64,000 nt of DNA from Dehalococcoidia bacterium (GTDB taxonomy: Bacteria; Chloroflexota; Dehalococcoidia; E44-bin15). The first letter of the stretch is position 1, and every line of letters begins with the position of its first letter. This document shows, piece after piece, positions 1 through 64,000 of this stretch. The position numbers and the translations under genes are program-made. The notes under the pieces were generated by a model. The model was not told where the DNA came from, searched no databases, and saw only the letters and a program-made list of their open reading frames with translations. Location of the stretch: NCBI GenBank assembly GCA_030610655.1, contig JAUWRG010000001.1, positions 175 to 64,174 of the forward strand. Reading direction: 5' to 3'.

Positions 1-1
1 T

Positions 2-3000
2 GACAATATCAACCGCATCCTGAGTTCAACGGAAGCGGCACGGTTTGCCGTTGGCTACTTCTTCCTCTCCGGTCTCACCAGCATTGCCGACAAGCTCAAA
101 GGCGTAAAGGAGCTGCGCCTGCTCATCGGCAACACTACCAACCGTGAAACGCTGGAGCAGCTAGCCGAAGGATACCGGCGACTGGAACTGGTCAAAGACG
201 CCGCCGAGGCACAGGCATACCCCAAGAGAGCCGAAACCCGCCAAATGGCTAATGAGACTGCTGAAAACATCCGCTCCAGTATGGAGCTGATGGACCAGAC
301 TGATGAGGGAGAAACCCTGGTCAAAGAGATGGTGCGGATGATTGAAGAGAAGCGGCTCAAAGTAAAGGTCTACACCAAAGGTCGCTTACACGCCAAAGCA
401 TATATTTTTGACTATGGAATGTTGTTTGATAGCGACGGCAAGCCTGTTGAGCGCCACGAGAAGGGTATCGCCATCGTCGGCTCCTCAAACCTGACTCTAT
501 CGGGGGTGACTCACAATACGGAACTCAACGTGGTCGTCCAGGGCAATGATAACCATGCCGAACTGGTGCGCTGGTTTGATGACCTCTGGAAGGAAGCTCA
601 GGACTTTGATGAGATCTTGATGCAGGAGATGCAACAGTCCTGGGCTGTTATTCCCGTTAGACCATACGATATTTATATGAAAACACTCTATAGCCTGGTA
701 AAGGACAGAATTGAAGGAGGAGACGACAAAGATATTCTCTGGGATGATGAAATCACCAGAGATTTGGCAGATTTTCAGAAAGTAGCCGTAAGGCAGGCAT
801 TTCAAATGATTCGTGATTACGGGGGTGTTTTTATATCCGATGTAGTCGGACTTGGGAAATCATACATCGGGGCAGCTGTTATCAAGCACCTGGAGCGGAC
901 TGACCGTGTTAAACCTTTGATTATCTGTCCGGCTTCACTGGTGGATATGTGGGAAAGATATAACGAATTATATGAGCTGAACGCACGTGTGCTCTCAATG
1001 GGCTACTTGCATGAGGATGATGATGGTACCTCTGACATTCTTCTAAGGGACGTCATCTACCGTGAAAGGGACCTTATACTGATTGACGAAAGCCATAACT
1101 TTCGCTACTCCGACACACAGCGTTATAAGGTAATGCAGCGATTCTTAAGTACTGGTAAACGCTGCTGCTTTCTCACGGCTACGCCACGCAACAAGAGCGC
1201 GTGGGACGTGTACCACCAGATTAAACTCTTCCATCAAGACGACAAGACCGACTTGCCTATCGACCCGCCAGACCTGAGACAGTATTTCCGCCTTATTGAG
1301 AAAGGGGAAAAGAAGTTACCGGACTTGCTTGCCAATATCCTTATCAGGCGTACTCGTAACCATATCTTACGATGGTATGGGTTTGATTCAGTAACACATC
1401 AGCCAGTTGATCCCTCTCGTTTCAGAGAATATCTGGATGGCCATCGAAGAGCATATGTACTCGTGGGCGGACGACATCAATTCTTCCCTAAAAGAGAACT
1501 TGAAACCATCGAGTACAGCATTGAGGAAACCTATCAAGGGCTCTACCATGAAATACGCGGTTACCTGGGTAAGTCCCAAAAGGGTCAGCCGATTAAACCC
1601 CCGGTAAACGAACTTACTTATGCTCGTTACGGTCTCTGGAATTACGTTGTGAAGAGTAAACAGAGGCAAGAGCCTTATACCAATCTTCAACACGCGGGCG
1701 CAAACCTTCGTGGCTTGATCCGAGTATTACTTTTTAAACGCTTTGAATCCAGCGTATATGCTTTCAGAGAGACAATACGGAGACTTCTAACTACACATGA
1801 ACGATTTCTAGAGGCATTGCTACAAGGTATAGTGCCTGCAGGTGATGCTGCACAGGATATTCTCTACGAGCCAAACCAGGCAGAGGAGCAGGATTTGGTT
1901 GACGCTCTACGGCAAGCCTCAGGACGATACAAGGCTGAGGACTTTGATATGGACAGACTTCAAGAGCATATAGAGCATGATGTTCAGTTGCTTAGAAAAA
2001 TTCTGCAATTGGTTGAACCTATTACGTCGGAATATGATGACAAGCTTCAAACGCTAAAAAGATGGCTGGGGAAAATGCCACTCAAGGATGGCAAGCGGTT
2101 AGTCTTTACTCAATACGCTGATACGGCACGTTATTTGTTTGATAACCTTAACCCGGGAGGCAAGAGCGACGATATTGAAGTCATCTGCAGTGGAGATAAA
2201 AGCAAAGCCAGGGTAGTAGGTAGATTTGCTCCGAAAGCTAACCCGGACTATCACTTTGCATCCGGGGAATCCGAAATCACAACCCTTTTTGCTACCGATG
2301 TCTTGGCAGAAGGTCTAAACCTTCAGGACTGTGACAAGATTGTTAATTATGACTTACACTGGAGCCCGGTGCGTCTTATCCAGCGGTTCGGGCGAATTGA
2401 CCGTATTGGCTCAGACTACGATGTAATTTATGGCTATAACTTCCTTCCTGAAACTGGCATTGAGCGCAATTTGGGATTAAAACAAAAGCTGCATAACCGT
2501 ATTCAGGAAATCCACGATACTATCGGGGAAGACTCCGCCATTCTAGACCATACGGAACAACTTAATGAAGAGGCCATGTATGCCATTTATGAGAAAAAGG
2601 GAGGTCAACTAAGCCTGTTTGAAGATGAGGAAGATGAATTTGTGGACCTCAACGAAGCCGAAGAAATATTGAGGCAACTCAAAGGAGAAAAACCCGAAGA
2701 GTACGAGCGAATTTCTAACCTGAGGGATGGCATCCGTACTGCCAAATCGTCTAAGAGCAAGGGGCTTTATGTCTTTTGTCAGGCAGGAAACTACCAACAA
2801 TTGTTTCATTTAGATGAGGCAGGCAATATCATAACTAGGGATATCCCACGTATCCTTGGTACTATTAAATGTGGGCCAGCTCTTGAGGGCCAAAAATTAC
2901 CAGAGGGCTATAACACCGCTGTTATGAGAGTGAAACGCCAGTTTTCAGAAGAGTTCAAGCATCGTCAGGCTGAACGTGAGCATACCCTTTCTCTAAGTCA

Positions 3001-3292
3001 GGGGCAACGTTATGTGCTTCGGGAATTACGTGTCATGTTCAGTACGACCGAAGATGAGAATCTGAAGGCCCAAATTAACATTTTGGAGAAAGCATTCCGA
3101 GGGCCAGTGACCATGGCGGTTAATAAAGAGCTGAACAGGAGCCGACGAAATGGAATCATGGGGCAGAACCTGTTTGAAGTATTAAGGGACATTTATTCCC
3201 AACACAACATGCGGGAATGGTTGGACCGAAGGAACTTGCATACTGAGGAGCAGCCCATATCAAGGATTATTTGCAGCGAGTCCTTTAGTTAA
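2..3292 (+). CDS. PLD-family (HKD) nuclease domain fused to an SNF2/SWI2-family helicase; the 5' end lies outside the window
   Basis: The frame is open from position 2. There is an HxKxxxxD motif (GRLHAKAYIFDY), a DEAH-type motif II (LILIDESHNF), a helicase C-terminal domain and a Q..GR..R motif VI (QRFGRIDRIG). The ORF track gives 1015 aa from an internal Met. Confidence 0.75.
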   Translation, partial: DNINRILSSTEAARFAVGYFFLSGLTSIADKLKGVKELRLLIGNTTNRETLEQLAEGYRRLELVKDAAEAQAYPKRAETRQMANETAENIRSSMELMDQTDEGETLVKEMVRMIEEKRLKVKVYTKGRLHAKAYIFDYGMLFDSDGKPVERHEKGIAIVGSSNLTLSGVTHNTELNVVVQGNDNHAELVRWFDDLWKEAQDFDEILMQEMQQSWAVIPVRPYDIYMKTLYSLVKDRIEGGDDKDILWDDEITRDLADFQKVAVRQAFQMIRDYGGVFISDVVGLGKSYIGAAVIKHLERTDRVKPLIICPASLVDMWERYNELYELNARVLSMGYLHEDDDGTSDILLRDVIYRERDLILIDESHNFRYSDTQRYKVMQRFLSTGKRCCFLTATPRNKSAWDVYHQIKLFHQDDKTDLPIDPPDLRQYFRLIEKGEKKLPDLLANILIRRTRNHILRWYGFDSVTHQPVDPSRFREYLDGHRRAYVLVGGRHQFFPKRELETIEYSIEETYQGLYHEIRGYLGKSQKGQPIKPPVNELTYARYGLWNYVVKSKQRQEPYTNLQHAGANLRGLIRVLLFKRFESSVYAFRETIRRLLTTHERFLEALLQGIVPAGDAAQDILYEPNQAEEQDLVDALRQASGRYKAEDFDMDRLQEHIEHDVQLLRKILQLVEPITSEYDDKLQTLKRWLGKMPLKDGKRLVFTQYADTARYLFDNLNPGGKSDDIEVICSGDKSKARVVGRFAPKANPDYHFASGESEITTLFATDVLAEGLNLQDCDKIVNYDLHWSPVRLIQRFGRIDRIGSDYDVIYGYNFLPETGIERNLGLKQKLHNRIQEIHDTIGEDSAILDHTEQLNEEAMYAIYEKKGGQLSLFEDEEDEFVDLNEAEEILRQLKGEKPEEYERISNLRDGIRTAKSSKSKGLYVFCQAGNYQQLFHLDEAGNIITRDIPRILGTIKCGPALEGQKLPEGYNTAVMRVKRQFSEEFKHRQAEREHTLSLSQGQRYVLRELRVMFSTTEDENLKAQINILEKAFRGPVTMAVNKELNRSRRNGIMGQNLFEVLRDIYSQHNMREWLDRRNLHTEEQPISRIICSESFS

Positions 3293-3469
3293 GTTCTCGC
3301 AAATCGCCAATTTTTCAGAACCTATTTGCTGGACTTTCTATAGCCTGTAGTCAGGCTCTCCGAAATCGAATTGATATCCAACAAAGTAGCGATTTGTGTC
3401 CTTCCTGCCGCGACGATACTTGGCAGACCGTCAGCATGATACCATCCCTGTCGCCCTCCCCTTTAATAT

Positions 3470-5083
3470 CTAGTCAAAAATCGTGCTGCACTCTAAAAGC
3501 TCCACCGGTATCCCCACCTCTCGCTCTATGTCAAGGTAAACCCTCCCTGTAAGGTCGCGACCCCATCCTCCCAAACTGAAAGGGGATGATGGGATGACGA
3601 TCAAATCGGGTTTCCCCCCATTCCCCTTCAAATATTCCCTGATGAAGTCGATGAAGTCCTGAACCACGAGGAGGTCGCCCATGAAGATATTCCCCCCAAA
3701 GAAGCTATTCTGAGGGACCCCAATATCTATTCTTAGATTACCGAAGAGGTGGCTTTCGGCGAGCAATTGCTCGAATGTAGGCTTCACCAAGGCAGACGAT
3801 AGGAAAAGAACGTGTTTCGCATTATAGGAATCGATAACTCCTCTCAAACTCTCCAGATAGCTCAGCCTGAGTCCCGTGCCCATGAAAATCACCCCCAGGT
3901 GATGGTCAATCTCCTTGGAGTAGGGATAGCAGAAATCCTCCAGATTAACGCTTAGCTCAATGGACCGGCCCTCTCTTTCAACGGTAAGAGAGACCTCTCC
4001 AATCTCACTGCGCTGAAGGACAGAAAGAAGGTCCCGTGCCTGGGGTCGAGATGAGACGACAATGCTACCGATTTTCAAAACCTGGTCCCCTTTCTTCAAA
4101 CCTGCCCTGGCAGCGGGGGAGTTTTTCACCAAGCCCACGATCCCAGGCAGGTTTTTACGCCCCTTGCAGAGATTCTCCTCATAAATGCTGGGCATAACCA
4201 CAATAGGGCAGATGGCACTATTCCTGAGAATTCTAACAATGGAGATGACCTTTACCCAAACTTCTTCGAGGTCAAAGAGCTTCTCCTGAGAGAAGTACGT
4301 GGAGTAGCCGGGAAGGTTGACCTCCACCAGATGAGCGTCGTTGTGGTCAGCGTAAGCCACGGTGTTTGACAGGTCGTCAAGCATTTCACAAAGGGAATCT
4401 ACAGGCCAGGGAACGATGACCAGAGCATAGGGAATCCCAGCCTCTCTAAGCAAGGGCAAGGAATCAATAGCGACCTGCGGGTTTTTGCCTTTCATCAACC
4501 TTGTGCGGCGCGACGGGCAGACACTATTAAGGGAGAGATAAAGATATACTGGCTTTAACCTCTCCAATTGAGAGATGATTTCAGAGGTCAGAGACTCCCC
4601 ATTTGTGGTTATGCGAAACACCTTCGAGCTCTTCTGCCGGAGTAACTGAAGCACCTCCAAGAAATGGGGATGCATCATTACCTCATAAATGTCACCCAAG
4701 CTTGGGAATAAGCAGGAGCCCTGCTTGGGAAAGAAATAGTCCAGTCTTGTCCTCATCTCCTCAAATTCTTCGGCTGGTGGCCTCCGCAAATTGCCCAAGG
4801 CTAATGAGGGAGGATTACCCTTGTTGCAGCAGAAGATGCAATCGCAGTTACACCTTGACCCTGCATAGCCAAAGATCTCGCTAGGGTCACAAGCAGAGGG
4901 GGAAAGCCAATCCTTCAGATTCTTCAGCCGGAAGCCATCCACCTCGACCACCTCCCCATTCTTCTCGAGGTCGACCACTGATAGGAAGCTCTCCAGTTGC
5001 TTTTTGATGAGCTCTATCCTTGGTTCGTATAAAGAGGCATTCCTGATATCTTGAAAGGAATTCATACCGCACCCCTCAGCCAC
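3470..5083 (-). CDS. radical SAM protein with PDZ domain (PDZ/DUF512-type architecture)
   Basis: CX3CX2C motif (CNCDCIFC); PDZ-like segment (GLKKGDQVLKIGSIVV). Confidence 0.7.
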   Translation of the reverse strand: MAEGCGMNSFQDIRNASLYEPRIELIKKQLESFLSVVDLEKNGEVVEVDGFRLKNLKDWLSPSACDPSEIFGYAGSRCNCDCIFCCNKGNPPSLALGNLRRPPAEEFEEMRTRLDYFFPKQGSCLFPSLGDIYEVMMHPHFLEVLQLLRQKSSKVFRITTNGESLTSEIISQLERLKPVYLYLSLNSVCPSRRTRLMKGKNPQVAIDSLPLLREAGIPYALVIVPWPVDSLCEMLDDLSNTVAYADHNDAHLVEVNLPGYSTYFSQEKLFDLEEVWVKVISIVRILRNSAICPIVVMPSIYEENLCKGRKNLPGIVGLVKNSPAARAGLKKGDQVLKIGSIVVSSRPQARDLLSVLQRSEIGEVSLTVEREGRSIELSVNLEDFCYPYSKEIDHHLGVIFMGTGLRLSYLESLRGVIDSYNAKHVLFLSSALVKPTFEQLLAESHLFGNLRIDIGVPQNSFFGGNIFMGDLLVVQDFIDFIREYLKGNGGKPDLIVIPSSPFSLGGWGRDLTGRVYLDIEREVGIPVELLECSTIFD

Positions 5084-5085
5084 TA

Positions 5086-5337
5086 TTAAAGCGGACGTTC
5101 TTCGAAGAAATCCGATGATTCCTGTTCTTGGGGAAAAATCTTGTGTGTAGTCCTGCGATCCCGGAGCAGCTTGAACCCATCAAGCTTCACCTCACGCTGC
5201 CCCTCCACAGGGATAACAACGGCCAAGATATTCTCCAGTTGCGCTCTTATCATCTCCAAGAGGGGATCCCTAAACACTGGAGTTTTGTTGCTATCGAGTT
5301 TGTAACGGAAAACATAGTCTGCCATCCACCAAATCAC
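5086..5337 (-). CDS. small protein paralogous to the N-terminal ~80 aa of the downstream radical SAM-PDZ protein
   Basis: LLEMIRAQLENILAVVIPVEGQREVKLDGFKLLRDR aligns with IELIKKQLESFLSVVDLEKNGEVVEVDGFRLKNLKDW of ORF 3470-5083. It overlaps its neighbours by 4 bp at each end. Confidence 0.45.
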   Translation of the reverse strand: MIWWMADYVFRYKLDSNKTPVFRDPLLEMIRAQLENILAVVIPVEGQREVKLDGFKLLRDRRTTHKIFPQEQESSDFFEERPL

Positions 5338-6122
5338 CTCCCCTTAAAATCGGGCTTGCGCTTCTCGATAAAAGCTATCATCCCCTCCTTCCGGTCCTCA
5401 CCACTCTCCACTTTGTTTATGAGAGCCATCATCTCAGCCTCATCCTCAGCGCTCATCCTCCGCTGCTTCAGGAGCTTGTTGAAGATAGCCTTGGTGGCGC
5501 TCACCGCAAGCGGCCCGTTCTCGGCGATCTCTTGAGCTAAGGCATAGGTTTTTGCGAGCAATTCCTCTGCTGGAACCACATGATTCACCAGGCCAATCTC
5601 CTTTGCCAACTGGGCATTGATGAACCTGCCAGTGAAGAATAGCTCCTTTGCCCAGGCCACGCCTACAATATTGACTAAGCACTGGGTACCAACAGGCCAG
5701 TAGACACTGCCCATCTTAACCGGGTTTATCCCCATCCTTGCCGTATCAGCAGCGACGCGAATGTCACAGGCCGCAGCCAAATCGCAACCAGCGCCCACGG
5801 CGGCGCCGTAGATCATGGCAATAACTGGTTTGGTACAGGTGATAATACTTCCCCTGGCGTAGTCAAGGGGATTGCCTTTTTGAGCCATCTCATCTTCGGA
5901 TATTGTTATTTCCCCTCTTAGATCCATCCCGGCACAGAAGGCTTTCTCCCCCACACCCCTGAGCACCACAACCCTCACATCCGCATCGTCCTTTAAGGCA
6001 CATAACACATCGCCCAGCCGATACATCAGCTCTACTGTAAGGGCATTGCGCCTCTCTGGGCGATTGATAGCGAGGGTGCAGATATACTCGCCTTTTTCCA
6101 CAAAGAGCATCTCTTCAGCCAT
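5334..6122 (-). CDS. enoyl-CoA hydratase/isomerase (crotonase family)
   Basis: Crotonase-fold signature (FCAGMDL, AMIYGAAVGAGCDLAAACDIRVA). Tandem paralog of ORF 6267-7055. Confidence 0.85.
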   Translation of the reverse strand: MAEEMLFVEKGEYICTLAINRPERRNALTVELMYRLGDVLCALKDDADVRVVVLRGVGEKAFCAGMDLRGEITISEDEMAQKGNPLDYARGSIITCTKPVIAMIYGAAVGAGCDLAAACDIRVAADTARMGINPVKMGSVYWPVGTQCLVNIVGVAWAKELFFTGRFINAQLAKEIGLVNHVVPAEELLAKTYALAQEIAENGPLAVSATKAIFNKLLKQRRMSAEDEAEMMALINKVESGEDRKEGMIAFIEKRKPDFKGR

Positions 6123-6266
6123 AAGCCCCTGTTTCCACCATCCTCAAAGGTTATGTTTAAAAGCTTGTCGTAATCCAGCCACGGCAGGCGATACAATGAG
6201 ACCAGCAACATCTGCCATCGCGGCATAGTCGACCAAAAAACTACGGCGATTCACCACCGACCTGAA

Positions 6267-7055
6267 TCACCTACCCTTAAAATCGGCCTTGCGCTTCTCA
6301 ATAAAAGCTATCATCCCTTCCCTTTGATCCTCGCTCTGTACCACAGTATCTCTGAGGGTCTCGATCTCAGCCTTGTCCTCAGCACTCATTTCCTGATACT
6401 TGAGGAGCTTGTTGAAGATGGCCTTAGTGGCACTCACCGCAAGCGGCCCGCTCTCAGCGATCTCCTGAGCCAGAGCATAGGTTGTGGCGGGCAATTCCCC
6501 CTCTGGAACCACATGGTTCACCAAGCCGATCTCCTTCGCCCTTTGGGCATCGATAAATCTGCCGGTGAAGAATAGCTCCTTTGCCCAGGCCACCCCTACC
6601 ACATTCATCACACCCTGGATACCCCCCGGGTGATAGATACTGCCAATCTTGACTGGGTTTATCCCCATCCTTGCCGTATCAGCAGCGACACGAATGTCAC
6701 AGGCAGCCGCGAGGTCGCAGCCAGCCCCCAGGGCATTTCCATAGATCATGGCAATAACCGGTTTGGTACAGGCTATAATACTCCCTCTGGCGTAGCCAAG
6801 GGGATCGCCTTTTTCCATCTTCTCACCTTCGCTAATCTGTATTCCCCCCCTCAGATCCAGCCCGGCACAGAAGGCTTTCTCCCCCGCACCCCTGAGCACC
6901 ACCACCCTCACGTCGCTATCATCCTTCAGGGCATTTAGCGCATCACCGATATTATACATTACATCTACGGTGAGGGCATTTCGCTTCTCCGGGCGATTGA
7001 TGGTGACAGTGCAGATGTAATCCTTCTTCTCTACGAGAACCACCTCTTCAGACAT
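6267..7055 (-). CDS. enoyl-CoA hydratase/isomerase (crotonase family), tandem paralog
   Basis: Aligns end-to-end with ORF 5334-6122 at about 75% aa identity by eye; both are 262 aa. Confidence 0.85.
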   Translation of the reverse strand: MSEEVVLVEKKDYICTVTINRPEKRNALTVDVMYNIGDALNALKDDSDVRVVVLRGAGEKAFCAGLDLRGGIQISEGEKMEKGDPLGYARGSIIACTKPVIAMIYGNALGAGCDLAAACDIRVAADTARMGINPVKIGSIYHPGGIQGVMNVVGVAWAKELFFTGRFIDAQRAKEIGLVNHVVPEGELPATTYALAQEIAESGPLAVSATKAIFNKLLKYQEMSAEDKAEIETLRDTVVQSEDQREGMIAFIEKRKADFKGR

Positions 7056-7072
7056 AACTCCTCCTTTCCACC

Positions 7073-8203
7073 TTACGTCAAGAAACTTATGAACAATCCA
7101 GCCACAGCAGCGGAGCCGATGACGCCAGCAACATTTGGCCCCATGGCGTGCTGCAACAGGAAATTCTCAGGGTTTGCTCGCTGTCCCTCCACGTGAACCA
7201 CACGGGCTGCCATCGGTAATGCAGAAACGCCAGCAGCACCGATAAGTGGGTTGACCTTCCCTCCGGTCAACCAGCACATCAGCTTCCCAATCAGAACACC
7301 GCCTGCCGTCCCGAAACCGAAGGCGAAGATGCCAAGAGCAAAGAGCTCCAGAACCTTTACGTTCAACACCGCCTCAGCGCCCATCATTGAGCCCACGCAG
7401 ACACAGAGGAAGATAGTGACGATGTTTATCAGCGCCCCACCTGCCGTCCTCGCCAGTCTCTCGACGACACCGGACTCGCGCAGCAGATTGCCAAACATCA
7501 GCATTCCGATAAGTGGCGCTGCCTTAGGCAGCAGTAGAACGACAAGTATAGTGACGACTATGGGGAAAAGGATAAGCTCCAGCCTGGATACACAGCGCGA
7601 CTCCTCCATAACGATGGCTCTCTCCCTTTTGCTGGTGAGAAGCCGCATTATAGGGGGCTGGATAATGGGCACCATGGCCATATAGGAATATGCAGCAACA
7701 GCCACCGGACCCAGTAGATGGGGGGCAAGCAGAGCTGCGGTATAGATCGCTGTAGGGCCATCGGCGCCACCAATGATGCCGATGCTTCCTGCCTCCGGTA
7801 GAGAAAAACCCAGGGCGAGGGCGCCGAAGACGGTGGCAAATATGCCTATCTGAGCTGCGGCGCCAAGGAAAAAGGTCTTGGGATTGACCAGCAGGGGAGT
7901 AAAGTCGGTTAAGGCTCCTATGCCGAGGAAGATTATTGGGGGAAATATTGCCAACTTTACCCCTAAGCCAAGGTAGTAAAGAAGACCACCGAGCTCTATT
8001 TCAGAACCTGTTACCAGCAGTCCAGTAATAGGGAGATTGGTCAATATGACTCCGAAACCTATTGGCAATAATAGAAGGGGTTCATAGTGTTTCCTGATGG
8101 CCAGGTAGATGAGCAGGCCGCCAACTAGAAGCATTACCGCGTTGCCCCAATACAGATGGGCAAAACCGGTAAAGCTAAAGAAGTCTAGAATCCGCTCTAG
8201 CAC
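7073..8203 (-). CDS. Na+-transporting biotin-dependent decarboxylase beta subunit (OadB/MmdB/GcdB family membrane pump)
   Basis: A 376-aa polytopic membrane protein sitting between a carboxyltransferase and biotin-carrier genes. Size and glycine-rich TM helices are typical of the family. Confidence 0.7.
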
Positions 8204-8206
8204 TTT

Positions 8207-8419
8207 CTATCCCTCGATATCGACCAGTGTTTCCCTTCTTTTAACGTACTGGCCCTCCGTGACAAGTACTTCACTTATCTTACCATCCTGGGGAGCCTTT
8301 ATCTCATTCTTAATCTTCATTGACTCCAGTATGAGCAAAACATCGCCGGCTTTCACCGAATCGCCAACCTTAACATTGACGGAGATGATAGTACCCGGCA
8401 TAGGAGATCTAACCACCAT
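8207..8419 (-). CDS. biotin carboxyl carrier domain protein
   Basis: Biotinyl-lysine motif LESMKIKNEIKAPQDGKI; 70 aa. Confidence 0.8.
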   Translation of the reverse strand: MVVRSPMPGTIISVNVKVGDSVKAGDVLLILESMKIKNEIKAPQDGKISEVLVTEGQYVKRRETLVDIEG

Positions 8420-8462
8420 TTCATTTATCCTTTCTAATCAAAATAAGAAATTCTCCTCTTCA

Positions 8463-8927
8463 TCAAACGATGGTAACCAGACGGTCCATCCTTCTAACAC
8501 ATGCGCCTTCGGTGATATGTATCTCCTTCACCTCTCCATCTTTCGGAGCTCTTATCTCATTCTGAATCTTCATCGACTCCAGTATAAGTAACACGTCACC
8601 AGCCCTCACCTGGTCACCTACTTTAACCTTGATGGAGACGATAGTACCCGGCATAGGGCAAATGACAACCTTTTCAGCGCCAACCGTCGGCAATGGCGGC
8701 TCCACTACCAGCGGAGTTTCCCGTCGTAGCACGCCCGCACCATCGGGGGGTGTTTCGACCGCCGAAGCCGGTTCTCCAGAATCGGCTACATCGATTTCCT
8801 TTTCGCCGACTCTCGCCACCCGCTCCAATAGGGTGGATAGACCCATAAAAACCAAGGAGATCAGAATAAGTGCTCCTAGCGCCATGCCGGTTAACTGGAG
8901 AGCAAAAGCCATATCACCCATTGTCAC
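8463..8927 (-). CDS. decarboxylase gamma-like membrane anchor fused to a biotin carboxyl carrier domain
   Basis: N-terminal TM helix, Pro/Ala-rich linker, C-terminal biotinyl motif ESMKIQNEIRAPKDGEV. Confidence 0.75.
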   Translation of the reverse strand: MTMGDMAFALQLTGMALGALILISLVFMGLSTLLERVARVGEKEIDVADSGEPASAVETPPDGAGVLRRETPLVVEPPLPTVGAEKVVICPMPGTIVSIKVKVGDQVRAGDVLLILESMKIQNEIRAPKDGEVKEIHITEGACVRRMDRLVTIV

Positions 8928-8930
8928 CTA

Positions 8931-10499
8931 TCACAAGGGGATATTGCCATGCTTCTTCGGCACTCTCGTCATCTTCTTTCCCTTTAGTATATTTAGCGCT
9001 CTAGCCAACACCTTTCTGGTTTCCTTTGGCTCAATAATATCCTCGTATATGCTCGCTCTAGAGCCGAACACCAGGGGATTGGCAAATGAATCCCGATACC
9101 ATTTTACCTTTTCCGTCAAGAATTGCTCGGGGTTCTCCGCTTTGAGAATCTCCGCCCCAAAGAAAAGTCGCACCGACTCCTTAGCACCCATTACCCCCCA
9201 CTCGGCGATGGGCCAGGCAAAGACGAAATCCGTAGCCATACCAGGGACAACGCCCAAACCTAGGTTCCCCCCTCCGTAAGACTTTCGCGTAATAACCGCG
9301 ATTCTAGGAACCGTCGCCTCACACAGGGCAAAAAGATTCTTGGCGCCGTGGCGAATTATCCCGGCATGCTCCTGGTCTGAGCCTGGGGCATAGGCCGAGG
9401 TATCTATCAGTACAATTATCGGGATGTTGAAGCAATCGCAGGTTCTGATAAACCTGGCTTGCTTACAGGAGCTATCAACAGTTAGCGCCCCCCCATAGAT
9501 ACTCGGTTGACTGGCTACGATACCAACGGTCTGACCCGCTAGACGGGCAAAGCCAACAACAATCTCCCCGGCAAACTCAGGCTTTATCTCGAAGAAATCC
9601 CCATTGTCTACGAGACGGGTGATCAACTCATGCACGTCATAGGGAATATCAGGATCATCGGGGACGATGTCCTCAAGCTCAGGGATCAATCGATACGGGT
9701 CATCACCAGTGTCTACTATCGGCGGGAGTTCATCACAGCTTGAGGGGAGATAACTCAGTAGCTTCCTTACCTTCTCAAAGCACCCATCCTCAGTCTCTGT
9801 CCTCAGGTCAGCGACTCCAGAAATCGCTGTGTGAACCTCCGCCCCCCCAAGATCCTCCATGGTGATATCCTCACCGATCACCGACTTAACAACACGAGGT
9901 CCAGTGATGAACATCTGGCTGGTCTTATCCACCATAAAGACGAAATCCATAAGCGCCGGAGAATAAACGGAGATGCCGGCACAAGCACCCGCGATGACCG
10001 CAATCTGGGGAATCACCCCTGATGCTTGGGTATTGATGTAAAAGACGGATCCTCCGCCCTTCTCTTCTACTACCATAGCCTCCGGCATTTCCGTCTCACC
10101 AGTCAGCCTTACCTGCCTAGCGCCAGGGGAATCATGAATGCCAATAACGGGGACCCTCATATCCATCGCCCTCTCCACCGTTCTATACATCTTATACCCG
10201 TGCAACATACCTATTGAGCCCCCCTGCACTGTAGCATCCTGAGAATAGATGCAAATCGGTCTCCCATCTATGGTGCCATAACCATATACCATGCCATCAC
10301 CAGGAGACCCCTGCATATACCCCACCAGCATGCCCAAGTCAGTGAAGCTTCCCGGATCGAGCAGGCGGTCGAGCCTCTCCCGGGCGGTTAGCTTACCCTT
10401 TTGGTGCACCTTGTCTATCTTTTCTGGCCCTCCACCCAAGGCTGCTTTTTGCTTAGCCTCCCTAAGCTTCTCAATCCTCTCCTTCATTAGCTCGCCCAT
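8931..10499 (-). CDS. acyl-CoA carboxyltransferase subunit (methylmalonyl-/glutaconyl-CoA decarboxylase alpha, PccB-like)
   Basis: 522 aa with the conserved N-terminus (KIDKVHQKGKLTARERLDRLLDPGSF) and carboxyltransferase-fold motifs. Confidence 0.85.
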   Translation of the reverse strand: MGELMKERIEKLREAKQKAALGGGPEKIDKVHQKGKLTARERLDRLLDPGSFTDLGMLVGYMQGSPGDGMVYGYGTIDGRPICIYSQDATVQGGSIGMLHGYKMYRTVERAMDMRVPVIGIHDSPGARQVRLTGETEMPEAMVVEEKGGGSVFYINTQASGVIPQIAVIAGACAGISVYSPALMDFVFMVDKTSQMFITGPRVVKSVIGEDITMEDLGGAEVHTAISGVADLRTETEDGCFEKVRKLLSYLPSSCDELPPIVDTGDDPYRLIPELEDIVPDDPDIPYDVHELITRLVDNGDFFEIKPEFAGEIVVGFARLAGQTVGIVASQPSIYGGALTVDSSCKQARFIRTCDCFNIPIIVLIDTSAYAPGSDQEHAGIIRHGAKNLFALCEATVPRIAVITRKSYGGGNLGLGVVPGMATDFVFAWPIAEWGVMGAKESVRLFFGAEILKAENPEQFLTEKVKWYRDSFANPLVFGSRASIYEDIIEPKETRKVLARALNILKGKKMTRVPKKHGNIPL

Positions 10500-10737
10500 T
10501 TTGAAAACCTCCCTCCTTCAAATATTGGCTCCTTTAGCCTTTTTTGTAATGATATACTCCGCTTGAGTCCTTGATATTATAGCATATCTCCTTTCAGCTT
10601 GCATAAGGCCGCTTAGTTCTCCGTAGAAATCCGACACTCATCCTCCTTCCTGAGTGGTGTGTTCATTCTTAATCCCATGTGGGGTCGGTGGTAATGATAA
10701 CGGCTCAGACCACGGATGAACCTCGCCATGATGCTTC

Positions 10738-12201
10738 CTACCCTTTAACCACACCGATAGGCCTTGCTTTAGCCACTCTACGCGATATCCCCGCTTCATG
10801 AGTTATTTCCACCACTTGGGCGACATCTTTGTAGGCCTCCGATGCTTCCTCAGCGAGCGAGGACATGCTACCCGTCTTGACCGTTATACCTTTTTCAGCG
10901 AGCCGCCTGGCAACGTCGATGCCCCTCAGGCTTCTCTTCGCTGCGGAGCGGCTCTGCACCCTTCCTGCGCCATGACACGTAGAGCCAAAGGTTTCCGCCA
11001 CCGCCTTTTCGGTGCCAACCAAAACATACGAATAGCGACCCATATCACCGGGAATGAGCACAGGCTGCCCGATCTCAGCATATGCGCGAGGCACATCGGG
11101 GTGCCCTGCGGGGAAAGCTCTCGTAGCCCCTTTGCGATGGATACAAAGAGAGGTCAGCTTCCCGCCTACCTCGTACTCTTCAATCTTGGCGATATTGTGG
11201 GTCACATCGTAGACCATCTCCAGGCCCAATTCTTCGCGGCTTGCACCAAACACATTGACAAAAGACTCCCTGGCCCAATGAGCGATGCACTGGCGGTTGG
11301 CCCAAGCATAGTTGGCGGCGCAGGCCATGGCAGCAAAATAAGCTTGCCCCTCAGGAGACTTCACCGGGGCACAGGCAAGCTGGCGGTCGGGAAGACTGAT
11401 CCCGTATTTCTGCACCGCTGTCCCCATAGTCACTAAATGATCAGTGCAAACCTGGTGACCCAACCCCCGTGACCCGGTGTGGATCAGCAGAAGCACCTGC
11501 CCCACCCTTTCTATGCCCATGACGGAAGCGATAGCAGGCTCATAGATCTCCTCTACCACCTCCACCTCTATAAAGTGGTTCCCAGCGCCCAGCGTTCCCA
11601 ATTGGGGAGCACCCCGCTGCTTCGCCTTGGCGCTTACCTGTTCGGGGTCAGCACCCTCCATGCTGCCATTCTCCTCAGTAACCTCCAGATCCCTCGTCTC
11701 CCCATACCCCTTCTCCACCGCCCATCTGGCACCTTTCAGAAGAACCTTATCCACTTCCTGCTGACTCAGCCTCAACTTACCTTTAGACCCTACCCCCGAG
11801 GGAACATTGCTATAAAGAGCATCGATCAGCTTCTCGATTCTAGGCCTGACTTCCTCTTCAGTGAGGTTGGTACGCAGCAACCTCACCCCGCAATTGATAT
11901 CGAAGCCAACACCCCCAGGGGAGATCACACCATCCTCAACCCTGGTGGCGGCAACGCCCCCGATAGGGAAACCATAGCCCCAGTGGATATCGGGCATTGC
12001 CATAGACCGTGAAACGATCCCGGGAAGGAAAGCCACATTAGCTACCTGCTCTAGTGCCTGCTCCTCTCGAATGTGGGACAGCATGCTTTCATCGGCGTAG
12101 ATAAGCCCAGGTACTCTCATGCCTGCTTTATAGCTCTTCGGGATCTCCCACCGATAATCGTCTATTTTATTTAACATTCCCTCCCTCCGCATTTTCGTCA
12201 C
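10738..12201 (-). CDS. rtcB: RNA-splicing ligase RtcB
   Basis: 487 aa with RtcB metal/GTP-site motifs (GAGNHF, HTGSRGLGHQ, STCHGAGR). Confidence 0.9.
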   Translation of the reverse strand: MTKMRREGMLNKIDDYRWEIPKSYKAGMRVPGLIYADESMLSHIREEQALEQVANVAFLPGIVSRSMAMPDIHWGYGFPIGGVAATRVEDGVISPGGVGFDINCGVRLLRTNLTEEEVRPRIEKLIDALYSNVPSGVGSKGKLRLSQQEVDKVLLKGARWAVEKGYGETRDLEVTEENGSMEGADPEQVSAKAKQRGAPQLGTLGAGNHFIEVEVVEEIYEPAIASVMGIERVGQVLLLIHTGSRGLGHQVCTDHLVTMGTAVQKYGISLPDRQLACAPVKSPEGQAYFAAMACAANYAWANRQCIAHWARESFVNVFGASREELGLEMVYDVTHNIAKIEEYEVGGKLTSLCIHRKGATRAFPAGHPDVPRAYAEIGQPVLIPGDMGRYSYVLVGTEKAVAETFGSTCHGAGRVQSRSAAKRSLRGIDVARRLAEKGITVKTGSMSSLAEEASEAYKDVAQVVEITHEAGISRRVAKARPIGVVKG

Positions 12202-12204
12202 CCC

Positions 12205-12621
12205 CTAAATATCAAAGAGTACCTGAACCCTGTAGCCATCCCTCTCCTCAACCTTGAGCATGTGATAGGTGGTTGCCTTGACCGCTATCTTTATCTTGTG
12301 GCGCTCTGGATCGATCCTTTCCCCAAAGCATCTTGCCCTGAGCCTTGTCTCACTGAGTTCATCGATTTCAAATCTGTTAAGAAGCACATTCTCCACCTCG
12401 AAGAGGTAAATCAACTCGTTGAGCCATGCCACCAGAAGGTCCTCCCGGTTCTCCGCAGTGACCTCGGCCTCACAGCACAGGACATCAGCCACATTCTCAA
12501 TATCGACCATCAGGCTGAAAAGGGCGTATGCAGCATTGGCAAAGGCCTCCCTAAGGTTTGCCCCGTAGGCAGCAATACCAATGTCAGCCGTATGGTCGAT
12601 AACCTCGAACCTCTTCTCCAT
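12205..12621 (-). CDS. archease (RtcB activator)
   Basis: 138 aa; N-terminal FEVIDHTADIGI archease signature; immediately downstream of rtcB. Confidence 0.85.
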   Translation of the reverse strand: MEKRFEVIDHTADIGIAAYGANLREAFANAAYALFSLMVDIENVADVLCCEAEVTAENREDLLVAWLNELIYLFEVENVLLNRFEIDELSETRLRARCFGERIDPERHKIKIAVKATTYHMLKVEERDGYRVQVLFDI

Positions 12622-12671
12622 ATGTAGCGAATATTATACTAGAATGCCAACCCAAACTAAAGAGAATTGCC

Positions 12672-12700
12672 TTGACAACCCAGTGCCTCTCTCCGATAAT
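12672..12700 (+). promoter_or_regulatory. candidate sigma70-type promoter for the PhoU-like/pit operon
   Basis: TTGACA (12672-12677), a 17-nt spacer, GATAAT (12695-12700); an AGGAGG RBS lies 6 nt before the GTG at 12728. Confidence 0.5.
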
Positions 12701-12727
12701 CTAGTTTGATATAGTAGGAGGTAGCAC

Positions 12728-13357
12728 GTGGCTAGATTCTCCCTTTTACCCAAGAATGAGAGGTTCTTTGACCTTTTCGAGGAAAGCGCCCGCAATTTCG
12801 TGAGGGCAGCCGACCTCCTGAAAGAGCTTATGGATAGATGCGAGGACGTGGAGGAAATGGTAAGGCAGATTACGGAATTGGAGCACCATGGGGACAACAT
12901 CACTCATCGTATAATGGCGGAATTACATGGCACCTTTGTCACTCCCATCGACCGTGAGGACATCGCCCAACTTGCCCAACGTATGGACGATGTGATGGAC
13001 TTCATCGACGCAGCCGCGAGGCGTATGATGCTCTATGATATTACCAAACCTACGGAGAGGGCAAAGGAGATGGCCGACATCTTGGTCAGGGTGACCTCTG
13101 AGACGAGCAAAGCAATACCCCGATTGCGCCGCCGCCGCGAGCTGAGCCACATGAGAGAGCACTGCATCGAGATAAACCGGCTGGAGAACGAGGCTGACGA
13201 TGTGAGGCGCTCCGCCCTGGCCGAGCTCTTCCGCGATCGGGTGGAACTTGCTGAGGTGATCAAGTGGCGGGAGATCTATGAACACATGGAGGACGCCGTC
13301 GACAGCTGCGAGGATATCGCCGATATCCTCGAAGGGGTAATGATCAAGCGTGCCTGA
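12728..13357 (+). CDS. PhoU-like DUF47 family protein (pit accessory protein)
   Basis: 209 aa helical protein; its end overlaps the pitA start (13350) by 8 bp, the classic DUF47-PiT pairing. Confidence 0.75.
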   Translation: MARFSLLPKNERFFDLFEESARNFVRAADLLKELMDRCEDVEEMVRQITELEHHGDNITHRIMAELHGTFVTPIDREDIAQLAQRMDDVMDFIDAAARRMMLYDITKPTERAKEMADILVRVTSETSKAIPRLRRRRELSHMREHCIEINRLENEADDVRRSALAELFRDRVELAEVIKWREIYEHMEDAVDSCEDIADILEGVMIKRA

Positions 13358-14336
13358 GCCTACCCTGTTTGTTCTGGTCATTGTTCTTGCCGTCGGCTTT
13401 GCCGTTATCAATGGCTTTAACGATGCCGCTAATGCTATTGCCACCGTAATCGGCACTCGCGTTCTCTCCCCCCTCCGTGCCGTAGTCATGGCCGCCATTC
13501 TAAACTTTGCCGGGGCCGCCACCGGCACTGCTGTAGCCATTTTCATTAGCAGGATCATTAACCATGAGGTTCTTATTCAGGACTATGGCATCTTGATCGC
13601 TGCCCTGGTTGCGGTGATTGTTTGGGGGCTGATTGCAACACGCCTCGGCCTCCCCGTAAGCATAAGCCATAGTTTTATTGCTGGTCTTGTAGGGGCTGGG
13701 GTCGCCGCTGCAGGAAGCAAGTGCATCTTTTGGAAAGGCTTTGGCACGGTGTTCTCGGCAGTGGCTGTTGCCCCAGCGCTCGGCTTTGCTGGAGGGCTGT
13801 TGGTGATGATCTCCTTGATGTGGATACTACGCCGCACCGCACCGCTGAAGGTAGAGGGTATCTTCAGCAGGTTGCAAATCCTCTCCGCCGCCTTCATGGC
13901 CTATGCCCACGGCAAGAACGATGGTCAGATGCCCATAGCTATAATGGCTATGGCGGTGATGATCCACACTGGTGTGTTTCATATCGAACCCTGGATGTGG
14001 GTCCTCTCAGCATCCGCCATCTCCTTGGGCACCATCTTTGGTGGCTGGCGCGTGATCAAGACGGTGGGCATGAGAATCACCGCCCTCCGTCCCGTTCATG
14101 GCTTTGCCGCCACAGGCTCGGCGGCCGCGGTGGTCGAGGTCGCCTCAGCCTTTGGCATTCCTGTAAGCACCACCCACTGCATAAGTTCGGCGATTATTGG
14201 AGTGGGCGCCACCAAACGCCTCTCCGCAGTGCGCTGGGGCATCGCTGGAAATATCGTCCTCGCCTGGCTCCTGACCTTCCCCATATGCGGCGCCATCGGC
14301 TGGCTGGTCGCCTCACTTTTCCATATCCTATCCTGA
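13350..14336 (+). CDS. pitA: inorganic phosphate transporter, PiT family
   Basis: 328-aa polytopic membrane protein with the PiT signature GFNDAANAIATVIGTR and an internal repeat. Confidence 0.85.
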   Translation: MPEPTLFVLVIVLAVGFAVINGFNDAANAIATVIGTRVLSPLRAVVMAAILNFAGAATGTAVAIFISRIINHEVLIQDYGILIAALVAVIVWGLIATRLGLPVSISHSFIAGLVGAGVAAAGSKCIFWKGFGTVFSAVAVAPALGFAGGLLVMISLMWILRRTAPLKVEGIFSRLQILSAAFMAYAHGKNDGQMPIAIMAMAVMIHTGVFHIEPWMWVLSASAISLGTIFGGWRVIKTVGMRITALRPVHGFAATGSAAAVVEVASAFGIPVSTTHCISSAIIGVGATKRLSAVRWGIAGNIVLAWLLTFPICGAIGWLVASLFHILS

Positions 14337-14431
14337 GAGCTTTTCAAATAGAGATGAGAATGCAAAAAGGGGAGGAAACTCTTTGCTTCGATAAAACTGA
14401 GGACAGCAGTGAGGAATGAACGCTCTGTTTA

Positions 14432-14821
14432 CTAGTTGTCCAAGACCTCTTTTATCAAAATGCTCTCTTTGATCCGATCGACGGCATATTGACAAGCTTC
14501 AAAGGCCTCCTGACGATGAGGAGCAGCGATGGCAACGACAGCTATGGTCTCCCCGACCTCAATCCTGCCTACCCTGTGACAAATGGACACATCCTCAAGC
14601 TGCCACTTGGTACGGATCTCCTCACCAACACCCCGAAGTTGCTGCTCCGCCATCACTTTGTCGCTGTTACATTCGGCATAAAGAACCCTGTTGCCCAGAG
14701 AAGAATGGCCCCTCAGCAACCCGATAAAGGTCACGGCGGCGCCGTTAGTATCTCGTTTCACTCGATTTATGACAAGCTCGGCAAGGATGGGGGTTTCAGT
14801 TACCTCAAACATGCTCTCCAT
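14432..14821 (-). CDS. moaE: molybdopterin synthase catalytic subunit MoaE
   Basis: Aligns with the E. coli MoaE motifs ([14 protein letters not shown]; [40 protein letters not shown]). Confidence 0.75.
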
Positions 14822-16691
14822 CTGGGGCAGCCTCTTCGACAGGCTTGTTAAAAAGCTCCTCTAGCTCCTCACCCTCGATAGTTTCATGGGCAATCAACGC
14901 CTCCGCTAACTGCACCAGCTTCGCCCTGTTCTGGGTGAGGATCTCCTTAGCTACGCTGTAGGCTCGCTGAATAAGTTTGTGAACCTCCTCATCGATCTCC
15001 TCGGCAGTCTTCTCACTGTAGTCCTTCTGTTCCGATACCTCGCGCCCCAGGAAGACCAATTCCTCCCTTCGCCCAAAGGTACGAGGGCCCAACTTCTCGC
15101 TCATCCCATATTCCATGACCATCCTGCGGGCGATCTTGGTTGCCTGTTCGATGTCACTCTCGCTTCCAGTGGTCATTTCTCCAAAGATCAGGTCCTCAGA
15201 GGCATGCCCAGCGAGCTGGGTAGCCAGCATGTCATTAAACTGAGACCGGGTCCACAGATAGCGATCCTCGGTGGGCAGCAGGCGAGTGTAGCCTCCCATC
15301 ATGCCTCGAGCGATTATCGAGACCTTATGTACTGGGTCGGCATTGGGCAGCATCCTTGCTACAAGGGCATGACCCGCCTCATGGTGAGCGGTAATCTCCT
15401 TCTCTTTCGGGCTGATGATCCTGCTTCTCTTCTCAGGGCCAGCGATCACCCGATCTATAGACTCCTCCAACTCCAGAAGGCCAATTGTCTTCTTACCACG
15501 TCTCGCTGCGAGGATGGCCGCCTCGTTTACCAAGTTAGCCAGATCAGCGCCAGAAAACCCCGGCGTCTGCTTAGCAACAGTCTCCAGACTAGCTGACTCA
15601 TCCAAAGGCTTGCCCTTGCTATGCACCTCCAGAATTGCCTTGCGCCCCTTAATATCGGGTCGGTCGATCACCACTTGGCGGTCAAAGCGACCGGGGCGCA
15701 GTAGCGCCGGGTCCAAGATGTCAGGGCGGTTAGTCGCCGAAAGAACAATGACATTGGTAGAGGAATCGAAACCATCCATCTCCACCAGGATCTGATTCAA
15801 GGTCTGCTCCCTTTCATCATGACCGCCACCAATCCCAGCTCCACGATGACGTCCCACAGCGTCTATCTCATCGATAAAAACAATACAAGGGCTATTGCGT
15901 TTGGCCTGCTCGAAGAGGTCCCTCACTCTGGAAGCACCCACTCCGACAAACATCTCCACAAACTCGCTACCACTTATGGAGAAGAAGGGGACACCAGCCT
16001 CACCGGCGACCGCACGACTCAACAGAGTCTTCCCTGTGCCTGGGGCGCCCACCAAGAGCACACCGCGAGGAATTCTAGCCCCTAGAGCGGAGAACTTCTC
16101 AGGTGTCTTGAGAAACTCGACCACCTCCTGGAGCTCCTGCTTCGGCTCATCTATTCCGGCAACATCATCGAATGTTACAGTAGGTTGTGTGCTGGGGGAA
16201 AGACGAGCTTTGCTCCGTCCAAAGTTGAGAGCCTGATTGCCAGCCCCTCGCGCTCGGCTGAAGATGAACCATATCAACCCGATAAAGAATAGCAATGGCA
16301 GAAGGGTGGTAAGCAAAATGCCCCAGTCAAATCCACTGGGATCCTGATAGTCCAGCTTTATCTTGCTCCAATCGACCCCACGCCCCTCTAAATACTGCTT
16401 CAGGTCAAGGGTGGTCCCAGAAAAACCCGCTTCCAACACTGAGGTATCGCCATCCATCGCTATTACGGTAGTCCCCTGTTGTACTATCCGGTCGATGTTG
16501 CCCTCAATTAGCGTATCGTCTGCTAGCTGCACAGAGCCCGTTGTCGTCAGCGTTACCAAGTCGTCAAGGGACCCAGTCGCCACCCCCGGAGAGCGCATGA
16601 ACAAAGCGAAGAAAATCGCTCCCATCGCCACAATAACCACTACCCAAATTATCCACTTGCTAGGAAACTTTGAACCCATTACTCGCCACAC
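14805..16691 (-). CDS. ftsH: ATP-dependent zinc metalloprotease FtsH
   Basis: Walker A GAPGTGKT, second region of homology, HEAGHAL zinc motif, N-terminal TM anchor. Confidence 0.95.
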
Positions 16692-16864
16692 CTCTCTCCA
16701 CTCATATATTATACCAGAAAGCGCTAAAAACTTAAATGTACTCGTTCATATTATTAGTGATGCTTCACTCCCTTCCAATCATGGTTGCTTCTCAGGCTCC
16801 CTGTCGTCTTGACCCAACTACTGGCCTGAGATGCATATCTGGGGGACACCTCCAACCCCCCGCC

Positions 16865-17065
16865 AAAGGGAGGCCCCCTCTGGACTCCCCTGTTTTGTTC
16901 CGTTCACCCCGAGCTTGTCGAAGGGCTCATCACGAACAGTTACTGAATCACTGCCTTTTATTGTTGGTCCGTTCGCCCCGAAAACTATGGCGTAGGTAGG
17001 GGCGTTCAGTTGAACGCCCCTACTGGGACAGGTAACTTTGTTGGAGACAAGCCTGGCAATGACGA
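16865..17065. repeat. composite intergenic repeat copy R1 (hairpin module + 27-bp palindrome module + flank)
   Basis: GGAGTCCAGAGGGGGCCTCCCT (reverse orientation) at 16869-16888; palindrome TAGGGGCGTTCAGTTGAACGCCCCTAC at 16997-17023; the flank CTGGGACAGGTAACTTTGTTGGAGACAAGCCTGGCAA matches the inverted flank at 22530-22565. Confidence 0.75.
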
Positions 17066-17326
17066 GAAGATGCCACCCACTTATCTGAATCGAAGCATAG
17101 GTGGCACTTTTCATTAGCATGGTCTTCGATGCCGTTGCTCCCCACCACCTCGCTACCAAGCATCATTCCCTTCTCGGCCTTGCCTTAGTGCACCATTACG
17201 AGACCACAACACATCATAGCCAGAATCGTCTGCGCAAGATGAAGCAGGATACGTCGTCCAGAGCACCAAGTACCAAGAAGAAGGGCTGAGGAATGAAGTC
17301 AGCCCCCAGCCCTTCTCTATCACTGG

Positions 17327-18463
17327 CTAAGGAGCTGGGTCATAGTATGTGATCACTAGCTTGGGACGGCTGTCAGGATCGATAGTGTAGTCTGAGGAAA
17401 CAAAGAGCTTTACCGCACCCCATGTCTCTTCATCGGCATCTATCAGCACCAGACCGTGATTGGCAATAGACCCGTCGACCCACCCTTCGATCAGGGCAGG
17501 CTCGAGTTCCCATTCTACGAAATCGTTTGTTTCGACGTCCGGCAACAAGGTGCTAGCGCATTCAGCAGGGCTATGTCCCGGCTGTTCACCCCACGTGATG
17601 GTGTTTTCCGCCCAAGCATCAGTCACCTGGTAGGCATTAACGCTTGTGGCAACCACGTTCGAACTGTCGCCGTACCACAGCAGCAGCTCAACCGAGGTCA
17701 CGACCGCCGTCGCTGGAATCCCGGACAGGCTGAAGCGTATATACGTTCTCACCTTGTCGCCACCATCGTTGCCGATAATTAGGAAGGGCAGACTTCCCTC
17801 GTTGGTTGTTGGATCTGTGCTCATGACCAGTGCATCCTTGCCCTCGATGTCATCCGGCTGGAAAGTGACCGTCTGCGGTGGGGCAGGGTCGAGTTCCCAG
17901 TTAATGTACGTGGTCTCGCCAGCATTTACCGTCACCGTTCCTTCTTTGTCTTTGTACTCGGTTAGCGCGAGCTTAATCGTATGGTCGCCCCCAGGTACAT
18001 CGGCGATGACGTAAGGGGTTATGCTTCCCGTATCTGTCCCATCGATGTAAACCATCGCCCCTGTAGGGCTCGACTTTACATCGATCGAGCCTGCTGTTGC
18101 CACAACAGCAACGGTGACAGAGCAACTTCCTTCGGCTGTTCCCCCTCTGCCATCATCAACGGTCACGGTCACTGTATATGTTCCCAACGCACCCGCCGCT
18201 GTCCAGTCAACCGTACTATTTGTCCCCAGGATTGTTGCCTCACAGGGACCGCTGTATCTCCAGCTATACGTAAGAGTGTCACCATCTGGATCGCTAGCGA
18301 CGCAGGTTAGAGTAGTGATCTCCCCTGGAGCCACGCTCGGAGGATCGGCATCAAGGCTGGTAATCTGCGGAGGATTGTTGCCAGGTCCGCAGGCGCCAGC
18401 GAAAAGCAACGCCACTCCGACGAGTACTAGAACCGCCCATTGAGTCCATCTAGGTAGTTTCAT
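17327..18463 (-). CDS. secreted/lipo-protein with PKD-like, PEGA and C-terminal DNRLRE-like domains
   Basis: Signal peptide ending in AGACG; PKD hallmark DPDGDTLTYSW; PEGA motif SSPTGAMVYIDG; C-terminal RTYIRFSLSGIP...WAENTITWGEQP pattern. Confidence 0.65.
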   Translation of the reverse strand: MKLPRWTQWAVLVLVGVALLFAGACGPGNNPPQITSLDADPPSVAPGEITTLTCVASDPDGDTLTYSWRYSGPCEATILGTNSTVDWTAAGALGTYTVTVTVDDGRGGTAEGSCSVTVAVVATAGSIDVKSSPTGAMVYIDGTDTGSITPYVIADVPGGDHTIKLALTEYKDKEGTVTVNAGETTYINWELDPAPPQTVTFQPDDIEGKDALVMSTDPTTNEGSLPFLIIGNDGGDKVRTYIRFSLSGIPATAVVTSVELLLWYGDSSNVVATSVNAYQVTDAWAENTITWGEQPGHSPAECASTLLPDVETNDFVEWELEPALIEGWVDGSIANHGLVLIDADEETWGAVKLFVSSDYTIDPDSRPKLVITYYDPAP

Positions 18464-18582
18464 GACCTTGTACCTCCTTCATGCAATAGACTTGCTAAAC
18501 CTTATCACAACTTAGCTAACCTGGCAACGCTCGCCGTTGACAGAGGAAACCAATGCCACAGGTGAACAGCCTGTCAAACAGC

Positions 18583-19707
18583 CTATGGAGCCAGATCAAA
18601 ATAGGTGATCACCAATTTGGGGGGGCGTTCGAAATAGAAGGTATGGTTTGATGAATAGAATCGCTTCCAAGCCTTCACTGTATTCTCATCGGTATCTTTC
18701 AATAATACCCCTTTATTGACGATGGAGCCATCGACCCAGCTCTGAACCAGATCATCAATATCCCAGTATATGAAATCTTTTGTTACATCAGCAGGCACAG
18801 TAGCAGTGCTTTCGGGAGTCGCTGTCCAAATAGGTTGATGTGCCCAGTCAACAGCGTCTTCGTCCCAACTGCTAATAACATTATAAACACCTATTACCAA
18901 GGGTTTCGCACCGCTAGTGCCGTCGTAGTATAGTCCAAGCTCAGCGTTGGTTATGATAGCAGTAGAGGGAATCGCACGGAGATCAAACTGAAGATATGAC
19001 CCATAGTATTCATACATGACCTCGGCGCCAACAAATAAGTACTCCTCTGAGCCATAGTTATCATCCTGCCTATCCTCATATACATAGGCATCGTTGCCAT
19101 CACCGGGACCAGGCTGCATTGTGTGCGTAGTTTCGACAGCATAATCAAGGGTCCAGTCGATGTAGGTAACCGGCTCGGCGCCAACCGTCGCCGTTCCCAC
19201 CTTGTCTTTATAGTGGTAGTAGGTTAGCTTAATAGTATAGCCGCCTTCAGTTAGACCAGTGATGCTGCAAGGGGTTACTTTCCCTGTATCCTCACCATCA
19301 AGGTAAACATTTGCCCCTTCTGGATTGGAGGTTATGTTGATCGAGCCAGTTGCCACTCCCACGGTGATATAGCAATACTGAGTAGCCATTCCCCCTCCAC
19401 CATCATCAACAATAACGGTAATAATATATGTATCCTCCACGTCTGGTGCCACCCACGTAGCCACATTCCTCGTCCATGTGATACTCCCGTCAGTCGCCGT
19501 CCAGTCGTAGGTGAGATCATCACCATCGGGGTCGTTGGCAACACAGTCTATAGTGGAACTCCCTCCCAGGCCTACGCCCAGTGGAGTGGCAGTAAGGCTG
19601 GAAATTTGCGGAGGATTATTGCCACCTCCGCCGCAGGCACCAGCAAGAAGCAAAGCTATCCCAAGAAAGACTACAAGCACCCATTGACCATATCTAGACA
19701 ATCTCAT
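18583..19707 (-). CDS. secreted/lipo-protein, tandem paralog of 17327-18463 (PKD-PEGA-DNRLRE-like)
   Basis: Same architecture and colinear motifs (DPDGDDLTYDW, SNPEGANVYLDG, C-terminal PPKLVITYFDLAP versus PKLVITYYDPAP). Confidence 0.65.
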   Translation of the reverse strand: MRLSRYGQWVLVVFLGIALLLAGACGGGGNNPPQISSLTATPLGVGLGGSSTIDCVANDPDGDDLTYDWTATDGSITWTRNVATWVAPDVEDTYIITVIVDDGGGGMATQYCYITVGVATGSINITSNPEGANVYLDGEDTGKVTPCSITGLTEGGYTIKLTYYHYKDKVGTATVGAEPVTYIDWTLDYAVETTHTMQPGPGDGNDAYVYEDRQDDNYGSEEYLFVGAEVMYEYYGSYLQFDLRAIPSTAIITNAELGLYYDGTSGAKPLVIGVYNVISSWDEDAVDWAHQPIWTATPESTATVPADVTKDFIYWDIDDLVQSWVDGSIVNKGVLLKDTDENTVKAWKRFYSSNHTFYFERPPKLVITYFDLAP

Positions 19708-19810
19708 CGCTTTATGCCTCCTTTTTGACTATTTTCAATTGTATCATGACCTAGCTGGCTAGGCAAGGAAATTGACGGGGAAACCCAAAACCCTTAGAAT
19801 AACAAGAGGA

Positions 19811-20605
19811 ATGGGAAAACAAGATTTGACCCTTGCTCAGACGGCAACCATCTTTCTCGCCAGCTTAACCCCACAAGACAGGGAGCTTGCTCAGCAGGAG
19901 GTGAACAAGTTTGTTCACTGGTACGGCACGGAGCGCCCCATAGATAGACTTGCCGCCCAGGAGGTAGCGAGCTACGCCGGGAGGATGGATGCTTCCTCAG
20001 CCAACGTCTCAAAAAGGCTGGAGCCGGTGAAAGCCTTCCTATCCTACGCAAAAAAGGAGGGGTTTACTCCAACCAACCTCGCCGTCCATCTTCGCGTAAA
20101 GAAAAGCTCACCTAAGCAGGGTGCTTCTAAGAAGGGGTATGTTGAGAAATTCAGTTTGACGCCACAGGGTCACCAAGAGTTGAAAGATGAGCTTTCGGCA
20201 CTTCAGAAAGAGCGTCTGAATATCGCTGAGGAGATTCACCGAGCAGCGGCCGACAAGGACTTCCGCGAAAACGCCCCTCTTGATGCAGCTAAAGATCACC
20301 AAGGAATGATTGAGGGCCGCATCAGACAATTGGAGACAATACTCAGGTCGGCGGTGGTCGCTAATACTCAAGTAGCTACCACAATAGTAGCCCTGCGTAC
20401 TACGGTCACCCTTCAAGCCCTACCCTCTGGCGAGGAACTGCGCTACACCCTGGTCAACTCCAGCGAGGCCAGTCCTGCAAAAGGAAAACTGTCTGTTACC
20501 TCCCCTACCGGTAAGGCGCTTCTTGGCCGAAGAATGGGAGATGTGGTCGAGGTAGCGGCACCTGCCGGCAGGCTGCGCTATCGCATAGAGATGATCGAGG
20601 GCTAA
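19811..20605 (+). CDS. GreA/GreB-family transcription elongation factor homolog with an N-terminal extension
   Basis: The C-terminal half matches the GreA coiled-coil and FKBP-like domains (DFRENAPLDAAKDHQGMIEGRIRQLETIL). An ATG at 19811 is preceded by an AAGAGGA RBS. The ORF track alternatively starts at a TTG at 19772. Confidence 0.65.
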   Translation: MGKQDLTLAQTATIFLASLTPQDRELAQQEVNKFVHWYGTERPIDRLAAQEVASYAGRMDASSANVSKRLEPVKAFLSYAKKEGFTPTNLAVHLRVKKSSPKQGASKKGYVEKFSLTPQGHQELKDELSALQKERLNIAEEIHRAAADKDFRENAPLDAAKDHQGMIEGRIRQLETILRSAVVANTQVATTIVALRTTVTLQALPSGEELRYTLVNSSEASPAKGKLSVTSPTGKALLGRRMGDVVEVAAPAGRLRYRIEMIEG

Positions 20606-20781
20606 GCACAAGATGATACGAAAGTTCCGCACCTCCAAAGTAGCGGGCTTTGTCATCCTGTCCACAACGAATTGAACCTGGCTAATCCTATCCCCACCAA
20701 AGGGCGAATTCGACTATCAGCCTTGGCAAAATGTTTGCAATTTTGCCTTCATGACGACTTTCGATGTATAATTTAAAGCTG

Positions 20782-20870
20782 GGAGAGGTGTCCGAGTGGT
20801 CTATGGTGCCGCTCTCGAAAAGCGGTGTCTCAAGTAATTGGGACCGTGGGTTCGAATCCCACCCTCTCCG
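20782..20870 (+). tRNA. tRNA-Ser (anticodon CGA)
   Basis: Acceptor GGAGAGG/CCTCTCC, anticodon loop CTCGAAA, long variable arm, T-loop GGTTCGAATCC. Folded manually. Confidence 0.8.
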
Positions 20871-20871
20871 C

Positions 20872-20957
20872 GGAGAGGTGCTGGAGTGGCCGATCAGGCG
20901 CGCCTGGAGAGCGCGTGTCGCCTTTGGCGACCGTGGGTTCGAATCCCACCCTCTCCG
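20872..20957 (+). tRNA. tRNA-Ser (anticodon GGA)
   Basis: Same acceptor and T-arm as the upstream tRNA; anticodon stem CGCGC/GCGCG with loop CTGGAGA; long variable arm. Confidence 0.75.
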
Positions 20958-21080
20958 CTTCTTTCGCCCGTTGAGCTCATCCTTAATGACTTCCCCTACT
21001 CTAGCAATGGTTTTTGCTTTCCATTGGCTATTATGCTATAATGAATTAAACCGCAAATAATTGAGAGGGAAACCTGAAGT

Positions 21081-22385
21081 ATGAAAATCTCAATCGTAGA
21101 GCCAAAAGCGCCTTTCTATAATTTCTACAGCGCTTTTATGAAGCACCTGCCTCTTATGGGGCCGATCTACCTCGGCACCATACTGAGCAACGACGGACAT
21201 GATGTCACCATCTATAATGAAAACATCAAACGGATCGATTACGCCAACTTGAAGGACTCCGATGTCTTAGCGGTCTCTACCATGACATCCACCGCCCCCC
21301 GTGGCTACGAGATAGCGAAGCGTTTCAGGGAACTTAACCCAAAAGGGAGAATCATCGCCGGTGGGGTGCATGCCACCTTCCTCCCCGAGGAGGCAGCTCT
21401 CTATGCCGATCATGTGGTAAGAGGAGAGGCAGAACTGGTGATCTCCGACCTGGTTAACAACGGTGGAGAAAAGATTATTCAAGGCACCCCCATGGAGAAC
21501 CTCGACGATTTGCCATTCCCCGATTTCTCCTTGATAGAGGGCCTCAAGAAACCCATGCCCATCACACCGATATCTACCTCACGGGGCTGCCCCTACGAGT
21601 GCACCTTCTGCTCTGTCAGCCCCATGTTTGGCAGAAAATATAGGTTTCGAAGTACCGAAAGCGTAATTGAAGAGCTATCAAGGTTTAAGCACAAATTGCT
21701 TTTTTTCTATGACGATAACTTCGCCGCCAATAGGGCAAGGACAAAGAAACTACTGACCCAAATGATCAAACAAAAGATAACCCCGAAATGGATGGCGCAG
21801 GTCAGGGCAGATATCGCTAAGGACGAGGAGATGGTGGAACTGATGGCAGAGGCAAACTGCAATCACTTGGCTATCGGCTTCGAGTCCTTGAACGCCGAAA
21901 CGCTGAAGCGCTATAACAAAAAGCTAACCCCTGAGGACAATAAAAACTGCATCAAGGTCCTTCACAAATACGGCATCAAAGTGCACGGCATGTTTATATC
22001 TGAGGGATATTCCGATATCTACAACAAACTAGGCCTCGATAGCCTTCAGCTCAGCATCTTGATTCCACTTATTGGCAGCAAGCTATACACTACGGTTAAG
22101 AATGCCAAGCAGTTCACCGTAAGGAAGTTCCCCTCAGACTGGGAGCTCTTTGATGGTGGCCACGTGGTCCATTTGCCTGATAATATGTCGCCATTTGAGA
22201 TGCAAAGACAAACCGTCCAGGCGCTGAAAAACTTCTACTCCCGCCATAATGCAACTAAACTGCTTCTCAGGGGGCGAATGAGAGATTTCGGCATCAGGCT
22301 AATGGGCTATAGGATAATAAAGCGGTGGGAAGCGCAGAACAGGGACTACATCGCCAAGCTAAAGCAAGCCCAAGCCTTTATTTAA
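21081..22385 (+). CDS. B12-binding domain radical SAM protein
   Basis: N-terminal cobalamin-binding-like domain followed by CX3CX2C (CPYECTFC). Confidence 0.75.
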   Translation: MKISIVEPKAPFYNFYSAFMKHLPLMGPIYLGTILSNDGHDVTIYNENIKRIDYANLKDSDVLAVSTMTSTAPRGYEIAKRFRELNPKGRIIAGGVHATFLPEEAALYADHVVRGEAELVISDLVNNGGEKIIQGTPMENLDDLPFPDFSLIEGLKKPMPITPISTSRGCPYECTFCSVSPMFGRKYRFRSTESVIEELSRFKHKLLFFYDDNFAANRARTKKLLTQMIKQKITPKWMAQVRADIAKDEEMVELMAEANCNHLAIGFESLNAETLKRYNKKLTPEDNKNCIKVLHKYGIKVHGMFISEGYSDIYNKLGLDSLQLSILIPLIGSKLYTTVKNAKQFTVRKFPSDWELFDGGHVVHLPDNMSPFEMQRQTVQALKNFYSRHNATKLLLRGRMRDFGIRLMGYRIIKRWEAQNRDYIAKLKQAQAFI

Positions 22386-22529
22386 GACCACTGCTCAGAC
22401 CTCGCCACCCTCCTCGTCCAGGCAATCTGCGTAATAGACTCAGCATTTCCCTTTCTGGGCGTGTCACCAAGTTACCGGACTACCAAAAGTATTGACCTCG
22501 TTCAGATACATAGGTGATATCTTGTCGGT

Positions 22530-22957
22530 CTTACCAAGCTTGCCCCAACGAAGTTACCTGTTCCAGTAGGGGCGTTCAATTGAACGCCCCTACTAAAGCC
22601 GGTTGTATAAACATGGTCTCTCGCATTACAGTGGGGAATCAACCCCATCAGAAAGCCGTTTTAAGCCCAGGAGTGGGACGTGATATCATCATGATAGCCA
22701 TTTTGGCAGCCTAGTGGGGAAACTTATTCGGACTTTTGCTTTGTGCAACAGGCTCTACTATGTCATAGGTTGAAGGGGAGTCCAGAGGTGACTCCCTCTG
22801 GCAGGTGTCTTGGAGTGCCCCAGAACTACAGTTGAGGGTGAGCAGTCCAAAACAGAATACTCCCTCCCCTGGCACCTCACCACTCACTCCCTCACCCTCC
22901 CCCTGAAGGGAGAAGGAATCAGATTCTTCGCCTTCGGCTCAAAATGACATTCCTGTT
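22530..22957. repeat. composite intergenic repeat copy R2
   Basis: Palindrome AGTAGGGGCGTTCAATTGAACGCCCCTACT at 22566-22595 (inverted relative to R1 including its flank); GGAGTCCAGAGGTGACTCCCTCTGG at 22775-22801; the 3' part ends in a GATTCTTCGCCTTCGGCTCAAAATGACATTCC terminal-inverted-repeat-element-like tail. Confidence 0.75.
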
Positions 22958-23225
22958 ATGGCATCATGTATCGTTGCCTCCCTGAAGCATTAAATCAAGT
23001 GTAGTTGCCCGATTGATCGGGCCAATTACGCTCCGACAAGTCGGAGCAACTATATAACTTGGGGGGTGCTAGGGGGCAGCAGAAAATGGGGGGCCAGAGG
23101 GATTTCCACTCTGGCGGGGTTTGGGGGTGTCCCCCAGTAATACACTTCGGGGCGGGTGGGTAGGTCAAAACAACAATTACGAGTGTTTGTCTTACCCTAA
23201 CCACTATGATAGAATGCACTGACCT

Positions 23226-24341
23226 ATGAGCGACACTAAATACTGGATAGGATTTACCTTGATACCGGGGATTGGGCGGGCCAAGTTCTCCATGATGGAG
23301 CAATACTTCGGCGGCATGGAGAAGGCTTGGCATGCCAGCGCCAAAGAGCTTCAGATGGCAGGGCTTGATAATCGGTCCGTTGATGCGATAATAGCGAAAC
23401 GCTCCAAGATCTCCCTCGACGACGAAATGGAGAAGCTGGAGCGATACAAGGTGAAAGCGCTCACATGGAAGGATGAGGAGTACCCATCAAGGTTGAAAGA
23501 GATCTATGACCTCCCTCCAGTGCTTTATGTCCGAGGTTCCATTTCCCCTGAGGATGATTGGTCTATCGCCGTAGTGGGCACTCGCCGCCCCACCTACTAT
23601 GGCAGGGAGGTCACCGAGCAAATTGCCGGCGACCTGGCACGAAACAAGATTACCATCGTCAGCGGTCTGGCTAGAGGAATCGATGCCACCGCTCATCGCG
23701 CCGCCCTGGATGCGGGGGGGAGGACCATCGCCATCTTCGGATGTGGGCTGGATGTTGTTTTCCCCAGTGATCATGTTAAACTGGCTCGCCAGATTATGGA
23801 GCGAGGTGCTCTGGTAAGCGAATTTCCCTTAGGCGCCCGTCCCAAAGCGGAAAACTTCCCCAGAAGAAACAGGATTTTGAGCGGCCTAAGCCTCGGCGTG
23901 CTCGTTGTTGAAGCAGGGGAGAGAAGTGGCGCTTTGATCACGGTGAGATGGGCCTTGGAGCAGAATCGAGAGGTCTTCGCCGTTCCCGGTAGCATATTGT
24001 CCCCGACGAGCCGCGGCACCAACCGACTGATTCAGGAGGGGGCAAAGCTAGTATCAGATTCCTATGACATCCTCGAGGAACTCAATCTCACCGTTGTGGC
24101 GCAGCAATTGGAGATGACGGAGCAAATTCCCGCTACTGACACTGAATCCCTCATTATGAAATACCTCTCCTCAGAGCCAACCCACATTGATGAGGTGGGA
24201 CGCCAGTGTGGACTCCCCATCGCTACGGTCTCTAGTGCCCTGGCGATGATGGAGCTTAAGGGAACGGTGAGGCAGGTCGGCGGCATGAACTATACCCTCA
24301 CCCGAGAGGCCAGAGAGGATTACCGCGTAAAGGTAGAATAA
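23226..24341 (+). CDS. dprA: DNA processing protein DprA (Smf)
   Basis: Rossmann-like DprA core with GLARGIDATAHRAAL and a C-terminal winged-helix extension. Confidence 0.85.
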   Translation: MSDTKYWIGFTLIPGIGRAKFSMMEQYFGGMEKAWHASAKELQMAGLDNRSVDAIIAKRSKISLDDEMEKLERYKVKALTWKDEEYPSRLKEIYDLPPVLYVRGSISPEDDWSIAVVGTRRPTYYGREVTEQIAGDLARNKITIVSGLARGIDATAHRAALDAGGRTIAIFGCGLDVVFPSDHVKLARQIMERGALVSEFPLGARPKAENFPRRNRILSGLSLGVLVVEAGERSGALITVRWALEQNREVFAVPGSILSPTSRGTNRLIQEGAKLVSDSYDILEELNLTVVAQQLEMTEQIPATDTESLIMKYLSSEPTHIDEVGRQCGLPIATVSSALAMMELKGTVRQVGGMNYTLTREAREDYRVKVE

Positions 24342-24343
24342 TA

Positions 24344-26449
24344 ATGGCAAGAAAACTGGTTATCGTGGAATCGCCTGCCAAGGCAAGAACGGTGAGCCGG
24401 ATGCTGGGAAAGAGCTATAGCGTCAAGGCCTCCATCGGCCATGTACGAGATCTGACGAAGTGGAGGTTAGGGGTGGATGTCAAAGAAGGCTTCAACCCCA
24501 GGTACGAGGTTCTCAAGGAGAAGAGAGCGGTGGTGCGGGAGATAACAGAGGCGGCAAAGAATGCTTCCTCGGTATACCTCGCTACCGACCCCGACCGTGA
24601 GGGCGAGGCGATCTCATGGCATCTGGTTCAGGCAGCCAAGTTGAATAGCGCAAAGCGTGTGGTTTTCCATGAGGTCACCAATGAGGCAGTGGCGGAGGCA
24701 TTCCGCCATCCCAGAGACATCGACATGGATCTGGTCTATTCTCAACAAGCGCGCCGTATCCTCGATAGACTGGTAGGTTATAAGCTCAGCCCCTTCCTGT
24801 GGCGCAAGGTAAGGCGTGGCCTCTCCGCAGGGAGAGTACAATCGGTAGCGTTGAGAATGATCGTTGACCGGGAGCGAGAGATAGAGAGCTTTATTCCACA
24901 GGAGTACTGGTCCATCGATGCCAAGCTGGAAAAGGCCGCTACGAAAGAAAGCTTTATAGCTTCTCTCGTCGGTCTCACCAGTGGCAAGAAAATCAAGATT
25001 GGCAGCGAACAAGATGCAAAAAAGCTTTGCGCCGAGCTTGAGAACGCAAGCTATGCCGTATCCCAGGTACAAAAGAAGGAGGCATTTCGTCAACCAGCGC
25101 CACCCTTCACCACCAGCACCCTACAGCAGGAGGGTTGGCGCAAGCTCCGCTTCACCGCCAAGCATACCATGGCCATCGCCCAGCAACTCTATGAAGGCTT
25201 ATCTATCGGCGAGGAAGGGTCAGTGGGGCTCATCACCTATATGCGCACCGATTCAGTGAGAGTGGCCCCATCAGCCTTGAATGAAACTCGCGCCTTTATC
25301 AAGGAAAAATACGGGGACAAATTCCTCCCCCCCAAACCTCGCATCTTCACCAAGAAGGCGAAAGGCGCTCAGGAGGCCCATGAGGCCATCCGTCCCACAT
25401 CGGTAAGGCGAGAGCCATCCTCAGTGAAGCACCATCTCAACAGGGACCAATTCAGGCTCTACGAGCTCATCTGGAAACGAATGGTTGCAAGCCAGATGTC
25501 GCCGACCATACTCGACACCATATCGGTAGACATAGAGGCAATAGATGGAAATTCCTATCTACTCAGGGCTAAGAGCTCGGTGGTAAAGTTCCCCGGCTTC
25601 GCAATCCTTTATAGCGAGGGCAAGGATGAGGCCGAGGATGAAAAGGCGGTGCCCCCCCTGCCTGAGTTGGTAAAGGGCGAATCCCTGAATCTTCTAGGGC
25701 TTTTCCCCGAGCAGCATTTCACCCAGCCTCCACCTCGCTACAGTGAGGCGACCCTGGTTAAGGCGCTGGAGGAAAGGGGGATCGGTCGCCCCAGCACCTA
25801 CGCCCCAACCCTTTCTACAATTCAGGACAGAAGCTACGTTGAGCGTATTGACGGTCGGTTTCACCCCCTTGAGATTGGCTTTGTGGTGACCGACATCCTT
25901 ATCGAACATTTCCCTGACATTGTTGACCTTGGCTTCACCGCTCAGATGGAGGAGGAATTAGACCAAATCGCCCAAGGTGAGAGGGGATGGGTTCCTTTTC
26001 TTCAAGATTTCTACGGCCCCTTTGAAAAGACCCTGAAGACCGCAGATGAGCGATTGGAGAGAGTCAAGGTGGAAGAGGAGACCACGGATGAAGTCTGTTC
26101 AATTTGCGGCAGACCTATGGTCATCAAGTGGGGGCGCTACGGCAAGTTTCTCTCCTGTTCAGGCTACCCAGAATGCAAGAATGCCAAGCCCTTTTTGGTC
26201 AAGACCGGCGTCAAGTGTCCCAAGTGCGGTGGTGAAGTGGTGCAGAAGCAAAGCAAGAAAAAGCGCTTCTTCTATGGCTGCGCCAACTACCCGGATTGTG
26301 ACTTCATTACCAGCAACAAGCCTATTCCTCAGCCCTGTCCTCAGTGCGGAGGGCTGCTTGTGATACAGGGCAAAAAGAGAGCGAAATGCCTCAAATGCGA
26401 AGCCAGCGTCAGCCTGGATGAGATAGAGAGGGAGGCAGTCAAGGTATGA
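24344..26449 (+). CDS. topA: DNA topoisomerase I
   Basis: N-terminal TOPRIM (LVIVESPAKARTV), catalytic Tyr region, C-terminal Cys4 zinc ribbons (CPKCGG, CPQCGG). Confidence 0.95.
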   Translation: MARKLVIVESPAKARTVSRMLGKSYSVKASIGHVRDLTKWRLGVDVKEGFNPRYEVLKEKRAVVREITEAAKNASSVYLATDPDREGEAISWHLVQAAKLNSAKRVVFHEVTNEAVAEAFRHPRDIDMDLVYSQQARRILDRLVGYKLSPFLWRKVRRGLSAGRVQSVALRMIVDREREIESFIPQEYWSIDAKLEKAATKESFIASLVGLTSGKKIKIGSEQDAKKLCAELENASYAVSQVQKKEAFRQPAPPFTTSTLQQEGWRKLRFTAKHTMAIAQQLYEGLSIGEEGSVGLITYMRTDSVRVAPSALNETRAFIKEKYGDKFLPPKPRIFTKKAKGAQEAHEAIRPTSVRREPSSVKHHLNRDQFRLYELIWKRMVASQMSPTILDTISVDIEAIDGNSYLLRAKSSVVKFPGFAILYSEGKDEAEDEKAVPPLPELVKGESLNLLGLFPEQHFTQPPPRYSEATLVKALEERGIGRPSTYAPTLSTIQDRSYVERIDGRFHPLEIGFVVTDILIEHFPDIVDLGFTAQMEEELDQIAQGERGWVPFLQDFYGPFEKTLKTADERLERVKVEEETTDEVCSICGRPMVIKWGRYGKFLSCSGYPECKNAKPFLVKTGVKCPKCGGEVVQKQSKKKRFFYGCANYPDCDFITSNKPIPQPCPQCGGLLVIQGKKRAKCLKCEASVSLDEIEREAVKV

Positions 26450-27390
26450 TCCCTCTTCTGTATAACACGGAAATCACGGATAGATTGCTTCAAAGTTACA
26501 TCCGCTATCTGGAGGTGGAGCGCAATGCCTCCCCCTATACTGTGCGCAACTACATCCATGACCTTCGCCACTTCATGGAGTTCCTCGGCACAGAGAAGGT
26601 GACAACGCTGGATGAGGTGGATCGCCACCTGCTGCGCCGCTATATCGCCTTCCTCTTGGAGAACGGATTCGAAAAGACAAGCGTAGCACGTAAAGTGAGC
26701 GCCTTGCGCTCTTTCTATCGATATTTAATAAGGGGGAACATCGTCTCCTCAAACCCACTCGCTACCATCTCCTCACCAAAGCTGGAACAGAGGCTCCCCT
26801 CGTTCCTCTCCGGCGAAGAGGTTATTCACCTGGTGGAAGCACCTGATATCTCGACCCCACTGGGGCAGCGGGATAGGGCGATACTAGAGCTTTTCTATGC
26901 CTCCGGGCTCAGGGTAAACGAGGTTGTTAGACTCGACGTAAGCAATGTCAATTTTGAAGAACGGGAGGTTCGCGTATGGGGCAAGGGCTCCAAGGAGCGC
27001 ATAGTGCTCATAGGCAAGCCTGCAGCATCAGCCCTCGTTGTCTATCTTCGTGAAGGTCGTATACGGCTTCTTGGCAAGTCAAGGACTGAAGCCCTTTTCC
27101 TCAATCGATACGGGAAGAGGCTCTCCGAGCGCGCCCTCCAAAAGTCGCTGGCAAGGTATGCCATCAAGGCAGGTCTTGATAAACGGGTTCACCCCCATTT
27201 GTTACGCCATAGTTTTGCCACTCATCTTCTCGACGGCGGTGCCGACCTTCGGGTGGTTCAGGAGCTTCTCGGTCACGCCAACCTCTCATCTACCCAGATC
27301 TACACCCACGTTACCCAGAGCCAGGCGCGTAAGGTGTATCTGGCTGCCCACCCCAGAGCGGAGAAAGACGAAGGAGATAAAGACCGATGA
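26446..27390 (+). CDS. xerC: tyrosine site-specific recombinase XerC/XerD family
   Basis: R..HxxR..Y catalytic motifs (LRHSFATHLL, LGHANLSSTQIYTHV); sits in the conserved dprA-topA-xer synteny. Confidence 0.85.
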   Translation: MIPLLYNTEITDRLLQSYIRYLEVERNASPYTVRNYIHDLRHFMEFLGTEKVTTLDEVDRHLLRRYIAFLLENGFEKTSVARKVSALRSFYRYLIRGNIVSSNPLATISSPKLEQRLPSFLSGEEVIHLVEAPDISTPLGQRDRAILELFYASGLRVNEVVRLDVSNVNFEEREVRVWGKGSKERIVLIGKPAASALVVYLREGRIRLLGKSRTEALFLNRYGKRLSERALQKSLARYAIKAGLDKRVHPHLLRHSFATHLLDGGADLRVVQELLGHANLSSTQIYTHVTQSQARKVYLAAHPRAEKDEGDKDR

Positions 27391-27815
27391 AAATCCTGCT
27401 GATCCACGGACCGAACCTGAACATGCTGGCCAAGAGAGATACGGCGCTGTACGGTGACAAGACCCTCACCGAGATCGATTCCCTAGTGAAAAAAAGGGCC
27501 CAGGAGCTGGGTGTCGAGGTCTTAGCCTTCCAGTCGAACAGCGAGGGGACACTAATAGACTTCATCCAAGCCGAATGCCCCAAAGCAGATGGAATCATCA
27601 TCAACCCCGGGGCACTGACCCATTATGGTTACTCGCTTCGGGAGGCCCTGGTTGATAGCGCCCTCCCGGTGATCGAGGTCCATCTATCAAACATCTACGC
27701 CCGTGAGGAGTGGCGTCACAAATCAGTAATCGCGCCCATCGCCAGGGGCCAGATCAGCGGGCTTGGCTGGCGGGGCTGTGTTGCCGCCTTGGAGATATTG
27801 GCCGCAGAAATATAA
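27387..27815 (+). CDS. aroQ: type II 3-dehydroquinate dehydratase
   Basis: MKILLIHGPNLNMLAKRDTALYG N-terminus and HLSNIYAREEWRHKS signature. Confidence 0.9.
   Translation: MKILLIHGPNLNMLAKRDTALYGDKTLTEIDSLVKKRAQELGVEVLAFQSNSEGTLIDFIQAECPKADGIIINPGALTHYGYSLREALVDSALPVIEVHLSNIYAREEWRHKSVIAPIARGQISGLGWRGCVAALEILAAEI
27753..27812. repeat. aroQ 3'-end segment duplicated downstream of the toxin-antitoxin cassette (left copy)
   Basis: ATCAGCGGGCTTGGCTGGCGGGGCTGTGTTGCCGCCTTGGAGATATTGGC versus ATAGCGGGCTTGGCTGGCGGGGATATGTTGCCGCCTTGGAGATAGTGGC at 28745-28800. Confidence 0.75.
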
Positions 27816-27825
27816 AAGTATAAGA

Positions 27826-27857
27826 AGACCGCTGAAAAACTGTGTTTTCAGCGGTCT
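27826..27857 (+). terminator. perfect 13-bp stem hairpin immediately downstream of aroQ (possible terminator; no U-tract)
   Basis: AGACCGCTGAAAA-ACTGTG-TTTTCAGCGGTCT. Confidence 0.4.
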
Positions 27858-28132
27858 CAAAAGGCTTTGTTTAGGCAGTGGAAAAACTGCCCATCTGAAG
27901 GGATGCTGATCAAAAGGAAGCCCTTTTCAGCGCCCCAAGGGAAATACGTCTGTCACATTGTCCAAAGTAGTGCACAAACATCATACAATTCTCCATTGCA
28001 GTAAGTGCTTATACGATGCCTCACGATGCTATGGATATATGGGCAAGGGGTTTCCCAACTTGAGCTAGCGTGGGTTGCTTCTGTTGATAATCATGTGTAA
28101 AATATTGTGGAGTATAGAGCGGGGGTTCTAAT

Positions 28133-28384
28133 ATGCCTAAGAAAGTGATACAGGTTCCTATCGAGCAAGAGTTGCTACACGCTCTTGATTTATTATCAAA
28201 GAAGCGCCGTCAATCTCGATCAGAACTTATTCGAGAAGCCTGCCAACGATATCTAAGACAAATAGAATCTGAGCAGCTAGATGAGGTCTATAAAGAGGGA
28301 TATAGAAGGCTACCCGAGGAGTCATCTCTGGGGCAGGGGCAGGTGAGTCTAGCGACTCAGATTCTTCCTCAGGAGTCTTGGTAA
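28133..28384 (+). CDS. ribbon-helix-helix family antitoxin (MazE/CopG-like)
   Basis: 83 aa; RHH-type N-terminus (KKVIQVPIEQELLHALDLLSKKRRQSRSELIREA); stop/start TAAATG junction with the downstream toxin gene. Confidence 0.65.
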   Translation: MPKKVIQVPIEQELLHALDLLSKKRRQSRSELIREACQRYLRQIESEQLDEVYKEGYRRLPEESSLGQGQVSLATQILPQESW

Positions 28385-28699
28385 ATGCATCGTGGTGAGG
28401 CATGGTGGGCAAATTTGCCTCCTCCTATTGATAGACGACCGGTGCTTTTGCTTTCCAGAGAAAGTGCTTACCAAGTGAGAACCTCCATTACTGTAGCTGT
28501 TATTACTCGCACCATTAGAGACATCCCCGTAGAGGTACCACTAGGGCTAGAGGATGGTATGCCTAATCAGTGTGTGGTGAATCTTGATGATATCTTAACT
28601 ATACCAAAAGCTTTGCTTAGTGAGCGAATCACCGTTTTATCTGACGCCAAGATGGCTCAAGTTATTAAGGCGATTGCCTTTGCTTTAGACCTAGGTTAG
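28385..28699 (+). CDS. MazF/PemK-family mRNA interferase toxin
   Basis: 104 aa; the RGEAWWANLPPPIDRRPVLLLSRES pattern is typical of the PemK/MazF fold. Confidence 0.65.
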   Translation: MHRGEAWWANLPPPIDRRPVLLLSRESAYQVRTSITVAVITRTIRDIPVEVPLGLEDGMPNQCVVNLDDILTIPKALLSERITVLSDAKMAQVIKAIAFALDLG

Positions 28700-28744
28700 G
28701 GAAAGAGGTTTCCAATCCTTCACAGAGTGAAGGAGAAGAGATCT

Positions 28745-28800
28745 ATAGCGGGCTTGGCTGGCGGGGATATGTTGCCGCCTTGGAGATAGTGGCAACAGAG
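28745..28800. repeat. degenerate duplicate of the aroQ 3' end (right copy), downstream of the MazEF-like cassette
   Basis: See 27753-27812. Confidence 0.75.
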
Positions 28801-28866
28801 AAGGCAAAACCTCATGAGCGCTTGCACACCATCAAATCATGAAAATTTGCTGGCTAGATACCGTTC

Positions 28867-28952
28867 GTGGTCCTTCTGCGGAAGGATGTCGAACCATGAA
28901 CGACCCTTCGACAGGCCTGTCCTGAGTTCATCGAAGGGATCAGGGCGAACGG
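28867..28952. repeat. intergenic repeat copy R3 (internal module only)
   Basis: TCCTTCTGCGGAAGGATGTCGAA...CAGGCCTGTCCTGAG...TCGAAGGGATCAGGGCGAACGG parallels the interior of the 51896-52008 element. Confidence 0.6.
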
Positions 28953-28981
28953 AATAAATCTATTGTAGGAACAAAATAGTA

Positions 28982-30040
28982 ATGAACGACCGCCTGGAAA
29001 AGCTGCGTCGCAAGATTGCCAGTGACGGACTGGATGCCATCCTCATCTCCCAGGGGGAGAACCGCCGCTATCTCAGCGGCTTCACCGGCTCGGCAGGCTT
29101 TCTCCTCATATCAGAGAAGAGCGCCATCTTGGCAACCGACTTTCGCTACACCGAGCAGGCGAAAAACCAGGCGTCCGATTTTGACATCGCCCGGATTGAG
29201 GGGGAGATGCAAAAGTGGTTCCCCAAACTCATTTCCTCGCTCGATGCGAAAAGAATAGGATTTGAAGCAAACGACCTTTCCTTTTCAACCTACCAGCAGC
29301 TCATGACGGCGGCGGGTGAGAAGGAACTCGTGCCCACTGAGGGATTTGTAGAGTCGTTGCGCGCCATAAAGGACGATAAGGAACTGGAGCTTATTACCAC
29401 GGCAGTGGAAATCTCCGATGCCGCATTCAACGAGGTCGCCTCGACTATCTGCCCAGGCATGACCGAAAAGCAGGTAGCATGGGAGCTGGAGAAAGCAATG
29501 CGCCAAAATGGCAGCGAACCCATGCCCTTCGAGATTATCGTAGCCTCGGGGCCAAATGCCGCCCTCGCCCACCACAAACCCACCGAGCGCACCATTCTTC
29601 AAGGTGAGCCGGTTATCATCGATATGGGGGCACGCATTGAGGGCTACTCCAGCGATCTGTCCAGAACCATTTGCCTTGGCAACCAGGACGAGGTTTTTGG
29701 TAAAATATATCATCTAGTTCTTCGCGCCCAGCTTGCCGCTATCGCCGCTGTCGAGGCGGGGATGAGTGGAGAGGAGGCAGATGGGCTCGCCAGGACGGTC
29801 ATCGAACAGGGAGGCTATGGGGATAATTTTGGACATGGACTGGGACACGGAGTTGGCCTTGCTCCCCATGAACAGCCTCGTCTGGGGAAAGGCTCTAAGG
29901 ATATTCTCACCGAAGGCATGGTATTCACCATCGAGCCGGGTATTTATATCAGCGGCTGGGGCGGGGTGAGGATCGAGGATACGGCGGTTCTGGAGAATGG
30001 CAAAACGAGGGTGCTCTCCAAAGCGAAGAAGACAGGTTGA
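28982..30040 (+). CDS. pepP: M24 family Xaa-Pro aminopeptidase
   Basis: Creatinase-like N-domain plus M24 pita-bread metal ligands (HGLGHGVG, IEPG). Confidence 0.85.
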   Translation: MNDRLEKLRRKIASDGLDAILISQGENRRYLSGFTGSAGFLLISEKSAILATDFRYTEQAKNQASDFDIARIEGEMQKWFPKLISSLDAKRIGFEANDLSFSTYQQLMTAAGEKELVPTEGFVESLRAIKDDKELELITTAVEISDAAFNEVASTICPGMTEKQVAWELEKAMRQNGSEPMPFEIIVASGPNAALAHHKPTERTILQGEPVIIDMGARIEGYSSDLSRTICLGNQDEVFGKIYHLVLRAQLAAIAAVEAGMSGEEADGLARTVIEQGGYGDNFGHGLGHGVGLAPHEQPRLGKGSKDILTEGMVFTIEPGIYISGWGGVRIEDTAVLENGKTRVLSKAKKTG

Positions 30041-30116
30041 CTTACCAAAGAGGCTTGCGACAGCCATAAAGCTTCACAATAAGAATCCAGGCCTAGTTCG
30101 AAAAGAGGGCGAAGAA

Positions 30117-30677
30117 ATGATCAGCACTGGTGAGCTAAAGAAGGGGATAACCATCGAGCTGGACGGTGAGCTTTACCAAATAATCGACTGGCAACATATC
30201 AAGGTAGGGCGAGGCAGCGCTCAGGTCAGGCTCAAGCTCCGCGATATTCGAGCAGGGCACACCATCGAGCGCACCTTCCAGGCAGGCGAGAAGTTTCCTC
30301 GAGCCAGATTGGACCGCAACACGGTGCAATTCCTTTACAACGATGGCGACCTATACTACTTCATGGACTCGGAAAGCTTCGAACAGTCCACGCTCAGTGG
30401 TAAGCAGGTCGGCGATGCCATCAACTACCTCAAGGAAGGTATGTCTCTAGACATACTTACCTACAAGGATGAACCGATAAACCTGGAGCTTCCCAACTCT
30501 GTGGAGCTTGAGGTTGTGGAAACCGACCCTGGCTTCAGAGGTAATACAGCAACTGCGGCGAACAAGCCAGCCAAGCTGGAAACAGGAATCACCATTCAGG
30601 TCCCTCTCTTCGTAGACAAGGGAGACATCGTCCGTGTTGATACTCGCACTGGCGCATACCTTGAAAGGGCAGGCTAG
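30117..30677 (+). CDS. efp: translation elongation factor P
   Basis: 186-aa EF-P with the KPGKGxA-loop equivalent (IKVGRGSAQVRLKLRD). An ATG at 30117 is preceded by a GAGGG RBS; the ORF track's 29997 start is an unlikely N-terminal extension. Confidence 0.9.
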   Translation: MISTGELKKGITIELDGELYQIIDWQHIKVGRGSAQVRLKLRDIRAGHTIERTFQAGEKFPRARLDRNTVQFLYNDGDLYYFMDSESFEQSTLSGKQVGDAINYLKEGMSLDILTYKDEPINLELPNSVELEVVETDPGFRGNTATAANKPAKLETGITIQVPLFVDKGDIVRVDTRTGAYLERAG

Positions 30678-30697
30678 ATGCAGGTATATTCTGTTAT
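30675..30697. repeat. left copy of a 22-bp direct repeat flanking the inserted island (efp stop + ancestral xseA start)
   Basis: TAGATGCAGGTATATTCTGTTA versus the right copy TAGATGCAGCTATATTCTGTTA at 36646-36667; one mismatch. Confidence 0.8.
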
Positions 30698-30736
30698 GAC
30701 GAAATGGCGGCCTCAAAAATTGGAGGCTAATTTACA

Positions 30737-33361
30737 ATGGCCTTGCATAGCATACTAAAATCAAAAGTTGCTGAATGGGAAAAATCTAATTATACCTCAG
30801 ATTATCCCGTTATTTCTGAGATTTTCAATTACAATCAAAATCCTGAAACTCAGAACTTGCCCTACTTACGAAAAGCCCAGTTTGAAGCCCTTGAAACTTA
30901 CTGGTATTTAAGACTTGTGGAGAAAACCCCTCACATTTTTGAACTCCATAATAGATTGTATCCTAATCCTTTAGATTTTCTGAAAGTCCTCGGAATACCC
31001 ACCGAGAATCAGGAAATTTTAGGACTGGCTTTAACAGGTGGCACAGACAGGATAATTGACCAGATAAGGACAAATGATGAGTTTGTAAAGAGGCATGGAC
31101 TTGAGACTGTAAGGGAAACTTTGACCCTTGAATATCCCAGTTATATCCTAGCTTTGGCAATGGGAGCAGGTAAGACCATCTTGATCGGCACAATTATCGC
31201 TACTGAATTTGCAATGGCTCTTGAATATCCAGAGAATAACTTCGTCAAAAATGCCCTAGTATTTGCGCCGGGTAAGACAATATTAGGAGCATTAAAGGAG
31301 TTATCGGATGTTCCCTATGAAAAAATATTGCCTGAAAGGCTTTATAAGCAGTTCATAACTACCACAAAATTTACCTATACCCGCGATGGCGAAAAAGACA
31401 TCCCGATAATCAAAGGCTCAAGTTTTAATATCGTAGTAACCAATACCGAAAAGATTAGAATACAAAAACACTCAATAACCAAATCCCTAATTAGAGATTT
31501 ATTTGTTGACCCATCCCGGGAAGATGAGGTAAAGGAGGCGATAGCCAATCAGAGATTGCAAACAATTGCCTCGCTTCCAAATCTTGCTATCTTTTCTGAT
31601 GAAGCACACCATACCTATGGACTGGCACTCGGTGAAGAACTGAAGAGAGTGAGACAAACAGTTAATTATCTGTCAGAAAAGACAAATGTTTTAGTTGTGA
31701 TAAACACCACGGGAACCCCATATTATAAAAGGCAGATCCTTAAAGATGTTATTTATTGGTATGGGCTATCACAAGGAATAAAAGATGGAATATTGAAAGA
31801 AGTCCGGGGCAATATTGTATCTTATCCAGAAGTAACCGACAAAGATTTCCTAAAAGATATTATCGCCGATTTCTTCAAGAATTATAAAGATGTAAAAATC
31901 TATGACGGCAGTCCTTCTAAACTGGCAATATATTTCCCCAAAATAGAGGATTTAAAGAATGCCAAACCAGTTGTTGAGAAAAACTTAATAGAACTCGGTT
32001 TAGACCCTTCTGTTATTTTAGAAGTCCATAATGAGTCAAAACAAGAGGTTAAGGATTTATTTGATAACCGAATAAATGACCCTCACCTACCTTATCGCAT
32101 ATTTCTTCTTGTTAATAAAGGGACTGAGGGATGGAACTGCTTATCCCTCTTTTCTACTGCCTTAGCACGCAAACTGACAGCAAGTAATAACTTTTGCCTT
32201 CAAGCCACCTCCCGCTGCCTCAGGCAAACTCCCGGCAATATACACAAGGCAAAAATATACCTTTCCAAAGATAATGTCGGAATTTTAGACGCCCAACTTA
32301 AAGAGACCTATGGTGAAACTCTTGAAGATTTAAATAGAACTTCACAAGATATGAGAGAGGATAGACTAATTTTGAGGAAAGTAGAAATACCACCTGTTTT
32401 ACTCAAAAAGAAGATTCGAAAAGTTCTGCCTAAAGAAGTGCTGTCAGATATTAGTCAAATGGAGTTTAAGAAGATTGAAGGAGAAAAAGAGAAGTTTAGA
32501 AAGACTATCCATAGCCTTGATGACATTCCTCAGAGGAAGGGAGTCTTAATTTTTGTAAGAGAAGAGGAGATAGAAATTATTGAAGATTTCGTGGATAGTT
32601 ATACCTTTGCTGTGGAACTATCAAGCCTTTATCGCCTACCCCTTATGTTAATATACGACAAATTGAAGGAGTTGTATCCCGAAGGCGAGATTCCTGAAAG
32701 CGATGCCATTGAACTTAAAAGGCAAATAGAAGAGCAAGTGCGAAACTACGAAATAAAAGAGGAAGAGGTAGAATTTGCCCTTGCTCTCATAAGACCCGAG
32801 GGCTTCAATAAGGAGGAAAAAGACGGCAAGAGTATATATGTAACCGAGATAGTCTATCATAAAGACAAGGAGAAATACCTATTAAAGTGGGATGAGTTTA
32901 AAGATAAATTTAAGAGAGACTTCGGCTTCCACTATAATCCCTATAAATTCGATTCTTCTCCTGAGAAGGAATTTTTTACCTGGCTTCTTGAAAACTTGAA
33001 CGAAGACCCGGCAGATGTTGAAGACATCTATTATACCGGTGGTATGGATGACCCCAATAAGACAGACTTTCTCTTTGAATATAAGGCTAAAGATGGCAGG
33101 TATCATAACTATGCACCTGATTTCCTGATAAGAAGAAAAAGTGGGAAAATAATAATTGTGGAGGTAAAAGCAGAGCGCTTCAAAGATGAAGAGAAGGAAA
33201 AGGAGATGAGAAGGATTGAAGGGCTAAACCCTGATAGATTAAAGTATGAAATTGTAGAGACCAAAGGTGAACAGCTAGCTTTTGAGGGTTTAAATAAAGT
33301 TAGAGAAGCAATCTATGAGTATGGCAGTAAAGGGGTAAATAAGAATGCTTACTCAGTCTGA
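30737..33361 (+). CDS. Type III restriction Res-like SF2 helicase with a C-terminal PD-(D/E)xK nuclease motif
   Basis: Motif I AMGAGKT, motif II FSDEAHH, motif III NTTGTP, motif VI QATSRCLRQ, and C-terminal PDFLIRRK...IIIVEVKAE. AT-rich codon usage unlike the flanking genes. Confidence 0.7.
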   Translation: MALHSILKSKVAEWEKSNYTSDYPVISEIFNYNQNPETQNLPYLRKAQFEALETYWYLRLVEKTPHIFELHNRLYPNPLDFLKVLGIPTENQEILGLALTGGTDRIIDQIRTNDEFVKRHGLETVRETLTLEYPSYILALAMGAGKTILIGTIIATEFAMALEYPENNFVKNALVFAPGKTILGALKELSDVPYEKILPERLYKQFITTTKFTYTRDGEKDIPIIKGSSFNIVVTNTEKIRIQKHSITKSLIRDLFVDPSREDEVKEAIANQRLQTIASLPNLAIFSDEAHHTYGLALGEELKRVRQTVNYLSEKTNVLVVINTTGTPYYKRQILKDVIYWYGLSQGIKDGILKEVRGNIVSYPEVTDKDFLKDIIADFFKNYKDVKIYDGSPSKLAIYFPKIEDLKNAKPVVEKNLIELGLDPSVILEVHNESKQEVKDLFDNRINDPHLPYRIFLLVNKGTEGWNCLSLFSTALARKLTASNNFCLQATSRCLRQTPGNIHKAKIYLSKDNVGILDAQLKETYGETLEDLNRTSQDMREDRLILRKVEIPPVLLKKKIRKVLPKEVLSDISQMEFKKIEGEKEKFRKTIHSLDDIPQRKGVLIFVREEEIEIIEDFVDSYTFAVELSSLYRLPLMLIYDKLKELYPEGEIPESDAIELKRQIEEQVRNYEIKEEEVEFALALIRPEGFNKEEKDGKSIYVTEIVYHKDKEKYLLKWDEFKDKFKRDFGFHYNPYKFDSSPEKEFFTWLLENLNEDPADVEDIYYTGGMDDPNKTDFLFEYKAKDGRYHNYAPDFLIRRKSGKIIIVEVKAERFKDEEKEKEMRRIEGLNPDRLKYEIVETKGEQLAFEGLNKVREAIYEYGSKGVNKNAYSV

Positions 33362-33818
33362 GGCAGATGCTTTAATCGATATGCGAAAGAAACTCGCCAA
33401 AAAAGAAGTGTATAATTTCCCTCCGGCTGGCGAAATATTAACTATTCCTATTATCTCTGTGGACGAAAGGGAATCTTTCTTGATAGATATAAACAGAGGA
33501 AGCATCAGGCTTACCAAATGCACTTATCAGGAACGCTACCAGAGGATAATTACCCTCGTGCGTCTTGATATCGATGGACCTCCACATCCTAATCCAGAGG
33601 TGGTGAATATTCCATTTCCTCACCTTGAACCCTATAACGGACAGACGATACCTTGTCCCCATTTACACCTCTATGTGGAAGGATTTATGGATAAATGGGC
33701 AATTCCATCTCCGTCTGAGAAATTTCCAAGAACAACCGACCTCGTTGCAATTCTAGCCGATTTCTTCCGCTACTGTAACGTTGTTGAACTACCGGCAATA
33801 CAAAGGGGGATGTCTTGA
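33345..33818 (+). CDS. hypothetical protein (157 aa), translationally coupled inside the res-mod-like operon
   Basis: Overlaps the upstream stop by 17 bp and the downstream start by 4 bp. I recognise no motif. Confidence 0.5.
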   Translation: MLTQSEADALIDMRKKLAKKEVYNFPPAGEILTIPIISVDERESFLIDINRGSIRLTKCTYQERYQRIITLVRLDIDGPPHPNPEVVNIPFPHLEPYNGQTIPCPHLHLYVEGFMDKWAIPSPSEKFPRTTDLVAILADFFRYCNVVELPAIQRGMS

Positions 33819-34582
33819 TTTTAAAAGACTGTCAAGATTTGGTTAATGCTTATATTGAATGGCTTCAACAGAGAATTAACGTAGAAGATATAAAAGGAGT
33901 TTGTGAGATTACCACCCCCTTTGTTGATAGACACAATGACCAGCTACAGATATATGTCAAGCCTTCTAATAATAGGCTCATTCTTACAGATGATGGCTAT
34001 ACCATTAAAGACTTAAAAATAAGTGGATTTGAAATTACAACTGAAAAAAGACGACAAATACTCTATTCTATATTAAATGGTTTTGCTGTCCAACTTCATG
34101 GAGATGAGCTTACTGTGGAAGCAACGCCGGATAACTTTGCCCAAAAAAAGCATAATCTTATTCAGACTATGCTTGCGGTAAATGACCTTTGGACTATGAC
34201 TGAACCAATGGTAGCAAGCCTTTTTAGAGAAGATGTAGAAAGATACTTGCGCGAGCATAAAATCCGATTTACTCCCTCAATCAAGTTTGCTGGAAAGAGC
34301 GGTTTAGACCATTCTTTTGATTTTGTAATTCCGGCTTCGCCTGTAAAACCAGAAAGAATACTCAATGCCATTAGCAATCCGACACGGCAAAATATCTCCT
34401 TGCTAATCTTTTCTTGGACTGAGATAACAGAAGTGAGAGCACCCGATTCTACTGCCTATGGAGTTTTAAATGATACAGAGAAACAGGTAAGTCCTGATCT
34501 TATTGATGCACTCCAGCGGTATTATATTAGACCTATACAATGGAGCCGTAGAGCTGAGTATGTTGAGGAACTCGCATCATAA
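33815..34582 (+). CDS. hypothetical protein (255 aa) resembling DUF1828/DUF1829-type proteins
   Basis: The motif EITTPFVDRHNDQLQIYV...LILTDDGYTIKDL matches my recollection of the DUF1828 N-terminal signature. Not verified. Confidence 0.45.
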   Translation: MILKDCQDLVNAYIEWLQQRINVEDIKGVCEITTPFVDRHNDQLQIYVKPSNNRLILTDDGYTIKDLKISGFEITTEKRRQILYSILNGFAVQLHGDELTVEATPDNFAQKKHNLIQTMLAVNDLWTMTEPMVASLFREDVERYLREHKIRFTPSIKFAGKSGLDHSFDFVIPASPVKPERILNAISNPTRQNISLLIFSWTEITEVRAPDSTAYGVLNDTEKQVSPDLIDALQRYYIRPIQWSRRAEYVEELAS

Positions 34583-34593
34583 GGGATAAGGCT

Positions 34594-36603
34594 ATGGCTG
34601 AGAATAAAATCAAGATTACCCCCGCTAAAGGGCGACCAATGCTTCACTGGGTGGGCAAAAAGCCTTCGGATTATGTAAAAGGCTTCCCTACTCAACTTGT
34701 TGAAGTTTTTGACCCGTTGAATAATGGGCAGAGAATTGAAACGCCGACTTACGATGAACTAAAAGACAACTGGCAAAACTTACTCTTTCACGGTGATAAC
34801 AAAGATGTTTTAGCCACACTTCTTGAATTAGGATTTAGGGGAAAGATTGATTTAATTTATATTGACCCGCCATTTAAAAGCGGCGCTGATTATGTAAGAA
34901 AGATTGAACTGCGGGGATTAAAGAATTTAGGGCGAATAGAAGAAGATGAGGCGTCACTACTTCAGCAGACAATGTATTTTGATATTTGGAACAATGACAG
35001 CTATTTGCAGTTTATGTATCATAGATTGATACTTTTGAAGGAGTTATTAAGTGATGCAGGAAGCATTTGTCTGCATTGCGATTATAGACAAAATAGTTAT
35101 TTGAGATTGATAATGGATGAAATTTTTGGTGCGGATAATTTCAGAAATGAAATTATTGTGCGAAGAGGGGTCAAAAGCCTTCAAGCCCAGTTTGATATGA
35201 TCGATTCCTTATCCTCTGGTAATGACACTATCTTGGCGTATGTAAAAGATCCCAATACAAAGTTTAAAAAGTTAGAAATTGAACTTACAGAATCGCGGCA
35301 AGGGACTTGGAATAACCATTGGAGAGGCACTGATCGCCCTACGATGCGATATGAATTATTTGGGATAACACCAACACACGGCCAATGGCGATGGAGTAAA
35401 GAACGCTCAATGAACGCTATTGAGAATCATAAGGCATTTCTCAAGGTGGCAGACAAGTATTCAAGCATTGACGAGTATTATTTGGAGAAGAAAGCAGCCG
35501 GAATTGAACTAGATTTCTTGCGTCTTAACAATAAAGGGAAACCAGAACATTATGTGCCGACTACAGACATTAGACTTTCAAGTACGCTATGGACTGACAT
35601 CTCTGCATATGATAGTGGCTCTTCCTTTCAGACACAAAAAAGTGAGGAATTACTTGAAAGAATCATTGATTGGTTAACCAACCCCGGCGAACTCGTCCTT
35701 GACTGTTTCATCGGCTCGGGCACAACTGCTGCTGTTGCTCAGAAACTTGGCCGGCGATGGATTGGCTGCGATATAAACAAAGGGGCAATTCAGACGACAA
35801 GCAAGAGGTTACAAAAGGTAATTCTTGAACAGATAAAATCCCCCTCTAATCCCCCTTTATTAAAGGGGGAAGTAGGGGGATTTGCTGTTTACAAGGTCAA
35901 TGACTACGATTTGCAACTTTTAAGAACCGAGGCGATTGAACTTGCCGTCCAGCATATCGGTATTCAGAAGATAAGAACCGATGCATTCTTTGACGGATAC
36001 CTGGGGAAAAACCTAGTTAAAGTTATTGACTTCAACCATCCATTAACTCTTTTGGATTTACAACTTCTTCAAGACGAACTCAAGAAAAGACCAGATGAAG
36101 ATAGGGATATTACCATCGTCTGCCTTGGCAAAGAATTAGCCGTCGACCCCGAAATTGAAAAATGGAATAAAAAACACCCAGTAAATAAGATTAAAGTAAT
36201 TGAATTAAAAACAGATAAAAAATATGGCAGTTTCTTAATCCATAAACCAGCGGAGGCAAAGATAGAGATTCTTCCCCTTCACTTCGTTCAGGGTCAGAAT
36301 GACAGATTGGCAATAATAGAGATTCAAGATTTTATCTCACCTACCATAATTGAGCGGCTTAATATTGATAATACTCTTTTCAAAGTAAAAATCCCCGACT
36401 TTAGAAGTATGATAGACACAGTTTTGATTGACACAAATTACGATGGTAAAACCTTCCATATAGTTCATTCAGATGTTCCAAAGAGGAAAGATGACTTAGT
36501 CAAAGGAAAATATGAAATCGAGCTTCCAAAATCAAAAACAAAAGTCGCAGTAAAAATAATTGATATGCTTGGAGAAGAGATTATAAATGTTTTCGAGGTA
36601 TAA
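34594..36603 (+). CDS. beta-class N6-adenine/N4-cytosine DNA methyltransferase, Type III Mod-like
   Basis: Motif IV IDLIYIDPPFKSG precedes motif I VLDCFIGSGTTAAVA (beta circular order); N-terminal LLFHGDNKDVLATL; 669 aa. Confidence 0.8.
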   Translation: MAENKIKITPAKGRPMLHWVGKKPSDYVKGFPTQLVEVFDPLNNGQRIETPTYDELKDNWQNLLFHGDNKDVLATLLELGFRGKIDLIYIDPPFKSGADYVRKIELRGLKNLGRIEEDEASLLQQTMYFDIWNNDSYLQFMYHRLILLKELLSDAGSICLHCDYRQNSYLRLIMDEIFGADNFRNEIIVRRGVKSLQAQFDMIDSLSSGNDTILAYVKDPNTKFKKLEIELTESRQGTWNNHWRGTDRPTMRYELFGITPTHGQWRWSKERSMNAIENHKAFLKVADKYSSIDEYYLEKKAAGIELDFLRLNNKGKPEHYVPTTDIRLSSTLWTDISAYDSGSSFQTQKSEELLERIIDWLTNPGELVLDCFIGSGTTAAVAQKLGRRWIGCDINKGAIQTTSKRLQKVILEQIKSPSNPPLLKGEVGGFAVYKVNDYDLQLLRTEAIELAVQHIGIQKIRTDAFFDGYLGKNLVKVIDFNHPLTLLDLQLLQDELKKRPDEDRDITIVCLGKELAVDPEIEKWNKKHPVNKIKVIELKTDKKYGSFLIHKPAEAKIEILPLHFVQGQNDRLAIIEIQDFISPTIIERLNIDNTLFKVKIPDFRSMIDTVLIDTNYDGKTFHIVHSDVPKRKDDLVKGKYEIELPKSKTKVAVKIIDMLGEEIINVFEV

Positions 36604-36645
36604 TAAAGATGAAACCGCCACTTCATGTGGCACGGTGTAAAAGTA

Positions 36646-36667
36646 TAGATGCAGCTATATTCTGTTA
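36646..36667. repeat. right copy of the 22-bp direct repeat; contains the functional xseA start codon
   Basis: See 30675-30697. Confidence 0.8.
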
Positions 36668-37812
36668 GCCATGTAATACGCTATCTCAGGGAGGTTCTCG
36701 AGGCTGACAGCCTTCTCACCGACATTTGGGTCAGCGGCGAGGTCTCCAACCTGAGGGAGTCGGCGGCGGGGCATCTATATTTCACCCTCAAGGATGAGAC
36801 AAGCCAGTTACGCTGTGTATTCTTCAGGCCAAAACTAGCCATCACCCTGGAAAACGGGGCAGCGGTGATAACACATGGCCACATCTCTATCTATGAAGTC
36901 TCCGGCGCCCTCCAGCTTTATGTTGACCTAGTGCAGCTTGAAGGGGTGGGCATACTCCACCTTGAGTTTGAGCGCCTCAAGGCAAAACTGGAGGAGGAGG
37001 GACTATTCGAACCTGTCCGCAAAAGATCGTTGCCCCTGTTCCCCAAGCGAATCGGCGTGGTTACTTCGCCCACAGGCGCTGTATTTTATGACATCGCCAG
37101 TATAATTGGCAGACGCTACCCTCTGGTCGAGCTGGTTCTCTCTCCAACGCTTGTGCAGGGCGACGGTGCCGTAGATGGCATCGTTCAAGCTTTGCAGGCT
37201 CTCAATGATATGGAGGACATCGATGTGGTGATTCTGGCTCGCGGTGGTGGCTCACTTGAAGACCTGTGGGCCTTCAATGATGAAAAGGTTGCCCGCGCCA
37301 TTTATGCCAGTAAAGCGCCAGTGATCAGCGGGGTGGGGCACGATACCGACTTCACCATCGCCGATTTCGTTGCCGACGTGCGTGCCCCCACACCATCAGC
37401 GGCGGCCGAGCTCGCTGTGCCCGACTATGCAGAACTGGAAGCGCACATTCAATCGCTTACAAAGACGCTATTGATAGACGTCACAAGGTACCTTGACCGC
37501 TATCGCCAGCGCACCGACGAACTCACCAGAGCAGCGTCAGTGTATCTCGGTAATGCCCTCGCCATAAGCAGGGAGAAACTGCGGGGTCGAGAGCTTGAAC
37601 TCGCCTCGCTGAGTCCATTGGCTACCTTGAGTCGTGGCTACGCCCTGGTGCAGCATTCGGCCACCGGCGAGGTCGTTTCTCATATAGACCAGGTTCAGCG
37701 CGGCGATGCCATCGATATCAAAGTAAGCGATGGCCAGTTTAAGGGCAGGGTCACCGGATCGAAGAAGGGGCTCCAGGGATGGATGAACGGCTTTCCTTCG
37801 AAGAAGCACTAA
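36649..37812 (+). CDS. xseA: exodeoxyribonuclease VII large subunit
   Basis: OB-fold N-terminus (VSGEVSNLRESAAGHLYFTLKD) and catalytic core. Confidence 0.9.
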   Translation: MQLYSVSHVIRYLREVLEADSLLTDIWVSGEVSNLRESAAGHLYFTLKDETSQLRCVFFRPKLAITLENGAAVITHGHISIYEVSGALQLYVDLVQLEGVGILHLEFERLKAKLEEEGLFEPVRKRSLPLFPKRIGVVTSPTGAVFYDIASIIGRRYPLVELVLSPTLVQGDGAVDGIVQALQALNDMEDIDVVILARGGGSLEDLWAFNDEKVARAIYASKAPVISGVGHDTDFTIADFVADVRAPTPSAAAELAVPDYAELEAHIQSLTKTLLIDVTRYLDRYRQRTDELTRAASVYLGNALAISREKLRGRELELASLSPLATLSRGYALVQHSATGEVVSHIDQVQRGDAIDIKVSDGQFKGRVTGSKKGLQGWMNGFPSKKH

Positions 37813-37997
37813 AAAGGCTGGAGAAAATAGTGCACGCTCTACAGGGGGGTGGACTTACCTTGGAACAGGCGATTGCCCTCTTTGAAGATGGGATGGGTCT
37901 TGCCAAGACATGCAACGAGCGACTGAATGCTGCCGAGCTTAAAATAACCCAGCTTCAGGCTGACTTTGAGCCAGAGCCAGAACACAAGGACGAATAA
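37779..37997 (+). CDS. xseB: exodeoxyribonuclease VII small subunit
   Basis: 72 aa; SFEEALKRLEKIVHALQGGGLTLEQAIALFEDGMGLAKTC; overlaps the xseA 3' end. Confidence 0.85.
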   Translation: MDERLSFEEALKRLEKIVHALQGGGLTLEQAIALFEDGMGLAKTCNERLNAAELKITQLQADFEPEPEHKDE

Positions 37998-37999
37998 CT

Positions 38000-38653
38000 T
38001 TGATAAAGGCTGACCTTCACATTCACACTGGTTACTCCCCAGATTGCAGCACACCGCTGGCAAAGATAATCGAACGCTGTCTCAAAATTGGCATCAACTG
38101 CGTCGCCATAACCGACCATAATACCATTGCTGGTGCCCTAGATATGAAGAGGCTGGCCCCTTTCAAAGTCATTGTTGGAGAGGAGATCGAGACGCTTACC
38201 GGAGAGGTCATCGGGTACTTTCTCAGCGAAGAGATCCCCAAAGGGCTTACCGCTGAGGAAACCGCCATCAGAATTAAGAAGCAAGGTGGTGCAGTGTGCA
38301 TCCCCCACCCTTTCGACAGATTTCGTATGTCCGCTCTTCAGCGCCAGAGCATGGAGAAACTTTTGCCTTACATTGACATCATTGAGGTGTTCAATTCGCG
38401 CCTTCTTCTGCTTCGCCACGCCGCCAAGGCCGAGCACTTCGCTCAGGCTCACCGGCTTCTTTCGAGCGCCGGCAGCGATGCCCACACCTCCTCTGAAGTG
38501 GGCAACGCCTACGTGGAGATGCCAGATTTCAACGATAAAGACCACTTCCTCGCCGCTCTAACACAGGGCAAAATAGTCGGCAGGAGATCCGGCCTTCTGG
38601 TGCGCCTGCATAGCAACTGGGCCAAACTGCGGAAGGTTCCAAAAGGCCAGTAA
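38000..38653 (+). CDS. PHP-domain phosphoesterase
   Basis: HIHTGYSPDC ... AITDHNT histidine motifs. Confidence 0.7.
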   Translation: MIKADLHIHTGYSPDCSTPLAKIIERCLKIGINCVAITDHNTIAGALDMKRLAPFKVIVGEEIETLTGEVIGYFLSEEIPKGLTAEETAIRIKKQGGAVCIPHPFDRFRMSALQRQSMEKLLPYIDIIEVFNSRLLLLRHAAKAEHFAQAHRLLSSAGSDAHTSSEVGNAYVEMPDFNDKDHFLAALTQGKIVGRRSGLLVRLHSNWAKLRKVPKGQ

Positions 38654-38727
38654 ACTGAGAAGCCTAAAGGCTGTTCCAATCCTAGCCGCCCAGTAGAGTC
38701 GAGGCGTAGGGTTCGAGAAAATGTAAA

Positions 38728-39561
38728 ATGGGCGAAGACAGTAAGTACAGGATCGGATGGTTTTCCACAGGACGGGATAAGGCAGCCCGTGCCCTTCTTC
38801 AAACTGCTTATACCAGCATAGAGCGGGGTGAGATAAAAGCCGAGATCTGCTTCGTTTTCAGCAACCGCGAAGAGGGCGAAAAAAAGGAAAGCGACCACTT
38901 CTTCCATCTGGTTCGCACCTATCAGATACCACTTATTACCCTCTCATCTCGTAAATTCAAGGAGAAGTTCGGAGAAGAATGGCGGCCCAGGTTCGAACAG
39001 GAAGCAATGAGAAGGCTTGAGGTTTACAAACTCGACCTTTGCGTGCTTGCCGGCTATATGCTCATCGTCGGTGAGGAGATGTGCCAGCGCTATCCCATGA
39101 TTAACCTTCACCCCGCCGCCCCCGGCGGTCCCTGTGGAACATGGCAAGAGGTTATCTGGAAGCTGATCGAGGATCACGCAACAGAGACCGGTGTGATGAT
39201 GCATGTGGTAACCCCAGAGCTGGACCAAGGCCCGCCGGTAACCTACTGCCGATTCCCCATAAAGGGTGAGCCATTCGATAGATACTGGGAAGAGATAAAG
39301 GGGCATGACATAGCCCAGGTTAAGGCCGAGCAGGGCGAGACAAATCCCCTCTTCCAGGAGATCAGAAAACACGGTTTGGCAAGGGAGTTCCCTCTGATAA
39401 TTGCCACCATCAAAGCCTTCAGCGAGGGCAGGGTGAAGATTGAGAGCGGAAGAGTTCTTGACAGCAGTGGAAAACCGATAAAGGAATATGATCTCACAGC
39501 GGAAATCCTTATCGGAGGCTGCCCACCAGCGAATCACGGCTGTGAAGCAGGTTGCAAATAG
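38728..39561 (+). CDS. formyltransferase-family protein (PurN/Fmt-like N domain with a C-terminal extension)
   Basis: LAGYMLIVGEE...INLHPA formyltransferase motif. Confidence 0.55.
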   Translation: MGEDSKYRIGWFSTGRDKAARALLQTAYTSIERGEIKAEICFVFSNREEGEKKESDHFFHLVRTYQIPLITLSSRKFKEKFGEEWRPRFEQEAMRRLEVYKLDLCVLAGYMLIVGEEMCQRYPMINLHPAAPGGPCGTWQEVIWKLIEDHATETGVMMHVVTPELDQGPPVTYCRFPIKGEPFDRYWEEIKGHDIAQVKAEQGETNPLFQEIRKHGLAREFPLIIATIKAFSEGRVKIESGRVLDSSGKPIKEYDLTAEILIGGCPPANHGCEAGCK

Positions 39562-39654
39562 CGGGTAGCCTGGAGCATCAGCTCCAGGCACGATTGGAGC
39601 CGATGCTCCAATCCACCCGAGACAAAATATGAGAATCTATTTTCGAACAATAGA

Positions 39655-40644
39655 ATGGAAAAAATGAACCTGATTTTCTTTGACATGGAGGGTCCGCTAT
39701 CGGTTCAGGACAATGCCTACGAGCTGATGAAGCTCTTCCCCGATGGAGGCAAAGTCTTTGAGGTCATCAGCCGCTACGACGACCTTCTCGCCCTCGAGGG
39801 CAGGGAAGGCTACGAGCCCGGAGATACCCTGGCCCTCATCGTCCCATTTCTGGTCTGCCACAGCCTTTCCCTGAGGGACATCGAGGGGCTTGCCGATAGG
39901 GCATTCATCGTTGATGGCGCCCGTGAGCTTATCAACAGCCTGAAGGATTGGCATGTCTTCTGCATCAGCACCAGCTATGAGCAATACGCCAGCCGCATCG
40001 TCAGGAGAGTGGGCATTGCACAAGAGAATGTCGCCTGCACAAGATTTGACGTCAAGCGCTACCAAAGCTTGGCAAAGGAAGGCGACCTCGCTATAGTTAG
40101 AGACATAGAGCGGGAAATCTTGACGATTAAACTTGGGGATGACGAAAGTATGAAAAAGCGCCTCGACCACTTCTTCTGGGTGGAGTTGCCCAGAACAAGC
40201 CTCGGCCTGGCACTAGAAGAGGTTAAGCCAATGGGTGGCCGAAGGAAGGCAGGGGCGCTTCAAAGATTTGTCCAGGCATATGGTGGATCCCTGGAGAGAA
40301 CGGTTGCTGTCGGCGACAGCATCACCGATGCCAGTATGCTCGAAGCAGTGAATAACGCCGGGGGCCTCGCCATCGCCTTCAATGCCAATGAATATTGCCT
40401 GCCATACGCCACCATAGGCCTCGCCTCCACAAACATCGGCGATTTGCGGACCGCCCTCGATGCCTGGGAACAAGGTGGGCGGGAAACTGTGGAAACGATC
40501 ATAAGGGAAAAAGAAAAGGGCGGCGGCAAAGGAGATAGGGAGAATTTTCACTGGCTTGAGGGACGCAGCGACCTAAAAGAGCCTCTGGAGATTCATAAAA
40601 GGACTCGCCGTATAGTTCGACAGGAAGCTGGCAAACTGGGCTAG
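39655..40644 (+). CDS. HAD-superfamily hydrolase-like protein
   Basis: C-terminal VAVGDSITDASML (HAD motif IV-like); atypical motif I FFDMEGPL. Confidence 0.45.
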   Translation: MEKMNLIFFDMEGPLSVQDNAYELMKLFPDGGKVFEVISRYDDLLALEGREGYEPGDTLALIVPFLVCHSLSLRDIEGLADRAFIVDGARELINSLKDWHVFCISTSYEQYASRIVRRVGIAQENVACTRFDVKRYQSLAKEGDLAIVRDIEREILTIKLGDDESMKKRLDHFFWVELPRTSLGLALEEVKPMGGRRKAGALQRFVQAYGGSLERTVAVGDSITDASMLEAVNNAGGLAIAFNANEYCLPYATIGLASTNIGDLRTALDAWEQGGRETVETIIREKEKGGGKGDRENFHWLEGRSDLKEPLEIHKRTRRIVRQEAGKLG

Positions 40645-40724
40645 GAGAATACAACGTAGCGCGAGGCTTCAGCCTCGCAAAGAAGCCCCGATTTATCGGG
40701 GCGCTACAAAGAGGGCGAAACAAT

Positions 40725-41687
40725 ATGAATGCCATTGAGGTGATAGGCTTTGGGGCGCTCAATATGGACCATATCTACAAGGTCGAGCGCATTCTGATCG
40801 ATGGCGAGGCTCCCGTAGCAGACTACCATGTAGCGCTAGGAGGCTCAGCAGCAAATACCATCTATGGCTTAGCCAAGCTGGGAGTGAGGACAGGCTTCCT
40901 TGGCGTTGTGGGAGACGATGAGCAAGGCGACATGCTGTTGAGAGACCTCGAGAATGTAGGGGTCGATACGGGGCAAATCAGGTTGAAAGAAATGAAAACG
41001 GGCGCCACCTTTTGTCTCACCGACAAAAGGGGAAAGAGAGCCCTCTATATATTGCCCGGTGCCAATAGCTCGCTTTCAAGCGAAGACATAGACCCACTCT
41101 ATGTAAAACAAGCGAAATTGCTCCACCTGTCCTCCTTCGTCGATGAGAGGCAAATGGATGTTCAGAAACAGCTAATAGAGACGATACCACCCTCAGTTAA
41201 GGTGAGCTTCGCCCCAGGGACAATATATGCTGCCAAGGGACTAGAAGCTATCGCCCAGATAATTAAGAGAACCCACATCCTTTTCATCAATCGAAGGGAA
41301 GTTGAGGAGCTAACTGGTGAGAGCTTTCAAAGCGGAGCCCAGACGCTCCTCAACCAAGGGTGTCAAATTGTTGCCATCACCCTCGGGGGAGGGATAACCA
41401 AGGGGAAGACTACGGCAACTTGCTACATTGTAAGTAGTGAAGGTGAGTTTACCATCGAGGCCCGGGAAGCCAAGAAACCCAGAGGGGATACTGTTGGCGC
41501 TGGGGATGCCTTCGCCGCCGGCTTTCTCTTCGGCTTTTTGAGCGGCAAAGAGCTTAAGGAATGTGGATATATGGGCCACTTTGTTGCCGCCTTCTCCACC
41601 ACCAAGATCGGAGCCCGCGCCGGGCTCCCCGTTCTCGACGAGCTTAGCCAATATTACATGGAAAAGCGTGAAAACCCTCTCTCATAA
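40725..41687 (+). CDS. PfkB-family carbohydrate kinase
   Basis: GAGDAFAAGFLFG signature and ribokinase-like N-terminal GG motif. Confidence 0.8.
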   Translation: MNAIEVIGFGALNMDHIYKVERILIDGEAPVADYHVALGGSAANTIYGLAKLGVRTGFLGVVGDDEQGDMLLRDLENVGVDTGQIRLKEMKTGATFCLTDKRGKRALYILPGANSSLSSEDIDPLYVKQAKLLHLSSFVDERQMDVQKQLIETIPPSVKVSFAPGTIYAAKGLEAIAQIIKRTHILFINRREVEELTGESFQSGAQTLLNQGCQIVAITLGGGITKGKTTATCYIVSSEGEFTIEAREAKKPRGDTVGAGDAFAAGFLFGFLSGKELKECGYMGHFVAAFSTTKIGARAGLPVLDELSQYYMEKRENPLS

Positions 41688-41801
41688 TGTGGGGTTTAGA
41701 TCGCTTCATACTTTAAGTCTCTGCCCACCATGGGCTCTCGTTCACTTCTGAATCCAAGGTGCGAACAACACCACAAAAAGCTGCCTTCCGATCTTATCTT
41801 A

Positions 41802-42644
41802 TCACCCCTTGCTTGATACACTCCTGCGGCGCCATCGGGAAAGTCCAAGGGAAGCCAAAAACATGATGCCGCTGAAGAGGATGATGGTCGCCCCGGAAGC
41901 TATATCAAGCACATAGGAAAGCCACAGACCTGAAACAACAAACACAATGCTGAGGAGTGTTGAAAGAAGCATCATCTTCTTCAGGCTGCTGACAAACTGT
42001 CTGCTGATAGCTGCCGGAATGGTAAGCAGCGCTATGAGCAGTATGATGCCCACGGCCCGTATCAATACCACCACCGATAGCGCAATCAGGACTATAAGAA
42101 TGAGGTATAGCCATCCCGTTGGCACTCCTGATACCTTGGCAAACTCCTCATCGAAGGAGAGACTGAGAAACTCTTTAAAGAGTAGGGAAACCACCACAAG
42201 CATGAGCGCAGTCAGAGCCACCATGATAATCAGGTCGGAAAAAGACACGGACAGGATGTTGCCAAACAGATAGCCAAACAGGTCTGGAGCAAAGCCAGGA
42301 CTCAGGCCAATGAAGATAATCCCCAATGCCATACCTACAGCCCACAGGATGCCGATAGCCGTGTCTTCAGGTAGCCGGGTCCGCCTGCTAATGGCCCCGA
42401 CGCCCAGGGCGGCGCCAATGGCGAAAAGCATGGCACCTAATACGGGGTCAATACCCACCAGATAGCCTAGGCCGATGCCACCAAAGGCGGAGTGGGAGAT
42501 GCCACCGCTGATGAAGACCATGCGCCTTACCACCACGTATGTCCCGATAACCCCGCAGGTGATGCTGATCAGTATTCCCGCCATCAAGGCGCGTTGCATG
42601 AATCCATACTGAAGTATTTCCATTGTCGGCTTAGCCGTGCTCAC
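41802..42644 (-). CDS. znuB: metal (Zn/Mn) ABC transporter permease
   Basis: 280-aa polytopic ZnuB/TroCD-like permease in an operon with an ATPase and a substrate-binding protein. Confidence 0.8.
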   Translation of the reverse strand: MSTAKPTMEILQYGFMQRALMAGILISITCGVIGTYVVVRRMVFISGGISHSAFGGIGLGYLVGIDPVLGAMLFAIGAALGVGAISRRTRLPEDTAIGILWAVGMALGIIFIGLSPGFAPDLFGYLFGNILSVSFSDLIIMVALTALMLVVVSLLFKEFLSLSFDEEFAKVSGVPTGWLYLILIVLIALSVVVLIRAVGIILLIALLTIPAAISRQFVSSLKKMMLLSTLLSIVFVVSGLWLSYVLDIASGATIILFSGIMFLASLGLSRWRRRSVSSKG

Positions 42645-43410
42645 TTAGAACTCGATGAGGAACACCATGAGCTATTAGCTCAATAGGACATTGGTATACT
42701 GCCTCCAGATCCTCGGCCGATATTTCCTTGGAGTGGTGGTAGAAAAGCTTACGGTTGAGGCACCCCACCGTATCTACATAGATGGAAACAGCGCTCAAAT
42801 CGTGGGTTACCAGGACTATCGCCATTCTCTGCTTTAGCCTATTCAAAAGCTCATAGAATTCCTCCATCATCGGCGCATCAACGCTTGCCGTCGGCTCATC
42901 GAGAAGCAATAACTTCGGCTCAGATACCAGCGCCCTGGCGATAAAAACCCTTTGCTGCTGTCCCCCCGAAAGCCTCCCTATCTGCCGCCCTTTGAAGTCG
43001 AGCATCTCTACCATCTCCAAAACATTGAGGGCTGCTTTCTTATCCTCCTCACTGTACCGCCTGAAGCGTCCTACCTGCCCCAGGCGCCCCATCAGCACCA
43101 CATCCCACACGCTCGCCGGGAAGTCCCGATCAAAAAGGCTGTATTGAGGAACATAGCCCACGAATCTCCGCCCTCTCTCAGGCGTACTCCCTAAAACGGT
43201 AACTTTCCCCTGGCTTGGTCTTATCAGGCCGAGGACAACTTTGAGCAGCGTAGTCTTCCCACCGCCATTTGGACCTATCAATCCCAGAAAATCGTTCTGG
43301 TACACTGACAGGTCTATCCCCTCGAGAATAGCCACGCCATCGAAGCGCACCCACACATCCTCAAGCCTCACTACCTCTTCAGTAGCCACGTTTACCACAC
43401 CGTTAGACAT
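42631..43410 (-). CDS. znuC: metal ABC transporter ATP-binding protein
   Basis: Walker A GPNGGGKTT, signature LSGGQQQRV, Walker B LLLDEP. Confidence 0.85.
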   Translation of the reverse strand: MSNGVVNVATEEVVRLEDVWVRFDGVAILEGIDLSVYQNDFLGLIGPNGGGKTTLLKVVLGLIRPSQGKVTVLGSTPERGRRFVGYVPQYSLFDRDFPASVWDVVLMGRLGQVGRFRRYSEEDKKAALNVLEMVEMLDFKGRQIGRLSGGQQQRVFIARALVSEPKLLLLDEPTASVDAPMMEEFYELLNRLKQRMAIVLVTHDLSAVSIYVDTVGCLNRKLFYHHSKEISAEDLEAVYQCPIELIAHGVPHRVLSEHG

Positions 43411-43428
43411 TGCATGTCATCCTCAAGC

Positions 43429-44334
43429 TCAATCTTCAAACTCCAAAACAAGGGCATCTGCTATACGCCCCATATTGGCGATGTAGTTCTCTGCCAGCGG
43501 GTCCATTGGAGCTGTTTGCCCACCGATCTCATCGGCAATGGTTTCACAATCATCGGTTACAAACTGCAGCGCAACAAACATGTAGTCCAGGTCGTATAAC
43601 CTCGCCTTGTCTATGCAATCTTGGATAACCTGTGGTGTGGGCTCCTTACCGCCACGCTCGACTGCAAGCTGCGTCAGGCCATATTCTCTGGCAAAATATC
43701 CGAAAGAAGGATGATATATCATGAAGCTTCGGTTGGTGAACCCATCAAGCTTATAGTGGATATATCCATCTAGAATGTCTAACTCTTTCAGGTAATCGTC
43801 CCGATTCTTAGCATAGAAGTTGGCATTAACTGGATCAACTTTGGCAAGCCCACTACAGATATTCTCTACCATAATCTTGGCGTTGACCGGTGAATTCCAG
43901 ATATGAGGGTCCGCTCCAATCAATTCGACACCCACAGAGCTGTCGACAACCAGCATATCACAGTTTGCCTCTATGACCTCATCCATCCACTCTAGCTCAA
44001 ACTCCACCCCCGAGCCTACCTTGACATACATATCAGCCTCGCTCACCGCCACCATCTGGCTGGGGATAGGCTCATAGGTATGAGGGCTTGCCCCCGGCGG
44101 CACCATAACCGTAACATCTACCTTGTCCCCTCCAACATTCTCCACAAAATCCCCCAGCGGAACCAAGGTGACAACCACCCCTATCTTGCCAGTGTCTCCC
44201 TTTTCTGGCCCACATGAAATGGCAGACGCCGTTAGCGCTATGGCAAGCACCAGAGCTAAAACTAGCCAAGCCAATCTAGCAAACCTGTATTTCTGCGTCA
44301 CCCTTCCCCCTCCAAAGTTCCACGTCGTCATCAT
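43429..44334 (-). CDS. znuA: metal ABC transporter substrate-binding protein (ZnuA/TroA family), likely lipoprotein
   Basis: Signal peptide with Cys; cluster-9 SBP fold motifs. Confidence 0.75.
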   Translation of the reverse strand: MMTTWNFGGGRVTQKYRFARLAWLVLALVLAIALTASAISCGPEKGDTGKIGVVVTLVPLGDFVENVGGDKVDVTVMVPPGASPHTYEPIPSQMVAVSEADMYVKVGSGVEFELEWMDEVIEANCDMLVVDSSVGVELIGADPHIWNSPVNAKIMVENICSGLAKVDPVNANFYAKNRDDYLKELDILDGYIHYKLDGFTNRSFMIYHPSFGYFAREYGLTQLAVERGGKEPTPQVIQDCIDKARLYDLDYMFVALQFVTDDCETIADEIGGQTAPMDPLAENYIANMGRIADALVLEFED

Positions 44335-45215
44335 TATCGGAATTTGGGCTCCGAACCGTTCGATATACTGGCTCCCGCTGAGAAGCCACCAGTAGCATTA
44401 TTCAAGTCCTGAGATTCCCCATTCGGCTCTACCTGCTTGCTGATCCAACGCGTTTTCCAGATGAGAAACGGGACGGTGATAGCCAGCACACAGAGCGCTA
44501 TGATTTGCCCCTCGTGGATCCCATCGAAAATCGGGTGTGTGTCCCCGCGAAGAAACCTGATGCCAAAGGCACCAATGGAATACAGCGCCAGATACATTGC
44601 AAACAGCGATCCCTTCGGCCTCAAATGGCCTCGAAAGACCCAGAAAAGAAGGGCAAAGACAACCAAGTCCCATAGCAACTCATACGCCTGGGTAGGGTGA
44701 ACTGCGACGCCCAGAGGAGCAGCGGTATTTGGGTTCATGTAGACATAGGCCCATGGCAGCAAAGTCGGTTGTCCATAGCAGCAGCCATTTATGTTGCAGC
44801 CGATTCTCCCTATCGCCTGTGCCAAGATGACACCAGGCGCAGCCACGTCAACCAGCGGAGCAAAAGGCACCCGTCTCACCCTGCAATATATCCACACCCC
44901 CAGCATCCCACCCAGTATTGCCCCATATATGGTCATCCCCTCAAAGCCGATAATCGCCCGCGGGTCTGACATGTATATGTCCAGTCTATCGACAACATGT
45001 ATCAACCTAGATACCACTATTGCCGAAACGATGGCCCACGGGGCTGCGTTGAGGATGAAGTTACCCGTTATTCCTGCTCTCTTGCCCGCTTGCCAAATCC
45101 ACAGGCAAATGAACAGAACGGCGAGCACCACTAATATCCCATACCACCTTACGGAGACAGAGCCGATGGTGAATGCTACAGGGTCAATTCCTATCACAAT
45201 AGACATTAACGCCAT
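44334..45215 (-). CDS. lgt: prolipoprotein diacylglyceryl transferase
   Basis: DPVAFTIGSVSVRWYGILVVLAV aligns with the E. coli Lgt N-terminus; 7-TM protein. Confidence 0.8.
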   Translation of the reverse strand: MALMSIVIGIDPVAFTIGSVSVRWYGILVVLAVLFICLWIWQAGKRAGITGNFILNAAPWAIVSAIVVSRLIHVVDRLDIYMSDPRAIIGFEGMTIYGAILGGMLGVWIYCRVRRVPFAPLVDVAAPGVILAQAIGRIGCNINGCCYGQPTLLPWAYVYMNPNTAAPLGVAVHPTQAYELLWDLVVFALLFWVFRGHLRPKGSLFAMYLALYSIGAFGIRFLRGDTHPIFDGIHEGQIIALCVLAITVPFLIWKTRWISKQVEPNGESQDLNNATGGFSAGASISNGSEPKFR

Positions 45216-45291
45216 TTTTCAGCACTAGTTGAATATTACTTTCAATAAAAAGATCAAAATAACGCTGCTCTTGGAGCAGTGTCAAATAGAA

Positions 45292-45723
45292 CTATGTGGA
45301 GGCTGCCTTCTGGCAGCTCGGGCAGCAACCTATAAATTCAAGGAGGTGACTCTCAACCTCAAAGCCAGTCTCTCTGGACAGCCTCTTCTCCAGTTCACCT
45401 AGACGGCATCCGGTAAAGTCAACAACCTTGCCACAATCGGAGCAGATCAGATGATGGTGATGCTCCGATGGTCTAGTTAGCAAATAGCTGCGGCGGCCAT
45501 CTTCAGCGTGCACTTCACAGATAAGGCCAAGCTTATCGAGTATGTCAAGGGTGCGATACACAGTGACCAGCCCAATGCCGGTATACTCTTTATGTGCCCT
45601 CTCGTATATGTCTGCAGGGGTAAGATGCTCCTGGCTATCCACAATAACCCGCAATATTGCCCGCCGCTGCGGAGTTACCTTATAACCCCGCCGCCTTAGT
45701 AGAGTAATTACCCTTCTCACCAC
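45292..45723 (-). CDS. zur: Fur-family metalloregulator, probably Zur
   Basis: HHHHLICSDCGKVVDF ... CCPSC metal sites; located upstream of lgt-znuACB. Confidence 0.75.
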   Translation of the reverse strand: MVRRVITLLRRRGYKVTPQRRAILRVIVDSQEHLTPADIYERAHKEYTGIGLVTVYRTLDILDKLGLICEVHAEDGRRSYLLTRPSEHHHHLICSDCGKVVDFTGCRLGELEKRLSRETGFEVESHLLEFIGCCPSCQKAAST

Positions 45724-45740
45724 ATCTAACTTCCAATTCT

Positions 45741-45761
45741 AAATGAAAATCATTTTCATTT
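45741..45761. promoter_or_regulatory. candidate Zur/Fur box (perfect 21-bp palindrome) upstream of zur
   Basis: AAATGAAAATCATTTTCATTT begins 18 bp upstream of the zur start codon. Confidence 0.55.
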
Positions 45762-46046
45762 ACTACAATAACAAAATTACTCAACATGGTCAATATGTCA
45801 CGGAGCATTCTTTCAGAGGCAGACTATATCCTTATAAGAATCCCTAAAAATGTAGCGCGTCCTTCTTCGAAGGATAGCCTCGCTTAAAACAACCCTGAGG
45901 GGTCGCACTACGAAAATTCCTTGGGGGGCTGAAACACCTACAAACTGCCTAAATTCAAAGAGGCATCAGAATTAAACAGCCTTAAATGAAGATACCTATC
46001 CCTCTCTATGTTCGAGCTTCCTCGGTTAGACCTGAGGTGCCATTTT

Positions 46047-46649
46047 CTAAGCCTCTGGCCTCGTCAGGATCTCGTCCACCAGCCCGTATTCCACCGCTTG
46101 CTCTGCACTAAGATAAAAGTCGCGGTCGGTATCCCTGGCAATCTTGTCATATTCCTGACCAGTGTGCTTCACAATAATGCCACGCAGCATCTCCTGCATC
46201 CTTATGATCTCCTTAGCGGCGATGGCTATGTCTGCCGCCTGCCCCTGAGCACCACCCATAGGCTGGTGCAAGTGAATGGTTGAATGGGGCAGAGCGTAGC
46301 GCTTGCCTTTGGCACCAGCGCACAGAAGAACCGTCCCCATGCTGGCAGCTATTCCAACGCAGATGGTGGAGACATCGCATTTGACGAGCTGCATGGTATC
46401 GTAGATGGCAAGACCGGCGCTGATGATTCCACCAGGGCAGTGAACGTACATGCTGATATCATTCTCAGGGTCCTCCCGCTCCAGATATAGAAGCTCAGCG
46501 ATGATAAGGTTGGCTATTTGGTCATTGATCGGATTGCCCAAGAAGACTATCCGCTCCCTTACAAGCAGAGAGAATATATCAAGGGTTCTTTCCCCACGAG
46601 CACTCGTCTCTGTTACAAAAGGTATCACGCCCTTCGGCAAACTATCCAT
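46047..46649 (-). CDS. clpP: ATP-dependent Clp protease proteolytic subunit
   Basis: ClpP Ser-His-Asp region (GIAASMG, HQPMGG). Confidence 0.9.
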   Translation of the reverse strand: MDSLPKGVIPFVTETSARGERTLDIFSLLVRERIVFLGNPINDQIANLIIAELLYLEREDPENDISMYVHCPGGIISAGLAIYDTMQLVKCDVSTICVGIAASMGTVLLCAGAKGKRYALPHSTIHLHQPMGGAQGQAADIAIAAKEIIRMQEMLRGIIVKHTGQEYDKIARDTDRDFYLSAEQAVEYGLVDEILTRPEA

Positions 46650-48039
46650 CTTCCTCTCCTTCTTTCTCTAAGGATTCTGTACAACCAGCTTCATCCGCTT
46701 TCTCCAGGGATTCTGTAGAATCAGTCTCACTCCCTTCCTCCGATGATTCTGTAGAATCAGCTTCACCAGAGGCTATATCTACCAATCGCTTGACCGTATT
46801 TCTGGCAAGCAACATCTGCTGCAACGACCGGCGACCTATCGGGGACTTGAAGAACTCCCTCAGCTCGTCTCCCTTCTCACCCGCTGCTTGAGCCATCGTC
46901 TCGATCTCCCCATCGATCTCCTCATCACCCACCTCGATGTTCTCCTCCTCCGAAACCTTGCCCAGAACCAGAGAACGAGCAACCCGCTTCGTAGCTATTG
47001 GTCGGAGCTCCTCCCTCAGTTGCTCCCCACTCATCTTCATTCTCGTGAGGTAATCCTCCAAGCTCATCTTGTTTGCCCTCAGCTCCCTTTCCTGTTCACC
47101 GATGAGCCCATCAATATCGCGCTCCACCAAGACGGGAGGAAAATCCACCTGGGCCTGTTCCACCACTGCATCGATCGCCTTCTCCCCATAGTTTCTCCTC
47201 GCCTGCTCCTCAGCCATGCTTCGAAGGTTTGAGGCTATCCGCTCACGTAGCGCATCGAAGGTCTCAAATTCTTCACTGACACTTTTAGCAAATTCATCAT
47301 TGAGCTCGGGGAGTTTCTTCTCCTTGATCTCGCTTACCAGCACCTTGAACCAACACTCCTGTCCCGCAAGCTCACTCCTCTCATGGTCAGCGGGGAATGA
47401 GATAGTGAACTCCGCTTCCTTCCCTTTCTCTAATCCCACCAATTTTTCCGAAAACCCGGGCACCGGGAAGGCAAAATCCCGAAGCACCTGATATTGAATA
47501 TCTTCTCGCTTATCTAGAGATTCTTCTCCGACCTTACCTTCTACATCCATGGTCACCAGATCATCAGGTTGGACCGGTCGCTCCGCAGGAGCCCAGGGGG
47601 CATACTGCTGGCGAAGCTGCTCGATAACCTTATTAGCTTCCTCCTCTGCGACCTCAACCGGCTCTGGGTCGATCCTGATCTCTTTGTAGCTCCGCAGTTC
47701 CACAGTAGGGCTAACCGGCACTGTGGCTTTGAACGTCACCGGCTCAGTCTGGGTGATCTCTACCTCAGGCTGGGCGATTGGATTGAGCTCTTGCTCCTCG
47801 ATGGCCTGATTCAACAGCCTGGGTACAAGACGCTCGATAGCTTCTTGGAGAAGGGCCTCCCTGCCGATGTAGCGTTCGAACATCGCCCGTGGGGCCTTGC
47901 CCTTGCGAAAGCCCGGGATGTCGGCCCTCTTCACTAAACGGCGATAGGCCTCTTCAAGAGAGCGCTCTTCCTCCTCAGGCTCGACCTCAACCTCAAGAAC
48001 TACCTGGCTATTTTCAATTCTCTCTGCTTTTACCTTCAA
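46642..48039 (-). CDS. tig: trigger factor with an acidic C-terminal repeat tail
   Basis: N-terminal MKVKAERIENSQVVLEVEV, PPIase domain, C-terminal TESLEK repeats. Confidence 0.85.
   Translation of the reverse strand: MKVKAERIENSQVVLEVEVEPEEEERSLEEAYRRLVKRADIPGFRKGKAPRAMFERYIGREALLQEAIERLVPRLLNQAIEEQELNPIAQPEVEITQTEPVTFKATVPVSPTVELRSYKEIRIDPEPVEVAEEEANKVIEQLRQQYAPWAPAERPVQPDDLVTMDVEGKVGEESLDKREDIQYQVLRDFAFPVPGFSEKLVGLEKGKEAEFTISFPADHERSELAGQECWFKVLVSEIKEKKLPELNDEFAKSVSEEFETFDALRERIASNLRSMAEEQARRNYGEKAIDAVVEQAQVDFPPVLVERDIDGLIGEQERELRANKMSLEDYLTRMKMSGEQLREELRPIATKRVARSLVLGKVSEEENIEVGDEEIDGEIETMAQAAGEKGDELREFFKSPIGRRSLQQMLLARNTVKRLVDIASGEADSTESSEEGSETDSTESLEKADEAGCTESLEKEGEEDG
46672..46770. 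repeat. three imperfect ~33-bp tandem repeats inside the tig 3' end, encoding the acidic TESLEK-type tail
   Basis: GGATTCTGTACAACCAGCTTCATCC / GGATTCTGTAGAATCAGTCTCACTCC / GATTCTGTAGAATCAGCTTCACC. Confidence 0.6.
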
Positions 48040-48078
48040 CTTCCCCCCAGGAGATTATATCATGATAATCCTCATTTT

Positions 48079-48140
48079 GTCATTCTGAGCGAAGCGAAGG
48101 ATCTCGATACCCTTCGCTGCACCCAGGGTGACAATGAAGT
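48079..48140. repeat. intergenic repeat copy R4 (GTCATTCTGAGCGAAGCGAAGGATC-type)
   Basis: GTCATTCTGAGCGAAGCGAAGGATCTCGATACCCTTCGCTGC with internal GCGAAGG/CCTTCGC hairpin. Confidence 0.6.
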
Positions 48141-49702
48141 CACTTCTCAACCCATACGTCCTTAAGGGTGGGAATAATCATAGGGGCAGGGGAAAAACCC
48201 TCGACATAGGGCTTGACCAGGTAATAGCTCCTGCCAAACCAAAGAGGGAGCAAAGGGGCGTCCTGGACAATGGCCTGCTCTACCTCTTGGTACACCGCCA
48301 GCCTGCTATCGAAATCGCTTTCCACTCTTGCCTCCTCCAGCAACTGGTCTACATAGGGACTGCTATAGGCGGTATGATTCTCCACACTCTCGCTGTGAAA
48401 CAAGAGGTCGAGGAAATTCTCAGCATCGGGATAATCTGCAAGCCAGCCAATCTGAAAAGCTTGAAATCTCCCTTCCCACAGGTCATCCAGAAAGGTTTCC
48501 CATTCCACCACTTCGACCTCCACCTCCACCCCAAGATTCTCCTGCCACATCCAGGCTATCGCCTCAGTTGATGCAGCCGCCCCGACACAGCTTCCTGGCA
48601 CAGAAAGGACGATAGCTGGCAAGCTATCCTGGTAGCTTGACTCGGCAATGAGCTGTTGTGCTCTCACCACGTCGTAGTTCAGGCCCTCCATTCCCTCACT
48701 ATATCCAGGTATGCCAGGAGGAAGAATGCCATAAGCAACTGAAACCGTATCTTTTAGCAATATGTCGATGATCTCCTCCTTGTCCACAGCGTGACACATG
48801 GCCTGACGCACCTTCTCATCATCAAAGGGTGGCATGGCAGTGTTGAAGCCAATATAACCTAAGGAAAGCTCAGGAACTATGACCATCTCCTCATTCAGTG
48901 GATTCGTGGGGTCAAGCACCCTTTCAATGTTGGTAGTACCTACTTGAGTTATGTCAAGCTGCCCCTTTTCGTACATCATCATTGAGCCTCCGGTGAAGAG
49001 GAAGGTCACCATGTCTAACTTAGCGATGTCTCCATAAAAGTTGTCGTTCCGCTCAAGGACTAGCCTCTGCCCGCTCCACCATTCACGAAACTTGAAGGGG
49101 CCGGTTCCGCTGGGGAACCGCCACCAGTCAGCAGTGGGCTCAACATTCTCTTCGTCTACAACGAAGGCAGCAGGGTGAGTGAGCTTAGCCAGGAAGTAGG
49201 CTTTGGCCGCATCGATGGTGAGTTGCAGGGTCTTGTCATCGATCACCACCACCCCAGCAACCTCTTCAGCATCACCCCTCAGTTTCTCCTTAACGCCGAC
49301 AATGTCGCCGAGATAGGCCTCAGCCACCGGAGAGCCAGTATCAGGGTCAGCAGCTCGCTCTATAGAATATTTAAAATCATCCGCCGTCAACTCCTTGCCA
49401 TGATGGAATCTCACGCCATCGCGAAGGTGAAAGGTATAGGTAGTGCCATCGCCACTGATATCCCAACTCTGAGCAATGTCGGGGATCACCTCAAGGTCAC
49501 TGTTGAGGGTCACCAGGCCGCTAAATATTTCCACAATGTACCTTCCTGAGGTCGCATCAGCACAAAGGGCAGGATCCAAGGTTGAAGGCTCGGAGCCATA
49601 AAGGGCTAAACCCCCAGGTGGCACACCACAACTGAGCGCAGATAAAGATAAAACAAAGACCATTGCCACAAGGGCAATGGCAATCATCCTTCTAAGTACC
49701 AC
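48140..49702 (-). CDS. ABC transporter substrate-binding protein, family 5 (peptide/nickel, OppA/DppA-like)
   Basis: 520 aa with signal peptide and a family-5 SBP fold. Confidence 0.7.
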   Translation of the reverse strand: MVLRRMIAIALVAMVFVLSLSALSCGVPPGGLALYGSEPSTLDPALCADATSGRYIVEIFSGLVTLNSDLEVIPDIAQSWDISGDGTTYTFHLRDGVRFHHGKELTADDFKYSIERAADPDTGSPVAEAYLGDIVGVKEKLRGDAEEVAGVVVIDDKTLQLTIDAAKAYFLAKLTHPAAFVVDEENVEPTADWWRFPSGTGPFKFREWWSGQRLVLERNDNFYGDIAKLDMVTFLFTGGSMMMYEKGQLDITQVGTTNIERVLDPTNPLNEEMVIVPELSLGYIGFNTAMPPFDDEKVRQAMCHAVDKEEIIDILLKDTVSVAYGILPPGIPGYSEGMEGLNYDVVRAQQLIAESSYQDSLPAIVLSVPGSCVGAAASTEAIAWMWQENLGVEVEVEVVEWETFLDDLWEGRFQAFQIGWLADYPDAENFLDLLFHSESVENHTAYSSPYVDQLLEEARVESDFDSRLAVYQEVEQAIVQDAPLLPLWFGRSYYLVKPYVEGFSPAPMIIPTLKDVWVEK

Positions 49703-50269
49703 TTATTCACTCATTTTCATAGATAGATACGATTAGATTGGCTCTTCCTCTAAGCACAGTCAATTTTAGCCTAGGTAGCGATGGTTTAGCAAGCCACTGC
49801 TTCTCGTTGGTCTTGCTAAAATAGATGAGCGGCATCTTCGCCGTATTGAAAGGCACTCTTCTATAGGAGGGAACCTTGATGTAAAGCAAAAAGTGGACTC
49901 TAGGAAGTAACTTCTTTGACGGCATCCACTACTTGCTTCAATACATCTTTGAAGAGCCTGCCAGCTAGGTCTCCGGTCGTCTCTGGCTCTACTATTGAGC
50001 CTAGCCTTGGCACAATAAGCCAGGGTAATCTCCTTCGCCACAGTCAAAGCATCGTCTGCCATAATTTTTACCTCCCTTTGGCCATTATACGTATTATGAG
50101 GACAATAAGCTGGTAGACAGGCTGTCTAAAAACCTCATTCCGCGTAGCGTCGTGACTCCTGTCACGACGAAGAATTCGTCCTTCAGCAGAAGGACGCTAC
50201 CCTTTTGGGACGGCCTGTAGATATGATATTTGCTTGATTTAGGACTGAAATTGTGTAGTGACCACCAGC

Positions 50270-50503
50270 TTAAGCATAGACTTTTATATTGTGCTGCTCA
50301 AGAAGTTTAGCTATTTCTGACTCGTATGGCAAACCGGTTATGTCTACGCCGCTACCTACGTAAAGTAGTTCAACGCCTATAACAGTTCCATCTTCTGCAT
50401 AGTCAATAAATCTTGTTTCATCAAGCTCCTTAGAATATGAGTAAGGTAACTTATTAATGAGGATGTAAGCACAGTCAGCATCGCGGTCATACTGGAATTC
50501 CAT
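50270..50503 (-). CDS. DUF2283-family small protein (putative antitoxin-like partner)
   Basis: 77 aa; pairs with the upstream DUF4258-like gene. Confidence 0.5.
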   Translation of the reverse strand: MEFQYDRDADCAYILINKLPYSYSKELDETRFIDYAEDGTVIGVELLYVGSGVDITGLPYESEIAKLLEQHNIKVYA

Positions 50504-50518
50504 AGAGCCTCCTTTAGT

Positions 50519-50767
50519 TTAGTCGAGAACGATAGCCGTTATGATTCTTAATGGGCTGGTATTCTTACGAACGACTACTCTAAGTCTCTTTCCGTTTTTC
50601 AAGTAGCCGACAAAACAATCATTACCTTCTTTATCCTTGTACGCTATATCATAGGAATCAAGAACGTTTTCGACTTCTGCCCTTGTTATCGCACGTTGCT
50701 TCATTCGATTCCGAGCATGATGTTGAAATTTGTAAGCTTCCCCGCCCGGTGTCTCATACACTTTCAT
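50519..50767 (-). CDS. DUF4258-family small protein (putative toxin-like)
   Basis: 82 aa; basic N-terminus (HHARNRMKQRAITRAEVENVL). Confidence 0.5.
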   Translation of the reverse strand: MKVYETPGGEAYKFQHHARNRMKQRAITRAEVENVLDSYDIAYKDKEGNDCFVGYLKNGKRLRVVVRKNTSPLRIITAIVLD

Positions 50768-50932
50768 TTTCTACCCTCCCAGTAAGTTTTGTCAATTCCG
50801 CCAACTAACTGTTACCAGCTGGTTTTTGGTTCCTTTTAGTACGTTATGCTACATCTAACTAGAAGTCAAGCTCTTAACTGCTTGACAAAGCTGCCGCTGT
50901 TATGGTAATATATAGCATGGAGGAGGTGAACT

Positions 50933-51691
50933 ATGCTAAACCAGTCCGAAAAAAACAAGAAACGGGAGGTGTCGCGGTATTCCTATCCATATTATGATTT
51001 AGAAAGTGCCATTCAAGTTACTAAGATACTCTATGACCAGGCAGGTGGTAAAACCTCATTCGCACAATTAGCTTCCTACCTTGGGCATAAGGATGAATCC
51101 AGCGGAACGTTCATTGCTAAGATTTGGGCAGCTAAGTTATTGGGGCTTGTCCAAGTTCAGACTCAAACTGTATCCACCACAGAATTAGGCGAACGATTGA
51201 CAACACTTCAGCCCGGTTTACAGAGGGATAGGCGGCTTGCGGATGCCTTTCTGAATGTACCGCTGTTTCGCGAGGTCTATAAGAGATTTGAAAATTCAAC
51301 ACTCCCTTCAACACGAGAAGGACTTTTGAACGTTCTACAAAGTACTTTTGGTGTTCCTTCCAAACGTGCGCCAGTGGCTTTGAAGGTGTTGTTGGCTTCA
51401 GCGGAGCAAGCTAATTTTAAGCGCGCTGACCCCAATCGGCTGATTCACCCTGTGCCCGCGGGGTTGATGGAAAGAGAAGCTTTAGCGAAAGCTGAAGCTG
51501 AGCAAGAAGAACCAGTATCTAATGCTCCTCAGTTGGAAACACCACTGAGGAAGGTGCATCCAGCTATAAGTGGCTTTCTCCAAGAGCTCCCATCTAAGGG
51601 AGAGCGATGGACTACAAGCGACCAGCAGAGATGGCTCGATGCTTTTACCGCCATGATTAAGGCTCTTTACCCAAGTGAAGACAGCGATTAG
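50933..51691 (+). CDS. hypothetical protein
   Basis: 252-aa ORF preceded by a GGAGGAGG RBS; no recognised motif. Confidence 0.4.
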   Translation: MLNQSEKNKKREVSRYSYPYYDLESAIQVTKILYDQAGGKTSFAQLASYLGHKDESSGTFIAKIWAAKLLGLVQVQTQTVSTTELGERLTTLQPGLQRDRRLADAFLNVPLFREVYKRFENSTLPSTREGLLNVLQSTFGVPSKRAPVALKVLLASAEQANFKRADPNRLIHPVPAGLMEREALAKAEAEQEEPVSNAPQLETPLRKVHPAISGFLQELPSKGERWTTSDQQRWLDAFTAMIKALYPSEDSD

Positions 51692-51895
51692 ACAACGAAG
51701 ACTATGGATAAAGACGAAATTCTCGAAAGGGGGCTCTCCCTGAAGAGGGGCTGGGGACGCCCCCACGCCACCTATCATTGCGAGGATTGTCACGAGCGTA
51801 AGCGAGAGAACTCGCCCAAGCAATTAGAGACTTCCATTTGCCATTCCGACGAGGATTAGCGATCAAGTAAACTCGGATGGAAAGGGGAACCATGT

Positions 51896-52008
51896 GTCAT
51901 TCTGAAGGAGCAAAGCAAGGGAGGAATTTGGTTTAGATTCTTCCCCTTCACGGAGCCTGTCCTGTCCTTCTGCGGAAGGATATCGAAGGGTTCGGGGTCA
52001 GAATGACG
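51896..52008. repeat. terminal-inverted-repeat element R6 with perfect 10-bp inverted ends
   Basis: GTCATTCTGA...TCAGAATGAC with internal CCTTCTGCGGAAGG hairpin; 113 bp. Confidence 0.8.
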
Positions 52009-52127
52009 CTGCGAAGCAGGTATAATGGGGAGGAAGTGATGCATCATCAATCACATGAACGAGTACAGGGGAGCACACGATAATATAAGAGAGGCATACC
52101 TCGGAATTTGATGATTGCGCTAGCGGC

Positions 52128-52955
52128 TCATCCCCAATTTAGCGCCCTGATCGCTCCCGTACCAGAATCTATGGTGGTCTTCTTGCGCCACACGACCTCG
52201 TGTGGCAGATATTCCTCAAATGCCTTCCTCAGGATCCATTTCCCCCATACCTTACCCATTTCCCGTCTCACCTTATACTCAACAGGTACTTCCCAAGCGA
52301 ATTCGCTCACCTCCGAGGTGAGGTAAGGGGCGCTCAACTCCATACCCAATGCACCGGCCAACATGTAGGGGTATCTGAAATCATAAGCCTGAAACACCCT
52401 TGACGATAACTCCCGTTCCAGATCTCTGGCGAAGAGTTCTTCGCCACTAGAGGTGATAAGGTCGAAAAAACCGCTGATGGAGTCATAGCCGACAAATAGC
52501 TCATCAGCGCCGTCGCCGGTATATAGAGAACTCACAAATCTCCTAGCAAACATCATTGCAATATAGACTGGCGCAAGAGTAGTGGGGCCTGCCACCTCAC
52601 TATAGCCTTCGACTATGCTTTCCTTAATATGCATAGGGACGCCAGCCTCATATTCACTGTTGTTCAAGATGCTTGTCGCCTCCAGGGCCGCATCCACAAG
52701 CTCCTGTTCGGTGAAAAAGCGAACTGTGTGGTCCAATTCAAGGAATTGAGCCACCATCCTGGCATATTTGAGGTCTTCATCAACGCCTTCCATGGTTACG
52801 GTGAAGGCCTTCAGGCCGGGCACATGCTTTTTGGCAATCAAGGCGATAATGCTGGTATCCAGCCCCCCTGAGAGCAATACCCCTTCAGCTCTTTCATTGC
52901 TTATAGCTTCATCCAGTAGAACCCTCAGCCAGTAACTTGCCTCACCTATATCCAT
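52128..52955 (-). CDS. asparagine-synthetase-like PP-loop ATP pyrophosphatase domain protein (no glutaminase domain)
   Basis: SGGLDTS PP-loop and AsnB C-domain-like sequence; 275 aa. Confidence 0.6.
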   Translation of the reverse strand: MDIGEASYWLRVLLDEAISNERAEGVLLSGGLDTSIIALIAKKHVPGLKAFTVTMEGVDEDLKYARMVAQFLELDHTVRFFTEQELVDAALEATSILNNSEYEAGVPMHIKESIVEGYSEVAGPTTLAPVYIAMMFARRFVSSLYTGDGADELFVGYDSISGFFDLITSSGEELFARDLERELSSRVFQAYDFRYPYMLAGALGMELSAPYLTSEVSEFAWEVPVEYKVRREMGKVWGKWILRKAFEEYLPHEVVWRKKTTIDSGTGAIRALNWG

Positions 52956-53140
52956 AATAAATCACCAGTTAGCTACTTTGCCCAGGGCTTCTCTGTCTGT
53001 AGGACGGATATCTAGATTTTGCGCTATAAGTGCCGCGCCAGTATTACCTAGGGCGACGAAAACTTTCTCAACTTTGGGGCTTTGGGCCATCTTCTATACC
53101 AAGGTGTGTTCCCTGCCCCGTCCACCAATAACTAGTATCT

Positions 53141-54346
53141 TCACAGTTCACCTCTGTAATCCTTATTACTTAGGTTGTTTTTCTTCCGAAGCATTTCCCT
53201 TAACAAGTCCCGTGCCACCCTGTCTTCCATTTTTGTCTTGCTTAGAAGATCTTCTGACTCATGCTTTGGCAGCATCTCTGCTATAAATCTCATTAGTTCC
53301 ACTGAAGGGTAGAAATATTGCATTCCGTAGTGCACACAGCCCATATTAAGCTTAAGGAGCTTGAATATCTGCGCTACGAGTTTTCTTCGTTCGTTATCCG
53401 TTAGTATAGTTGTGTTGAGCCAAAACTCGCCGTTGTTGGTTACAACTTGAACGGAAAGCGGGTCAGGGAACCATAGGTGGAGATTCAAGTATAAGCGAAA
53501 AGGGAAATCATTAACCGCTTGGCACAATTCCCTCAATTCCTTAAGGAGATCATCGCTTTCCCCAGTACTCATATCGGGGAAATAAGGCGGGCGCATATGC
53601 CTCCCTTCATCTCTTCGTTTTTTAATTATCTCCTCGATTGTCTCCTTGGGGCACCCATCCAACTCCATTTGCTGCTTCGCCTCTTCCTCATCTTTAGCGA
53701 TATAAGTCTCAAGCTGGGTAATATCCCGCTCGAGGTTTTCATCGTATTTGTGAATTGCATTCACCTCTAATTGCCTTTCCGTTGCCTCCCCAACGTGTTT
53801 CTCAAGTATCCCGGCGTGTCCCCTTTTCACTCGTTCTTCTTCCTTTAGTCGCCTTTCCATTTCCACCTTTTGCAAGCCAAGTGTATGATCGTAAATCTTC
53901 TCAATCATCCTATCAGCAACCTCTACTGCCGATTCCCAATTTCCCGGTTTATATTTTTTGATTATCCTCCTCGTTTTTCCTGTCGACGAATCATAAATCC
54001 TAATAAAGGACAGTTTTGTTGTAAAGAATCCGCCTGTTTTTAAATTATATGTAGTTTTTCCACCTGTCATATCCTCTATCGTTTGGATGTGTATCCCCAA
54101 CTTATAAAAAGATATACCTCTAAAGGTATCCCCACTAACTGGTGAGACGATTTCTCGAATGCTAAAACTTTTACTAATCACTTTCCCGATCATACTTGCC
54201 GTTTCGTCTATGTTCACAACTTTGCCTAGCAACTCTCCTTTCAACCGCCTCTTGCCTAGACTCATATGCTTCCTCCTTTGAGCAAAAGTTTTAACCTCAA
54301 AATCACTTACATTTGCGAGTTCATTTCCTGTTTGGCCTTTAAGCAC
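53141..54346 (-). CDS. hypothetical protein (401 aa)
   Basis: Long ORF overlapping the upstream gene by 40 bp; charged coiled-coil middle region; no recognised motif. Confidence 0.4.
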   Translation of the reverse strand: MLKGQTGNELANVSDFEVKTFAQRRKHMSLGKRRLKGELLGKVVNIDETASMIGKVISKSFSIREIVSPVSGDTFRGISFYKLGIHIQTIEDMTGGKTTYNLKTGGFFTTKLSFIRIYDSSTGKTRRIIKKYKPGNWESAVEVADRMIEKIYDHTLGLQKVEMERRLKEEERVKRGHAGILEKHVGEATERQLEVNAIHKYDENLERDITQLETYIAKDEEEAKQQMELDGCPKETIEEIIKKRRDEGRHMRPPYFPDMSTGESDDLLKELRELCQAVNDFPFRLYLNLHLWFPDPLSVQVVTNNGEFWLNTTILTDNERRKLVAQIFKLLKLNMGCVHYGMQYFYPSVELMRFIAEMLPKHESEDLLSKTKMEDRVARDLLREMLRKKNNLSNKDYRGEL

Positions 54347-54867
54347 TCCCAGACACCTACGCTTATCCCATCAAGCCAGTAACTGATTCTTTCCACTAGC
54401 TCCTGGAGACTCTTAAAGTTGATATTGCGCAGCTCTGAAGCTGAAATCGAGGGTTTACCATTCTTGTCAACAGGATACCGAAAAGCGTATGAGTTAGGGT
54501 CCCATTCTGAAAATTTATTGATGTCCTCCTGCACAGCATCAAGGTCGGTTTCACGTTTATTACGTCCATCTTTCGACAGCCTTGCTAGCTCATCTTTGTC
54601 TATTTCTTCCAAGAGGCCTTTACAATCCCCCCACAGTTCACCTATTTTATGATGTTGCTGATATCGCAATAAACCTGGAGCTTTACCCAAAACCTGATTG
54701 CCATCTTGGATTATCTCTTTGATCCTTAATTCGATATACTGCCGATACAGAAATATTACTGGAAAGACGAGGGTATTTTGATCACCATGAGTAACGCAAT
54801 GTTCGACTAGTATGTCGCCAGCCAACTTATAACCTACTGCATATCGACCCCAGCTTAGATATCCCAA
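54307..54867 (-). CDS. hypothetical protein (186 aa), possible HEPN-like
   Basis: Contains an Rx4HH motif (LRYQQHHKIGELW); first gene of the overlapping pair. Weak evidence. Confidence 0.35.
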   Translation of the reverse strand: MGYLSWGRYAVGYKLAGDILVEHCVTHGDQNTLVFPVIFLYRQYIELRIKEIIQDGNQVLGKAPGLLRYQQHHKIGELWGDCKGLLEEIDKDELARLSKDGRNKRETDLDAVQEDINKFSEWDPNSYAFRYPVDKNGKPSISASELRNINFKSLQELVERISYWLDGISVGVWECLKAKQEMNSQM

Positions 54868-54876
54868 GGCTACTCC

Positions 54877-56637
54877 TCAATCAAGCCTCAACCTGAGATG
54901 AAGTTCCTTAAGCTGCTCGTCAGACACCTCGGCAGGGGCATCGAACATCTGGTCCACCGCGCTCTGGTTCTTAGGGAAGGGGATAACCTCCCTGATGGTC
55001 TCCGCCCCAGCGAGGATCATCACCAGCCTATCGATCCCAGGGGCGATGCCGCCATGGGGCGGAGCACCGTATTCGAAAGCCTCAAGAAGGTGTCCGAAAC
55101 GCTGCTCGATCTCCTCCTCTCCATATCCCAACAACCTGAGGATTTTCTCCTGAAGCTCCCTTGTATGGATCCTTATACTTCCGCTGGAAAGCTCGCAGCC
55201 ATTGCAGACAATATCATAGTGCCTGGCATGCACCCTTTCCGGCGCGCTATCCAGCAGGGGCACATCCTCATCCTTGGGCGCAGTAAATGGATGATGCATC
55301 GACTCCCATCCGCCACCTTCTCCCCTCTCGAATAGGGGATAATCGAGAACCCAGCAGAAGGCAAGGAGGCTGGGGTCTGCAAGGTCCAAGCGCCGCGCAA
55401 TCTCCCCACGCAACGCGCAAAGCGCCTCGGCAACAATGTTTGGTTCGCCAGCAACGATGAGCAGGAGGTCCCCCTCCTTTGCCTCGAACCGTTTTGCTAT
55501 CTCGTCAATCTGCCCCGTAGTCAGAAACTTGGCAGCCACGGACTTCCCCTGTTCTTCACCCAGTGGTAAGCTGACCAGCCCCTTTGCCCCACGAGCCTGG
55601 ACAAACTCAGCCAGCTCATTTATCTGGCGACGCGAGTAATTGCCGCAGCCCGGGGCACATATCCCCCTCACCCTACCCCCCGCATCTATAGCGGAGCGAA
55701 ACACAGCGAAATCGCACTCAGCCGCAATGTCCGCCAAATCCTTGATCTCAAGGCCGTAGCGCAGGTCGGGTTTGTCCGTGCCATAGCGCTCCATAGCCTC
55801 AGCGAATGATAGACGGGGGAAGGGCTTCAACACTCGCATGTTTGGCGTGACATTCTCCACCAGTGAGGTGAAAAGCTCCTCCATGAGTGTCAGGATATCT
55901 TCTTCTTCGACAAAGCTCATCTCCAGGTCGAGTTGAGTGAACTCAGGCTGCCGGTCGGCCCGCTGGTCCTCGTCGCGGAAGCACCTGGCAATCTGGTAAT
56001 ACCTGTCGAAGCCAGCCACCATTAATAGCTGCTTGAGCTGCTGTGGGGACTGCGGTAGGGCGTAGAACTTCCCAGGATGGACTCGGCTAGGCACCAGGTA
56101 GTCCCGCGCCCCCTCAGGGGTGCTCTTGATAAGGATCGGAGTCTCGATCTCGATAAAGCCTCTAGCCTCCAGGAAATCGCGCATGAACTTGATCACGCGA
56201 TGGCGCAGGATAATATTATCCCTCAGCTTCTCACGGCGCAGGTCAAGATAGCGATATTTGAAGCGAACGCTCTCTTCCACCTCAACGTCCTCATTCACAT
56301 TAAACGGCGGCGTCTTTGAGGCATTGAGTATCTCCACGCCCCGTGCAATCACCTCAACCTCCCCGGTGGCGAGCTTTGGATTCTCCGTTCCTGGGGGGCG
56401 CTTCCCCACATCACCGGAAACCTTCACCACGTACTCATTGCGCAACTTAGTTGCCACCTCATGCACCTGCGCCGATATCTCGGGATTGAAGACCACCTGC
56501 ACTAGGCCATCCCGGTCCCGCAGGTCGATGAAAACGAGCCCACCATGATCCCTCCGCCGATGCACCCAGCCAGCAAGGATCACCTGTTCACCGACGTTCT
56601 TGCTGGTTAACTGACCGCAATAATGAGTCCTAAACAT
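54877..56637 (-). CDS. aspS: aspartate--tRNA ligase
   Basis: Class II aaRS motifs and the N-terminal OB anticodon-binding domain ([36 protein letters not shown]). Confidence 0.95.
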
Positions 56638-56762
56638 TTATACAATCCTTACTGGATTATAGTTCATAGTAGGAGTGGAAAGCCAGAGGGCTGTTCCCTC
56701 AGGCGTTGGTCTGTCAGTGTCCTCCAGATATATACCCCAGGGCGGGCGGGTGGGACCAATGT

Positions 56763-56939
56763 GTCATTCCGAGTGAGCGCATCGACGAAGAATCTCCACC
56801 AGCGCGACCGACGCCTCAACCCCACCGAGATTCTTCGCGGAGCCTGCCCTGAGCGAAGTCGAAGGGGCTCAGAATGCCAAGGAGTGTCGCCTCCCTCGCA
56901 ATGATACCTAGAGAGGAGTCCAGAGGGGCCTCCCTCTGG
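56763..56939. repeat. composite repeat copy R7 (inverted-repeat-ended element + hairpin module)
   Basis: GTCATTCCGAGTGAGCGC...GATTCTTCGCGGAGCCTGCCCTGAGCGAAGTCGAAGGGGCTCAGAATGCC, then GAGGAGTCCAGAGGGGCCTCCCTCTGG at 56913-56939. Confidence 0.75.
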
Positions 56940-57122
56940 TGTGGGTTTGTTTACAACTTGGCCGCACGGCTCGGCCCCTAAAAAGTTGGCTTGGCCCTCC
57001 CGCTGTGATATACTAGCACGAACGCAGGCTAGCTAATATCTGCTGTCGAAACAAGTTTAAGGCCTAGCTGTAGACGATACTCCAGGCAGTCAGCAGTATG
57101 TAGATTGGCCTAGTATGAGGAG

Positions 57123-58109
57123 GTGTCACTTATGTTCAAGACCAGAATCACTGAAATGCTTGGCATCGAGTACCCCATTATTCAAGGGGGCATGATGTGG
57201 GTTTCCTGCCCAGAGCTAGTAGCCGCTGTTTCTAATGCCGGGGGCTTGGGCATCCTCGTTTCGGCAGCCTATGCTACAAAAGAAGACCTCCGAGACGACA
57301 TCAAAAAGACGAAGAGCCTCACCGACAAACCATTCGGCGTCAATCTAAGCCTGTTCCCCTCTATGATGGCATTGCCAAACGAGGAATATATCGAGGTCAT
57401 AGTTGACGAAGGAATCCCCATGGTGGAGACCTCCGGTATTAGGTCACCCGAGGAATATCTACCCCGCCTCAGAGAGGGGAATGTGAAGGTTATTCATAAA
57501 TGCGCTGCGTCGAGACATGCTAAGAAAGCAGAAGAGGTGGGTGTAGATGCGGTGACTGTGGTCGGGATGGAGAATGGTGGCGCCACCGGGATGCTGGATG
57601 TCGGCACCTTCGTGCTCATTCAGGCAGCGGCAAAGGCCATATCCCTACCACTCATCGCTGGAGGAGGCATCGTCGACGCCCGCGGCTTTGTCGCTGCTTT
57701 GGCCTTGGGGGCAGAGGGAGTAGTGATCGGCACGAAGTTCATGGCGACACACGAAGCTCCACTGCACCAGAACTTCAAGGAGTGGCTACTGAGGTCCAAA
57801 GAGACCGACACCGTGCTCGTGATGCGCTCCATTGGCAACACTCATCGCGCCATCAAAAGCCCGATCGCCAGCAAACTGCTTGACATGGAAGCAAGGAATG
57901 CCCCTCTTGAGGAACTCCAGACCATAATCGGCGGCTCACACTCGGAAGAGGTGCTTAAAGAGGGTAAGCTGGACGCCGGTGTGGGAATGGCTGGACAGGC
58001 TGTGGGCCTGATCGACAAAGTGGTAAGTGTTAAGGAAGTCATCGACAAAATCATCGAGGGTGCCAGAGAGATAGTCCCACGCCTGGAGAAAATCATAACG
58101 CCGACGTAA
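57123..58109 (+). CDS. nitronate monooxygenase / FabK-like FMN enzyme (NMO family)
   Basis: MLGIEYPIIQGGMMWVS and the TIM-barrel FMN-binding pattern. Confidence 0.8.
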   Translation: MSLMFKTRITEMLGIEYPIIQGGMMWVSCPELVAAVSNAGGLGILVSAAYATKEDLRDDIKKTKSLTDKPFGVNLSLFPSMMALPNEEYIEVIVDEGIPMVETSGIRSPEEYLPRLREGNVKVIHKCAASRHAKKAEEVGVDAVTVVGMENGGATGMLDVGTFVLIQAAAKAISLPLIAGGGIVDARGFVAALALGAEGVVIGTKFMATHEAPLHQNFKEWLLRSKETDTVLVMRSIGNTHRAIKSPIASKLLDMEARNAPLEELQTIIGGSHSEEVLKEGKLDAGVGMAGQAVGLIDKVVSVKEVIDKIIEGAREIVPRLEKIITPT

Positions 58110-58343
58110 CGTTACGCTGGCTCAGTATCGCCCAATGACATGCTGCATGTCTGCTGGCGGGCTTTATGCAAAGTCGCCTACGCGTTTGCCGAGAACTTTA
58201 CCTACCACCCTGGGCGACACCTGTGGGTATCTCTATAACCCCGTTCGTCGCCCCTAATGTATTTCTCTAGATGAAATCTCCCAAGATTAGGCTTGATGGC
58301 CGTTGCGGTATATCGCTGCCACCAGTATATGTTGCGCCTCAAC

Positions 58344-58802
58344 TCAGCCCACTTCCTCCAGCACAACTTGTATAATGCGAGGTATCCTGGCTTCCACCTC
58401 GGCAGATAGCTCCAGGCCCCACTCCATCTCCGCCGGCTCCACTCCGATGATGACCACCTCTGCACCTTCTGTCCAGTAGCTAGTCAATTTCAGACTATCC
58501 ATAAGCTCCCATTCATGCAGCGACATCGGATTCCTCTCCGCCCAGTCTATATCATCGGGAGAAAGCCTGTAAATAGTGCCCGCCTCACCCCCTCCCCTCA
58601 CCGCGTCAATAATAATCAGCTTGTCAACCTCCCCCACAAATGCCAGGGCATCGGGAGAGGTCCCACCATCTATCACCAGTATGTTCGAGGGCAGAGACCG
58701 CCGCCGTAGCTCCTGCACCACATGGACACCTACCCCCTCATCCATAAGCAGCAGGTTCCCCACTCCTACTATCGCTATCTTTCTCTCCTTCGACCCATTC
58801 AC
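58344..58802 (-). CDS. hydrogenase maturation protease (HycI/HybD family)
   Basis: KIAIVGVGNLLLMDEGVGVHVV N-terminus; 152 aa. Confidence 0.75.
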   Translation of the reverse strand: MNGSKERKIAIVGVGNLLLMDEGVGVHVVQELRRRSLPSNILVIDGGTSPDALAFVGEVDKLIIIDAVRGGGEAGTIYRLSPDDIDWAERNPMSLHEWELMDSLKLTSYWTEGAEVVIIGVEPAEMEWGLELSAEVEARIPRIIQVVLEEVG

Positions 58803-59002
58803 CCGTATAAAAGTCCCTTCGCAGTCCCAAGCTCAGAAATTATATCCCTCAACCTTGCTTCCTGTCCACAAAGGTTAGAATAAGATCAGATATCATCTGT
58901 GTAATCAAGATGGCTTGACAAAAATGGGTTGGCTGCCCAAAGTAGTCTTTACTTAATTACCTTGATATCAGTTACCCCTAATGTCCGGCAAAGGAGACTC
59001 AT

Positions 59003-59287
59003 ATGAAAAGTGCGAAGCGTGTAGTCAGCATTGCTATGATTATTTTCGGCTTAGCTACGGCTCTAACAGGTATATGGAATTTCTTCCCCCCTTTTAACGC
59101 CATGTTTTATATCCCTCACGCCACCAACTCTTGCATTTTCGGTCTCCTTATTGTCATACATATATGCCTCAATATAAAGCCGCTGCTCCGGTATTTCAAA
59201 AGGCTGAGGTGGTGGTGGGTTCTGGTTGGCTTGGGGGTTGTTTCAGTTATTTGGGTGGGTGCCATAATGCCAATATTGTTTTTCTAA
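59003..59287 (+). CDS. small integral membrane protein
   Basis: 94 aa, three predicted TM helices, RBS GGAGA. Confidence 0.4.
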   Translation: MKSAKRVVSIAMIIFGLATALTGIWNFFPPFNAMFYIPHATNSCIFGLLIVIHICLNIKPLLRYFKRLRWWWVLVGLGVVSVIWVGAIMPILFF

Positions 59288-59310
59288 CTACAGAGGGAGG
59301 ATATGTAAGG

Positions 59311-59757
59311 GTGCCCTGGGTTATTGTGGTAATTGCTGTATCTTTCTTTGCCAATAGGTACGGCCTGCCGTCATTGCCGATACCAGATTGGGTAGGTTAT
59401 CTGGTATGTGCTTTCCTCGCCATGACGGGCATGTCGCTTGCTGCTCTGGGAGTAAAAGCCGCCTCATTAAGGGTCTTACTTGGAAGTGATAGATCTATTC
59501 TGGTTACAGGAGGTATTTATTCTTACATCAGGAATCCGATTTGTCTGTCCTGTATCCTTTTATCACTTAGTGTGGCCACGGGCTTTAAGTCAATTATTGG
59601 TATGATAGCAGCCATTTTGGTGGTGGCGATAGTTTGCCTGCGGATAGCTCTATGGGAAGAAAGAGAGCTCAAGCGTCGATTCGGGCAGGAATATTGCGAC
59701 TATAAGAGCAAGGTCGGGATGTTTATTCCAAGATTGCCACGGACTGCTAACAAATAA
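59311..59757 (+). CDS. isoprenylcysteine carboxyl methyltransferase (ICMT)/phospholipid MTase family membrane protein
   Basis: LVTGGIYSYIRNP...EE..L...FG..Y..Y motif; GTG start at 59311 after a GGGAGG RBS. The ORF track's longer 59131 start is probably an extension. Confidence 0.6.
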   Translation: MPWVIVVIAVSFFANRYGLPSLPIPDWVGYLVCAFLAMTGMSLAALGVKAASLRVLLGSDRSILVTGGIYSYIRNPICLSCILLSLSVATGFKSIIGMIAAILVVAIVCLRIALWEERELKRRFGQEYCDYKSKVGMFIPRLPRTANK

Positions 59758-59819
59758 CAGGAAAGTATGGCATCCCACAACTACCCTCATCAAAGGTCTC
59801 CTCTTGATGCCCGGCTGGT

Positions 59820-60104
59820 TTATTCCAATTCCAGTGTCAGCGAGCCCGCTACTAGAGTGACCTCAATCTCCAGTTCCGGTCCTCCATGCCCGGTCCAACT
59901 CAGGGTAATGTAATCACCATCGAGCTGTTCGAACCCATCATCTGCCTCAATACTCGCCGCTCCTCCGCCGATATTTATCCGCGCTGGAGTCTCCTCAGGT
60001 ACAATAAGTATTATTGAGCAGGCGCCAGCATTTATGTCAACCACCCCATCGCGCATCAGTTCCCCATCGAAGCCAATTGTCAGACTGCTGTGAGTATCGG
60101 CCAT
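59820..60104 (-). CDS. hypothetical protein (94 aa)
   Basis: ORF only. Confidence 0.3.
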   Translation of the reverse strand: MADTHSSLTIGFDGELMRDGVVDINAGACSIILIVPEETPARINIGGGAASIEADDGFEQLDGDYITLSWTGHGGPELEIEVTLVAGSLTLELE

Positions 60105-60129
60105 ATTAGCCGAGATGTCCCACTAACTA

Positions 60130-61020
60130 CTATGGCTGTTTTGAACAATTATCCCTAGTCGCTTTGGGCCACATGCAGCGAAACATATAATACTGATCGG
60201 GATACTGCTTGATGTATGGCTCGAGCGAGTTCATGACCGTCTGCGTCAACTCCCGAATGTCCTTGCTCAGCGTGCCGCTGGGCTCGAAACTGATGCATTC
60301 GCCGAAGGAAGTGAGAAAGGTATTGTCGGGACGACGCACCGAGGCCATGGGCACGATCTTGGCACCGGTCTTTAGCGCCAAAGTCGCCGCGCCCCGAGGC
60401 ATTCTGGTGACGGCGTCACCAAACCTCACCTCTACGCCCTTCCCAGCATTAGGACTGTCAATGAGCAGTACCAAGTGTTCGTTACGACGAAGCGCTTCCA
60501 CCATCCCACCTATCCCCTTCTCTATGGCGACAACGTTCATCCCCAGACGCCGACGCCGACTTTGCACAAATTCGTCGAGCTTCGCCGAGTCGAAGCTCTC
60601 GACAATGACATTCAGCGGGTATTTATTCAGGACGACTGCGGCGACAGTCAGTTCCCAATTTCCCTGGTGCAAGCCGACGAGGATGCATCCCTTTCCCTCC
60701 TCGAGTGCCTTTCCCAGGTTCTCCCACCCTTGAAAAGCAACTCTTTTCATTATCTCCTCTGGCTTCGTAGCAGGCAGGCAGACGAAATCCAAAAGGTACT
60801 TGCAGTAGTTGCGCAGCGCCCCCTTCGCCAGTCTATCGATCTCTTTCTTGCTGGCATTATTGCCCACGACATGCCTCAGGTTCTCCCTGATGCATTTTCG
60901 TCCCCGGGGCCACACAAGATAACCAATATAGCTGATAACATAAGCTAGAGCGTATCCAAACCTTATAGAAACTACTCGGAAAACAAGTCTAATAATGCTG
61001 CCCAGCACGTACAAGATCAC
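60130..61020 (-). CDS. lysophospholipid/lipid A-type acyltransferase (LpxL/HtrB/PatA-like family)
   Basis: HQGNWE acyltransferase motif; 296 aa. Confidence 0.65.
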   Translation of the reverse strand: MILYVLGSIIRLVFRVVSIRFGYALAYVISYIGYLVWPRGRKCIRENLRHVVGNNASKKEIDRLAKGALRNYCKYLLDFVCLPATKPEEIMKRVAFQGWENLGKALEEGKGCILVGLHQGNWELTVAAVVLNKYPLNVIVESFDSAKLDEFVQSRRRRLGMNVVAIEKGIGGMVEALRRNEHLVLLIDSPNAGKGVEVRFGDAVTRMPRGAATLALKTGAKIVPMASVRRPDNTFLTSFGECISFEPSGTLSKDIRELTQTVMNSLEPYIKQYPDQYYMFRCMWPKATRDNCSKQP

Positions 61021-61389
61021 TGTTTACTCCCAGTGACAAGCTCCTCAACCATCCTACAGGCTTCCTAGTCGGTATATTCAGCGGGATATCTTATTTCAAC
61101 TCACGATAAGGCAACGCTTATCCCTCATCGCCCTTCTAATCAATGATACTTCTACAGCACCTAGACGTCAAGCCTGTTCACAACCCCGTAGCTAGCACGA
61201 CGCGGTTTCCGACCCGCACGCTATAGCGCCTGAATTCACCGTCCCGCTGCTTCAGCGGAAGCTATAACATCGGCAACAACTACTGGTGCAGAAGGCTGTC
61301 CCAATCACAATAAATATCCTGTATGTGATAGCAAGAACCTGAGCCCTCTTATCCCGTTCAGACAGATGAGTGACATCTTCCCCCATTGC

Positions 61390-61628
61390 GAGGCTTGCCC
61401 CCAACGAAGCTGTCCATTCTGGTAAGAGCGTTCAATTAAACAGCCCTACTACGCCGAAGGCATCAGAGAGAGTCCAGAGGGATTTGCCCATTAACGGGGA
61501 TCTGGGGAATCGGCCAGAGGTACATTTCAGGGGGGATGGGCACATGTCATTCTGATGGACTCTGAGTGAAACGAAGGGTCTCGAAAAATCTCTCCACTCC
61601 CAGATTCTTCGCTGCGCTCAGAATGACA
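61390..61628. repeat. composite repeat copy R8 (degenerate palindrome module + hairpin module + inverted-repeat-ended element)
   Basis: GCTTGCCCCCAACGAAG...GAGCGTTCAATTAAACAGCCCTACTA (degenerate palindrome module with flank), GAGTCCAGAGGG at 61471-61482, GTCATTCTGA (61546) ... GATTCTTCGCTGCGCTCAGAATGAC (61628). Confidence 0.7.
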
Positions 61629-61812
61629 GGAAGGGCACGTGGGCGGGTCAAAACAATAGGGACGCTGCAACGCAGGTATCATGGAGGAATCTATCATGAC
61701 CAGTTCACTTTTCAACTGGAAATGGTTCACTTTTCAGGTTTAAACAGCTCACTTTTGAAGTTTAAATAACAATAAACCAGCACACTCTTGACAAAACAGC
61801 AAACATGATATA

Positions 61813-62289
61813 GTGTCAGTAATAGTTATCGATACGAAAACCAAAGAGGCTGGAGTTAGTTTGAGCGCTGTGCACAGGAAAACGAAACAGAAAGAGGCTA
61901 TCCTTGGGGTTCTAAAGGGTACAACCTCTCACCCCACTGCCGATTGGATCTACGAGCAGGTGAGATGTGAAATACCCAATATCAGCCTGGGGACGGTTTA
62001 CCGCAACCTCAGGTTGCTGCAACGGGAAGGGGTGATAATGGAGCTAGACCTTGCCGGTACTCTAAGCAGGTTCGATGCCAATATCCACAACCATTATCAC
62101 TTCAGATGTGAGCAATGCGGTCGTGTTTTTGATCTCGACGAGCCGGTGGACAAAGCGATGGATGATAATGTGGCCCAAAAAACAGGCTTCAAGGTTACGC
62201 ACCATCGCTTGGAATTTCGCGGGCTATGTATCGATTGCCAGCGCTCAGATTCACCTGAGTCGCTGAAGAAATACCTTGGTCTTACCTAG
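61813..62289 (+). CDS. Fur-family transcriptional regulator (second paralog; Fur/PerR-like)
   Basis: Winged-helix TVYRNL and HHFRCEQCG...CIDCQ metal site. Confidence 0.75.
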   Translation: MSVIVIDTKTKEAGVSLSAVHRKTKQKEAILGVLKGTTSHPTADWIYEQVRCEIPNISLGTVYRNLRLLQREGVIMELDLAGTLSRFDANIHNHYHFRCEQCGRVFDLDEPVDKAMDDNVAQKTGFKVTHHRLEFRGLCIDCQRSDSPESLKKYLGLT

Positions 62290-62627
62290 CTGCAAAAAGG
62301 CTGGCATTACGTCTGTCTTTCTGGTTGAGCTCGCCTTATCTACCTTCAGCGCTGTAGTTTTCAACAGCATCCTTGCCGCAGTTACCATCAATTAACTTAT
62401 CTCCCCACCATTCATTAGTAGAATACACCATCTTCAAGGCTGGAGAACAAAAGGCAGATTAGCAAACCGCCTTCTCCTTGAGTGAGAACTGCTACCGCTT
62501 ACTCTAAAACGGTGTATACCCTCCCGAGGATAAGGGCTGGCTCCATTCTTGCTGACATCAAACACTGGTTTTCCTCGGTCAACTCTGCTATGCTCATTGG
62601 GACAAAACGAGCCTAAGGAGTTTCAAC

Positions 62628-62969
62628 ATGAAGGTACATAACTATCTAGAGACAGAGGCCATTCAAGATGCCCCAGGTGTGTTACGCCGTGTGGTCATCG
62701 GTGCTGACGACGGCGCTCCCCGATTCGCTATGCGCGTATTTGAGGTTACGCCAGGGAGATCTACCCCGTTCCATTCCCATTGGTGGGAACATGAGGTCTT
62801 TGTTCTGTCAGGTGAGGGCATATTCAAATGTAACGGAGGCGAAAGCTCGATCAGAGAGGGAACTGTAGTGTTCGTTGCACCCAACGAGGAACATTGTTTT
62901 GCCAACACCGGCAACGACGTTCTTCGCTTCATATGTGTGATTCCGTTGCCCAATACGGCTGTACCGTAG
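62628..62969 (+). CDS. cupin-domain protein
   Basis: 113 aa; HSHWWEHEVFVLSGEG cupin motif. Confidence 0.6.
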   Translation: MKVHNYLETEAIQDAPGVLRRVVIGADDGAPRFAMRVFEVTPGRSTPFHSHWWEHEVFVLSGEGIFKCNGGESSIREGTVVFVAPNEEHCFANTGNDVLRFICVIPLPNTAVP

Positions 62970-62990
62970 TAGCTGTAGGATTGCCGGCTG

Positions 62991-63419
62991 CTAGCGAAAC
63001 ACAAAATCCACACTACATCTCCCTGTCATCTCCTCAATATCTACGGTGCCGATATAAACCGAAGCACCCTTGATCCGCTCGTCGGCAAGGTCAACCCCCA
63101 TGAGCAATTTGAAGCCCCTCTTCTTTGCCTCAAAATCATCCCGCAGCGTAACTTTGCCGTAGCAAATAACGCTCGCCCAACCTTTCTGCCATTCGTCGAC
63201 CTCAAAACAAACCCTATTGTTCTTCTCCATAAAATCTATCTTCTTCCCCCTTTTCGCCGCGTGGAAATAGATTGCCCCCTCGCTATATATGTATGACACC
63301 GGGACAACATAAGGTTCACCTTCAACGCAGAGCCCTAGCCTGCCATGCAGTTGTTTCTTCAGAAAAAAATCGATTTCATCACGTGTCAACTCTCTCGATT
63401 CGTGCACAGGCCTTTCCAT
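62991..63419 (-). CDS. pyridoxamine 5'-phosphate oxidase-family flavin-binding protein
   Basis: 142 aa with the PNPOx split-barrel N-terminus (TRDEIDFFLKKQLHGRLGL...PYVVPVSY). Confidence 0.65.
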   Translation of the reverse strand: MERPVHESRELTRDEIDFFLKKQLHGRLGLCVEGEPYVVPVSYIYSEGAIYFHAAKRGKKIDFMEKNNRVCFEVDEWQKGWASVICYGKVTLRDDFEAKKRGFKLLMGVDLADERIKGASVYIGTVDIEEMTGRCSVDFVFR

Positions 63420-64000
63420 TTTATTGCCCCATCTCCTTCTTTTTTTATATTATATCCTAAACATCTGCATCTGGACATCTGCACTTCTGAGCCATGCGGC
63501 AGTTGGCCACGCAGAAGATCTGAAACATGACCAACGTCGTGAGAACTGTCACTTGAGCGTACTCCAACTGCTAGACCAACACTCATTACTACGGGCAAAG
63601 TCATGGGGATGGCAAAAACTGAAACCGCCACTGCAATAACTAACGTCTCCACCAGGTCCTTGCTTATTGCCAAGCCATCGCTGCAGGCGAGAACACTGGC
63701 TCTGACAATACCTCTTCGGCTGAAAGAGAATACTAGGATGTGCTAACATGCTCATCCACAACGCCATTCTAGGTCTAGCATAAGGGGAAAGCAAGCTGAG
63801 CCGCTCAGGGGATCCAGATCGTGGATTCTACTTCGAGGGATTATCATAACGAATGGCAAGGACAATGATTAAACACCTACATAAACTGAATTAAAACTAG
63901 TATTGTCCAACTATTGACTAAATGCCTTAGATATGGTTAAATATAACTATTATTTACATATGGGAATACATGAAAGGAGGGGGAGGACCATGCCGAGGCG

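Follow-up and report, generated by a model that had tools for sequence, protein, structure and literature searches.

How does a gene cassette that carries no recombinase come to lie between two adjacent housekeeping genes? We addressed this question in an uncultured Dehalococcoidia bacterium, within a stretch of 64,000 nucleotides (the window) in which an AT-rich segment separates efp from xseA and is bounded by a short direct repeat. Our answer, which we hold with moderate confidence, is that the segment at 30697–36645 is a horizontally acquired defence cassette without a recombinase of its own, which entered illegitimately at efp/xseA and later underwent homologous recombination.

The insert and its boundaries

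The insert is 5,949 bp long and has a GC content of 38.5%, compared with 52.1% and 53.4% in its 5-kb flanks and 51–53% given for the genome. GC3 of its four genes is 0.29–0.39, where host genes average 0.59 ± 0.06 (z −3.6 to −5.4), and a CAI-like index is also depressed (z −1.7 to −3.0). A reading made earlier from the sequence only had described an AT-rich island of four closely packed genes without integrase, transposase or tRNA, and this description holds. All four genes lie on the + strand, with overlaps of 17 nt and 4 nt and a gap of 11 nt between neighbours. Domain profile searches of the island detected no integrase or transposase domain, and scans for tRNAs and Rfam RNAs found none in it. 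We considered an ncRNA or tRNA as the integration target and ruled it out, as none lies in or beside the island. Since the cassette has the same orientation as the pepP-efp-xseA-xseB operon and we found no + strand terminator-like site at its end, it is probably transcribed by read-through, with xseA still expressed.

A direct repeat of 22 bp flanks the insert, with the left copy TAGATGCAGGTATATTCTGTTA at 30675–30696 and the right copy TAGATGCAGCTATATTCTGTTA at 36646–36667. Both copies and their single mismatch had been recognized earlier, with the left copy taken to end at 30697 instead of 30696. The window contains exactly two matches to the 22-mer at up to three mismatches (0.00 expected from 100 shuffles), and the only dyad within it is of 3 bp, CAG-N7-CTG. 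On the left, efp (elongation factor P; 30117–30677, + strand; TIGR00038, 7e-73; Pfam EFP_N, EFP and Elong-fact-P_C) ends in the TAG at 30675–30677, with which the repeat begins. The left copy (+ strand) consists of this stop codon and a dead duplicate of the 19 nt that open xseA (ATGCAGGTATATTCTGTTA, coding for MQVYSV), from which a remnant open reading frame of 26 codons, read straight from the sequence (30678–30758, + strand), crosses the res ribosome-binding site and start codon. The right copy (+ strand) holds the functional start of xseA (exonuclease VII large subunit; 36649–37812, + strand; TIGR00237, 1.8e-129). Gene calls thus agree with the sequence-only reading that the efp stop abuts the xseA start, that the left copy opens a dead frame and that the right copy leads into the real one. 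Through the duplication of these 22 bp, efp and xseA retain their stop/start junction.

A Type III-like pair and its middle slot

The outer two genes of the cassette encode a Res-like subunit and a DNA methyltransferase. Res (874 aa; 30737–33361, + strand; Pfam ResIII, 2.2e-6) contains the SF2 helicase motifs GxGKT (143–147) and DEAHH (288–292) and a C-terminal PD...ExK nuclease motif (P794, D795, E809 and K811), all of which form invariant columns in an alignment of homologues. We found 2,956 homologues at E ≤ 1e-20, and most of the 120 listed are 67–71% identical; none was found in IMG/VR viral contigs. Similarity to Type III models is limited to a partial match to PADLOC REase_III (6e-5) and an NCBIfam score of 63.5 bits against a cutoff of 800. 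There is also a weak TnsA-like N-terminal match, with the weak TnsA-like matches falling in the C terminus of Res, and NCBI names plasmid homologues of Res 'TnsA endonuclease N-terminal domain' proteins. Mod (669 aa; 34594–36603, + strand; Pfam N6_N4_Mtase, 4e-41; PADLOC MTase_III, 2.7e-59) is a beta-class N6-adenine DNA methyltransferase in which DPPF precedes FIGSGTT, the order of the beta class (motif IV before motif I), and among solved proteins EcoP15I Mod (4zcf; 2.9e-19) is its best match. A central block of Mod (~35155–35691) has no homology between cassettes and is likely, from its sequence, to be the target-recognition domain.

A beta-class N6-adenine methyltransferase with a central target-recognition domain is what is expected of Type III Mod, and judged by their motifs res and mod are a Type III-like restriction-modification pair. 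Mod would mark host DNA, and Res would cut unmarked invading DNA. Type III enzymes characteristically act as a Res2Mod2 complex whose ATP-dependent cleavage requires two unmethylated sites in inverse orientation, with Mod carrying out hemimethylation. The pair resembles EcoP15I and EcoP1I in the class of Mod and its variable central recognition domain, and in the SF2 helicase motifs and C-terminal PD-ExK of Res. It differs from them in gene order, which is res...mod and not mod-res, in the two extra genes between the subunits, and in Res itself, for which neither sequence nor profile comparison detected similarity to a solved Type III Res or to any other solved structure. The helicase, methylase and ATPase make-up of a related cassette, L093, raised the possibility of membership in Hma; no PADLOC Hma model matched the proteins of the window.

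Between res and mod lie the two genes of the candidate system PDC-M24, which was predicted by a guilt-by-embedding screen (Payne et al. 2024, bioRxiv 10.1101/2024.01.29.577857). The first, PDC-M24A (157 aa; 33345–33818, + strand), is a DUF6978 protein (Pfam, 8.9e-42; PADLOC PDLC04538, 7e-56). The second, PDC-M24B (255 aa; 33815–34582, + strand; PADLOC PDLC04539, 3.3e-100), combines an N-terminal DUF1828 with a C-terminal DUF1829; the two genes are adjacent, as expected of the system, and overlap by 4 nt. DUF1829 has separately been implicated in HipAD/DS-6B (PMC13092281). Sequence searches returned no homologue of solved structure for either protein. In the predicted structure of M24B (pLDDT 91), the DUF1828 part resembles T3SS chaperones and YbjN, and the DUF1829 part adopts a restriction-endonuclease (PD-(D/E)xK) fold; M24B is the putative nuclease effector. 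Natural M24A-M24B fusion proteins exist (P0286, P0310, P0322 and P0350); a model of such a fusion was mediocre (pLDDT 70, with 45–80 in the DUF6978 part), and no fold was assignable to DUF6978 from it. We infer that the embedded pair is a candidate for a second, independent nuclease-based line of defence.

The content of the slot between res and mod differs among homologous cassettes. It holds an OLD-family ATPase/TOPRIM nuclease in L093, HEPN and MNT in L094, M24AB with an extra gene of no assigned function in L095 and L096, an unknown gene in L098 and M24AB in L104; in an Ideonella homologue it is empty. Payne et al. 2024 used the term 'embedded defence' for genes nested between the components of a multi-gene defence system, with contents that vary in this way, and M24AB between res and mod is a case of it. 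As in that study, a small module is nested in a multi-gene, modification-based system whose homologues host different modules; TgvAB within a Type I restriction-modification system of Vibrio cholerae is a similarly nested defence module (PMC11411939). The hosts in the screen were Hma, BREX, DISARM and Type I restriction-modification, whereas the host here is Type III-like with res first.

Empty sites in relatives and cassette copies elsewhere

The uninterrupted efp-stop/xseA-start junction that had been predicted for relatives was present in 13 related loci (L007–L012, L019, L023, L087–L089, L091 and L092), where efp abuts xseA with nothing between them; XseA of one of these relatives is 95% identical to that of the window. 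The expectation of a single copy of the 22-mer there was borne out for the junction and not for its sequence. The native junction of the closest relatives matches the 22-mer at only 13–14 of 22 positions, and it is L092, from a more distant lineage, whose junction matches the left repeat copy at 20 of 22. Starts encoding MQVYSV are common in xseA of more distant Dehalococcoidia. XseA in the window begins MQLYSVSHVI, compared with MKIHSVAEVT in relatives that are 90–95% identical, and by this comparison its first ~10 codons are of a foreign allele type. Relative to P0003, all 19 amino acid differences in XseA fall in residues 2–275, and 6 of the 19 fall in residues 2–10 (P = 1e-6).

Sliding-window identity to L091, the closest empty-site relative, delimits an approximate recombination tract at 30422–37532 (no strand assigned) that contains the island. 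The flanks within the tract are 92–97% identical to L091, and the blocks outside it (~29882–30421 and 37533–38072) are 100% identical. The polarity of the tract is ambiguous, as it may reflect a gain here or a loss in L091. A second strain, with differing flanks, carries the island at 100% identity. Because the 22-mer differs from the junction native to the closest relatives and instead matches a distant-lineage allele (L092), the island probably arose elsewhere and arrived by homologous recombination in its flanks, as far as these alignments tell. Neither an empty site with the exact 22-mer nor the donor lineage was found among the loci retrieved, and a scan of JGI metagenomes for the efp 3′-end/junction pattern yielded only three empty sites (L087–L089; XseA ~76% identical) and no exact pre-insertion allele.

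Related cassettes occupy several other contexts. One follows rplY in another Dehalococcoidia metagenome-assembled genome (L094), three lie between type III CRISPR arrays (L095, L096 and L098, the last adjoined by an ISL3 transposase), one with the same four genes stands beside a tyrosine integrase gene ~3.6 kb away (L104), and L093 is at yet another locus. None of these copies (L093–L098, L104) has the 22-mer in its flanks, nor does it occur in the other loci retrieved or in viral contigs, and among these the idea that it might bound other cargo elsewhere found no match. Around the L093 copy, the best flanking duplication is an 8-mer; a long target duplication is therefore not regular for the cassette family.

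Alignment of these copies and a motif scan also defined the cassette ends. A conserved leader (30697–30736, + strand) places GGAGG 8 nt before the res ATG, and homology to other cassettes starts at GTTAT (30693–30697), overlapping the left repeat over its final 4 nt, so that repeat and leader share 4–5 nt, GTTA(T), at the left joint. This microhomology concerns a single joint and could be coincidence. On the right, homology ends at the T of the right TAG, and the trailer (36604–36645, + strand), which includes a small hairpin, is ~60–95 nt shorter than the trailer common to L093 and L095. A 17-nt motif in the leader (30699–30715) is the inverse of one in the trailer (36610–36626). The leader motif, resembling ATGAAGTGGCGGTTTCA, occurs ~38 nt before the res ATG in five of six close cassettes; the inverse motif follows the mod stop by 7–8 nt in the window and L095 and is missing in L094, L096, L098 and L104. 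Ends that are not fixed, together with a 4–5 nt overlap, are typical of illegitimate joining and not of an att core.

The route of entry

These observations are best fitted by a recombinase-less 'insertion with long target duplication' of the type described by Kobayashi, with subsequent gain or loss by homologous recombination in efp and xseA. Illegitimate, not site-specific, recombination would have joined the cassette into the efp-TAG|ATG-xseA junction; because the target was joined at two points 22 bp apart, TAG and the first 19 nt of xseA would have been duplicated. The original event would have taken place in a lineage of Dehalococcoidia with an xseA that begins MQVYSVS, and the island, with that xseA 5′ end, would then have reached or persisted in the present lineage via homologous recombination within efp and xseA.

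Such insertions have been reported for Type I–IV restriction-modification systems, with duplications of variable length and no mobility gene (Furuta et al. 2010, PMC2853133), and the mechanism of the published cases is unsettled (Nobusato et al. 2000; Furuta et al. 2010). The island resembles them in carrying both R and M genes, in being smaller than 20 kb, in having no mobility gene and in its direct duplication of a sequence present only once at the empty locus in related genomes (the 13 loci above). It differs in the length of its duplication, 22 bp, which is below the >30 bp set by Furuta, Abe and Kobayashi (2010), and in its host, an uncultured Dehalococcoidia for which the exact pre-insertion allele was not recovered. 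A second, independent insertion of the same pattern lies 2 kb upstream in the same operon (27756–28799, + strand). Here, 53-bp repeats of the aroQ 3′ end (27756–27808 and 28747–28799, 91% identical), longer than the >30 bp of Furuta et al., flank a 938-bp insert encoding an RHH antitoxin (28133–28384) and a PemK/MazF toxin (28385–28699), and the site is empty in L007, L008, L010 and L019.

The sequence-only reading had interpreted the island as a site-specific insertion of the defence-island hotspot or integrative-cassette type. What survives of this is a horizontally gained defence cargo at a conserved housekeeping junction, with no recombinase of its own and an empty site in close relatives. 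We consider it unlikely that the 22-mer is an att core used by a tyrosine or serine recombinase that acted in trans or has since been lost, such as host XerC/D (as for IMEX) or a DsiB-like integrase. The TATATTCTGTTA within the repeat may loosely resemble the XerD arm of dif, an Xer-type recombinase is encoded at 26446–27390, and the L104 cassette has its integrase neighbour. However, the Xer gene belongs to a dprA-topA-xer-aroQ-pepP synteny conserved in island-free relatives, where it is a housekeeping gene, and the repeat has only its 3-bp dyad; on these grounds we rejected the Xer/dif idea for now. A repeat of this length at the end of a single-copy housekeeping gene does fall in the size range of att cores and recalls the 20-bp ssrA repeats of Dehalococcoides islands, which are also of low GC, belong to the same bacterial class and repeat the end of a single-copy essential gene (PMC3146451). 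Those islands share one att sequence and stack in tandem at one site (McMurdie et al. 2011, PMC3146451), and they typically carry a DsiB/DsiA serine recombinase module, which some copies lack. The present island, by contrast, encodes no recombinase, its site shows no recurrence, and the cassette copies have no att in common: the 22-mer is missing from the flanks of the six others, and the ends differ between copies, with the trailer truncated in the window. Moreover, a local attB × attP event would require the native sequence of close relatives just beyond the right-hand repeat, and the sequence there is a different one. With cassettes at other sites lacking the 22-mer, a truncated right end and microhomology at the left joint, neither site specificity nor an integrative cassette was supported.

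It is quite improbable that the locus is purely a defence-island hotspot, in which efp and xseA serve as anchors, homologous recombination is the only means of cargo exchange and the repeat is incidental. The mosaic of 100% and 92–97% identity blocks around the island shows homologous recombination at work in the flanks, the island is shared intact by two strains whose flanks differ, and the cargo consists of defence genes. Yet all 13 related junctions retrieved are empty and none holds alternative cargo, the cassette family occurs in many unrelated contexts, and homologous recombination between flanks does not make a target duplication, so the repeat calls for a separate event.

We give little credence to a non-autonomous, transposon-like unit, in which the 17-nt inverted motifs would be terminal inverted repeats for a transposase in trans or for the cassette's own TnsA-like PD-ExK, and the 22 bp a target-site duplication. 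The recurrence of the leader motif in close cassettes and of the trailer motif in L095, the TnsA-like matches and naming of Res, and the ISL3 transposase beside L098 all accord with it. But the motifs are not terminal, being set in from the repeats by 3 nt and 21 nt, and in L093 and L095 the trailer runs well past them; the trailer motif is missing in four copies; 22 bp is far above the usual duplication of DDE or Tn7-type elements; and no duplication flanks the L093 copy. An assembly or binning artefact, in which low-GC foreign DNA was chimerically joined into a Dehalococcoidia contig, has a negligible chance of being correct: the window comes from a metagenome-derived genome and several assemblies have breaks within the island (in res for L001 and L006, at ~36277 for L003–L005), but the contig is not chimeric, because the left junction recurs in L006 and L090 and the right in L001, L002, L003, L004, L005 and L090, independent assemblies from different ENA and Logan samples with identical sequence.

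We regard the island as a clean example of known phenomena; it is not a new kind of element, and nothing about it overturns what is currently understood. It is of value as a well-resolved case that offers testable candidates. A further reading, to which we assign a very low probability, is that the res-slot-mod cassette is a self-mobilizing unit, with target sites that include gene boundaries and CRISPR arrays and a restriction enzyme that doubles as the insertion machinery. If true, this would provide a mechanism for the unexplained 'long target duplication' mobility of Kobayashi, and the upstream toxin-antitoxin insertion would point to an activity operating in the lineage. For PDC-M24, the predicted structure suggests that a chaperone-like sensor domain and a PD-(D/E)xK nuclease are combined in one protein, which is partnered, sometimes by fusion, with DUF6978. 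With this cassette, the 'embedded defence' pattern also takes in a widespread Type III-like family in which res comes first and the content of the middle slot can be swapped. It also represents, in an uncultured Dehalococcoidia, a clean natural case, resolved to the base pair, of a recombinase-less defence cassette entering a compact housekeeping operon without destroying it, and the empty-site relatives and recombination tract document its likely two-step history of illegitimate insertion and then homologous exchange.

The efp–xseA insertion and its junctions

The 5,949-bp island between efp (30117-30677) and xseA (36649-37812) is bounded by two copies of a 22-bp direct repeat (TAGATGCAGSTATATTCTGTTAGCCATGTAATA) that differ by one mismatch, at 30675-30696 (TAGATGCAGGTATATTCTGTTA) and 36646-36667 (TAGATGCAGCTATATTCTGTTA). 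A sequence-only reading had described this repeat correctly, except that it ended the left copy one base too far, at 30697. At up to three mismatches, the window contained exactly two matches to the 22-mer, against 0.00 expected from shuffled sequence. As that reading had also stated, the TAG and ATG within the repeat are the efp stop and the xseA start, and the left copy opens a dead open reading frame (ORF) of 26 codons. This ORF extends past the point where the first island gene starts. Insertion created two novel joints, CTGTTATGACGAAATGG and GTAAAAGTATAGATGCAG; a single copy of the 22-mer would mark a donor-type empty site. The inserted DNA is AT-rich, as claimed (38.5% GC versus 52-53% on both flanks), and forms the lowest GC trough of the whole 64 kb. 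Codon usage likewise set it apart, with GC3 of 0.29-0.39 in the four island genes compared with 0.59 ± 0.06 in 34 host ORFs. Domain and RNA searches found no integrase, transposase or tRNA in the island, in agreement with the reading, and no Rfam RNA. Independent assemblies from ENA and Logan reproduced both junctions without a single sequence difference, and a chimeric assembly is therefore excluded. The source samples include ERZ4220937, ERZ4220366 and SRR14865926. Three independent Logan assemblies (L003, L004 and L005) all break at ~36277, inside mod and 372 nt upstream of xseA, and L001 and L006 end at ~31490-31540, within res, a break seen in one ENA assembly. Strain variants of the cassette, or a drop in coverage in AT-rich DNA, could account for these breaks.

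The host, placed by its flanking genes, is an uncultured member of the Dehalococcoidia. Empty-site relatives (L007-L012, L019, L023, L087-L089, L091 and L092) have the gene order pepP-efp-xseA with the efp stop and xseA start uninterrupted, as had been predicted. Since efp abuts xseA in these relatives, we conclude that the insertion is derived. The cassette lies in the same orientation as pepP-efp-xseA-xseB, and we found no terminator-like site on the + strand after mod; transcription thus probably reaches xseA by read-through, and the right repeat would restore the TAG-ATG context of its start. Two further features of the junctions could be due to chance: a 7-codon mini-ORF, MWHGVKV (36625-36648), which ends at the right-repeat TAG and recreates a stop-start overlap for xseA, and a promoter-like TTGAAA-18-TATATT sequence that runs from the end of efp into the left repeat (30661-30690).

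Cargo and cassette family

The first and last island genes encode a Res-like subunit and a methyltransferase. Res (874 amino acids) contains a Pfam ResIII domain with invariant GxGKT, DEAHH and C-terminal PD...ExK motifs, as well as weak TnsA-like matches. Mod (669 amino acids) is a β-class N6-adenine methyltransferase that best matched Type III Mod models and EcoP15I Mod; its central ~540 nt, which have no homology to those of other cassettes, would represent a target-recognition domain, where such divergence is expected. We call the pair only 'Type III-like' because searches detected no similarity between this Res and any solved Res protein. Between them lie gene 2 (DUF6978; PADLOC PDC-M24A, 7e-56) and gene 3 (DUF1828 and DUF1829; PADLOC PDC-M24B, 3e-100). 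PDC systems are candidates, predicted from their embedding in BREX, DISARM or Type I restriction–modification (R-M) systems (10.1101/2024.01.29.577857). We identified natural single-chain DUF6978-DUF1828-DUF1829 fusions of 363-403 amino acids in several genomes (P0286, P0310, P0322 and P0350), and a fusion at locus L102 (962-2158) stands alone, outside any R-M system. This implies that M24A and M24B would act together as one functional unit and could do so without the R-M pair. Both proteins matched PHROG families of unknown function (phrog_5059, 1.6e-76, and phrog_21094, 4.5e-17). DUF6978 yielded no assignable fold.

Res homologues form a large and well-conserved group (2,956 at E ≤ 1e-20); the 120 matches listed, most of them 67-71% identical, span several phyla. 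All retrieved contexts have a variable slot enclosed by res and mod, holding an OLD-family ATPase/TOPRIM protein in L093, HEPN and MNT in L094, M24AB plus a protein of ~295 amino acids of unknown type in L095 and L096, a 237-residue unknown in L098, M24AB in L104 and L105, and nothing on an Ideonella plasmid. Genes typical of defence islands (type III CRISPR-Cas, TIR, SMODS and HEPN/MNT) frequently lie next to the cassettes. We conclude that res-slot-mod is an embedded defence architecture whose host system is Type III-like and begins with res. The island shares the descriptive features of embedded defence modules (Payne et al. 2024; TgvAB in PMC11411939).

At three metagenomic loci, type III CRISPR arrays with repeats of 37 nt flank or contain a homologous cassette (L095, 8750-9822 and 16871-19521; L096, 8229-9892 and 16947-17683; L098, 6755-7774 and 15289-15476). 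The L096 cassette starts ~40 nt past a degenerate terminal CRISPR repeat, and in L098 such a repeat begins 11 nt past the mod stop codon. Five of six close cassettes have a conserved 17-nt motif (consensus ATGAAGTGGCGGTTTCA; 30699-30715 in the window) about 38 nt before the res ATG, and its reverse complement follows the mod stop by 7-8 nt in the window (36610-36626) and L095. This motif could serve in 5'-3' pairing of the mRNA, act as an operator or be a relic inverted repeat.

Mode of insertion

The claim of a cargo insertion into a housekeeping junction holds; those of a defence-island hotspot and of site-specific integration are not supported, since the 13 related efp/xseA junctions retrieved are uninterrupted, the cassette end is truncated and the other copies retrieved lack the 22-mer. 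In an alignment of six cassette leaders, homology starts at GTTAT (the final 4 nt of the left repeat and the next base); in an alignment of the trailers, it stops at the T of the right-hand TAG. The repeats therefore bound foreign DNA exactly. The L093 and L095 trailers share at least 60 nt more, which are absent from the window. The truncated end and the microhomology at the left joint would be marks of illegitimate joining rather than of a fixed att site, and the duplication could have been made by staggered breaks with fill-in or by template switching. Other cassette copies occupy unrelated sites, including one downstream of rplY in L094, also from the Dehalococcoidia. A Xer-type recombinase 3.3 kb upstream belongs to a dprA-topA-xer-aroQ-pepP block that is conserved in island-free relatives. 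We consider it very unlikely that the cassette mobilizes itself through its own nuclease and the conserved inverted leader/trailer motifs.

Type III R-M is among the nearest known systems, and the best site-specific analogue within this class is provided by the ssrA islands of Dehalococcoides, which have 20-bp repeats and DsiB recombinases (PMC3146451). The island has the descriptive features of R-M insertions with long target duplication (Kobayashi group), although its 22-bp duplication is below the >30 bp working threshold of the long-target-duplication paper. We conclude that it belongs to already known kinds and is not a new kind.

A second insertion (27756-28799), with a long target duplication, lies 2 kb upstream of the island, between two direct 53-bp copies of the aroQ 3' end (27756-27808 and 28747-28799, 91% identical). 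Its 938-bp insert has lower GC and encodes an RHH antitoxin (28133-28384) followed by a PemK/MazF toxin (28385-28699). The aroQ site is single-copy (empty) in L007, L008, L010 and L019, and L091 appears to carry the insert. Elsewhere in the window, a 29-nt perfect-stem palindrome, GTAGGGGCGTTCA(G/A)TTGAACGCCCCTACT, occurs twice, 5.6 kb apart (16996-17024 and 22566-22594), and looks REP-like or terminator-like. We also noted three tandem 36-nt repeats (46662-46769) within an ORF (46642-48039), two adjacent paralogous ORFs of 262 amino acids sharing a 300-nt stretch with 80% identity (5332-5631 and 6265-6564), and two tRNA-Ser genes (20782-20958; anticodons CGA and GGA) that abut each other and have identical 3' 30-mers.

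Junction allele and recombination around the island

The 22-mer differs from the empty junctions of the closest relatives, matching them at 13-14 of 22 positions. XseA proteins at 90-95% identity always start with MKIHSV(A/V)E or a closely similar sequence (VNIYSVAE or MNIYSVAE), whereas MQLYSVSHVI was found only in island carriers. Residues 2-10 of XseA hold 6 of the 19 differences from P0003, the closest empty-site protein (P about 1e-6), and all 19 fall inside residues 2-275. The native junction of the more distant L092 (XseA 81% identical), TAGATGCAGGTCTATTCCGTTAGCCAAGTAACA, agrees with the left repeat in 20 of 22 positions, and the sequence after it resembles that after the right copy. 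XseA proteins of deeper Dehalococcoidia clades commonly start with MQVYSV or MQVYTV. These similarities mark the duplicated 22-mer as a genuine efp/xseA junction allele, yet not that of the nearest relatives. The strong divergence of the first ~36 nt of xseA indicates that the island originated earlier, in a lineage further removed.

We compared the window, minus the island, with the empty site L091, which comes from an ENA sample of similar accession and encodes a 95% identical XseA. The two are 100% identical at about -796 to -256 and +884 to +1424 from the junction (29882-30421 and 37533-38072) and only 92-97% identical between these blocks, with 17 differences in the first 42 nt of xseA. 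In L090, a second carrier strain, the island is 100% identical, including the G/C repeat mismatch, and the flanks differ from the window in patches, clustered at 37434-37665 and 44152-44346. From this mosaic and the shared island, we infer that the island lies within a homologous-recombination tract with ends in efp and xseA. Blocks of 100% identity between the window and L091 alternate with blocks of 83-97%, and homologous recombination seems to be frequent in this Dehalococcoidia population. Whether the island was gained in the window lineage or lost in L091, its presence or absence is exchanged through homology of the flanks.

Follow-up and report, generated by a model that had tools for sequence, protein, structure and literature searches.

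A Type III-like restriction–modification pair with a nested PDC-M24 cassette: a probable composite defence island in a Dehalococcoidia bacterium

Gene Content and Boundaries of the Island

The window analysed here, a stretch of 64,000 nucleotides from a Dehalococcoidia bacterium (GCA_030610655.1, JAUWRG010000001.1:175-64174), carries an island between efp and xseA that contains four genes only, all on the + strand. The first, res (30737-33361), specifies a protein of 874 aa with an SF2 helicase domain and a C-terminal PD-(D/E)xK nuclease, and appears to encode a Type III-like restriction subunit of a distinct lineage. It is followed by PDC-M24A (33345-33818; Pfam DUF6978), encoding a beta-rich protein of 157 aa, by PDC-M24B (33815-34582; DUF1828 plus DUF1829), which uses a TTG start and encodes 255 aa, and finally by mod (34594-36603), the gene for a beta-class amino-methyltransferase of 669 aa. 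The res and M24A genes overlap by 17 bp, M24A and M24B by 4 bp, and a gap of 11 bp precedes mod. Rechecking of the ORF coordinates showed the four ORFs and both overlaps to be as described in an earlier note on this DNA, and every Res and Mod motif quoted there is present in the translations. The mismatch to Type I R–M, BREX and DISARM was also borne out, as none of the four proteins matched a PADLOC model for a diagnostic component (PglZ/BrxC, DrmA/B, HmaA-C, HsdS/HsdR). The 17-bp overlap is not conserved; most relatives have 2 nt between the Res stop codon and the ATG, but the window and one other locus (L004) have lost this stop, making Res longer by nine codons.

The whole four-gene block is a low-GC insertion of ~5.95 kb flanked on either side by a 22-bp direct repeat, TAGATGCAG[G/C]TATATTCTGTTA. 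The left copy (30675-30696, + strand) forms the left edge of the island and consists of the efp stop codon and a duplicate of the first 19 nt of xseA, while the right copy (36646-36667, + strand) forms the right edge and contains the true xseA start, an ATG at 36649. Two exact copies of the repeat 19-mer occur in the window, with none expected (100 shuffles), and GC drops from ~0.50 to 0.37 at the left copy. The Res/Mod and M24 genes probably arrived jointly, as this one island.

The Res and Mod Proteins

Mod has the layout of a Type III methyltransferase, as had been claimed earlier. Motif IV (DPPF, aa 91) comes before motif I (FIGSGTT, aa 372) with the TRD between them, the order found in the EcoP1I and EcoP15I systems, with which the window pair also shares the two-subunit design. 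D91, P92 and P93 are conserved in 51/51 homologues, as are F372, G374 and G376. The C-terminal domain is conserved and the TRD (aa ~226-325) is hypervariable, with conservation of 0.06-0.23 against 0.8-0.95 in the flanks. Mod matches Pfam N6_N4_Mtase (E 4e-41), its best PADLOC model is MTase_III (E 2.7e-59), and among solved structures it is closest to EcoP15I Mod (4zcf_A, E 2.9e-19), with the H. pylori Mod 6k0w next. Since it belongs to the beta class and carries DPPF, Mod is predicted to produce m6A, and it would read a short site via the hypervariable TRD and methylate the host DNA.

Res likewise has the helicase–nuclease layout of a Type III Res, which the earlier note had recognised. Helicase motifs I, II, III and VI (AMGAGKT at aa 141, FSDEAHH at 286, NTTGTP at 323 and QATSRCLRQ at 489) span aa 141-497, and the nuclease motif (PDFLI at aa 794, IVEVK at 807; residues D795, E809 and K811) lies near the C-terminus, with the SF2 helicase N-terminal and the PD-(D/E)xK domain C-terminal, as in the Res of EcoP1I and EcoP15I. 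Among 74 homologues, K146, D288, E289, D795 and E809 are present in all, and K811 in 71. Matches to Pfam are to ResIII (E 2e-6) and, weakly, to a TnsA_N-like nuclease. Searches of PDB with phmmer and a family profile returned no matches, EcoP1I and EcoP15I Res included, and alignment to EcoP1I Res by hhalign scored an E of 0.1 (probability 0.6%), with the Y-x-PDF...E-x-K nuclease motif of EcoP1I colinear with that of the window protein. The Pfam domain RE_endonuc (PF19778), which matches EcoP1I Res (4e-25), is absent from the window Res; PADLOC REase_III gave 19 bits only, over 90 aa, and NCBIfam BPTD_3080 gave 63 bits for a cut-off of 800. By these comparisons Res is of a lineage distinct from the canonical EcoP1I/EcoP15I Res, and because it is unlinkable to them by sequence, the label 'Type III-like' rests on architecture and on Mod.

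The gene order also differs: phage P1 has mod then res, an order typical of Type III systems though not a strict defining feature, whereas res comes first in the window and in each of the 69 family loci that were examined. In a distant relative on an Enterococcus plasmid the methyltransferase gene precedes res.

With its catalytic motifs invariant and the Mod TRD hypervariable, the Res/Mod pair looks functional. Type III enzymes require two inversely oriented unmodified sites and ATP for cleavage, and methylate an asymmetric site on one strand (hemimethylation) (review PMC12707154). In the window pair, Res, presumably complexed with Mod, would use its SF2 ATPase for communication along unmodified DNA and then cut. 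That the pair is not a restriction system at all, being for example an orphan-like epigenetic methyltransferase beside an unrelated helicase–nuclease of repair or transposition (TnsA-like), is highly improbable. The weak TnsA_N-like matches of Res fit such a reading, as do the names that PGAP gives its relatives ('TnsA endonuclease N-terminal domain-containing protein' or 'DEAD/DEAH box helicase') and the missing sequence link to EcoP1I Res. Against it, res and mod lie on the same strand in 69/71 loci with enough downstream sequence (from the best 80 of several hundred Res-anchored loci), the TRD varies as diversifying specificity predicts, the nearest matches of Mod are Type III Mods, the nuclease motifs of Res and EcoP1I align colinearly, and transposase or TnsB/C genes are absent. 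The homologue in Ideonella, annotated as res-to-mod without cargo, further argues against it, as this sits in a defence island with a TA pair, an AAA-ATPase/DUF4276 pair and Mrr as neighbours.

The Two Middle Genes

The genes between res and mod had been thought to be undescribed, a view that has to be dropped, as by profile matches they are the already catalogued defence candidate PDC-M24, identified by 'guilt-by-embedding'. M24A matches model PDLC04538 (E 7e-56; aa 1-155 vs model positions 1-143 of 146) and M24B matches PDLC04539 (E 3.3e-100; aa 5-254 vs model positions 3-254 of 255), so that both PADLOC models are covered at full length by genes that are adjacent, on the same strand and in the order A before B. 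The PDC models come from Payne et al. 2024 (bioRxiv 10.1101/2024.01.29.577857), where PDC systems are candidates, in a set defined by nesting in BREX, DISARM and Type I systems. In the window the cassette is likewise nested in a DNA-modification-based system, but its host is a Type III-like pair, outside the types surveyed there. The searchable literature yielded no anti-phage assay of PDC-M24.

M24A (DUF6978, E 9e-42) has near-invariant residues D75, H81-x-N83, H106-x-H108 and C144, and a search of solved folds with its confident predicted model gave no matches. M24B has an N-terminal CesT/YbjN-like (chaperone-like) domain, in which residues 35-42 form a conserved P-x-x-D-R-H-N-D motif, followed by a long helix and a C-terminal domain of the restriction endonuclease-like PD-(D/E)xK fold, with D169 and E180-R181. 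Nuclease activity of M24B is uncertain, because the canonical (D/E)xK lysine is missing (E180-R181-I instead) and confidence in the predicted model is low over residues ~156-175.

The res–mod Junction and the Independence of the Two Modules

Two sets of loci were compared, one anchored on M24B (genome loci, n=80) and one on Res (metagenome loci, n=80); since each holds the best 80 of several hundred, near-duplicates included, the counts are approximate. Among the best 80 Res-anchored loci, mod lies downstream of res in 69, and at the junction of these the two genes are directly adjacent in 32 and separated by an insert in 37. M24A/B account for four or five of the Res/Mod loci in this set (L083, L092, L115 and L148, with L111 at a contig end), and about 32 of the 69 carry other cargo. 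In all there are about 14 cargo types, and those identified include ThsB_TIR plus SLATT, an Old/GajA-like ATPase-TOPRIM, a radical SAM protein resembling PDC-M30A, a YhcG PDDEXK protein, PDC-S32, PDC-S06/AAA_13, DUF3800, NYN and NTase. Four cargo families, the commonest among them (a pair of 427 aa and 355 aa), had no matches in Pfam, PADLOC or NCBIfam. The docking point is single and precise, immediately 3' of the res stop codon.

In this Res/Mod family, interchangeable defence cargo appears to use the res–mod junction as a general docking site, and is probably swapped by homologous recombination in the conserved 3' end of res and 5' end of mod. Similar cargo, co-oriented between the genes of modification systems, diverse and largely defence-related, is seen in Hma-embedded HEC systems and in BREX, with BrxU, and several types found here (PDC-S32, PDC-S06, PDC-M30A-like, Old and NYN (HEC-09)) are among those embedded in RM-like systems (bioRxiv 10.1101/2024.01.29.577857). 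The Hma and BREX hosts differ from the present one, a two-gene Type III-like host with a single defined docking point. As such, the junction would be a rich, unmined hotspot for 'guilt-by-embedding'.

The contexts of the M24 cassette vary. M24A lies directly upstream of M24B in 69 of the best 80 (of several hundred) M24B-anchored genome loci, while a Res/Mod of the window type flanks M24B in just one of them (L004). Elsewhere its neighbours are DUF1156/DUF499, Type I hsdM/S/R, MmeI/Eco57I, ResIII or a C5 MTase, and many copies have housekeeping neighbours only (ribosomal protein L1, RF-1, purA). At another locus (L088) an internally deleted remnant of M24A/B is found with res and mod intact.

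The locus is best read, with a probability of about 0.8, as two separate systems, a Type III-like R–M pair and a nested PDC-M24, in one composite island. The proposal that it is defence-related holds up, but that of a single, obligately coupled four-gene system does not, since the modules mostly occur apart across loci. It is very unlikely that a variant Type III enzyme requires M24A and M24B as accessory subunits for specificity or regulation. The tight packing of overlapping or adjacent ORFs on one strand had suggested this, and the four-gene arrangement does recur, identically and at the same junction, in no fewer than six other loci (L004, L083, L092, L111, L115 and L148) that belong to different phyla, and this may reflect some functional synergy. 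This is recurrence in a minority, and general co-conservation was not found, as 79 of the best 80 M24B genome loci (of several hundred) lack the window-type Res/Mod. Moreover, the 32/69 family members with res and mod adjacent have all their catalytic motifs intact, some 13 unrelated cargo types are found where the cassette would sit, res and mod survive intact where the cassette has decayed, the hypervariable TRD of Mod already accounts for specificity, and the 17-bp overlap reflects a local loss of the stop codon. The locus surveys essentially revealed the outcome that the earlier note had set beforehand against four-gene unity, namely a Type III system beside a mobile insertion of two unrelated genes.

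Possible Roles of PDC-M24

Within the composite island, PDC-M24 sits precisely between res and mod, reads in their direction, and is probably transcribed together with them. It most likely acts on its own, either as a second defensive layer or as a module for abortive infection. M24B would provide a nuclease-fold effector or a DNA-binding domain, controlled by the chaperone-like domain at its N-terminus, and would have M24A as an obligate partner. The invariant D / H-x-N / H-x-H / C cluster of M24A, in a confident model that has no solved structural neighbour, raises the idea of a mechanistically new module, with M24A as a new enzyme or a new metal-binding fold that controls its nuclease-fold partner. 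The repeated nesting of the cassette in unrelated DNA-modification systems raises that of a PrrC-like guard, which would fire once phage proteins had disabled the host RM enzyme. Either novelty seems unlikely.

Guarding has a precedent in PrrC, which is embedded in the EcoprrI Type I system. A cassette tied in this way to the host RM system would sense its inhibition by phage anti-restriction proteins and trigger a nuclease or abortive response. Enrichment of the cassette beside diverse DNA-modification systems, the first definition of PDC-M24 from embedding in BREX, DISARM and Type I systems, and the predicted protein-binding, chaperone-like fold at the N-terminus of M24B are consistent with this. 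Guarding is nevertheless improbable, given that many copies have only housekeeping neighbours and that a specific physical partner is hard to reconcile with hosts of structurally unrelated RM types.

An independent defence cassette also has to be weighed against an addiction module, in which M24A and M24B would be a toxin–antitoxin-like pair that mainly stabilises the island by post-segregational killing, phage defence not being its chief role. Two small genes in an operon with a 4-bp overlap would suit this, and the domain DUF1829 of M24B is shared with HipAD/DS-6, a system validated as anti-phage (DefensePredictor, PMC13092281) in which the DUF1829 protein DS-6B is read as an antitoxin-like protein partnering a HipA-like kinase (PMC13092281). 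The domain combinations differ, DUF3037-DUF1829 for the partner in HipAD/DS-6 and DUF1828-DUF1829 for M24B, whose own partner is DUF6978, and a domain search found neither a HipA-like kinase nor DUF3037 in the window. An addiction role is quite unlikely: the validation of HipAD/DS-6 indicates that TA-like logic and defence are compatible, the other cargo at the same junction consists mostly of recognised defence genes, and both M24A and M24B have kept enzyme-like invariant polar clusters across 66-84 homologues. A link to such kinases is seen at two other loci (L021 and L022), where genes for a HipA_2 kinase and a DUF3037 protein are directly followed by an M24B homologue, an arrangement that would favour the addiction model.

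Gene organization of the locus

The region at 30737–36603 of the window is best read as a Type III-like restriction–modification (RM) pair belonging to a widespread lineage with res-to-mod gene order, with PDC-M24, a two-gene cassette already known as a defence candidate, nested inside the pair. Functional assignments here all derive from sequence and from predicted structures. It comprises four genes on the forward strand: res (30737–33361, 874 aa; Pfam ResIII, E = 2e-6, with a weak TnsA_N-like C-terminus), M24A (33345–33818, 157 aa; DUF6978, 9e-42), M24B (33815–34582, 255 aa, TTG start; DUF1828 and DUF1829) and mod (34594–36603, 669 aa; N6_N4_Mtase, 4e-41). There is a 17 bp overlap between res and M24A, a 4 bp overlap between M24A and M24B, and an 11 bp spacer between M24B and mod. 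According to Pfam, the housekeeping neighbours are pepP and efp upstream and xseA downstream. The earlier note had placed the same four co-oriented ORFs and both overlaps correctly, and all of the motifs it quoted were found in the translations. Its Res-like and Mod-like assignments were also right, as the Pfam matches indicate, but its interpretation of the locus as a single undescribed four-gene system did not survive comparison with related loci, and an apparently exotic system is replaced by an RM pair with a nested, already catalogued candidate.

The overlaps had also been taken to imply obligate co-translation of the four genes. In the window, the usual stop codon of the Res family, which follows the sequence ...YG-x-K, is gone, and Res runs on for nine extra codons (YGSKGVNKNAYSV*, 33322–33361). 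This loss is common to the window and L004, a WOR-3 metagenome-assembled genome (MAG), whereas other relatives show a stop, 2 nt and then ATG. The 17 bp overlap is therefore the result of a local stop loss and gives no evidence of obligate translational coupling.

The Res/Mod pair

Homologues of Res number about 3,000. Across 74 of its homologues, no variation is seen in the Walker-A lysine K146, D288/E289, motifs III and VI, D795 or E809, and 71 keep K811. In Mod (51 homologues), DPPF and FxGxG are invariant, and conservation is 0.8–0.95 over aa 1–175 and 350–669 but only 0.06–0.23 over aa 226–325, a segment predicted to be the hypervariable TRD, as expected for the specificity subunit of a diversifying RM system. 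The nearest solved relative of Mod is EcoP15I Mod (4zcf_A, 2.9e-19) and its top PADLOC model is MTase_III. The DPPF motif in amino-methyltransferases predicts N6-adenine methylation.

The affinities of Res are less conventional. Searches of the PDB by phmmer and by family profile gave no significant match, the PADLOC REase_III model scored only 19 bits, and NCBIfam BPTD_3080 reached 63 bits where its cut-off is 800. Alignment with the EcoP1I Res of phage P1 by hhalign was non-significant (E = 0.1) and confined to a single stretch, in which Y-A-PDF...IVEVK of the window lies over Y-S-PDF...IIETK. Sequence kinship with solved or canonical Type III Res proteins was rejected accordingly, as phmmer, profile and hhalign comparisons were all non-significant and only this short nuclease motif aligns. 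EcoP1I Res carries Pfam RE_endonuc, which the window protein lacks, and gene order is res to mod throughout the window's family but mod to res in phage P1 and, likewise, in a distant Enterococcus plasmid relative. Res thus represents a lineage distinct from the EcoP1I/EcoP15I family, and since Mod has Type III features while Res falls outside that family, the label 'Type III-like' is used. The pair very probably works in the manner of Type III enzymes (mechanism summarised in PMC12707154). PADLOC found no diagnostic matches to Hma, BREX or DISARM. In Ideonella dechloratans, a relative with 41.5% identity is followed directly by a 'site-specific DNA-methyltransferase', and the two genes sit in a defence island, flanked by a Phd/RelE pair and by an AAA-ATPase/DUF4276 pair with Mrr.

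Co-conservation of the four genes

The four window proteins were mapped on 80 genome loci anchored on M24B and on 80 metagenome loci anchored on Res, each set being the 80 best among several hundred matches, near-duplicates included; the counts are approximate and do not represent independent events, and ORF calls in these loci were mechanical. Among the best 80 M24B-anchored loci, M24A lies directly upstream of M24B in 69, while Res and Mod surround the cassette in just one, L004. Conversely, 69 of the best 80 Res-anchored loci have Mod downstream on the same strand, and in nine of the 11 without it the contig ends within about 1 kb of res. Within this same set of 80 from several hundred, M24A/B occur only in L083, L092, L115, L148 and also L111, where the contig breaks off after M24A/B. 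These figures (one of 80 in one direction, four to five of 80 in the other) contradict a single undescribed four-gene system. As regards synteny of the block, the two pairs are mostly found apart, but the complete set does recur in a few loci (L004, L083, L092, L115 and L148).

The genome neighbours of M24A/B are heterogeneous, and include a DUF1156 methylase with DUF499 (Hma-like), Type I hsdM/S/R, MmeI/Eco57I-type enzymes, a C5 methylase and ResIII helicases; in some genomes the cassette is flanked by plain housekeeping genes. From these varied partners of both pairs it follows that Res/Mod and M24A/B are two separable, autonomous modules. In an NJ tree of M24B, drawn without branch support values, the Res/Mod-nested cassettes fall into two clades with cassettes of other contexts between them, a pattern suggestive of repeated acquisition or of recombination. 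In three genomes (L001–L003, from Bacillota, Desulfofundulus and Armatimonadota), M24A/B have a large methyltransferase of the DUF1156 type on one side and a 1104-aa ORF on the other, and DUF499 was detected in three downstream neighbours; this organization seems similar to Hma.

Cargo at the res–mod junction

The distance between res and mod is variable. Among the best 80 of several hundred Res loci, res and mod are directly adjacent or overlapping in 32 and are separated by an insert in 37; clustering and annotating these inserts gave about 14 cargo types. Besides M24A/B they include PDC-S32 (about 300 aa, seven loci), ThsB-TIR with SLATT, an Old/GajA-like ATPase-TOPRIM, a radical-SAM protein (PDC-M30A-like), a YhcG/DUF1016 PD-(D/E)xK protein, AAA_13 (PDC-S06), DUF3800, NYN and a nucleotidyltransferase. 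Four further families were unmatched in Pfam, PADLOC and NCBIfam: a pair of about 427 and 355 aa, which is the commonest cargo (eight loci: L090, L093, L097 at 10590–12921, L098, L113, L120, L123 and L143), an 85 + 350-aa pair (L081:4746–6056 and L091), a 237-aa protein (L086:2887–3600 and L101) and a 329/335-aa protein (L128:3834–4823 and L129). By the logic of guilt by embedding, the 427 + 355-aa pair becomes an unannotated defence candidate, and the short list of unannotated families is a promising source of new defence genes.

Many defence cargoes dock at the res–mod junction in this family, and the four-gene arrangement of the window is one 'allele' among many. Cargo is on the strand of res and mod throughout, except for two short and probably spurious ORFs. 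Typically about 2 nt separate the res stop codon from the ATG of mod (e.g., L106, where they are AA) or of the first cargo gene, placing the docking site precisely, immediately after the res stop codon. The 5' end of mod is conserved at the nucleotide level regardless of cargo. No integron-like (attC-type) motif common to the cargo types was seen at the junctions. The simplest route for cargo exchange would be homologous recombination in the conserved ends of res and mod. In L088 (2790–3026), where res and mod are intact, only the 5' part of M24A (~73 codons) and the final codons of M24B are left between them, a cassette decayed by an internal deletion of about 1 kb. 'Embedded defence', known from Hma, BREX, DISARM and Type I systems, is hereby extended to a Type III-like family that is widespread and has res-to-mod order. 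Beyond this locus the gain is modest but real; the most useful by-products are a cargo hotspot with unannotated families and, for PDC-M24, the first structural hints.

The PDC-M24 cassette

M24A and M24B match PADLOC-DB PDC-M24A (7e-56) and PDC-M24B (3.3e-100) over their full lengths, and are thus already catalogued as a PADLOC candidate (Payne et al. 2024, bioRxiv 10.1101/2024.01.29.577857). Literature searches on PDC-M24 returned no mention, nor was a functional study of DUF6978 or DUF1828 found; in the literature searched, the sole occurrence of DUF1829 is in HipAD/DS-6, a validated system. By sequence, M24B had no meaningful match in the PDB and the fold search alone was informative. Its predicted model has two domains (pLDDT 81.7) and hints at a nuclease-fold protein, while M24A is without a solved structural match.

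Some M24B homologues occur without M24A. In two Nitrospirae MAGs (L021:3203–5638 and L022), a homologue with 55% identity lies after a HipA_2 kinase and a DUF3037 protein, which amounts to the validated HipAD/DS-6 architecture in split form; elsewhere the conflict-system partner is an upstream nSTAND1/HD-CE NTPase (L010) or an SDH protease (L020). It could be speculated that PDC-M24 is a two-component module, M24B acting as effector or DNA-binding regulator and M24A supplying a partner activity. A PrrC-like guard role is possible, as is a mainly addictive toxin–antitoxin (TA) role. Tentatively, a two-component module acting independently of Res/Mod is preferred.

The island at efp–xseA

All four genes lie in a block of low GC content (0.35–0.44 at about 30700–36700, against 0.50–0.58 on both sides). 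It is bracketed by a 22 bp direct repeat, TAGATGCAG[G/C]TATATTCTGTTA, at 30675–30696 and 36646–36667 (21/22 identical), a 19-mer of which has exactly two copies in the window where none are expected. The left copy consists of the efp stop codon and a duplication of the initial 19 nt of xseA, and the right copy contains the true xseA start codon, so the ancestral arrangement was efp-TAG-ATG-xseA. Given this repeat-bracketed junction, the four genes entered as one insertion of ~5.95 kb in which the cassette was already nested. The island contains no integrase, and a look-up of the exact EF-P sequence for an empty efp–xseA site returned a single contig, which carries the same island.

A promoter scan found a 10/12 promoter-like site just upstream of res (30661–30690), such sites being consensus-level matches only. 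After mod (36604–36648) no forward-strand terminator-like site was found, only an imperfect palindrome without a T-run (36616–36632). Since the insertion parted xseA from efp, read-through from the island may now drive transcription of xseA.

About 2 kb upstream of the island, between aroQ and pepP, is a small type II TA pair of RHH_1 and PemK-toxin genes (28133–28699; 83 and 104 aa), annotated from the identical contig L161. GC content also dips to 0.46–0.48, against about 0.52 elsewhere, at 1–4000 and 50001–54000, which could be other acquired segments.

Follow-up and report, generated by a model that had tools for sequence, protein, structure and literature searches.

The question raised by this locus is whether two small genes lying between a nuclease-helicase gene and a methyltransferase gene belong to the restriction system as its subunits or are only carried within its operon. 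The original prediction, made on the window (here the whole stretch of 64,000 nucleotides that was analysed), favoured subunits rather than passengers. Both open reading frames that it described, 33345-33818 (157 aa) and 33815-34582 (255 aa), are present and are designated below as gene A and gene B. The features of the region are the following:

30661..30690, + strand: promoter-like site, TTGAAA-18-TATATT, 5' of res; a consensus match only.
30691..36646, + strand: low-GC island with the four-gene operon inside and efp/xseA on either side, delimited by composition profile, Pfam and blastn.
30737..33361, + strand: res-like gene, SF2 DEAH helicase (ResIII) with a C-terminal PD-(D/E)xK nuclease (PDF...VEVK).
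33325..34590, + strand: embedded cassette, comprising the last ~12 res codons, genes A and B and the spacer leading to mod; marked by loss of DNA homology.
33345..33818, + strand: gene A, 157 aa, ATG start; Pfam DUF6978, PADLOC PDC-M24A.
33815..34582, + strand: gene B, 255 aa, TTG start over the stop of A; DUF1828 and DUF1829, PADLOC PDC-M24B.
34594..36603, + strand: mod-like gene, N6_N4 DNA methyltransferase of the host system; Pfam PF01555, PADLOC MTase_III.
35157..35690, + strand: central mod segment without DNA homology to relatives that are 74-88% identical elsewhere; a gap between blastn pieces in all relatives.

The composition profile separates the island (38-41% GC) from its background (~53%), its flanking genes were identified by Pfam as efp and xseA, and blastn homology to related Res-Mod loci begins at 30691-30703 and finishes at 36614-36646. 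No terminator-like site was found on the + strand in the intergenic gaps of the operon, the sole one (32126-32149) being inside res. The predicted coupling by overlapping stop and start codons holds for the Res/A junction (17 nt) and the A/B junction (4 nt, TTGA) and does not extend to the B/Mod junction, where an 11-nt spacer separates the genes. In the window a Shine-Dalgarno-like sequence precedes A and another precedes B.

The surrounding genes proved to be what had been supposed, namely an 874-aa ResIII protein upstream and a 669-aa N6_N4 methyltransferase downstream. The res-like gene is part of the host system and lies outside the cassette; its product contains a GAGKT Walker A motif, a DEAH box and a C-terminal PD...EVK nuclease motif, and GAGKT, DEAH and PDF...VEVK are invariant across the Res alignment. 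The Pfam ResIII match reached 28.1 bits against a cut-off of 22.5, the match to a TnsA-like nuclease was weak, and because the match to PADLOC REase_III was also weak (6e-5) and that to the NCBIfam model was far under its cut-off, the system is designated here only as "Type III-like". For Mod the Type III models gave the best match (PF01555, 4e-41; PADLOC MTase_III, 2.7e-59). Of the attributes of Type III systems, Res possesses the SF2 helicase motifs and the PD-(D/E)xK nuclease, and Mod possesses the methyltransferase domain and a variable target-recognition region, the non-homologous segment 35157-35690 being probably a swapped one. The gene order differs, since res precedes mod in the window and characterised Type III systems usually have mod followed by res.

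The domain assignment of the two inner genes is clear. The assignment of gene B to DUF1828 and DUF1829 was borne out by the Pfam profile search far over the gathering scores, with PF08861 at residues 34-122 (E 5.6e-29; 100.7 bits against 22) and PF08862 at residues 160-246 (E 3.5e-28; 98.4 bits against 22.2); the peptide EITTPFVDRHNDQLQIYV...LILTDDGYTIKDL corresponds to residues 31-67. Gene A, in which no recognisable motif had been seen, is in fact a full-length member of Pfam DUF6978 (E 8.9e-42; 143 bits against a gathering threshold of 29.6). Homologue clusters, with identities of 60-99%, number 990 for A and 2451 for B and are spread over many bacterial and archaeal phyla, so both are real genes and not chance open reading frames.

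Moreover, the pair is already catalogued as the PADLOC candidate system PDC-M24, although catalogued does not mean understood. Gene A matches PDC-M24A (PDLC04538; E 7e-56, residues 1-155 on profile positions 1-143 of 146) and gene B matches PDC-M24B (PDLC04539; E 3.3e-100, residues 5-254 on profile positions 3-254 of 255), and the likeness includes full-length matches of both proteins, the A-then-B order, adjacency on the same strand and co-directional embedding. In Payne et al. study (bioRxiv 10.1101/2024.01.29.577857) PDC-M24 is the cassette CAS_00098 (FAM_00129>>FAM_00065), one of 145 PDCs, all regarded as candidates only, which were found as embedded cassettes within BREX, DISARM or Type I RM. 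The difference is that PDC-M24 was defined from those hosts, whereas the host in the window is a Type III-like Res-Mod system (and elsewhere Hma). A literature search found no functional study of DUF1828, DUF1829, DUF6978 or PDC-M24.

Distribution of the genes indicates that A and B are a closely linked pair, transferred together as one cassette. Of 79 genome loci that extend far enough upstream to show it, 73-75 have A immediately before B; the distance from the end of the A match to the start of the B match is 0-42 nt (median 15), and the identities of A and B to the window proteins are correlated (r = 0.91). The recurrent association with restriction-type genes that had been expected was also found. 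The Res-A-B-Mod order occurs with unrelated flanks in at least six genomic contexts, where Res is 66-85% and A/B are 68-78% identical; the same pair sits between HmaB and HmaC in three Hma loci (L003, L004 and L069) and in at least 7 by neighbour clustering, a blastp procedure of low sensitivity that distributed 390 proteins into 342 clusters; and the Type I components Methylase_S, N6_Mtase and EcoEI_R_C are among its operonic neighbours. The pair is also encountered outside such operons: a ParA-like gene precedes it in one lineage, the IncP plasmid pRSB223 carries it, and the lysogeny module of prophage Lj965 contains a distant version of it, adjoining a superinfection-exclusion gene and the integrase. 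In 20 of 77 genome loci A-B has no operonic neighbour at all, and other copies adjoin non-defence genes.

The comparison of related Res-Mod loci bears directly on the initial question. The census took in 54 metagenome loci in which a close homologue of Res (63-88% identity) is accompanied by an intact Mod. In 18 of them Res and Mod are directly adjacent, with intact Mod ORFs of 578-654 aa; 31 contain unrelated cargo, 4 contain A-B, and 1 retains a truncated A stump. Inserted genes of at least 600 bp are present at the junction in 35 of the 54. The other cargo includes known or candidate defence genes, namely an OLD nuclease (Old/GajA-like), PDC-S02, PDC-S06, PDC-S32 and radical SAM/PDC-M30A-like genes, as well as unknowns, several of the cargo pairs matching no Pfam or PADLOC model. 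In blastn comparison with Res-Mod relatives (L096-L103) homology ends at 33322-33324 and restarts at 34589-34601, and the breaks at ~33324 and ~34590 therefore mark the borders of the cassette. One relative (L097) represents the empty slot, in which the TAA of Res is followed after 1 nt by the ATG of Mod. Thus A-B is an exchangeable embedded cassette in a swappable slot and is not part of the restriction enzyme. The assumption that A and B are integral subunits of a four-component Res-A-B-Mod system, responsible for specificity, sensing or the effector function, agrees with the tight translational packing of the four genes, with gaps free of terminator-like sites, and with the conservation of the four-gene order in the six contexts mentioned above. 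However, the 49 close loci without A-B retain intact Res and Mod genes, one further locus has nothing of the pair but the A stump, the homology breaks identify A-B as an insert, and the pair is found apart from this Res-Mod in Hma systems, on a plasmid and in a prophage. The subunit view is largely refuted by these comparative data and is now very improbable, while the sensing or abortive-infection role proposed together with it is still a reasonable guess for A-B.

The reading that we prefer, with a probability of roughly 0.6, is that A-B is a mobile PDC-M24 cassette residing in the res-mod cargo slot and most likely acting as an independent second-line anti-phage module, with A as effector and B as regulator. 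The pair would be co-transcribed with the Type III-like operon, and the restriction system would have no need of it. The effector role may be ascribed to A because H81, N83, H106, H108, E112 and D116 are invariant; the alignment also shows conservation of W118 and of the pattern H106-x-H108-x3-E112, and the 152-aa relative from Lj965 retains the core motif. By this reasoning A would be a small beta-rich enzyme with a metal site of His/His/His/Glu type. Its AF2 model is confident (pLDDT 90) and beta-rich; no solved structural relative of the model was matched, its Foldseek search of BFVD gave no match, and PDB sequence searches were likewise empty, whether single sequences or profiles of A and B were used. 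An HNH or His-Me finger nuclease, an idea derived from the H...N...H spacing, was rejected after no match to the beta-beta-alpha-metal fold was obtained, and a cupin-like HxHxxxE reading had no fold support. A search for domain fusions of A returned nearly exclusively stand-alone proteins and one A+DUF1828 fragment, no Pfam domain was found in the N-terminal extensions of its homologues, and an IMG/VR scan with A gave a single weak locus.

A role of B as regulator or sensor of A is suggested by its fold and by a DUF1829 antitoxin-like precedent. The N-terminal domain is modelled as a type III secretion chaperone/YbjN-like fold (alpha-beta-beta-beta-alpha-beta-beta-alpha) matching solved members, namely Class I type III secretion chaperones and YbjN-DUF2170 proteins (8q8o_B, 3cxj_A, SpcU 4akx_A and Spa15 2xga_A), to which its identity is 8-18%. 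No Pfam match of gene B to the CesT or YbjN families was obtained even at E <= 10, no secretion genes were found near it, and the secretion chaperones do not have its invariant acidic/His cluster. The invariant polar residues of this domain are E31, D38-R-H-N-D42, D59-D60, H113 and N123-D124, and since a plain chaperone would not normally have so many of them, the catalytic partner could, on this conservation, be B instead of A. The AF2 model built from 23 sequences gave no usable fold for the C-terminal domain (pLDDT <50 at residues 127-193). DUF1829 has conserved D169...E180-R181 and is missing the Lys position of a D...(D/E)xK motif; for a possible PD-(D/E)xK assignment Pfam gave no matches even at weak scores, the PDB profile search gave no support, and hhalign of DUF1829 with the Res nuclease domain gave a probability of 0.4%. 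The precedent is the DS-6B/HipAD partner (DUF3037 + DUF1829), which shares DUF1829 with B by domain label and, in a two-gene defence system that has been validated, is the member other than the toxin; the DefensePredictor study (PMC13092281) proposed that it binds both DNA and its partner, a HipA-like kinase, in the manner of an antitoxin. It differs from B in having N-terminal DUF3037 instead of DUF1828 and in having a HipA-like kinase instead of DUF6978 as a partner. In the proposed mechanism the chaperone-like domain of B would have either A or a phage protein as its ligand, the DUF1829 domain may serve trigger recognition or nucleic-acid binding, and infection would lead to release or activation of the effector, which would halt phage growth, perhaps with the loss of the cell. 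Since Res-A-B-Mod recurs in several unrelated genomes, functional cooperation of the pair with its Res-Mod host is possible. A more speculative and rather doubtful extension is a sensor-effector pair of a new kind, in which the chaperone-like domain captures a protein of the phage, perhaps a DNA mimic that counters restriction by attacking the surrounding methylation-based system, and thereby releases or activates A as a metalloenzyme with a previously unseen fold that aborts the infection, the Res-Mod slot being a general docking site for back-up modules, to which several cargo pairs unlike any known family would belong.

Two other explanations for the embedding have to be weighed with this second-line module. 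The pair may be a guard of methylation-based defences similar to PrrC, silent as long as the host complex is intact and firing once the host has been inactivated by an anti-restriction protein of a phage, for instance a DNA mimic; the chaperone-like domain of B would bind this inhibitor or else the host complex itself. PrrC, the classic model of second-line defence backing up the surrounding system, is likewise encoded by a non-RM gene that lies within an RM operon, the EcoprrI Type Ic hsd operon, and is co-transcribed with the RM genes; 10.1101/2024.01.29.577857 discusses both the PrrC-EcoprrI precedent and how Ocr or Stp trigger embedded systems. The repeated, co-oriented and tightly packed embedding of A-B in helicase/ATPase and methyltransferase systems (Type III-like, Hma), the Type I components among its operonic neighbours and the BREX, DISARM and Type I instances on which the PDC-M24 definition rests point in the same direction. 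However, PrrC is one ABC-ATPase/anticodon-nuclease protein nearly confined to Type I RM, whereas A-B consists of two proteins with many hosts, and Pfam found neither an ABC-ATPase nor an anticodon-nuclease domain in A or B. Occurrence almost only inside the partner RM, which is typical for PrrC, does not apply to A-B with its many host systems and its non-embedded copies, including the 20 loci without operonic neighbours, those beside non-defence genes, and the plasmid and prophage copies outside any RM operon. Besides, no sequence relationship links the host systems, which makes a specific physical partner difficult to imagine, and a guard function seems unlikely. The embedded systems of Hma (Septu, HEC-01 to HEC-09) are a further parallel, as they also occupy a variable slot in a helicase/methylase system with alternative defence cassettes, but the validated HEC systems are based on ABC-ATPase, GmrSD-like or RNase proteins and have no domain in common with A-B.

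It is less likely still that A-B is a selfish element, either a toxin-antitoxin (addiction) cassette or some other mobile cargo with no defence role, which piles up in insertion-tolerant defence loci. Two small, co-evolving and translationally coupled genes with a broad horizontal spread over bacterial and archaeal phyla and with copies on plasmids and prophages would fit such an element, and the idea of a "genomic sink" is found in the cited literature. Nevertheless, the slot is shared with bona fide defence genes, and the prophage copy is placed in the lysogeny module by a superinfection-exclusion gene. Toxin-antitoxin-like modules often act in phage defence, so this explanation overlaps with the preferred one.

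In summary, the res-mod junction of the Type III-like Res-Mod family is a hot spot for cargo exchange, "guilt by embedding" now reaches this family, and the slot is a source of further candidates for which neither Pfam nor PADLOC has a matching model. For genome annotation it means that extra genes within an RM operon should not be presumed to be subunits. If the cassette works in defence, a widespread two-protein immune module of many bacterial and archaeal phyla, plasmids and prophages would be gained, and three Pfam DUFs would acquire a function, among them DUF6978, which has no recognisable structural relative.

The low-GC island between efp and xseA (38-41% against about 53% in the composition profile of the window) carries four tightly packed genes of the same direction, in which the res-like and mod-like genes flank the genes designated A and B.

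Genes of the operon, in window positions
30737-33361, res-like gene, 874 aa
33345-33818, gene A, 157 aa
33815-34582, gene B, 255 aa, TTG start
34594-36603, mod-like gene, 669 aa

Each of the four starts is preceded by a Shine-Dalgarno-like sequence, a promoter-like site lies by sequence match immediately 5' of res, and no terminator-like site was seen on the + strand in the intergenic gaps. The exact sequence also occurs on metagenome contigs, where its flanks are the same. The Res protein possesses the ResIII helicase motifs GAGKT and DEAH together with a C-terminal PD...EVK nuclease motif, and Mod is an N6_N4 methyltransferase with the best match to Type III Mod models. DNA homology to relatives is lost in the mod centre (35157-35690), between parts that are 74-88% identical to them, which is probably explained by a swapped target-recognition domain. 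Outside the operon, the efp ORF as listed (29997-30677) shares 44 nt with the M24 peptidase ORF upstream of it, and its EFP_N domain begins only at residue 43; the true start is probably located further downstream. Lowered GC (0.42-0.45 against about 0.53) was also observed at 50001-51000, 53001-55000, and 2001-3000, and these patches may be further horizontally acquired segments.

The assignment of B to DUF1828 and DUF1829 in the original prediction was borne out by Pfam (E 5.6e-29 and E 3.5e-28, respectively), while A, in which no recognisable motif had been placed, nevertheless matches DUF6978 (E 8.9e-42). The proposed coupling by overlapping stop and start codons holds for Res/A (17 nt) and A/B (4 nt, TTGA) but not for B and Mod, which are 11 nt apart. 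In PADLOC-DB the two proteins correspond to PDC-M24A (7e-56) and PDC-M24B (3.3e-100). Homologues with 60-99% identity form 2451 clusters for B and 990 for A and were obtained from widely separated phyla, among them WS2, Armatimonadota, Bacillota, Brocadiia, Methanosarcinales, and Thermoplasmata; judged by such comparisons, A and B are real genes.

In 80 loci of species-representative genomes, each encoding a B relative of 45-75% identity, an A-like gene was situated directly upstream of B in 73-75 of the 79 loci whose sequence extends far enough in that direction, the distance from the end of the A match to the start of the B match being 0-42 nt (median 15). The identities of A and B to the window proteins are correlated (r = 0.91), and these data indicate that A and B are one unit. 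In a 243-aa protein from the representative search (P0490) a single ORF runs from DUF6978 into the beginning of DUF1828, the result of a natural fusion of A with B or of an artefactual frameshift where the two genes overlap by 4 nt.

The relation of this unit to its host was examined by scanning metagenomes with aligned Res homologues as query, which gave 80 loci (Res identity 63-88%; L-numbers in this text denote loci), 54 of them with both Res and Mod ORFs callable.

State of the res-mod junction (slot) in 54 loci
No gene between Res and Mod (adjacent or overlapping ORFs), Mod intact at 578-654 aa: 18 loci
Other genes between Res and Mod: 31 loci
A-B: 4 loci
First 73 codons of A only (L105): 1 locus

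DNA comparison shows 72-89% identity between the window and L096-L103 through res to about 33324 and again from about 34590 (mod start), and between these points homology is absent except in L099, which also carries A-B. The empty slot of L097 (4738-4744) consists of the Res stop TAA, 1 nt, and the Mod ATG, and the last approximately 12 codons of the window res come from the cassette side of the junction. Because of the census, the homology breaks, and the empty slot, Res-Mod is regarded on comparative grounds as a pair sufficient in itself, with a slot for cargo in which A-B is one among many alternative inserts. The original prediction that A and B are subunits of the restriction system rather than passengers is thus essentially excluded by these comparative data, most Res-Mod loci being without A-B.

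Four different slot states occur among loci whose Res is 85-88% identical to that of the window, so replacement of the cargo is much more rapid than that of the host genes; presumably the cargo is exchanged by recombination within the conserved sequences on either side, the 3' end of res and the 5' end of mod. In L105 (2793-3014) the A stump between Res and Mod represents a decayed cassette, which shows the host operon persisting beyond its cargo. Other cargos include known or candidate defence genes, according to domain and PADLOC matches.

Other cargos of the slot
OLD/GajA-like ATPase-Toprim nuclease
PDC-S32
Radical SAM / PDC-M30A-like protein
PDC-S02 (YhcG/DUF1016 PD-(D/E)xK)
PDC-S06 (AAA_13, LmuB-like)
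Proteins without any match

A pair of about 430-aa and 355-aa proteins recurs in eight slots (L108, 3057-5412; L111, L113, L118, L136, L148, L151, and L156) and, since it matches no Pfam or PADLOC model, may be an uncatalogued embedded defence candidate. Likewise no Pfam or PADLOC matches were obtained for an 82-aa and 348-aa pair (L109:3700-5006 and L123:2996-4302) and a 237-aa protein (L102:2887-3600). In L099 (5204-7411; Res 85% identical to that of the window) A-B is accompanied by an extra 293-aa gene ahead of Mod, similar in size to cargo of the PDC-S32 type at other loci, and two cassettes appear to be stacked within the one slot.

The cassette also has other homes. In Hma systems the genes on either side of it are HmaB (DUF1156 methylase) and HmaC (DUF499 ATPase), as in L003, L004, and L069, with at least 7 such loci by clustering; in L003 the gene next after A-B, ahead of HmaC, encodes a stand-alone 341-aa Type II-like methyltransferase (10905-11927). 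At other loci the operonic neighbours of A-B are, among others, Type I components, Eco57I/MmeI-type enzymes, SIR2, Schlafen-like and AbiEii-like ATPases, and PIN, one lineage has a ParA-like gene, A-B, and an HSDR_N protein in this order, and 20 of 77 loci have A-B without operonic neighbour. On the IncP plasmid pRSB223 B is 45% identical and a clear A is present (HMM E 5e-40). Relatives at about 30% identity occur in temperate Firmicute phages, and in prophage Lj965 the A-like/B-like pair lies within the lysogeny module, flanked by repressor/metalloprotease genes on one side and superinfection-exclusion and integrase genes on the other. The whole Res-A-B-Mod unit was nevertheless found in at least 6 unrelated flanks; after embedding, A-B travels along with its host system.

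The data fit most likely an autonomous two-gene cassette, embedded in the restriction operon and co-transcribed with it, which would serve as an anti-phage module of its own, probably a second-line one. Dependence of A-B on its host in the manner of PrrC is an alternative still to be considered, though the diversity of A-B hosts and the solo copies weaken it. For the autonomous cassette, the fold, the conserved residues, the translational coupling, and the HipAD precedent lead us to infer that A would be the effector and B the regulator or sensor, working through its chaperone-like domain. At 50% identity the A family falls into 1196 clusters, nearly all of them stand-alone proteins of 145-160 aa. 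Its alignments show invariant or nearly invariant D48, C59, Q62, R64, D75, G78, H81, N83, N98, H106, H108, E112, D116, and W118, and the core motif R-L-x-I-x-G-x2-H-x-N ... H-x-H-L-Y is kept even in the distant relative from prophage Lj965; these residues form a probable metal or catalytic site. The HNH assignment suggested by residue spacing received no support from the predicted fold. In the C-terminal DUF1829 half of B the residues E139-D140, R151, D169, E180-R181, R208, and N219-D220 are conserved, and no support was found for a PD-(D/E)xK nuclease there.

The "phage defence candidate" (PDC) systems number 145, all untested, and were defined as such because their genes are embedded in operons of BREX, DISARM, or Type I RM (bioRxiv 10.1101/2024.01.29.577857); among them PDC-M24 is cassette CAS_00098, beside which stands the figure 153, taken as the instance count (10.1101/2024.01.29.577857). 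Literature on DUF1828, DUF1829, and DUF6978 yielded no functional study save that of one DUF3037+DUF1829 protein, which is paired with a HipA-like kinase in a system that has been validated and for which an antitoxin-like, DNA-binding role was proposed (PMC13092281). The A-B pair of the window is a new instance of the catalogued but putative defence system PDC-M24, with a Type III-like host, whereas the original survey did not include that host type. A-B belongs to a kind already known, and the mechanism given above is a proposed one; A and B are widespread DUF proteins, one of which lacks structural relatives, and many further candidates are to be had from the res-mod slot in this Res family.

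Follow-up and report, generated by a model that had tools for sequence, protein, structure and literature searches.

The DNA between aspS and the gene for a family-5 solute-binding protein (SBP5, the "oppA-like" gene) of an uncultured Dehalococcoidia bacterium raises the question of whether it arrived as one piece of accessory DNA, and of which of its genes, if any, belong to the lineage itself. A preliminary description of the 64,000-nucleotide stretch analysed here (the window) took this interval for a single, older accessory block of lower GC. Most of the interval is indeed accessory, and we consider it probable that it consists of two independent, compositionally foreign insertions, here called A and B, that flank a native AsnB-like gene in a gain-and-loss hotspot downstream of aspS. 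The features on which this reading rests are collected in Table 1.

Table 1. Features of the interval and of its native flanks, in window coordinates.
Feature	Coordinates	Strand	Remarks
SBP5 gene ("oppA-like"), family-5 solute-binding protein, native flank	48140..49702	-	Pfam SBP_bac_5 3.8e-88
Insertion B, 2.4-kb accessory block between AsnB-like gene and SBP5 gene	~49703..52123		relatives only 9-18 nt here
Decayed or uncertain small ORFs	49707..50062	-	gene start 50062 after GGGAGGT ribosome-binding site
Three-way hairpin ("double hairpin"), downstream of DUF2283 gene	50144..50200	-	-37 kcal/mol over 96 nt, z = -2.8
DUF2283 small protein, putative antitoxin partner	50270..50503	-	PF10049 9.2e-11, 42.2 bits vs cut-off 23
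DUF4258 protein, putative BECR-fold (RelE/ParE or colicin-like) RNase toxin	50519..50767	-	PF14076 2e-13, 50.8 bits vs cut-off 25
p252, 252 aa, divergent from toxin gene	50933..51691	+	GGAGGAGGTGA ribosome-binding site
MITE/REP-like element, internal hairpins	51894..52009		12-nt terminal inverted repeats GTGTCATTCTGA...TCAGAATGAC
AsnB-like gene: stand-alone asparagine-synthetase synthetase domain, PP-loop ATP pyrophosphatase, 275 aa, native	52128..52955	-	Pfam Asn_synthase 5.2e-37
Insertion A, 1.9-kb accessory block between aspS and AsnB-like gene	52956..54876		relatives 11-nt gap here
purD N-terminus pseudogene fragment (phosphoribosylamine-glycine ligase), internal stop codon	52965..53138	-	GARS_N 4.8e-14
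p374, fusion of two uncharacterised modules	53141..54265	-	N-module ~1-150, C-module ~168-360
p186, 186 aa, HEPN-fold protein of unnamed family	54307..54867	-	starts 9 nt past aspS stop codon
aspS, aspartyl-tRNA synthetase, native flank	54877..56637	-	Pfam tRNA-synt_2, GAD, anticodon-binding OB domain

Of 80 Dehalococcoidia loci aligned on aspS for the synteny comparison, most have aspS-tig-clpP without intervening genes. In the relatives whose AspS is 92-93% identical, a compact row is found instead, with gaps of 9-18 nt: aspS, a 275-aa AsnB synthetase-domain gene, SBP5, tig and clpP. Loci L096-L101 (AspS 92-93%) and L102 (81%) have the AsnB-like gene directly after aspS, followed by SBP5-tig-clpP, and the SBP5 gene is syntenic in L016, L017 and L019 as well. 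The comparison shows this tightly packed row to be the ancestral row of the clade. To judge by synteny, the AsnB-like gene is native, because relatives keep it within the compact row from aspS to clpP, and together with the SBP5 gene it is an older lineage-specific addition, because most Dehalococcoidia have aspS-tig-clpP directly. The epithet "older" suits these two genes; it is not shown for A and B, which are recent enough to vary between relatives whose AspS proteins are 92-94% identical. The interval downstream of aspS is an indel hotspot in one Dehalococcoidia lineage, since other relatives have lost the AsnB-like gene by deletion or have different genes there; in L016, L017 and L019, only about 100 nt of the 3′ end of the AsnB-like gene are still present. 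In uncultured Dehalococcoidia the packed housekeeping row from aspS to clpP can thus take up and lose DNA more than once.

The synteny check that had been proposed for the interval separates its parts: apart from the AsnB-like gene, the whole interval is absent from the relatives with 92-93% identical AspS. The homology breakpoints around insertion B lie at 52124 and, where nucleotide homology to the relatives ends on the SBP5 side, at ~49693. In the relatives, the SBP5 ribosome-binding site GGAGGTGA sits inside the 3′ end of the AsnB-like gene; here the first codons of SBP5 and its ribosome-binding site have been replaced by the end of insertion B. Composition draws the same borders. Against a background of 2-kb windows (mean GC 51.7%, sd 2.2, minimum 45.1%), insertion A at 43.1% is under every background window and insertion B stands at 45.4%, and the tetranucleotide distances of A (0.368) and B (0.326) reach or exceed the background maximum (0.325). 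The lower GC seen by eye, and the GC and k-mer check suggested for it, are thus borne out for the two blocks, but the low GC is not uniform across the interval, since the AsnB-like gene has 50.4%. In sum, A and B combine absence from the same site in close relatives with deviant composition, as genomic islands do, while the AsnB-like gene does not; a conserved location with normal composition, which the preliminary description had named as evidence against its reading, was found for the AsnB-like gene in L096-L103 and not for A or B.

We give almost no credence to the acquisition of 49703-54876 as a unit, AsnB-like gene included. All of its genes do lie between two housekeeping genes, and its mean GC is under the window mean, but in L096-L103 the AsnB-like gene keeps its place in a compact row with aspS and SBP5, its remnants persist in the three loci named above, and its GC and GC3 (56%) match those of its native neighbours. 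It is also very unlikely that the ancestor of the clade already had A and B and that the compact loci of the relatives result from deletion. Deletions do occur at this locus (the AsnB-like gene is lost in L016 and L017), and L008, with 94% AspS identity, also has p186 directly after aspS; against this account, the compact 9-18 nt junctions, with the SBP5 ribosome-binding site inside the end of the AsnB-like gene, recur in L096 and L099 (92-93%), the more distant L102 is also compact at the aspS junction, and A and B are compositionally foreign, with A holding a purD fragment that belongs elsewhere. Two separate insertions around a native gene thus remain the preferred reading, and its value for annotation is that the native gene is told apart from accessory DNA on both sides of it.

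As to how the insertions came about, both may have arrived by recombination rather than through a dedicated integrase. No integrase, transposase or tRNA gene lies in or beside the interval, and neither insertion has flanking direct repeats at its breakpoints. Rfam and ARAGORN found no RNA genes within the interval, and none of its six proteins, p186 included, matches any PADLOC defence-system model at E <= 0.1. We considered and rejected a phage or plasmid origin, as p252 matches nothing in IMG/VR, INPHARED (phages) or PLSDB (plasmids), the p186 family has one match in IMG/VR, and PHROG matches are negligible. The arrangement is not a misassembly, because it is found again, whole and with identical proteins, in eight metagenome contigs; soda-lake and related samples, such as ERZ23499000 and SRR14865926, contain the identical contig. 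It resembles the genomic islets of core-gene recombination hotspots, in which content of deviant composition varies between fixed flanks among close relatives, and it shares with them short inverted-repeat-ended elements and hairpin repeats of the MITE/REP kind; it differs from them in that neither an integrase or tRNA gene nor attachment-site repeats turned up. Taken as a whole, the locus is an ordinary case of a variable hotspot, from which two protein families of which little is known emerge as a by-product.

The AsnB-like gene was rightly described as a stand-alone C-domain with an SGGLDTS PP-loop. Its product matches Asn_synthase with 128.7 bits and aligns with residues 225-457 of Escherichia coli AsnB (chain 1ct9_A), SGGLD included, and it shares with the AsnB synthetase domain the GDGADELFVGY and APYL motifs as well. 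Unlike AsnB, it has no N-terminal class II (Ntn) glutaminase domain, starting about 20 residues ahead of the PP-loop, and its scores are far under the cut-offs of the full-length AsnB equivalogs (NF006949, 114.8 bits vs 499; TIGR01536, 108.7 vs 267). The 705 homologues are 275-280 aa long in Dehalococcoidia and about 320 aa in archaea, whose "asparagine synthase-related" proteins are its nearest relatives outside Dehalococcoidia. A further difference from AsnB is that the gene and aspS are coupled in operon-like fashion; an AsnB domain that lacks the glutaminase and is linked to aspS in this way might be relevant to asparagine synthesis in the lineage.

Insertion A brought the HEPN-fold p186, the two-module p374 and a defunct 5′ fragment of purD. 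The last matches Pfam GARS_N with 53 bits (cut-off 29.5) and was probably carried along from an earlier location of the cassette, and the source of the insertion may have been a site adjoining purine-synthesis genes; in L188, an N-module gene without p186 lies between purB and purC. The two complete genes had been described as an overlapping pair of 186 and 401 aa with no recognisable homology, and neither part of that description held. Gene callers, a strong AAAGGAGG ribosome-binding site and homologues beginning MSLGKRR... place the start of p374 at ATG 54265, so that the protein has 374 aa and the two genes are separated by a gap of 41 nt. Profile searches of the ORFs at 53141-54346 and 54307-54867 detect relatives for both. 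For p374, a word-indexed search returned only the protein itself, as if it were an ORFan, but an exhaustive HMMER search gave 35 relatives. Its C-module, of about 190 aa, is found elsewhere fused to zinc ribbons, membrane anchors and HEAT repeats; it is confidently modelled, yet nothing in PDB or BFVD matches it structurally, and its alignment is too divergent for a scan of viral contigs.

The fold of p186 is the four-helix up-and-down bundle of the HEPN superfamily, which includes HEPN-MNT toxins, Abi proteins and the HEPN domains of sacsin and Roquin. In HEPN RNases the last core helix begins with a catalytic motif, Rx4-6H. This motif is absent from the 78-member alignment of the p186 family, where an invariant R130 is followed by YP and by no His within 4-6 residues; at the position before the last helix, 39 of the 78 members have His and the protein in the window has Asn. 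It further differs from that superfamily in lacking an MNT partner, in its invariant polar residues (R42, E46, K50, H73, D123, S126, R130, Y131 and N150) and in the long loop of 30 residues (FRYPxDKxG) that precedes the last helix, and none of the Pfam HEPN models matches it above noise: p186 itself has no Pfam match, three of 11 relatives match PF05168 (best E 0.057), and a PDB profile search gave chance matches only. No conserved partner emerged for the family as a whole, since at 80 metagenomic loci the 113 neighbours fell into 89 clusters, mostly with housekeeping Pfam domains, and neighbours of the N- or C-module type are confined to the window, L008 and L107. p186 could be a conflict-type effector or a nucleotide- or RNA-binding protein that works largely alone, with p374 as a variable accessory partner.

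A more ambitious reading would make p186 and p374 an undescribed two-gene conflict module (toxin-antitoxin or phage defence), in which the effector has a HEPN fold and, in place of Rx4-6H, a non-canonical active site formed by R42, E46, K50, H73, R130 and Y131, and is controlled or targeted by a partner with swappable modules; we judge this unlikely. It is possible, though still somewhat unlikely, that the pair is no conflict or addiction module at all, p186 being a non-catalytic HEPN-like helical bundle (a nucleotide- or protein-binding adaptor, for example) and p374 an unrelated passenger that adjoins it by chance. Chance adjacency, however, is at odds with the closest p186 subfamily, whose members adjoin N-module proteins in three of four contexts (the window, L008 and L107). 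A passenger role also fits poorly with L105, where a MazE-type gene overlaps the start of the p186 homologue by 4 nt and is translationally coupled to it, and with a pair that is patchy, low in GC and faster-evolving than its flanks (in L008, 80% identity for p186 and 58% for the N-module, against 94% for AspS). A widespread, solitary HEPN-fold family without the RNase motif and a ~190-aa domain without a structural relative in the libraries searched are leads, which, like the AsnB domain, change current understanding only if activity is demonstrated.

Insertion B brought the DUF4258/DUF2283 pair, the divergent p252 gene, the hairpin and MITE-like repeats and decayed small ORFs, and replaced the translation start region of SBP5. 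The pair had been called toxin-antitoxin-like, which agrees with both profile matches, that of DUF4258 spanning positions 1-70 of the 71 in PF14076, and with two small, adjacent, co-oriented genes 15 nt apart, a layout that fits type II toxin-antitoxin genes. DUF4258 has been classed among the BECR toxins (PMC11980606; bioRxiv 10.64898/2026.08.28.747851), and we suggest that the pair acts as a type II toxin-antitoxin-like addiction module in which a BECR-fold RNase toxin would be neutralised by its small neighbour. Like known systems with BECR-fold toxins (PF14076, overlapping Ntox49), it joins a clear DUF4258 member to a small neighbour on the same strand, and it is low in GC (GC3 of the DUF2283 gene, 35%), patchily distributed and located within accessory DNA. 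It differs from them in gene order, the toxin preceding its partner here whereas the antitoxin comes first in the order given for the family, and in the partner itself, DUF2283 being outside the antitoxins named for the family, which include MqsA-type fusions (PMC11980606).

The 252-aa protein remains as uncharacterised as first described: no family scores over cut-off, the sole family match being a sub-threshold one to AAA_assoc_C (2.4e-4), and PDB sequences gave no match. Upstream of its gene, 50882-50911 resembles a promoter (10 of 12 matches plus TG) and is by eye the only convincing site in promoter and terminator scans whose counts were no higher than chance. Among the small ORFs next to SBP5, the gene starting at 50062 keeps a sensible frame for about 17 codons and then shifts, with a 37-aa continuation at 49900-50013; the 98-aa ORF 49766-50062 looks frameshifted and is unsupported as a gene. 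A 72-aa ORF lies at 49707-49925. None of these small ORFs has a Pfam or PHROG match or a relative among the fetched loci. We also rejected a 51-aa ORF (51704-51859), which coincides with repeat-like sequence and whose sole match, to DUF2197, is sub-threshold.

Both repeat structures noted by eye in insertion B are real. The "double hairpin" is a three-way hairpin in which two perfect 8-bp stems stand within an outer stem of 5-6 bp, and it may be a terminator or a REP-like element; one of its arms scored as terminator-like, the total of such sites being that of chance, and its hairpin TCCTTCNNNNGAAGGA occurs again at 51965 and 28871 (three copies vs 0.3 expected). The element with inverted-repeat ends has the terminal inverted repeats, here closing a stem, and the multiple copies that define MITEs, its terminal motif occurring seven times in the window (0.4 expected). 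It departs from MITE/REP-type repeats in that no target-site duplication is seen at its ends, and the window holds no transposase. Its other copies, all short and diverged, lie at 56752-56875, 61544-61629, ~48077 and ~36294.

The interval between aspS and the gene for a family-5 solute-binding protein (SBP5), which had been described as oppA-like, is an indel hotspot with two small accessory insertions, block A (52956-54876) and block B (49703-52123), on either side of a native gene for a stand-alone asparagine-synthetase domain (the AsnB-like gene). The variable region proposed in the preliminary description is genuine but ordinary, and it is not one islet. Misassembly of this arrangement is excluded because 8 metagenome contigs, drawn from several samples including a soda-lake assembly, encode identical proteins. 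The source is an uncultured member of the Dehalococcoidia (Dehalococcoidales). Among the species-representative genomes searched, the best AspS matches are Dehalococcoidia (Dehalococcoidales) MAGs at 92-93% identity.

Against a background of 2-kb windows with a mean GC of 51.7% (sd 2.2, minimum 45.1%), block A stands at 43.1% and block B at 45.4%, and their tetranucleotide distances of 0.368 and 0.326 compare with a background mean of 0.229 and maximum of 0.325. The lower GC seen by eye across the whole region thus holds for both blocks, but not for the AsnB-like gene between them, which has a GC of 50.4% and a GC3 (56%) like that of the SBP5 gene (57%) and tig (59%). The stretch between efp and xseA (30737-36603) is far more AT-rich, with a GC of 38.5%. 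Its genes specify a helicase of the ResIII type (874 aa), DUF6978 and DUF1828/DUF1829 proteins and a 669-aa N6/N4 DNA methylase, so that it resembles a type III-like restriction-modification island; presumably this is the first accessory block implied when the present interval was called the second.

The window proteins were mapped onto 80 aspS loci retrieved from Dehalococcoidia. In most of these aspS-tig-clpP is contiguous, while in one sub-clade the SBP5 gene lies between aspS and tig. In the relatives' loci L096-L101 (82-83% identity, with AspS at 92-93%) and L102 (75%, with AspS at 81%), a close AsnB-like homologue fills precisely the space from aspS to the SBP5 gene. These compact loci leave gaps of only 11-13 nt from aspS to the AsnB-like gene and 9-18 nt from there to the SBP5 gene, whose ribosome-binding site is provided by the AsnB-like stop region (AATTGGAGGTGA). 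In L016 and L017 (AspS 92-93%) the AsnB-like gene has been deleted except for roughly its last 100 nt, which still precede the SBP5 gene, and L019 (AspS 80%) carries a methyltransferase gene together with the same remnant. Because it is kept in L096-L102 and survives as remnants in the other three, the AsnB-like gene is native and ancestral to this clade, yet dispensable; its syntenic position and native-like GC remove it from the accessory block to which it had been assigned.

Features of the interval and its flanks, with the AsnB-like gene in relatives
Feature	Coordinates	Strand	Evidence
aspS	54877-56637	minus	
p186 gene	54307-54867	minus	
p374 gene	53141-54265	minus	
purD N-terminus pseudogene fragment	52965-53138	minus	GARS_N 4.8e-14, in-frame stop
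AsnB-like gene	52128-52955	minus	
p252 gene	50933-51691	plus	
DUF4258 gene	50519-50767	minus	Pfam, above curated cut-off
DUF2283 gene	50270-50503	minus	Pfam, above curated cut-off
Doubtful small ORFs	between DUF2283 and SBP5 genes		
SBP5 gene	48140-49702	minus	
AsnB-like gene in relatives	L096:8001-8828; L099:7332-8159; L102:8001-8840		

The protein itself was read correctly as a PP-loop ATPase: it matches Pfam Asn_synthase above the curated cut-off, has the PP-loop SGGLDTS, and shares with E. coli AsnB the synthetase domain (residues 225-457) but not the glutaminase domain. Such a glutaminase-less domain, coupled to aspS throughout a Dehalococcoidia sub-clade, may represent an ammonia-dependent asparagine route linked to aspS. 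Its homologues number 705; those of Dehalococcoidia are 275-280 aa long and the archaeal ones, which bear the name 'asparagine synthase-related', about 320 aa; the closest relatives outside Dehalococcoidia are archaeal (Asgard, Bathyarchaeia, Methanosuratincola).

By comparison with the compact loci, insertion A runs from the aspS stop codon to the AsnB-like start, and insertion B from just past the AsnB-like stop codon (52124) to the first SBP5 codons (~49693-49702); the latter cost the SBP5 gene its opening codons and its native ribosome-binding site. The site used in relatives (GGAGGTGA, within the AsnB-like gene end) is absent in the window. At the candidate replacement starts, GTG 49702 and ATG 49687, the ribosome-binding sites are weak or poorly spaced, and expression of this transporter component may therefore be altered. 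Gene calls and tRNA and repeat scans found no integrase, transposase, tRNA gene or terminal direct repeats for either insertion; two directly abutting tRNA-Ser genes (anticodons CGA and GGA, 20782-20958) lie far away and are not the insertion site. The locus varies even between close relatives, with six distinct states seen at AspS identities of 79-94%. Both blocks would be tolerated in a formerly operon-like row, with read-through and new ribosome-binding sites probably keeping downstream genes expressed.

Block A encodes two proteins, p186 and p374 (named by length in aa), which had been taken for an overlapping pair of 186 and 401 aa without recognisable homology; neither point survived. 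The start of p374 is ATG 54265, with the ribosome-binding site AAAGGAGG, chosen by gene callers and matched by homologues that begin MSLGKRR there, which rules out GTG 54346 and leaves a 374-aa product and a 41-nt gap. For p186, a word-indexed search returned 10 relatives and a metagenome scan 271, while p374, an ORFan by word-indexed search, gained 35 from exhaustive phmmer against 1.84 billion representatives.

The fold of p186 is HEPN-like, and across 78 family members R42, E46, K50, H73, D123, S126, R130, Y131 and N150 are invariant polar residues. Although it shares this fold with the RNase HEPN families, membership is not supported: their Rx4-6H motif was not found in the 78-member alignment, and no curated HEPN model matched above noise in Pfam (relatives included) or a PDB profile search. 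It would work on its own, as an effector or binder with a HEPN fold. Tandem family genes occur in some metagenomic contigs (L119:415-1038 and 1058-1678; L122:43-669 and 695-1327).

As resolved by its relatives, p374 consists of an N-module (~1-150) and a C-module (~168-360). In the L008 partner and the homologues P0152 and P0164 the N-module is joined to TPR-like regions; in the L107 neighbour it follows membrane helices, and P0149 and P0150 combine it with membrane helices as well as the C-module. The C-module belongs to a family of stand-alone proteins of ~190 aa with motifs YD..L..DI, FPFR and YPS/T, and fusions of it with zinc ribbons, membrane segments, DUF805 or HEAT repeats also occur. 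The window, L008 and L107 each have an N-module protein next to p186 or its homologue, but L188 does not: there an N-module and TPR protein, followed by one with a staphylococcal-nuclease domain and an unknown one of 198 aa, is encoded between purB and purC (L188:468-2889). L008 (AspS 94%) has p186 at 80% identity and the N-module at 58%, with the C-terminus replaced; p374 is thus perhaps a lineage-specific, module-swapping partner of p186. A dead piece of the purD N-terminus lies in the 185 nt that separate p374 from the AsnB-like gene, and together with the location in L188 it suggests that the cassette may have been copied by recombination out of a purine-gene neighbourhood.

Do the two genes serve in conflict? 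The context of the closest p186 subfamily hints at it: in L105 the start of the homologue shares 4 nt with a MazE-type gene, and in L107 HicB-like and DUF2283 genes stand beside it. Across 80 metagenomic loci, the family has no fixed partner and chiefly housekeeping neighbours, and it is nearly absent from viral contigs (a single IMG/VR match). A non-conflict role for p186 and p374 is quite possible, though not the likelier case, and it is improbable that they form a two-gene conflict module of a new kind. We regard the HEPN-fold family, which is uncharacterised, and the two-module p374 as modest leads, not discoveries.

In block B the DUF4258/DUF2283 pair was recognised correctly, with the DUF2283 gene 15 nt after its partner. 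DUF4258 has been placed among the RelE/ParE BECR-fold toxins of type II toxin-antitoxin modules (PMC11980606) and in a colicin-like branch overlapping Ntox49 (bioRxiv 10.64898/2026.08.28.747851). The pair is most likely a putative toxin-antitoxin-like module of a known type, which would act in addiction or stress. The gene for p252, a 252-aa protein, has its own ribosome-binding site and a promoter-like site that is convincing by eye; searches of Pfam, NCBIfam, PHROG, PDB sequences, IMG/VR, INPHARED and PLSDB gave no informative homologue. At 49707-50062 a gene that begins behind a good ribosome-binding site loses its sensible frame by a shift after ~17 codons, and a 72-aa ORF follows; neither has relatives in Pfam, PHROG or the fetched loci, and both look decayed.

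Folding bears out the double hairpin, as two perfect 8-bp hairpins within a short outer stem at 50144-50200 (-37 kcal/mol, z = -2.8), and the inverted-repeat-ended element likewise stands, at 51894-52009 with 12-nt inverted ends whose motif is present in 7 copies in the window, where 0.4 would be expected. Since the hairpin TCCTTCNNNNGAAGGA of the former recurs inside the latter and at 28871, both belong to one loose REP/MITE-like family scattered over the genome. Diverged short copies, sharing the ends TGTCATTCYGA...TCAGAATGAC and/or the hairpin GTCCTTCTGCGGAAGGA, lie at 56752-56875, 61544-61629, 48077-48130, 28860-28950 and around 36294; L008 also has a copy upstream of aspS.
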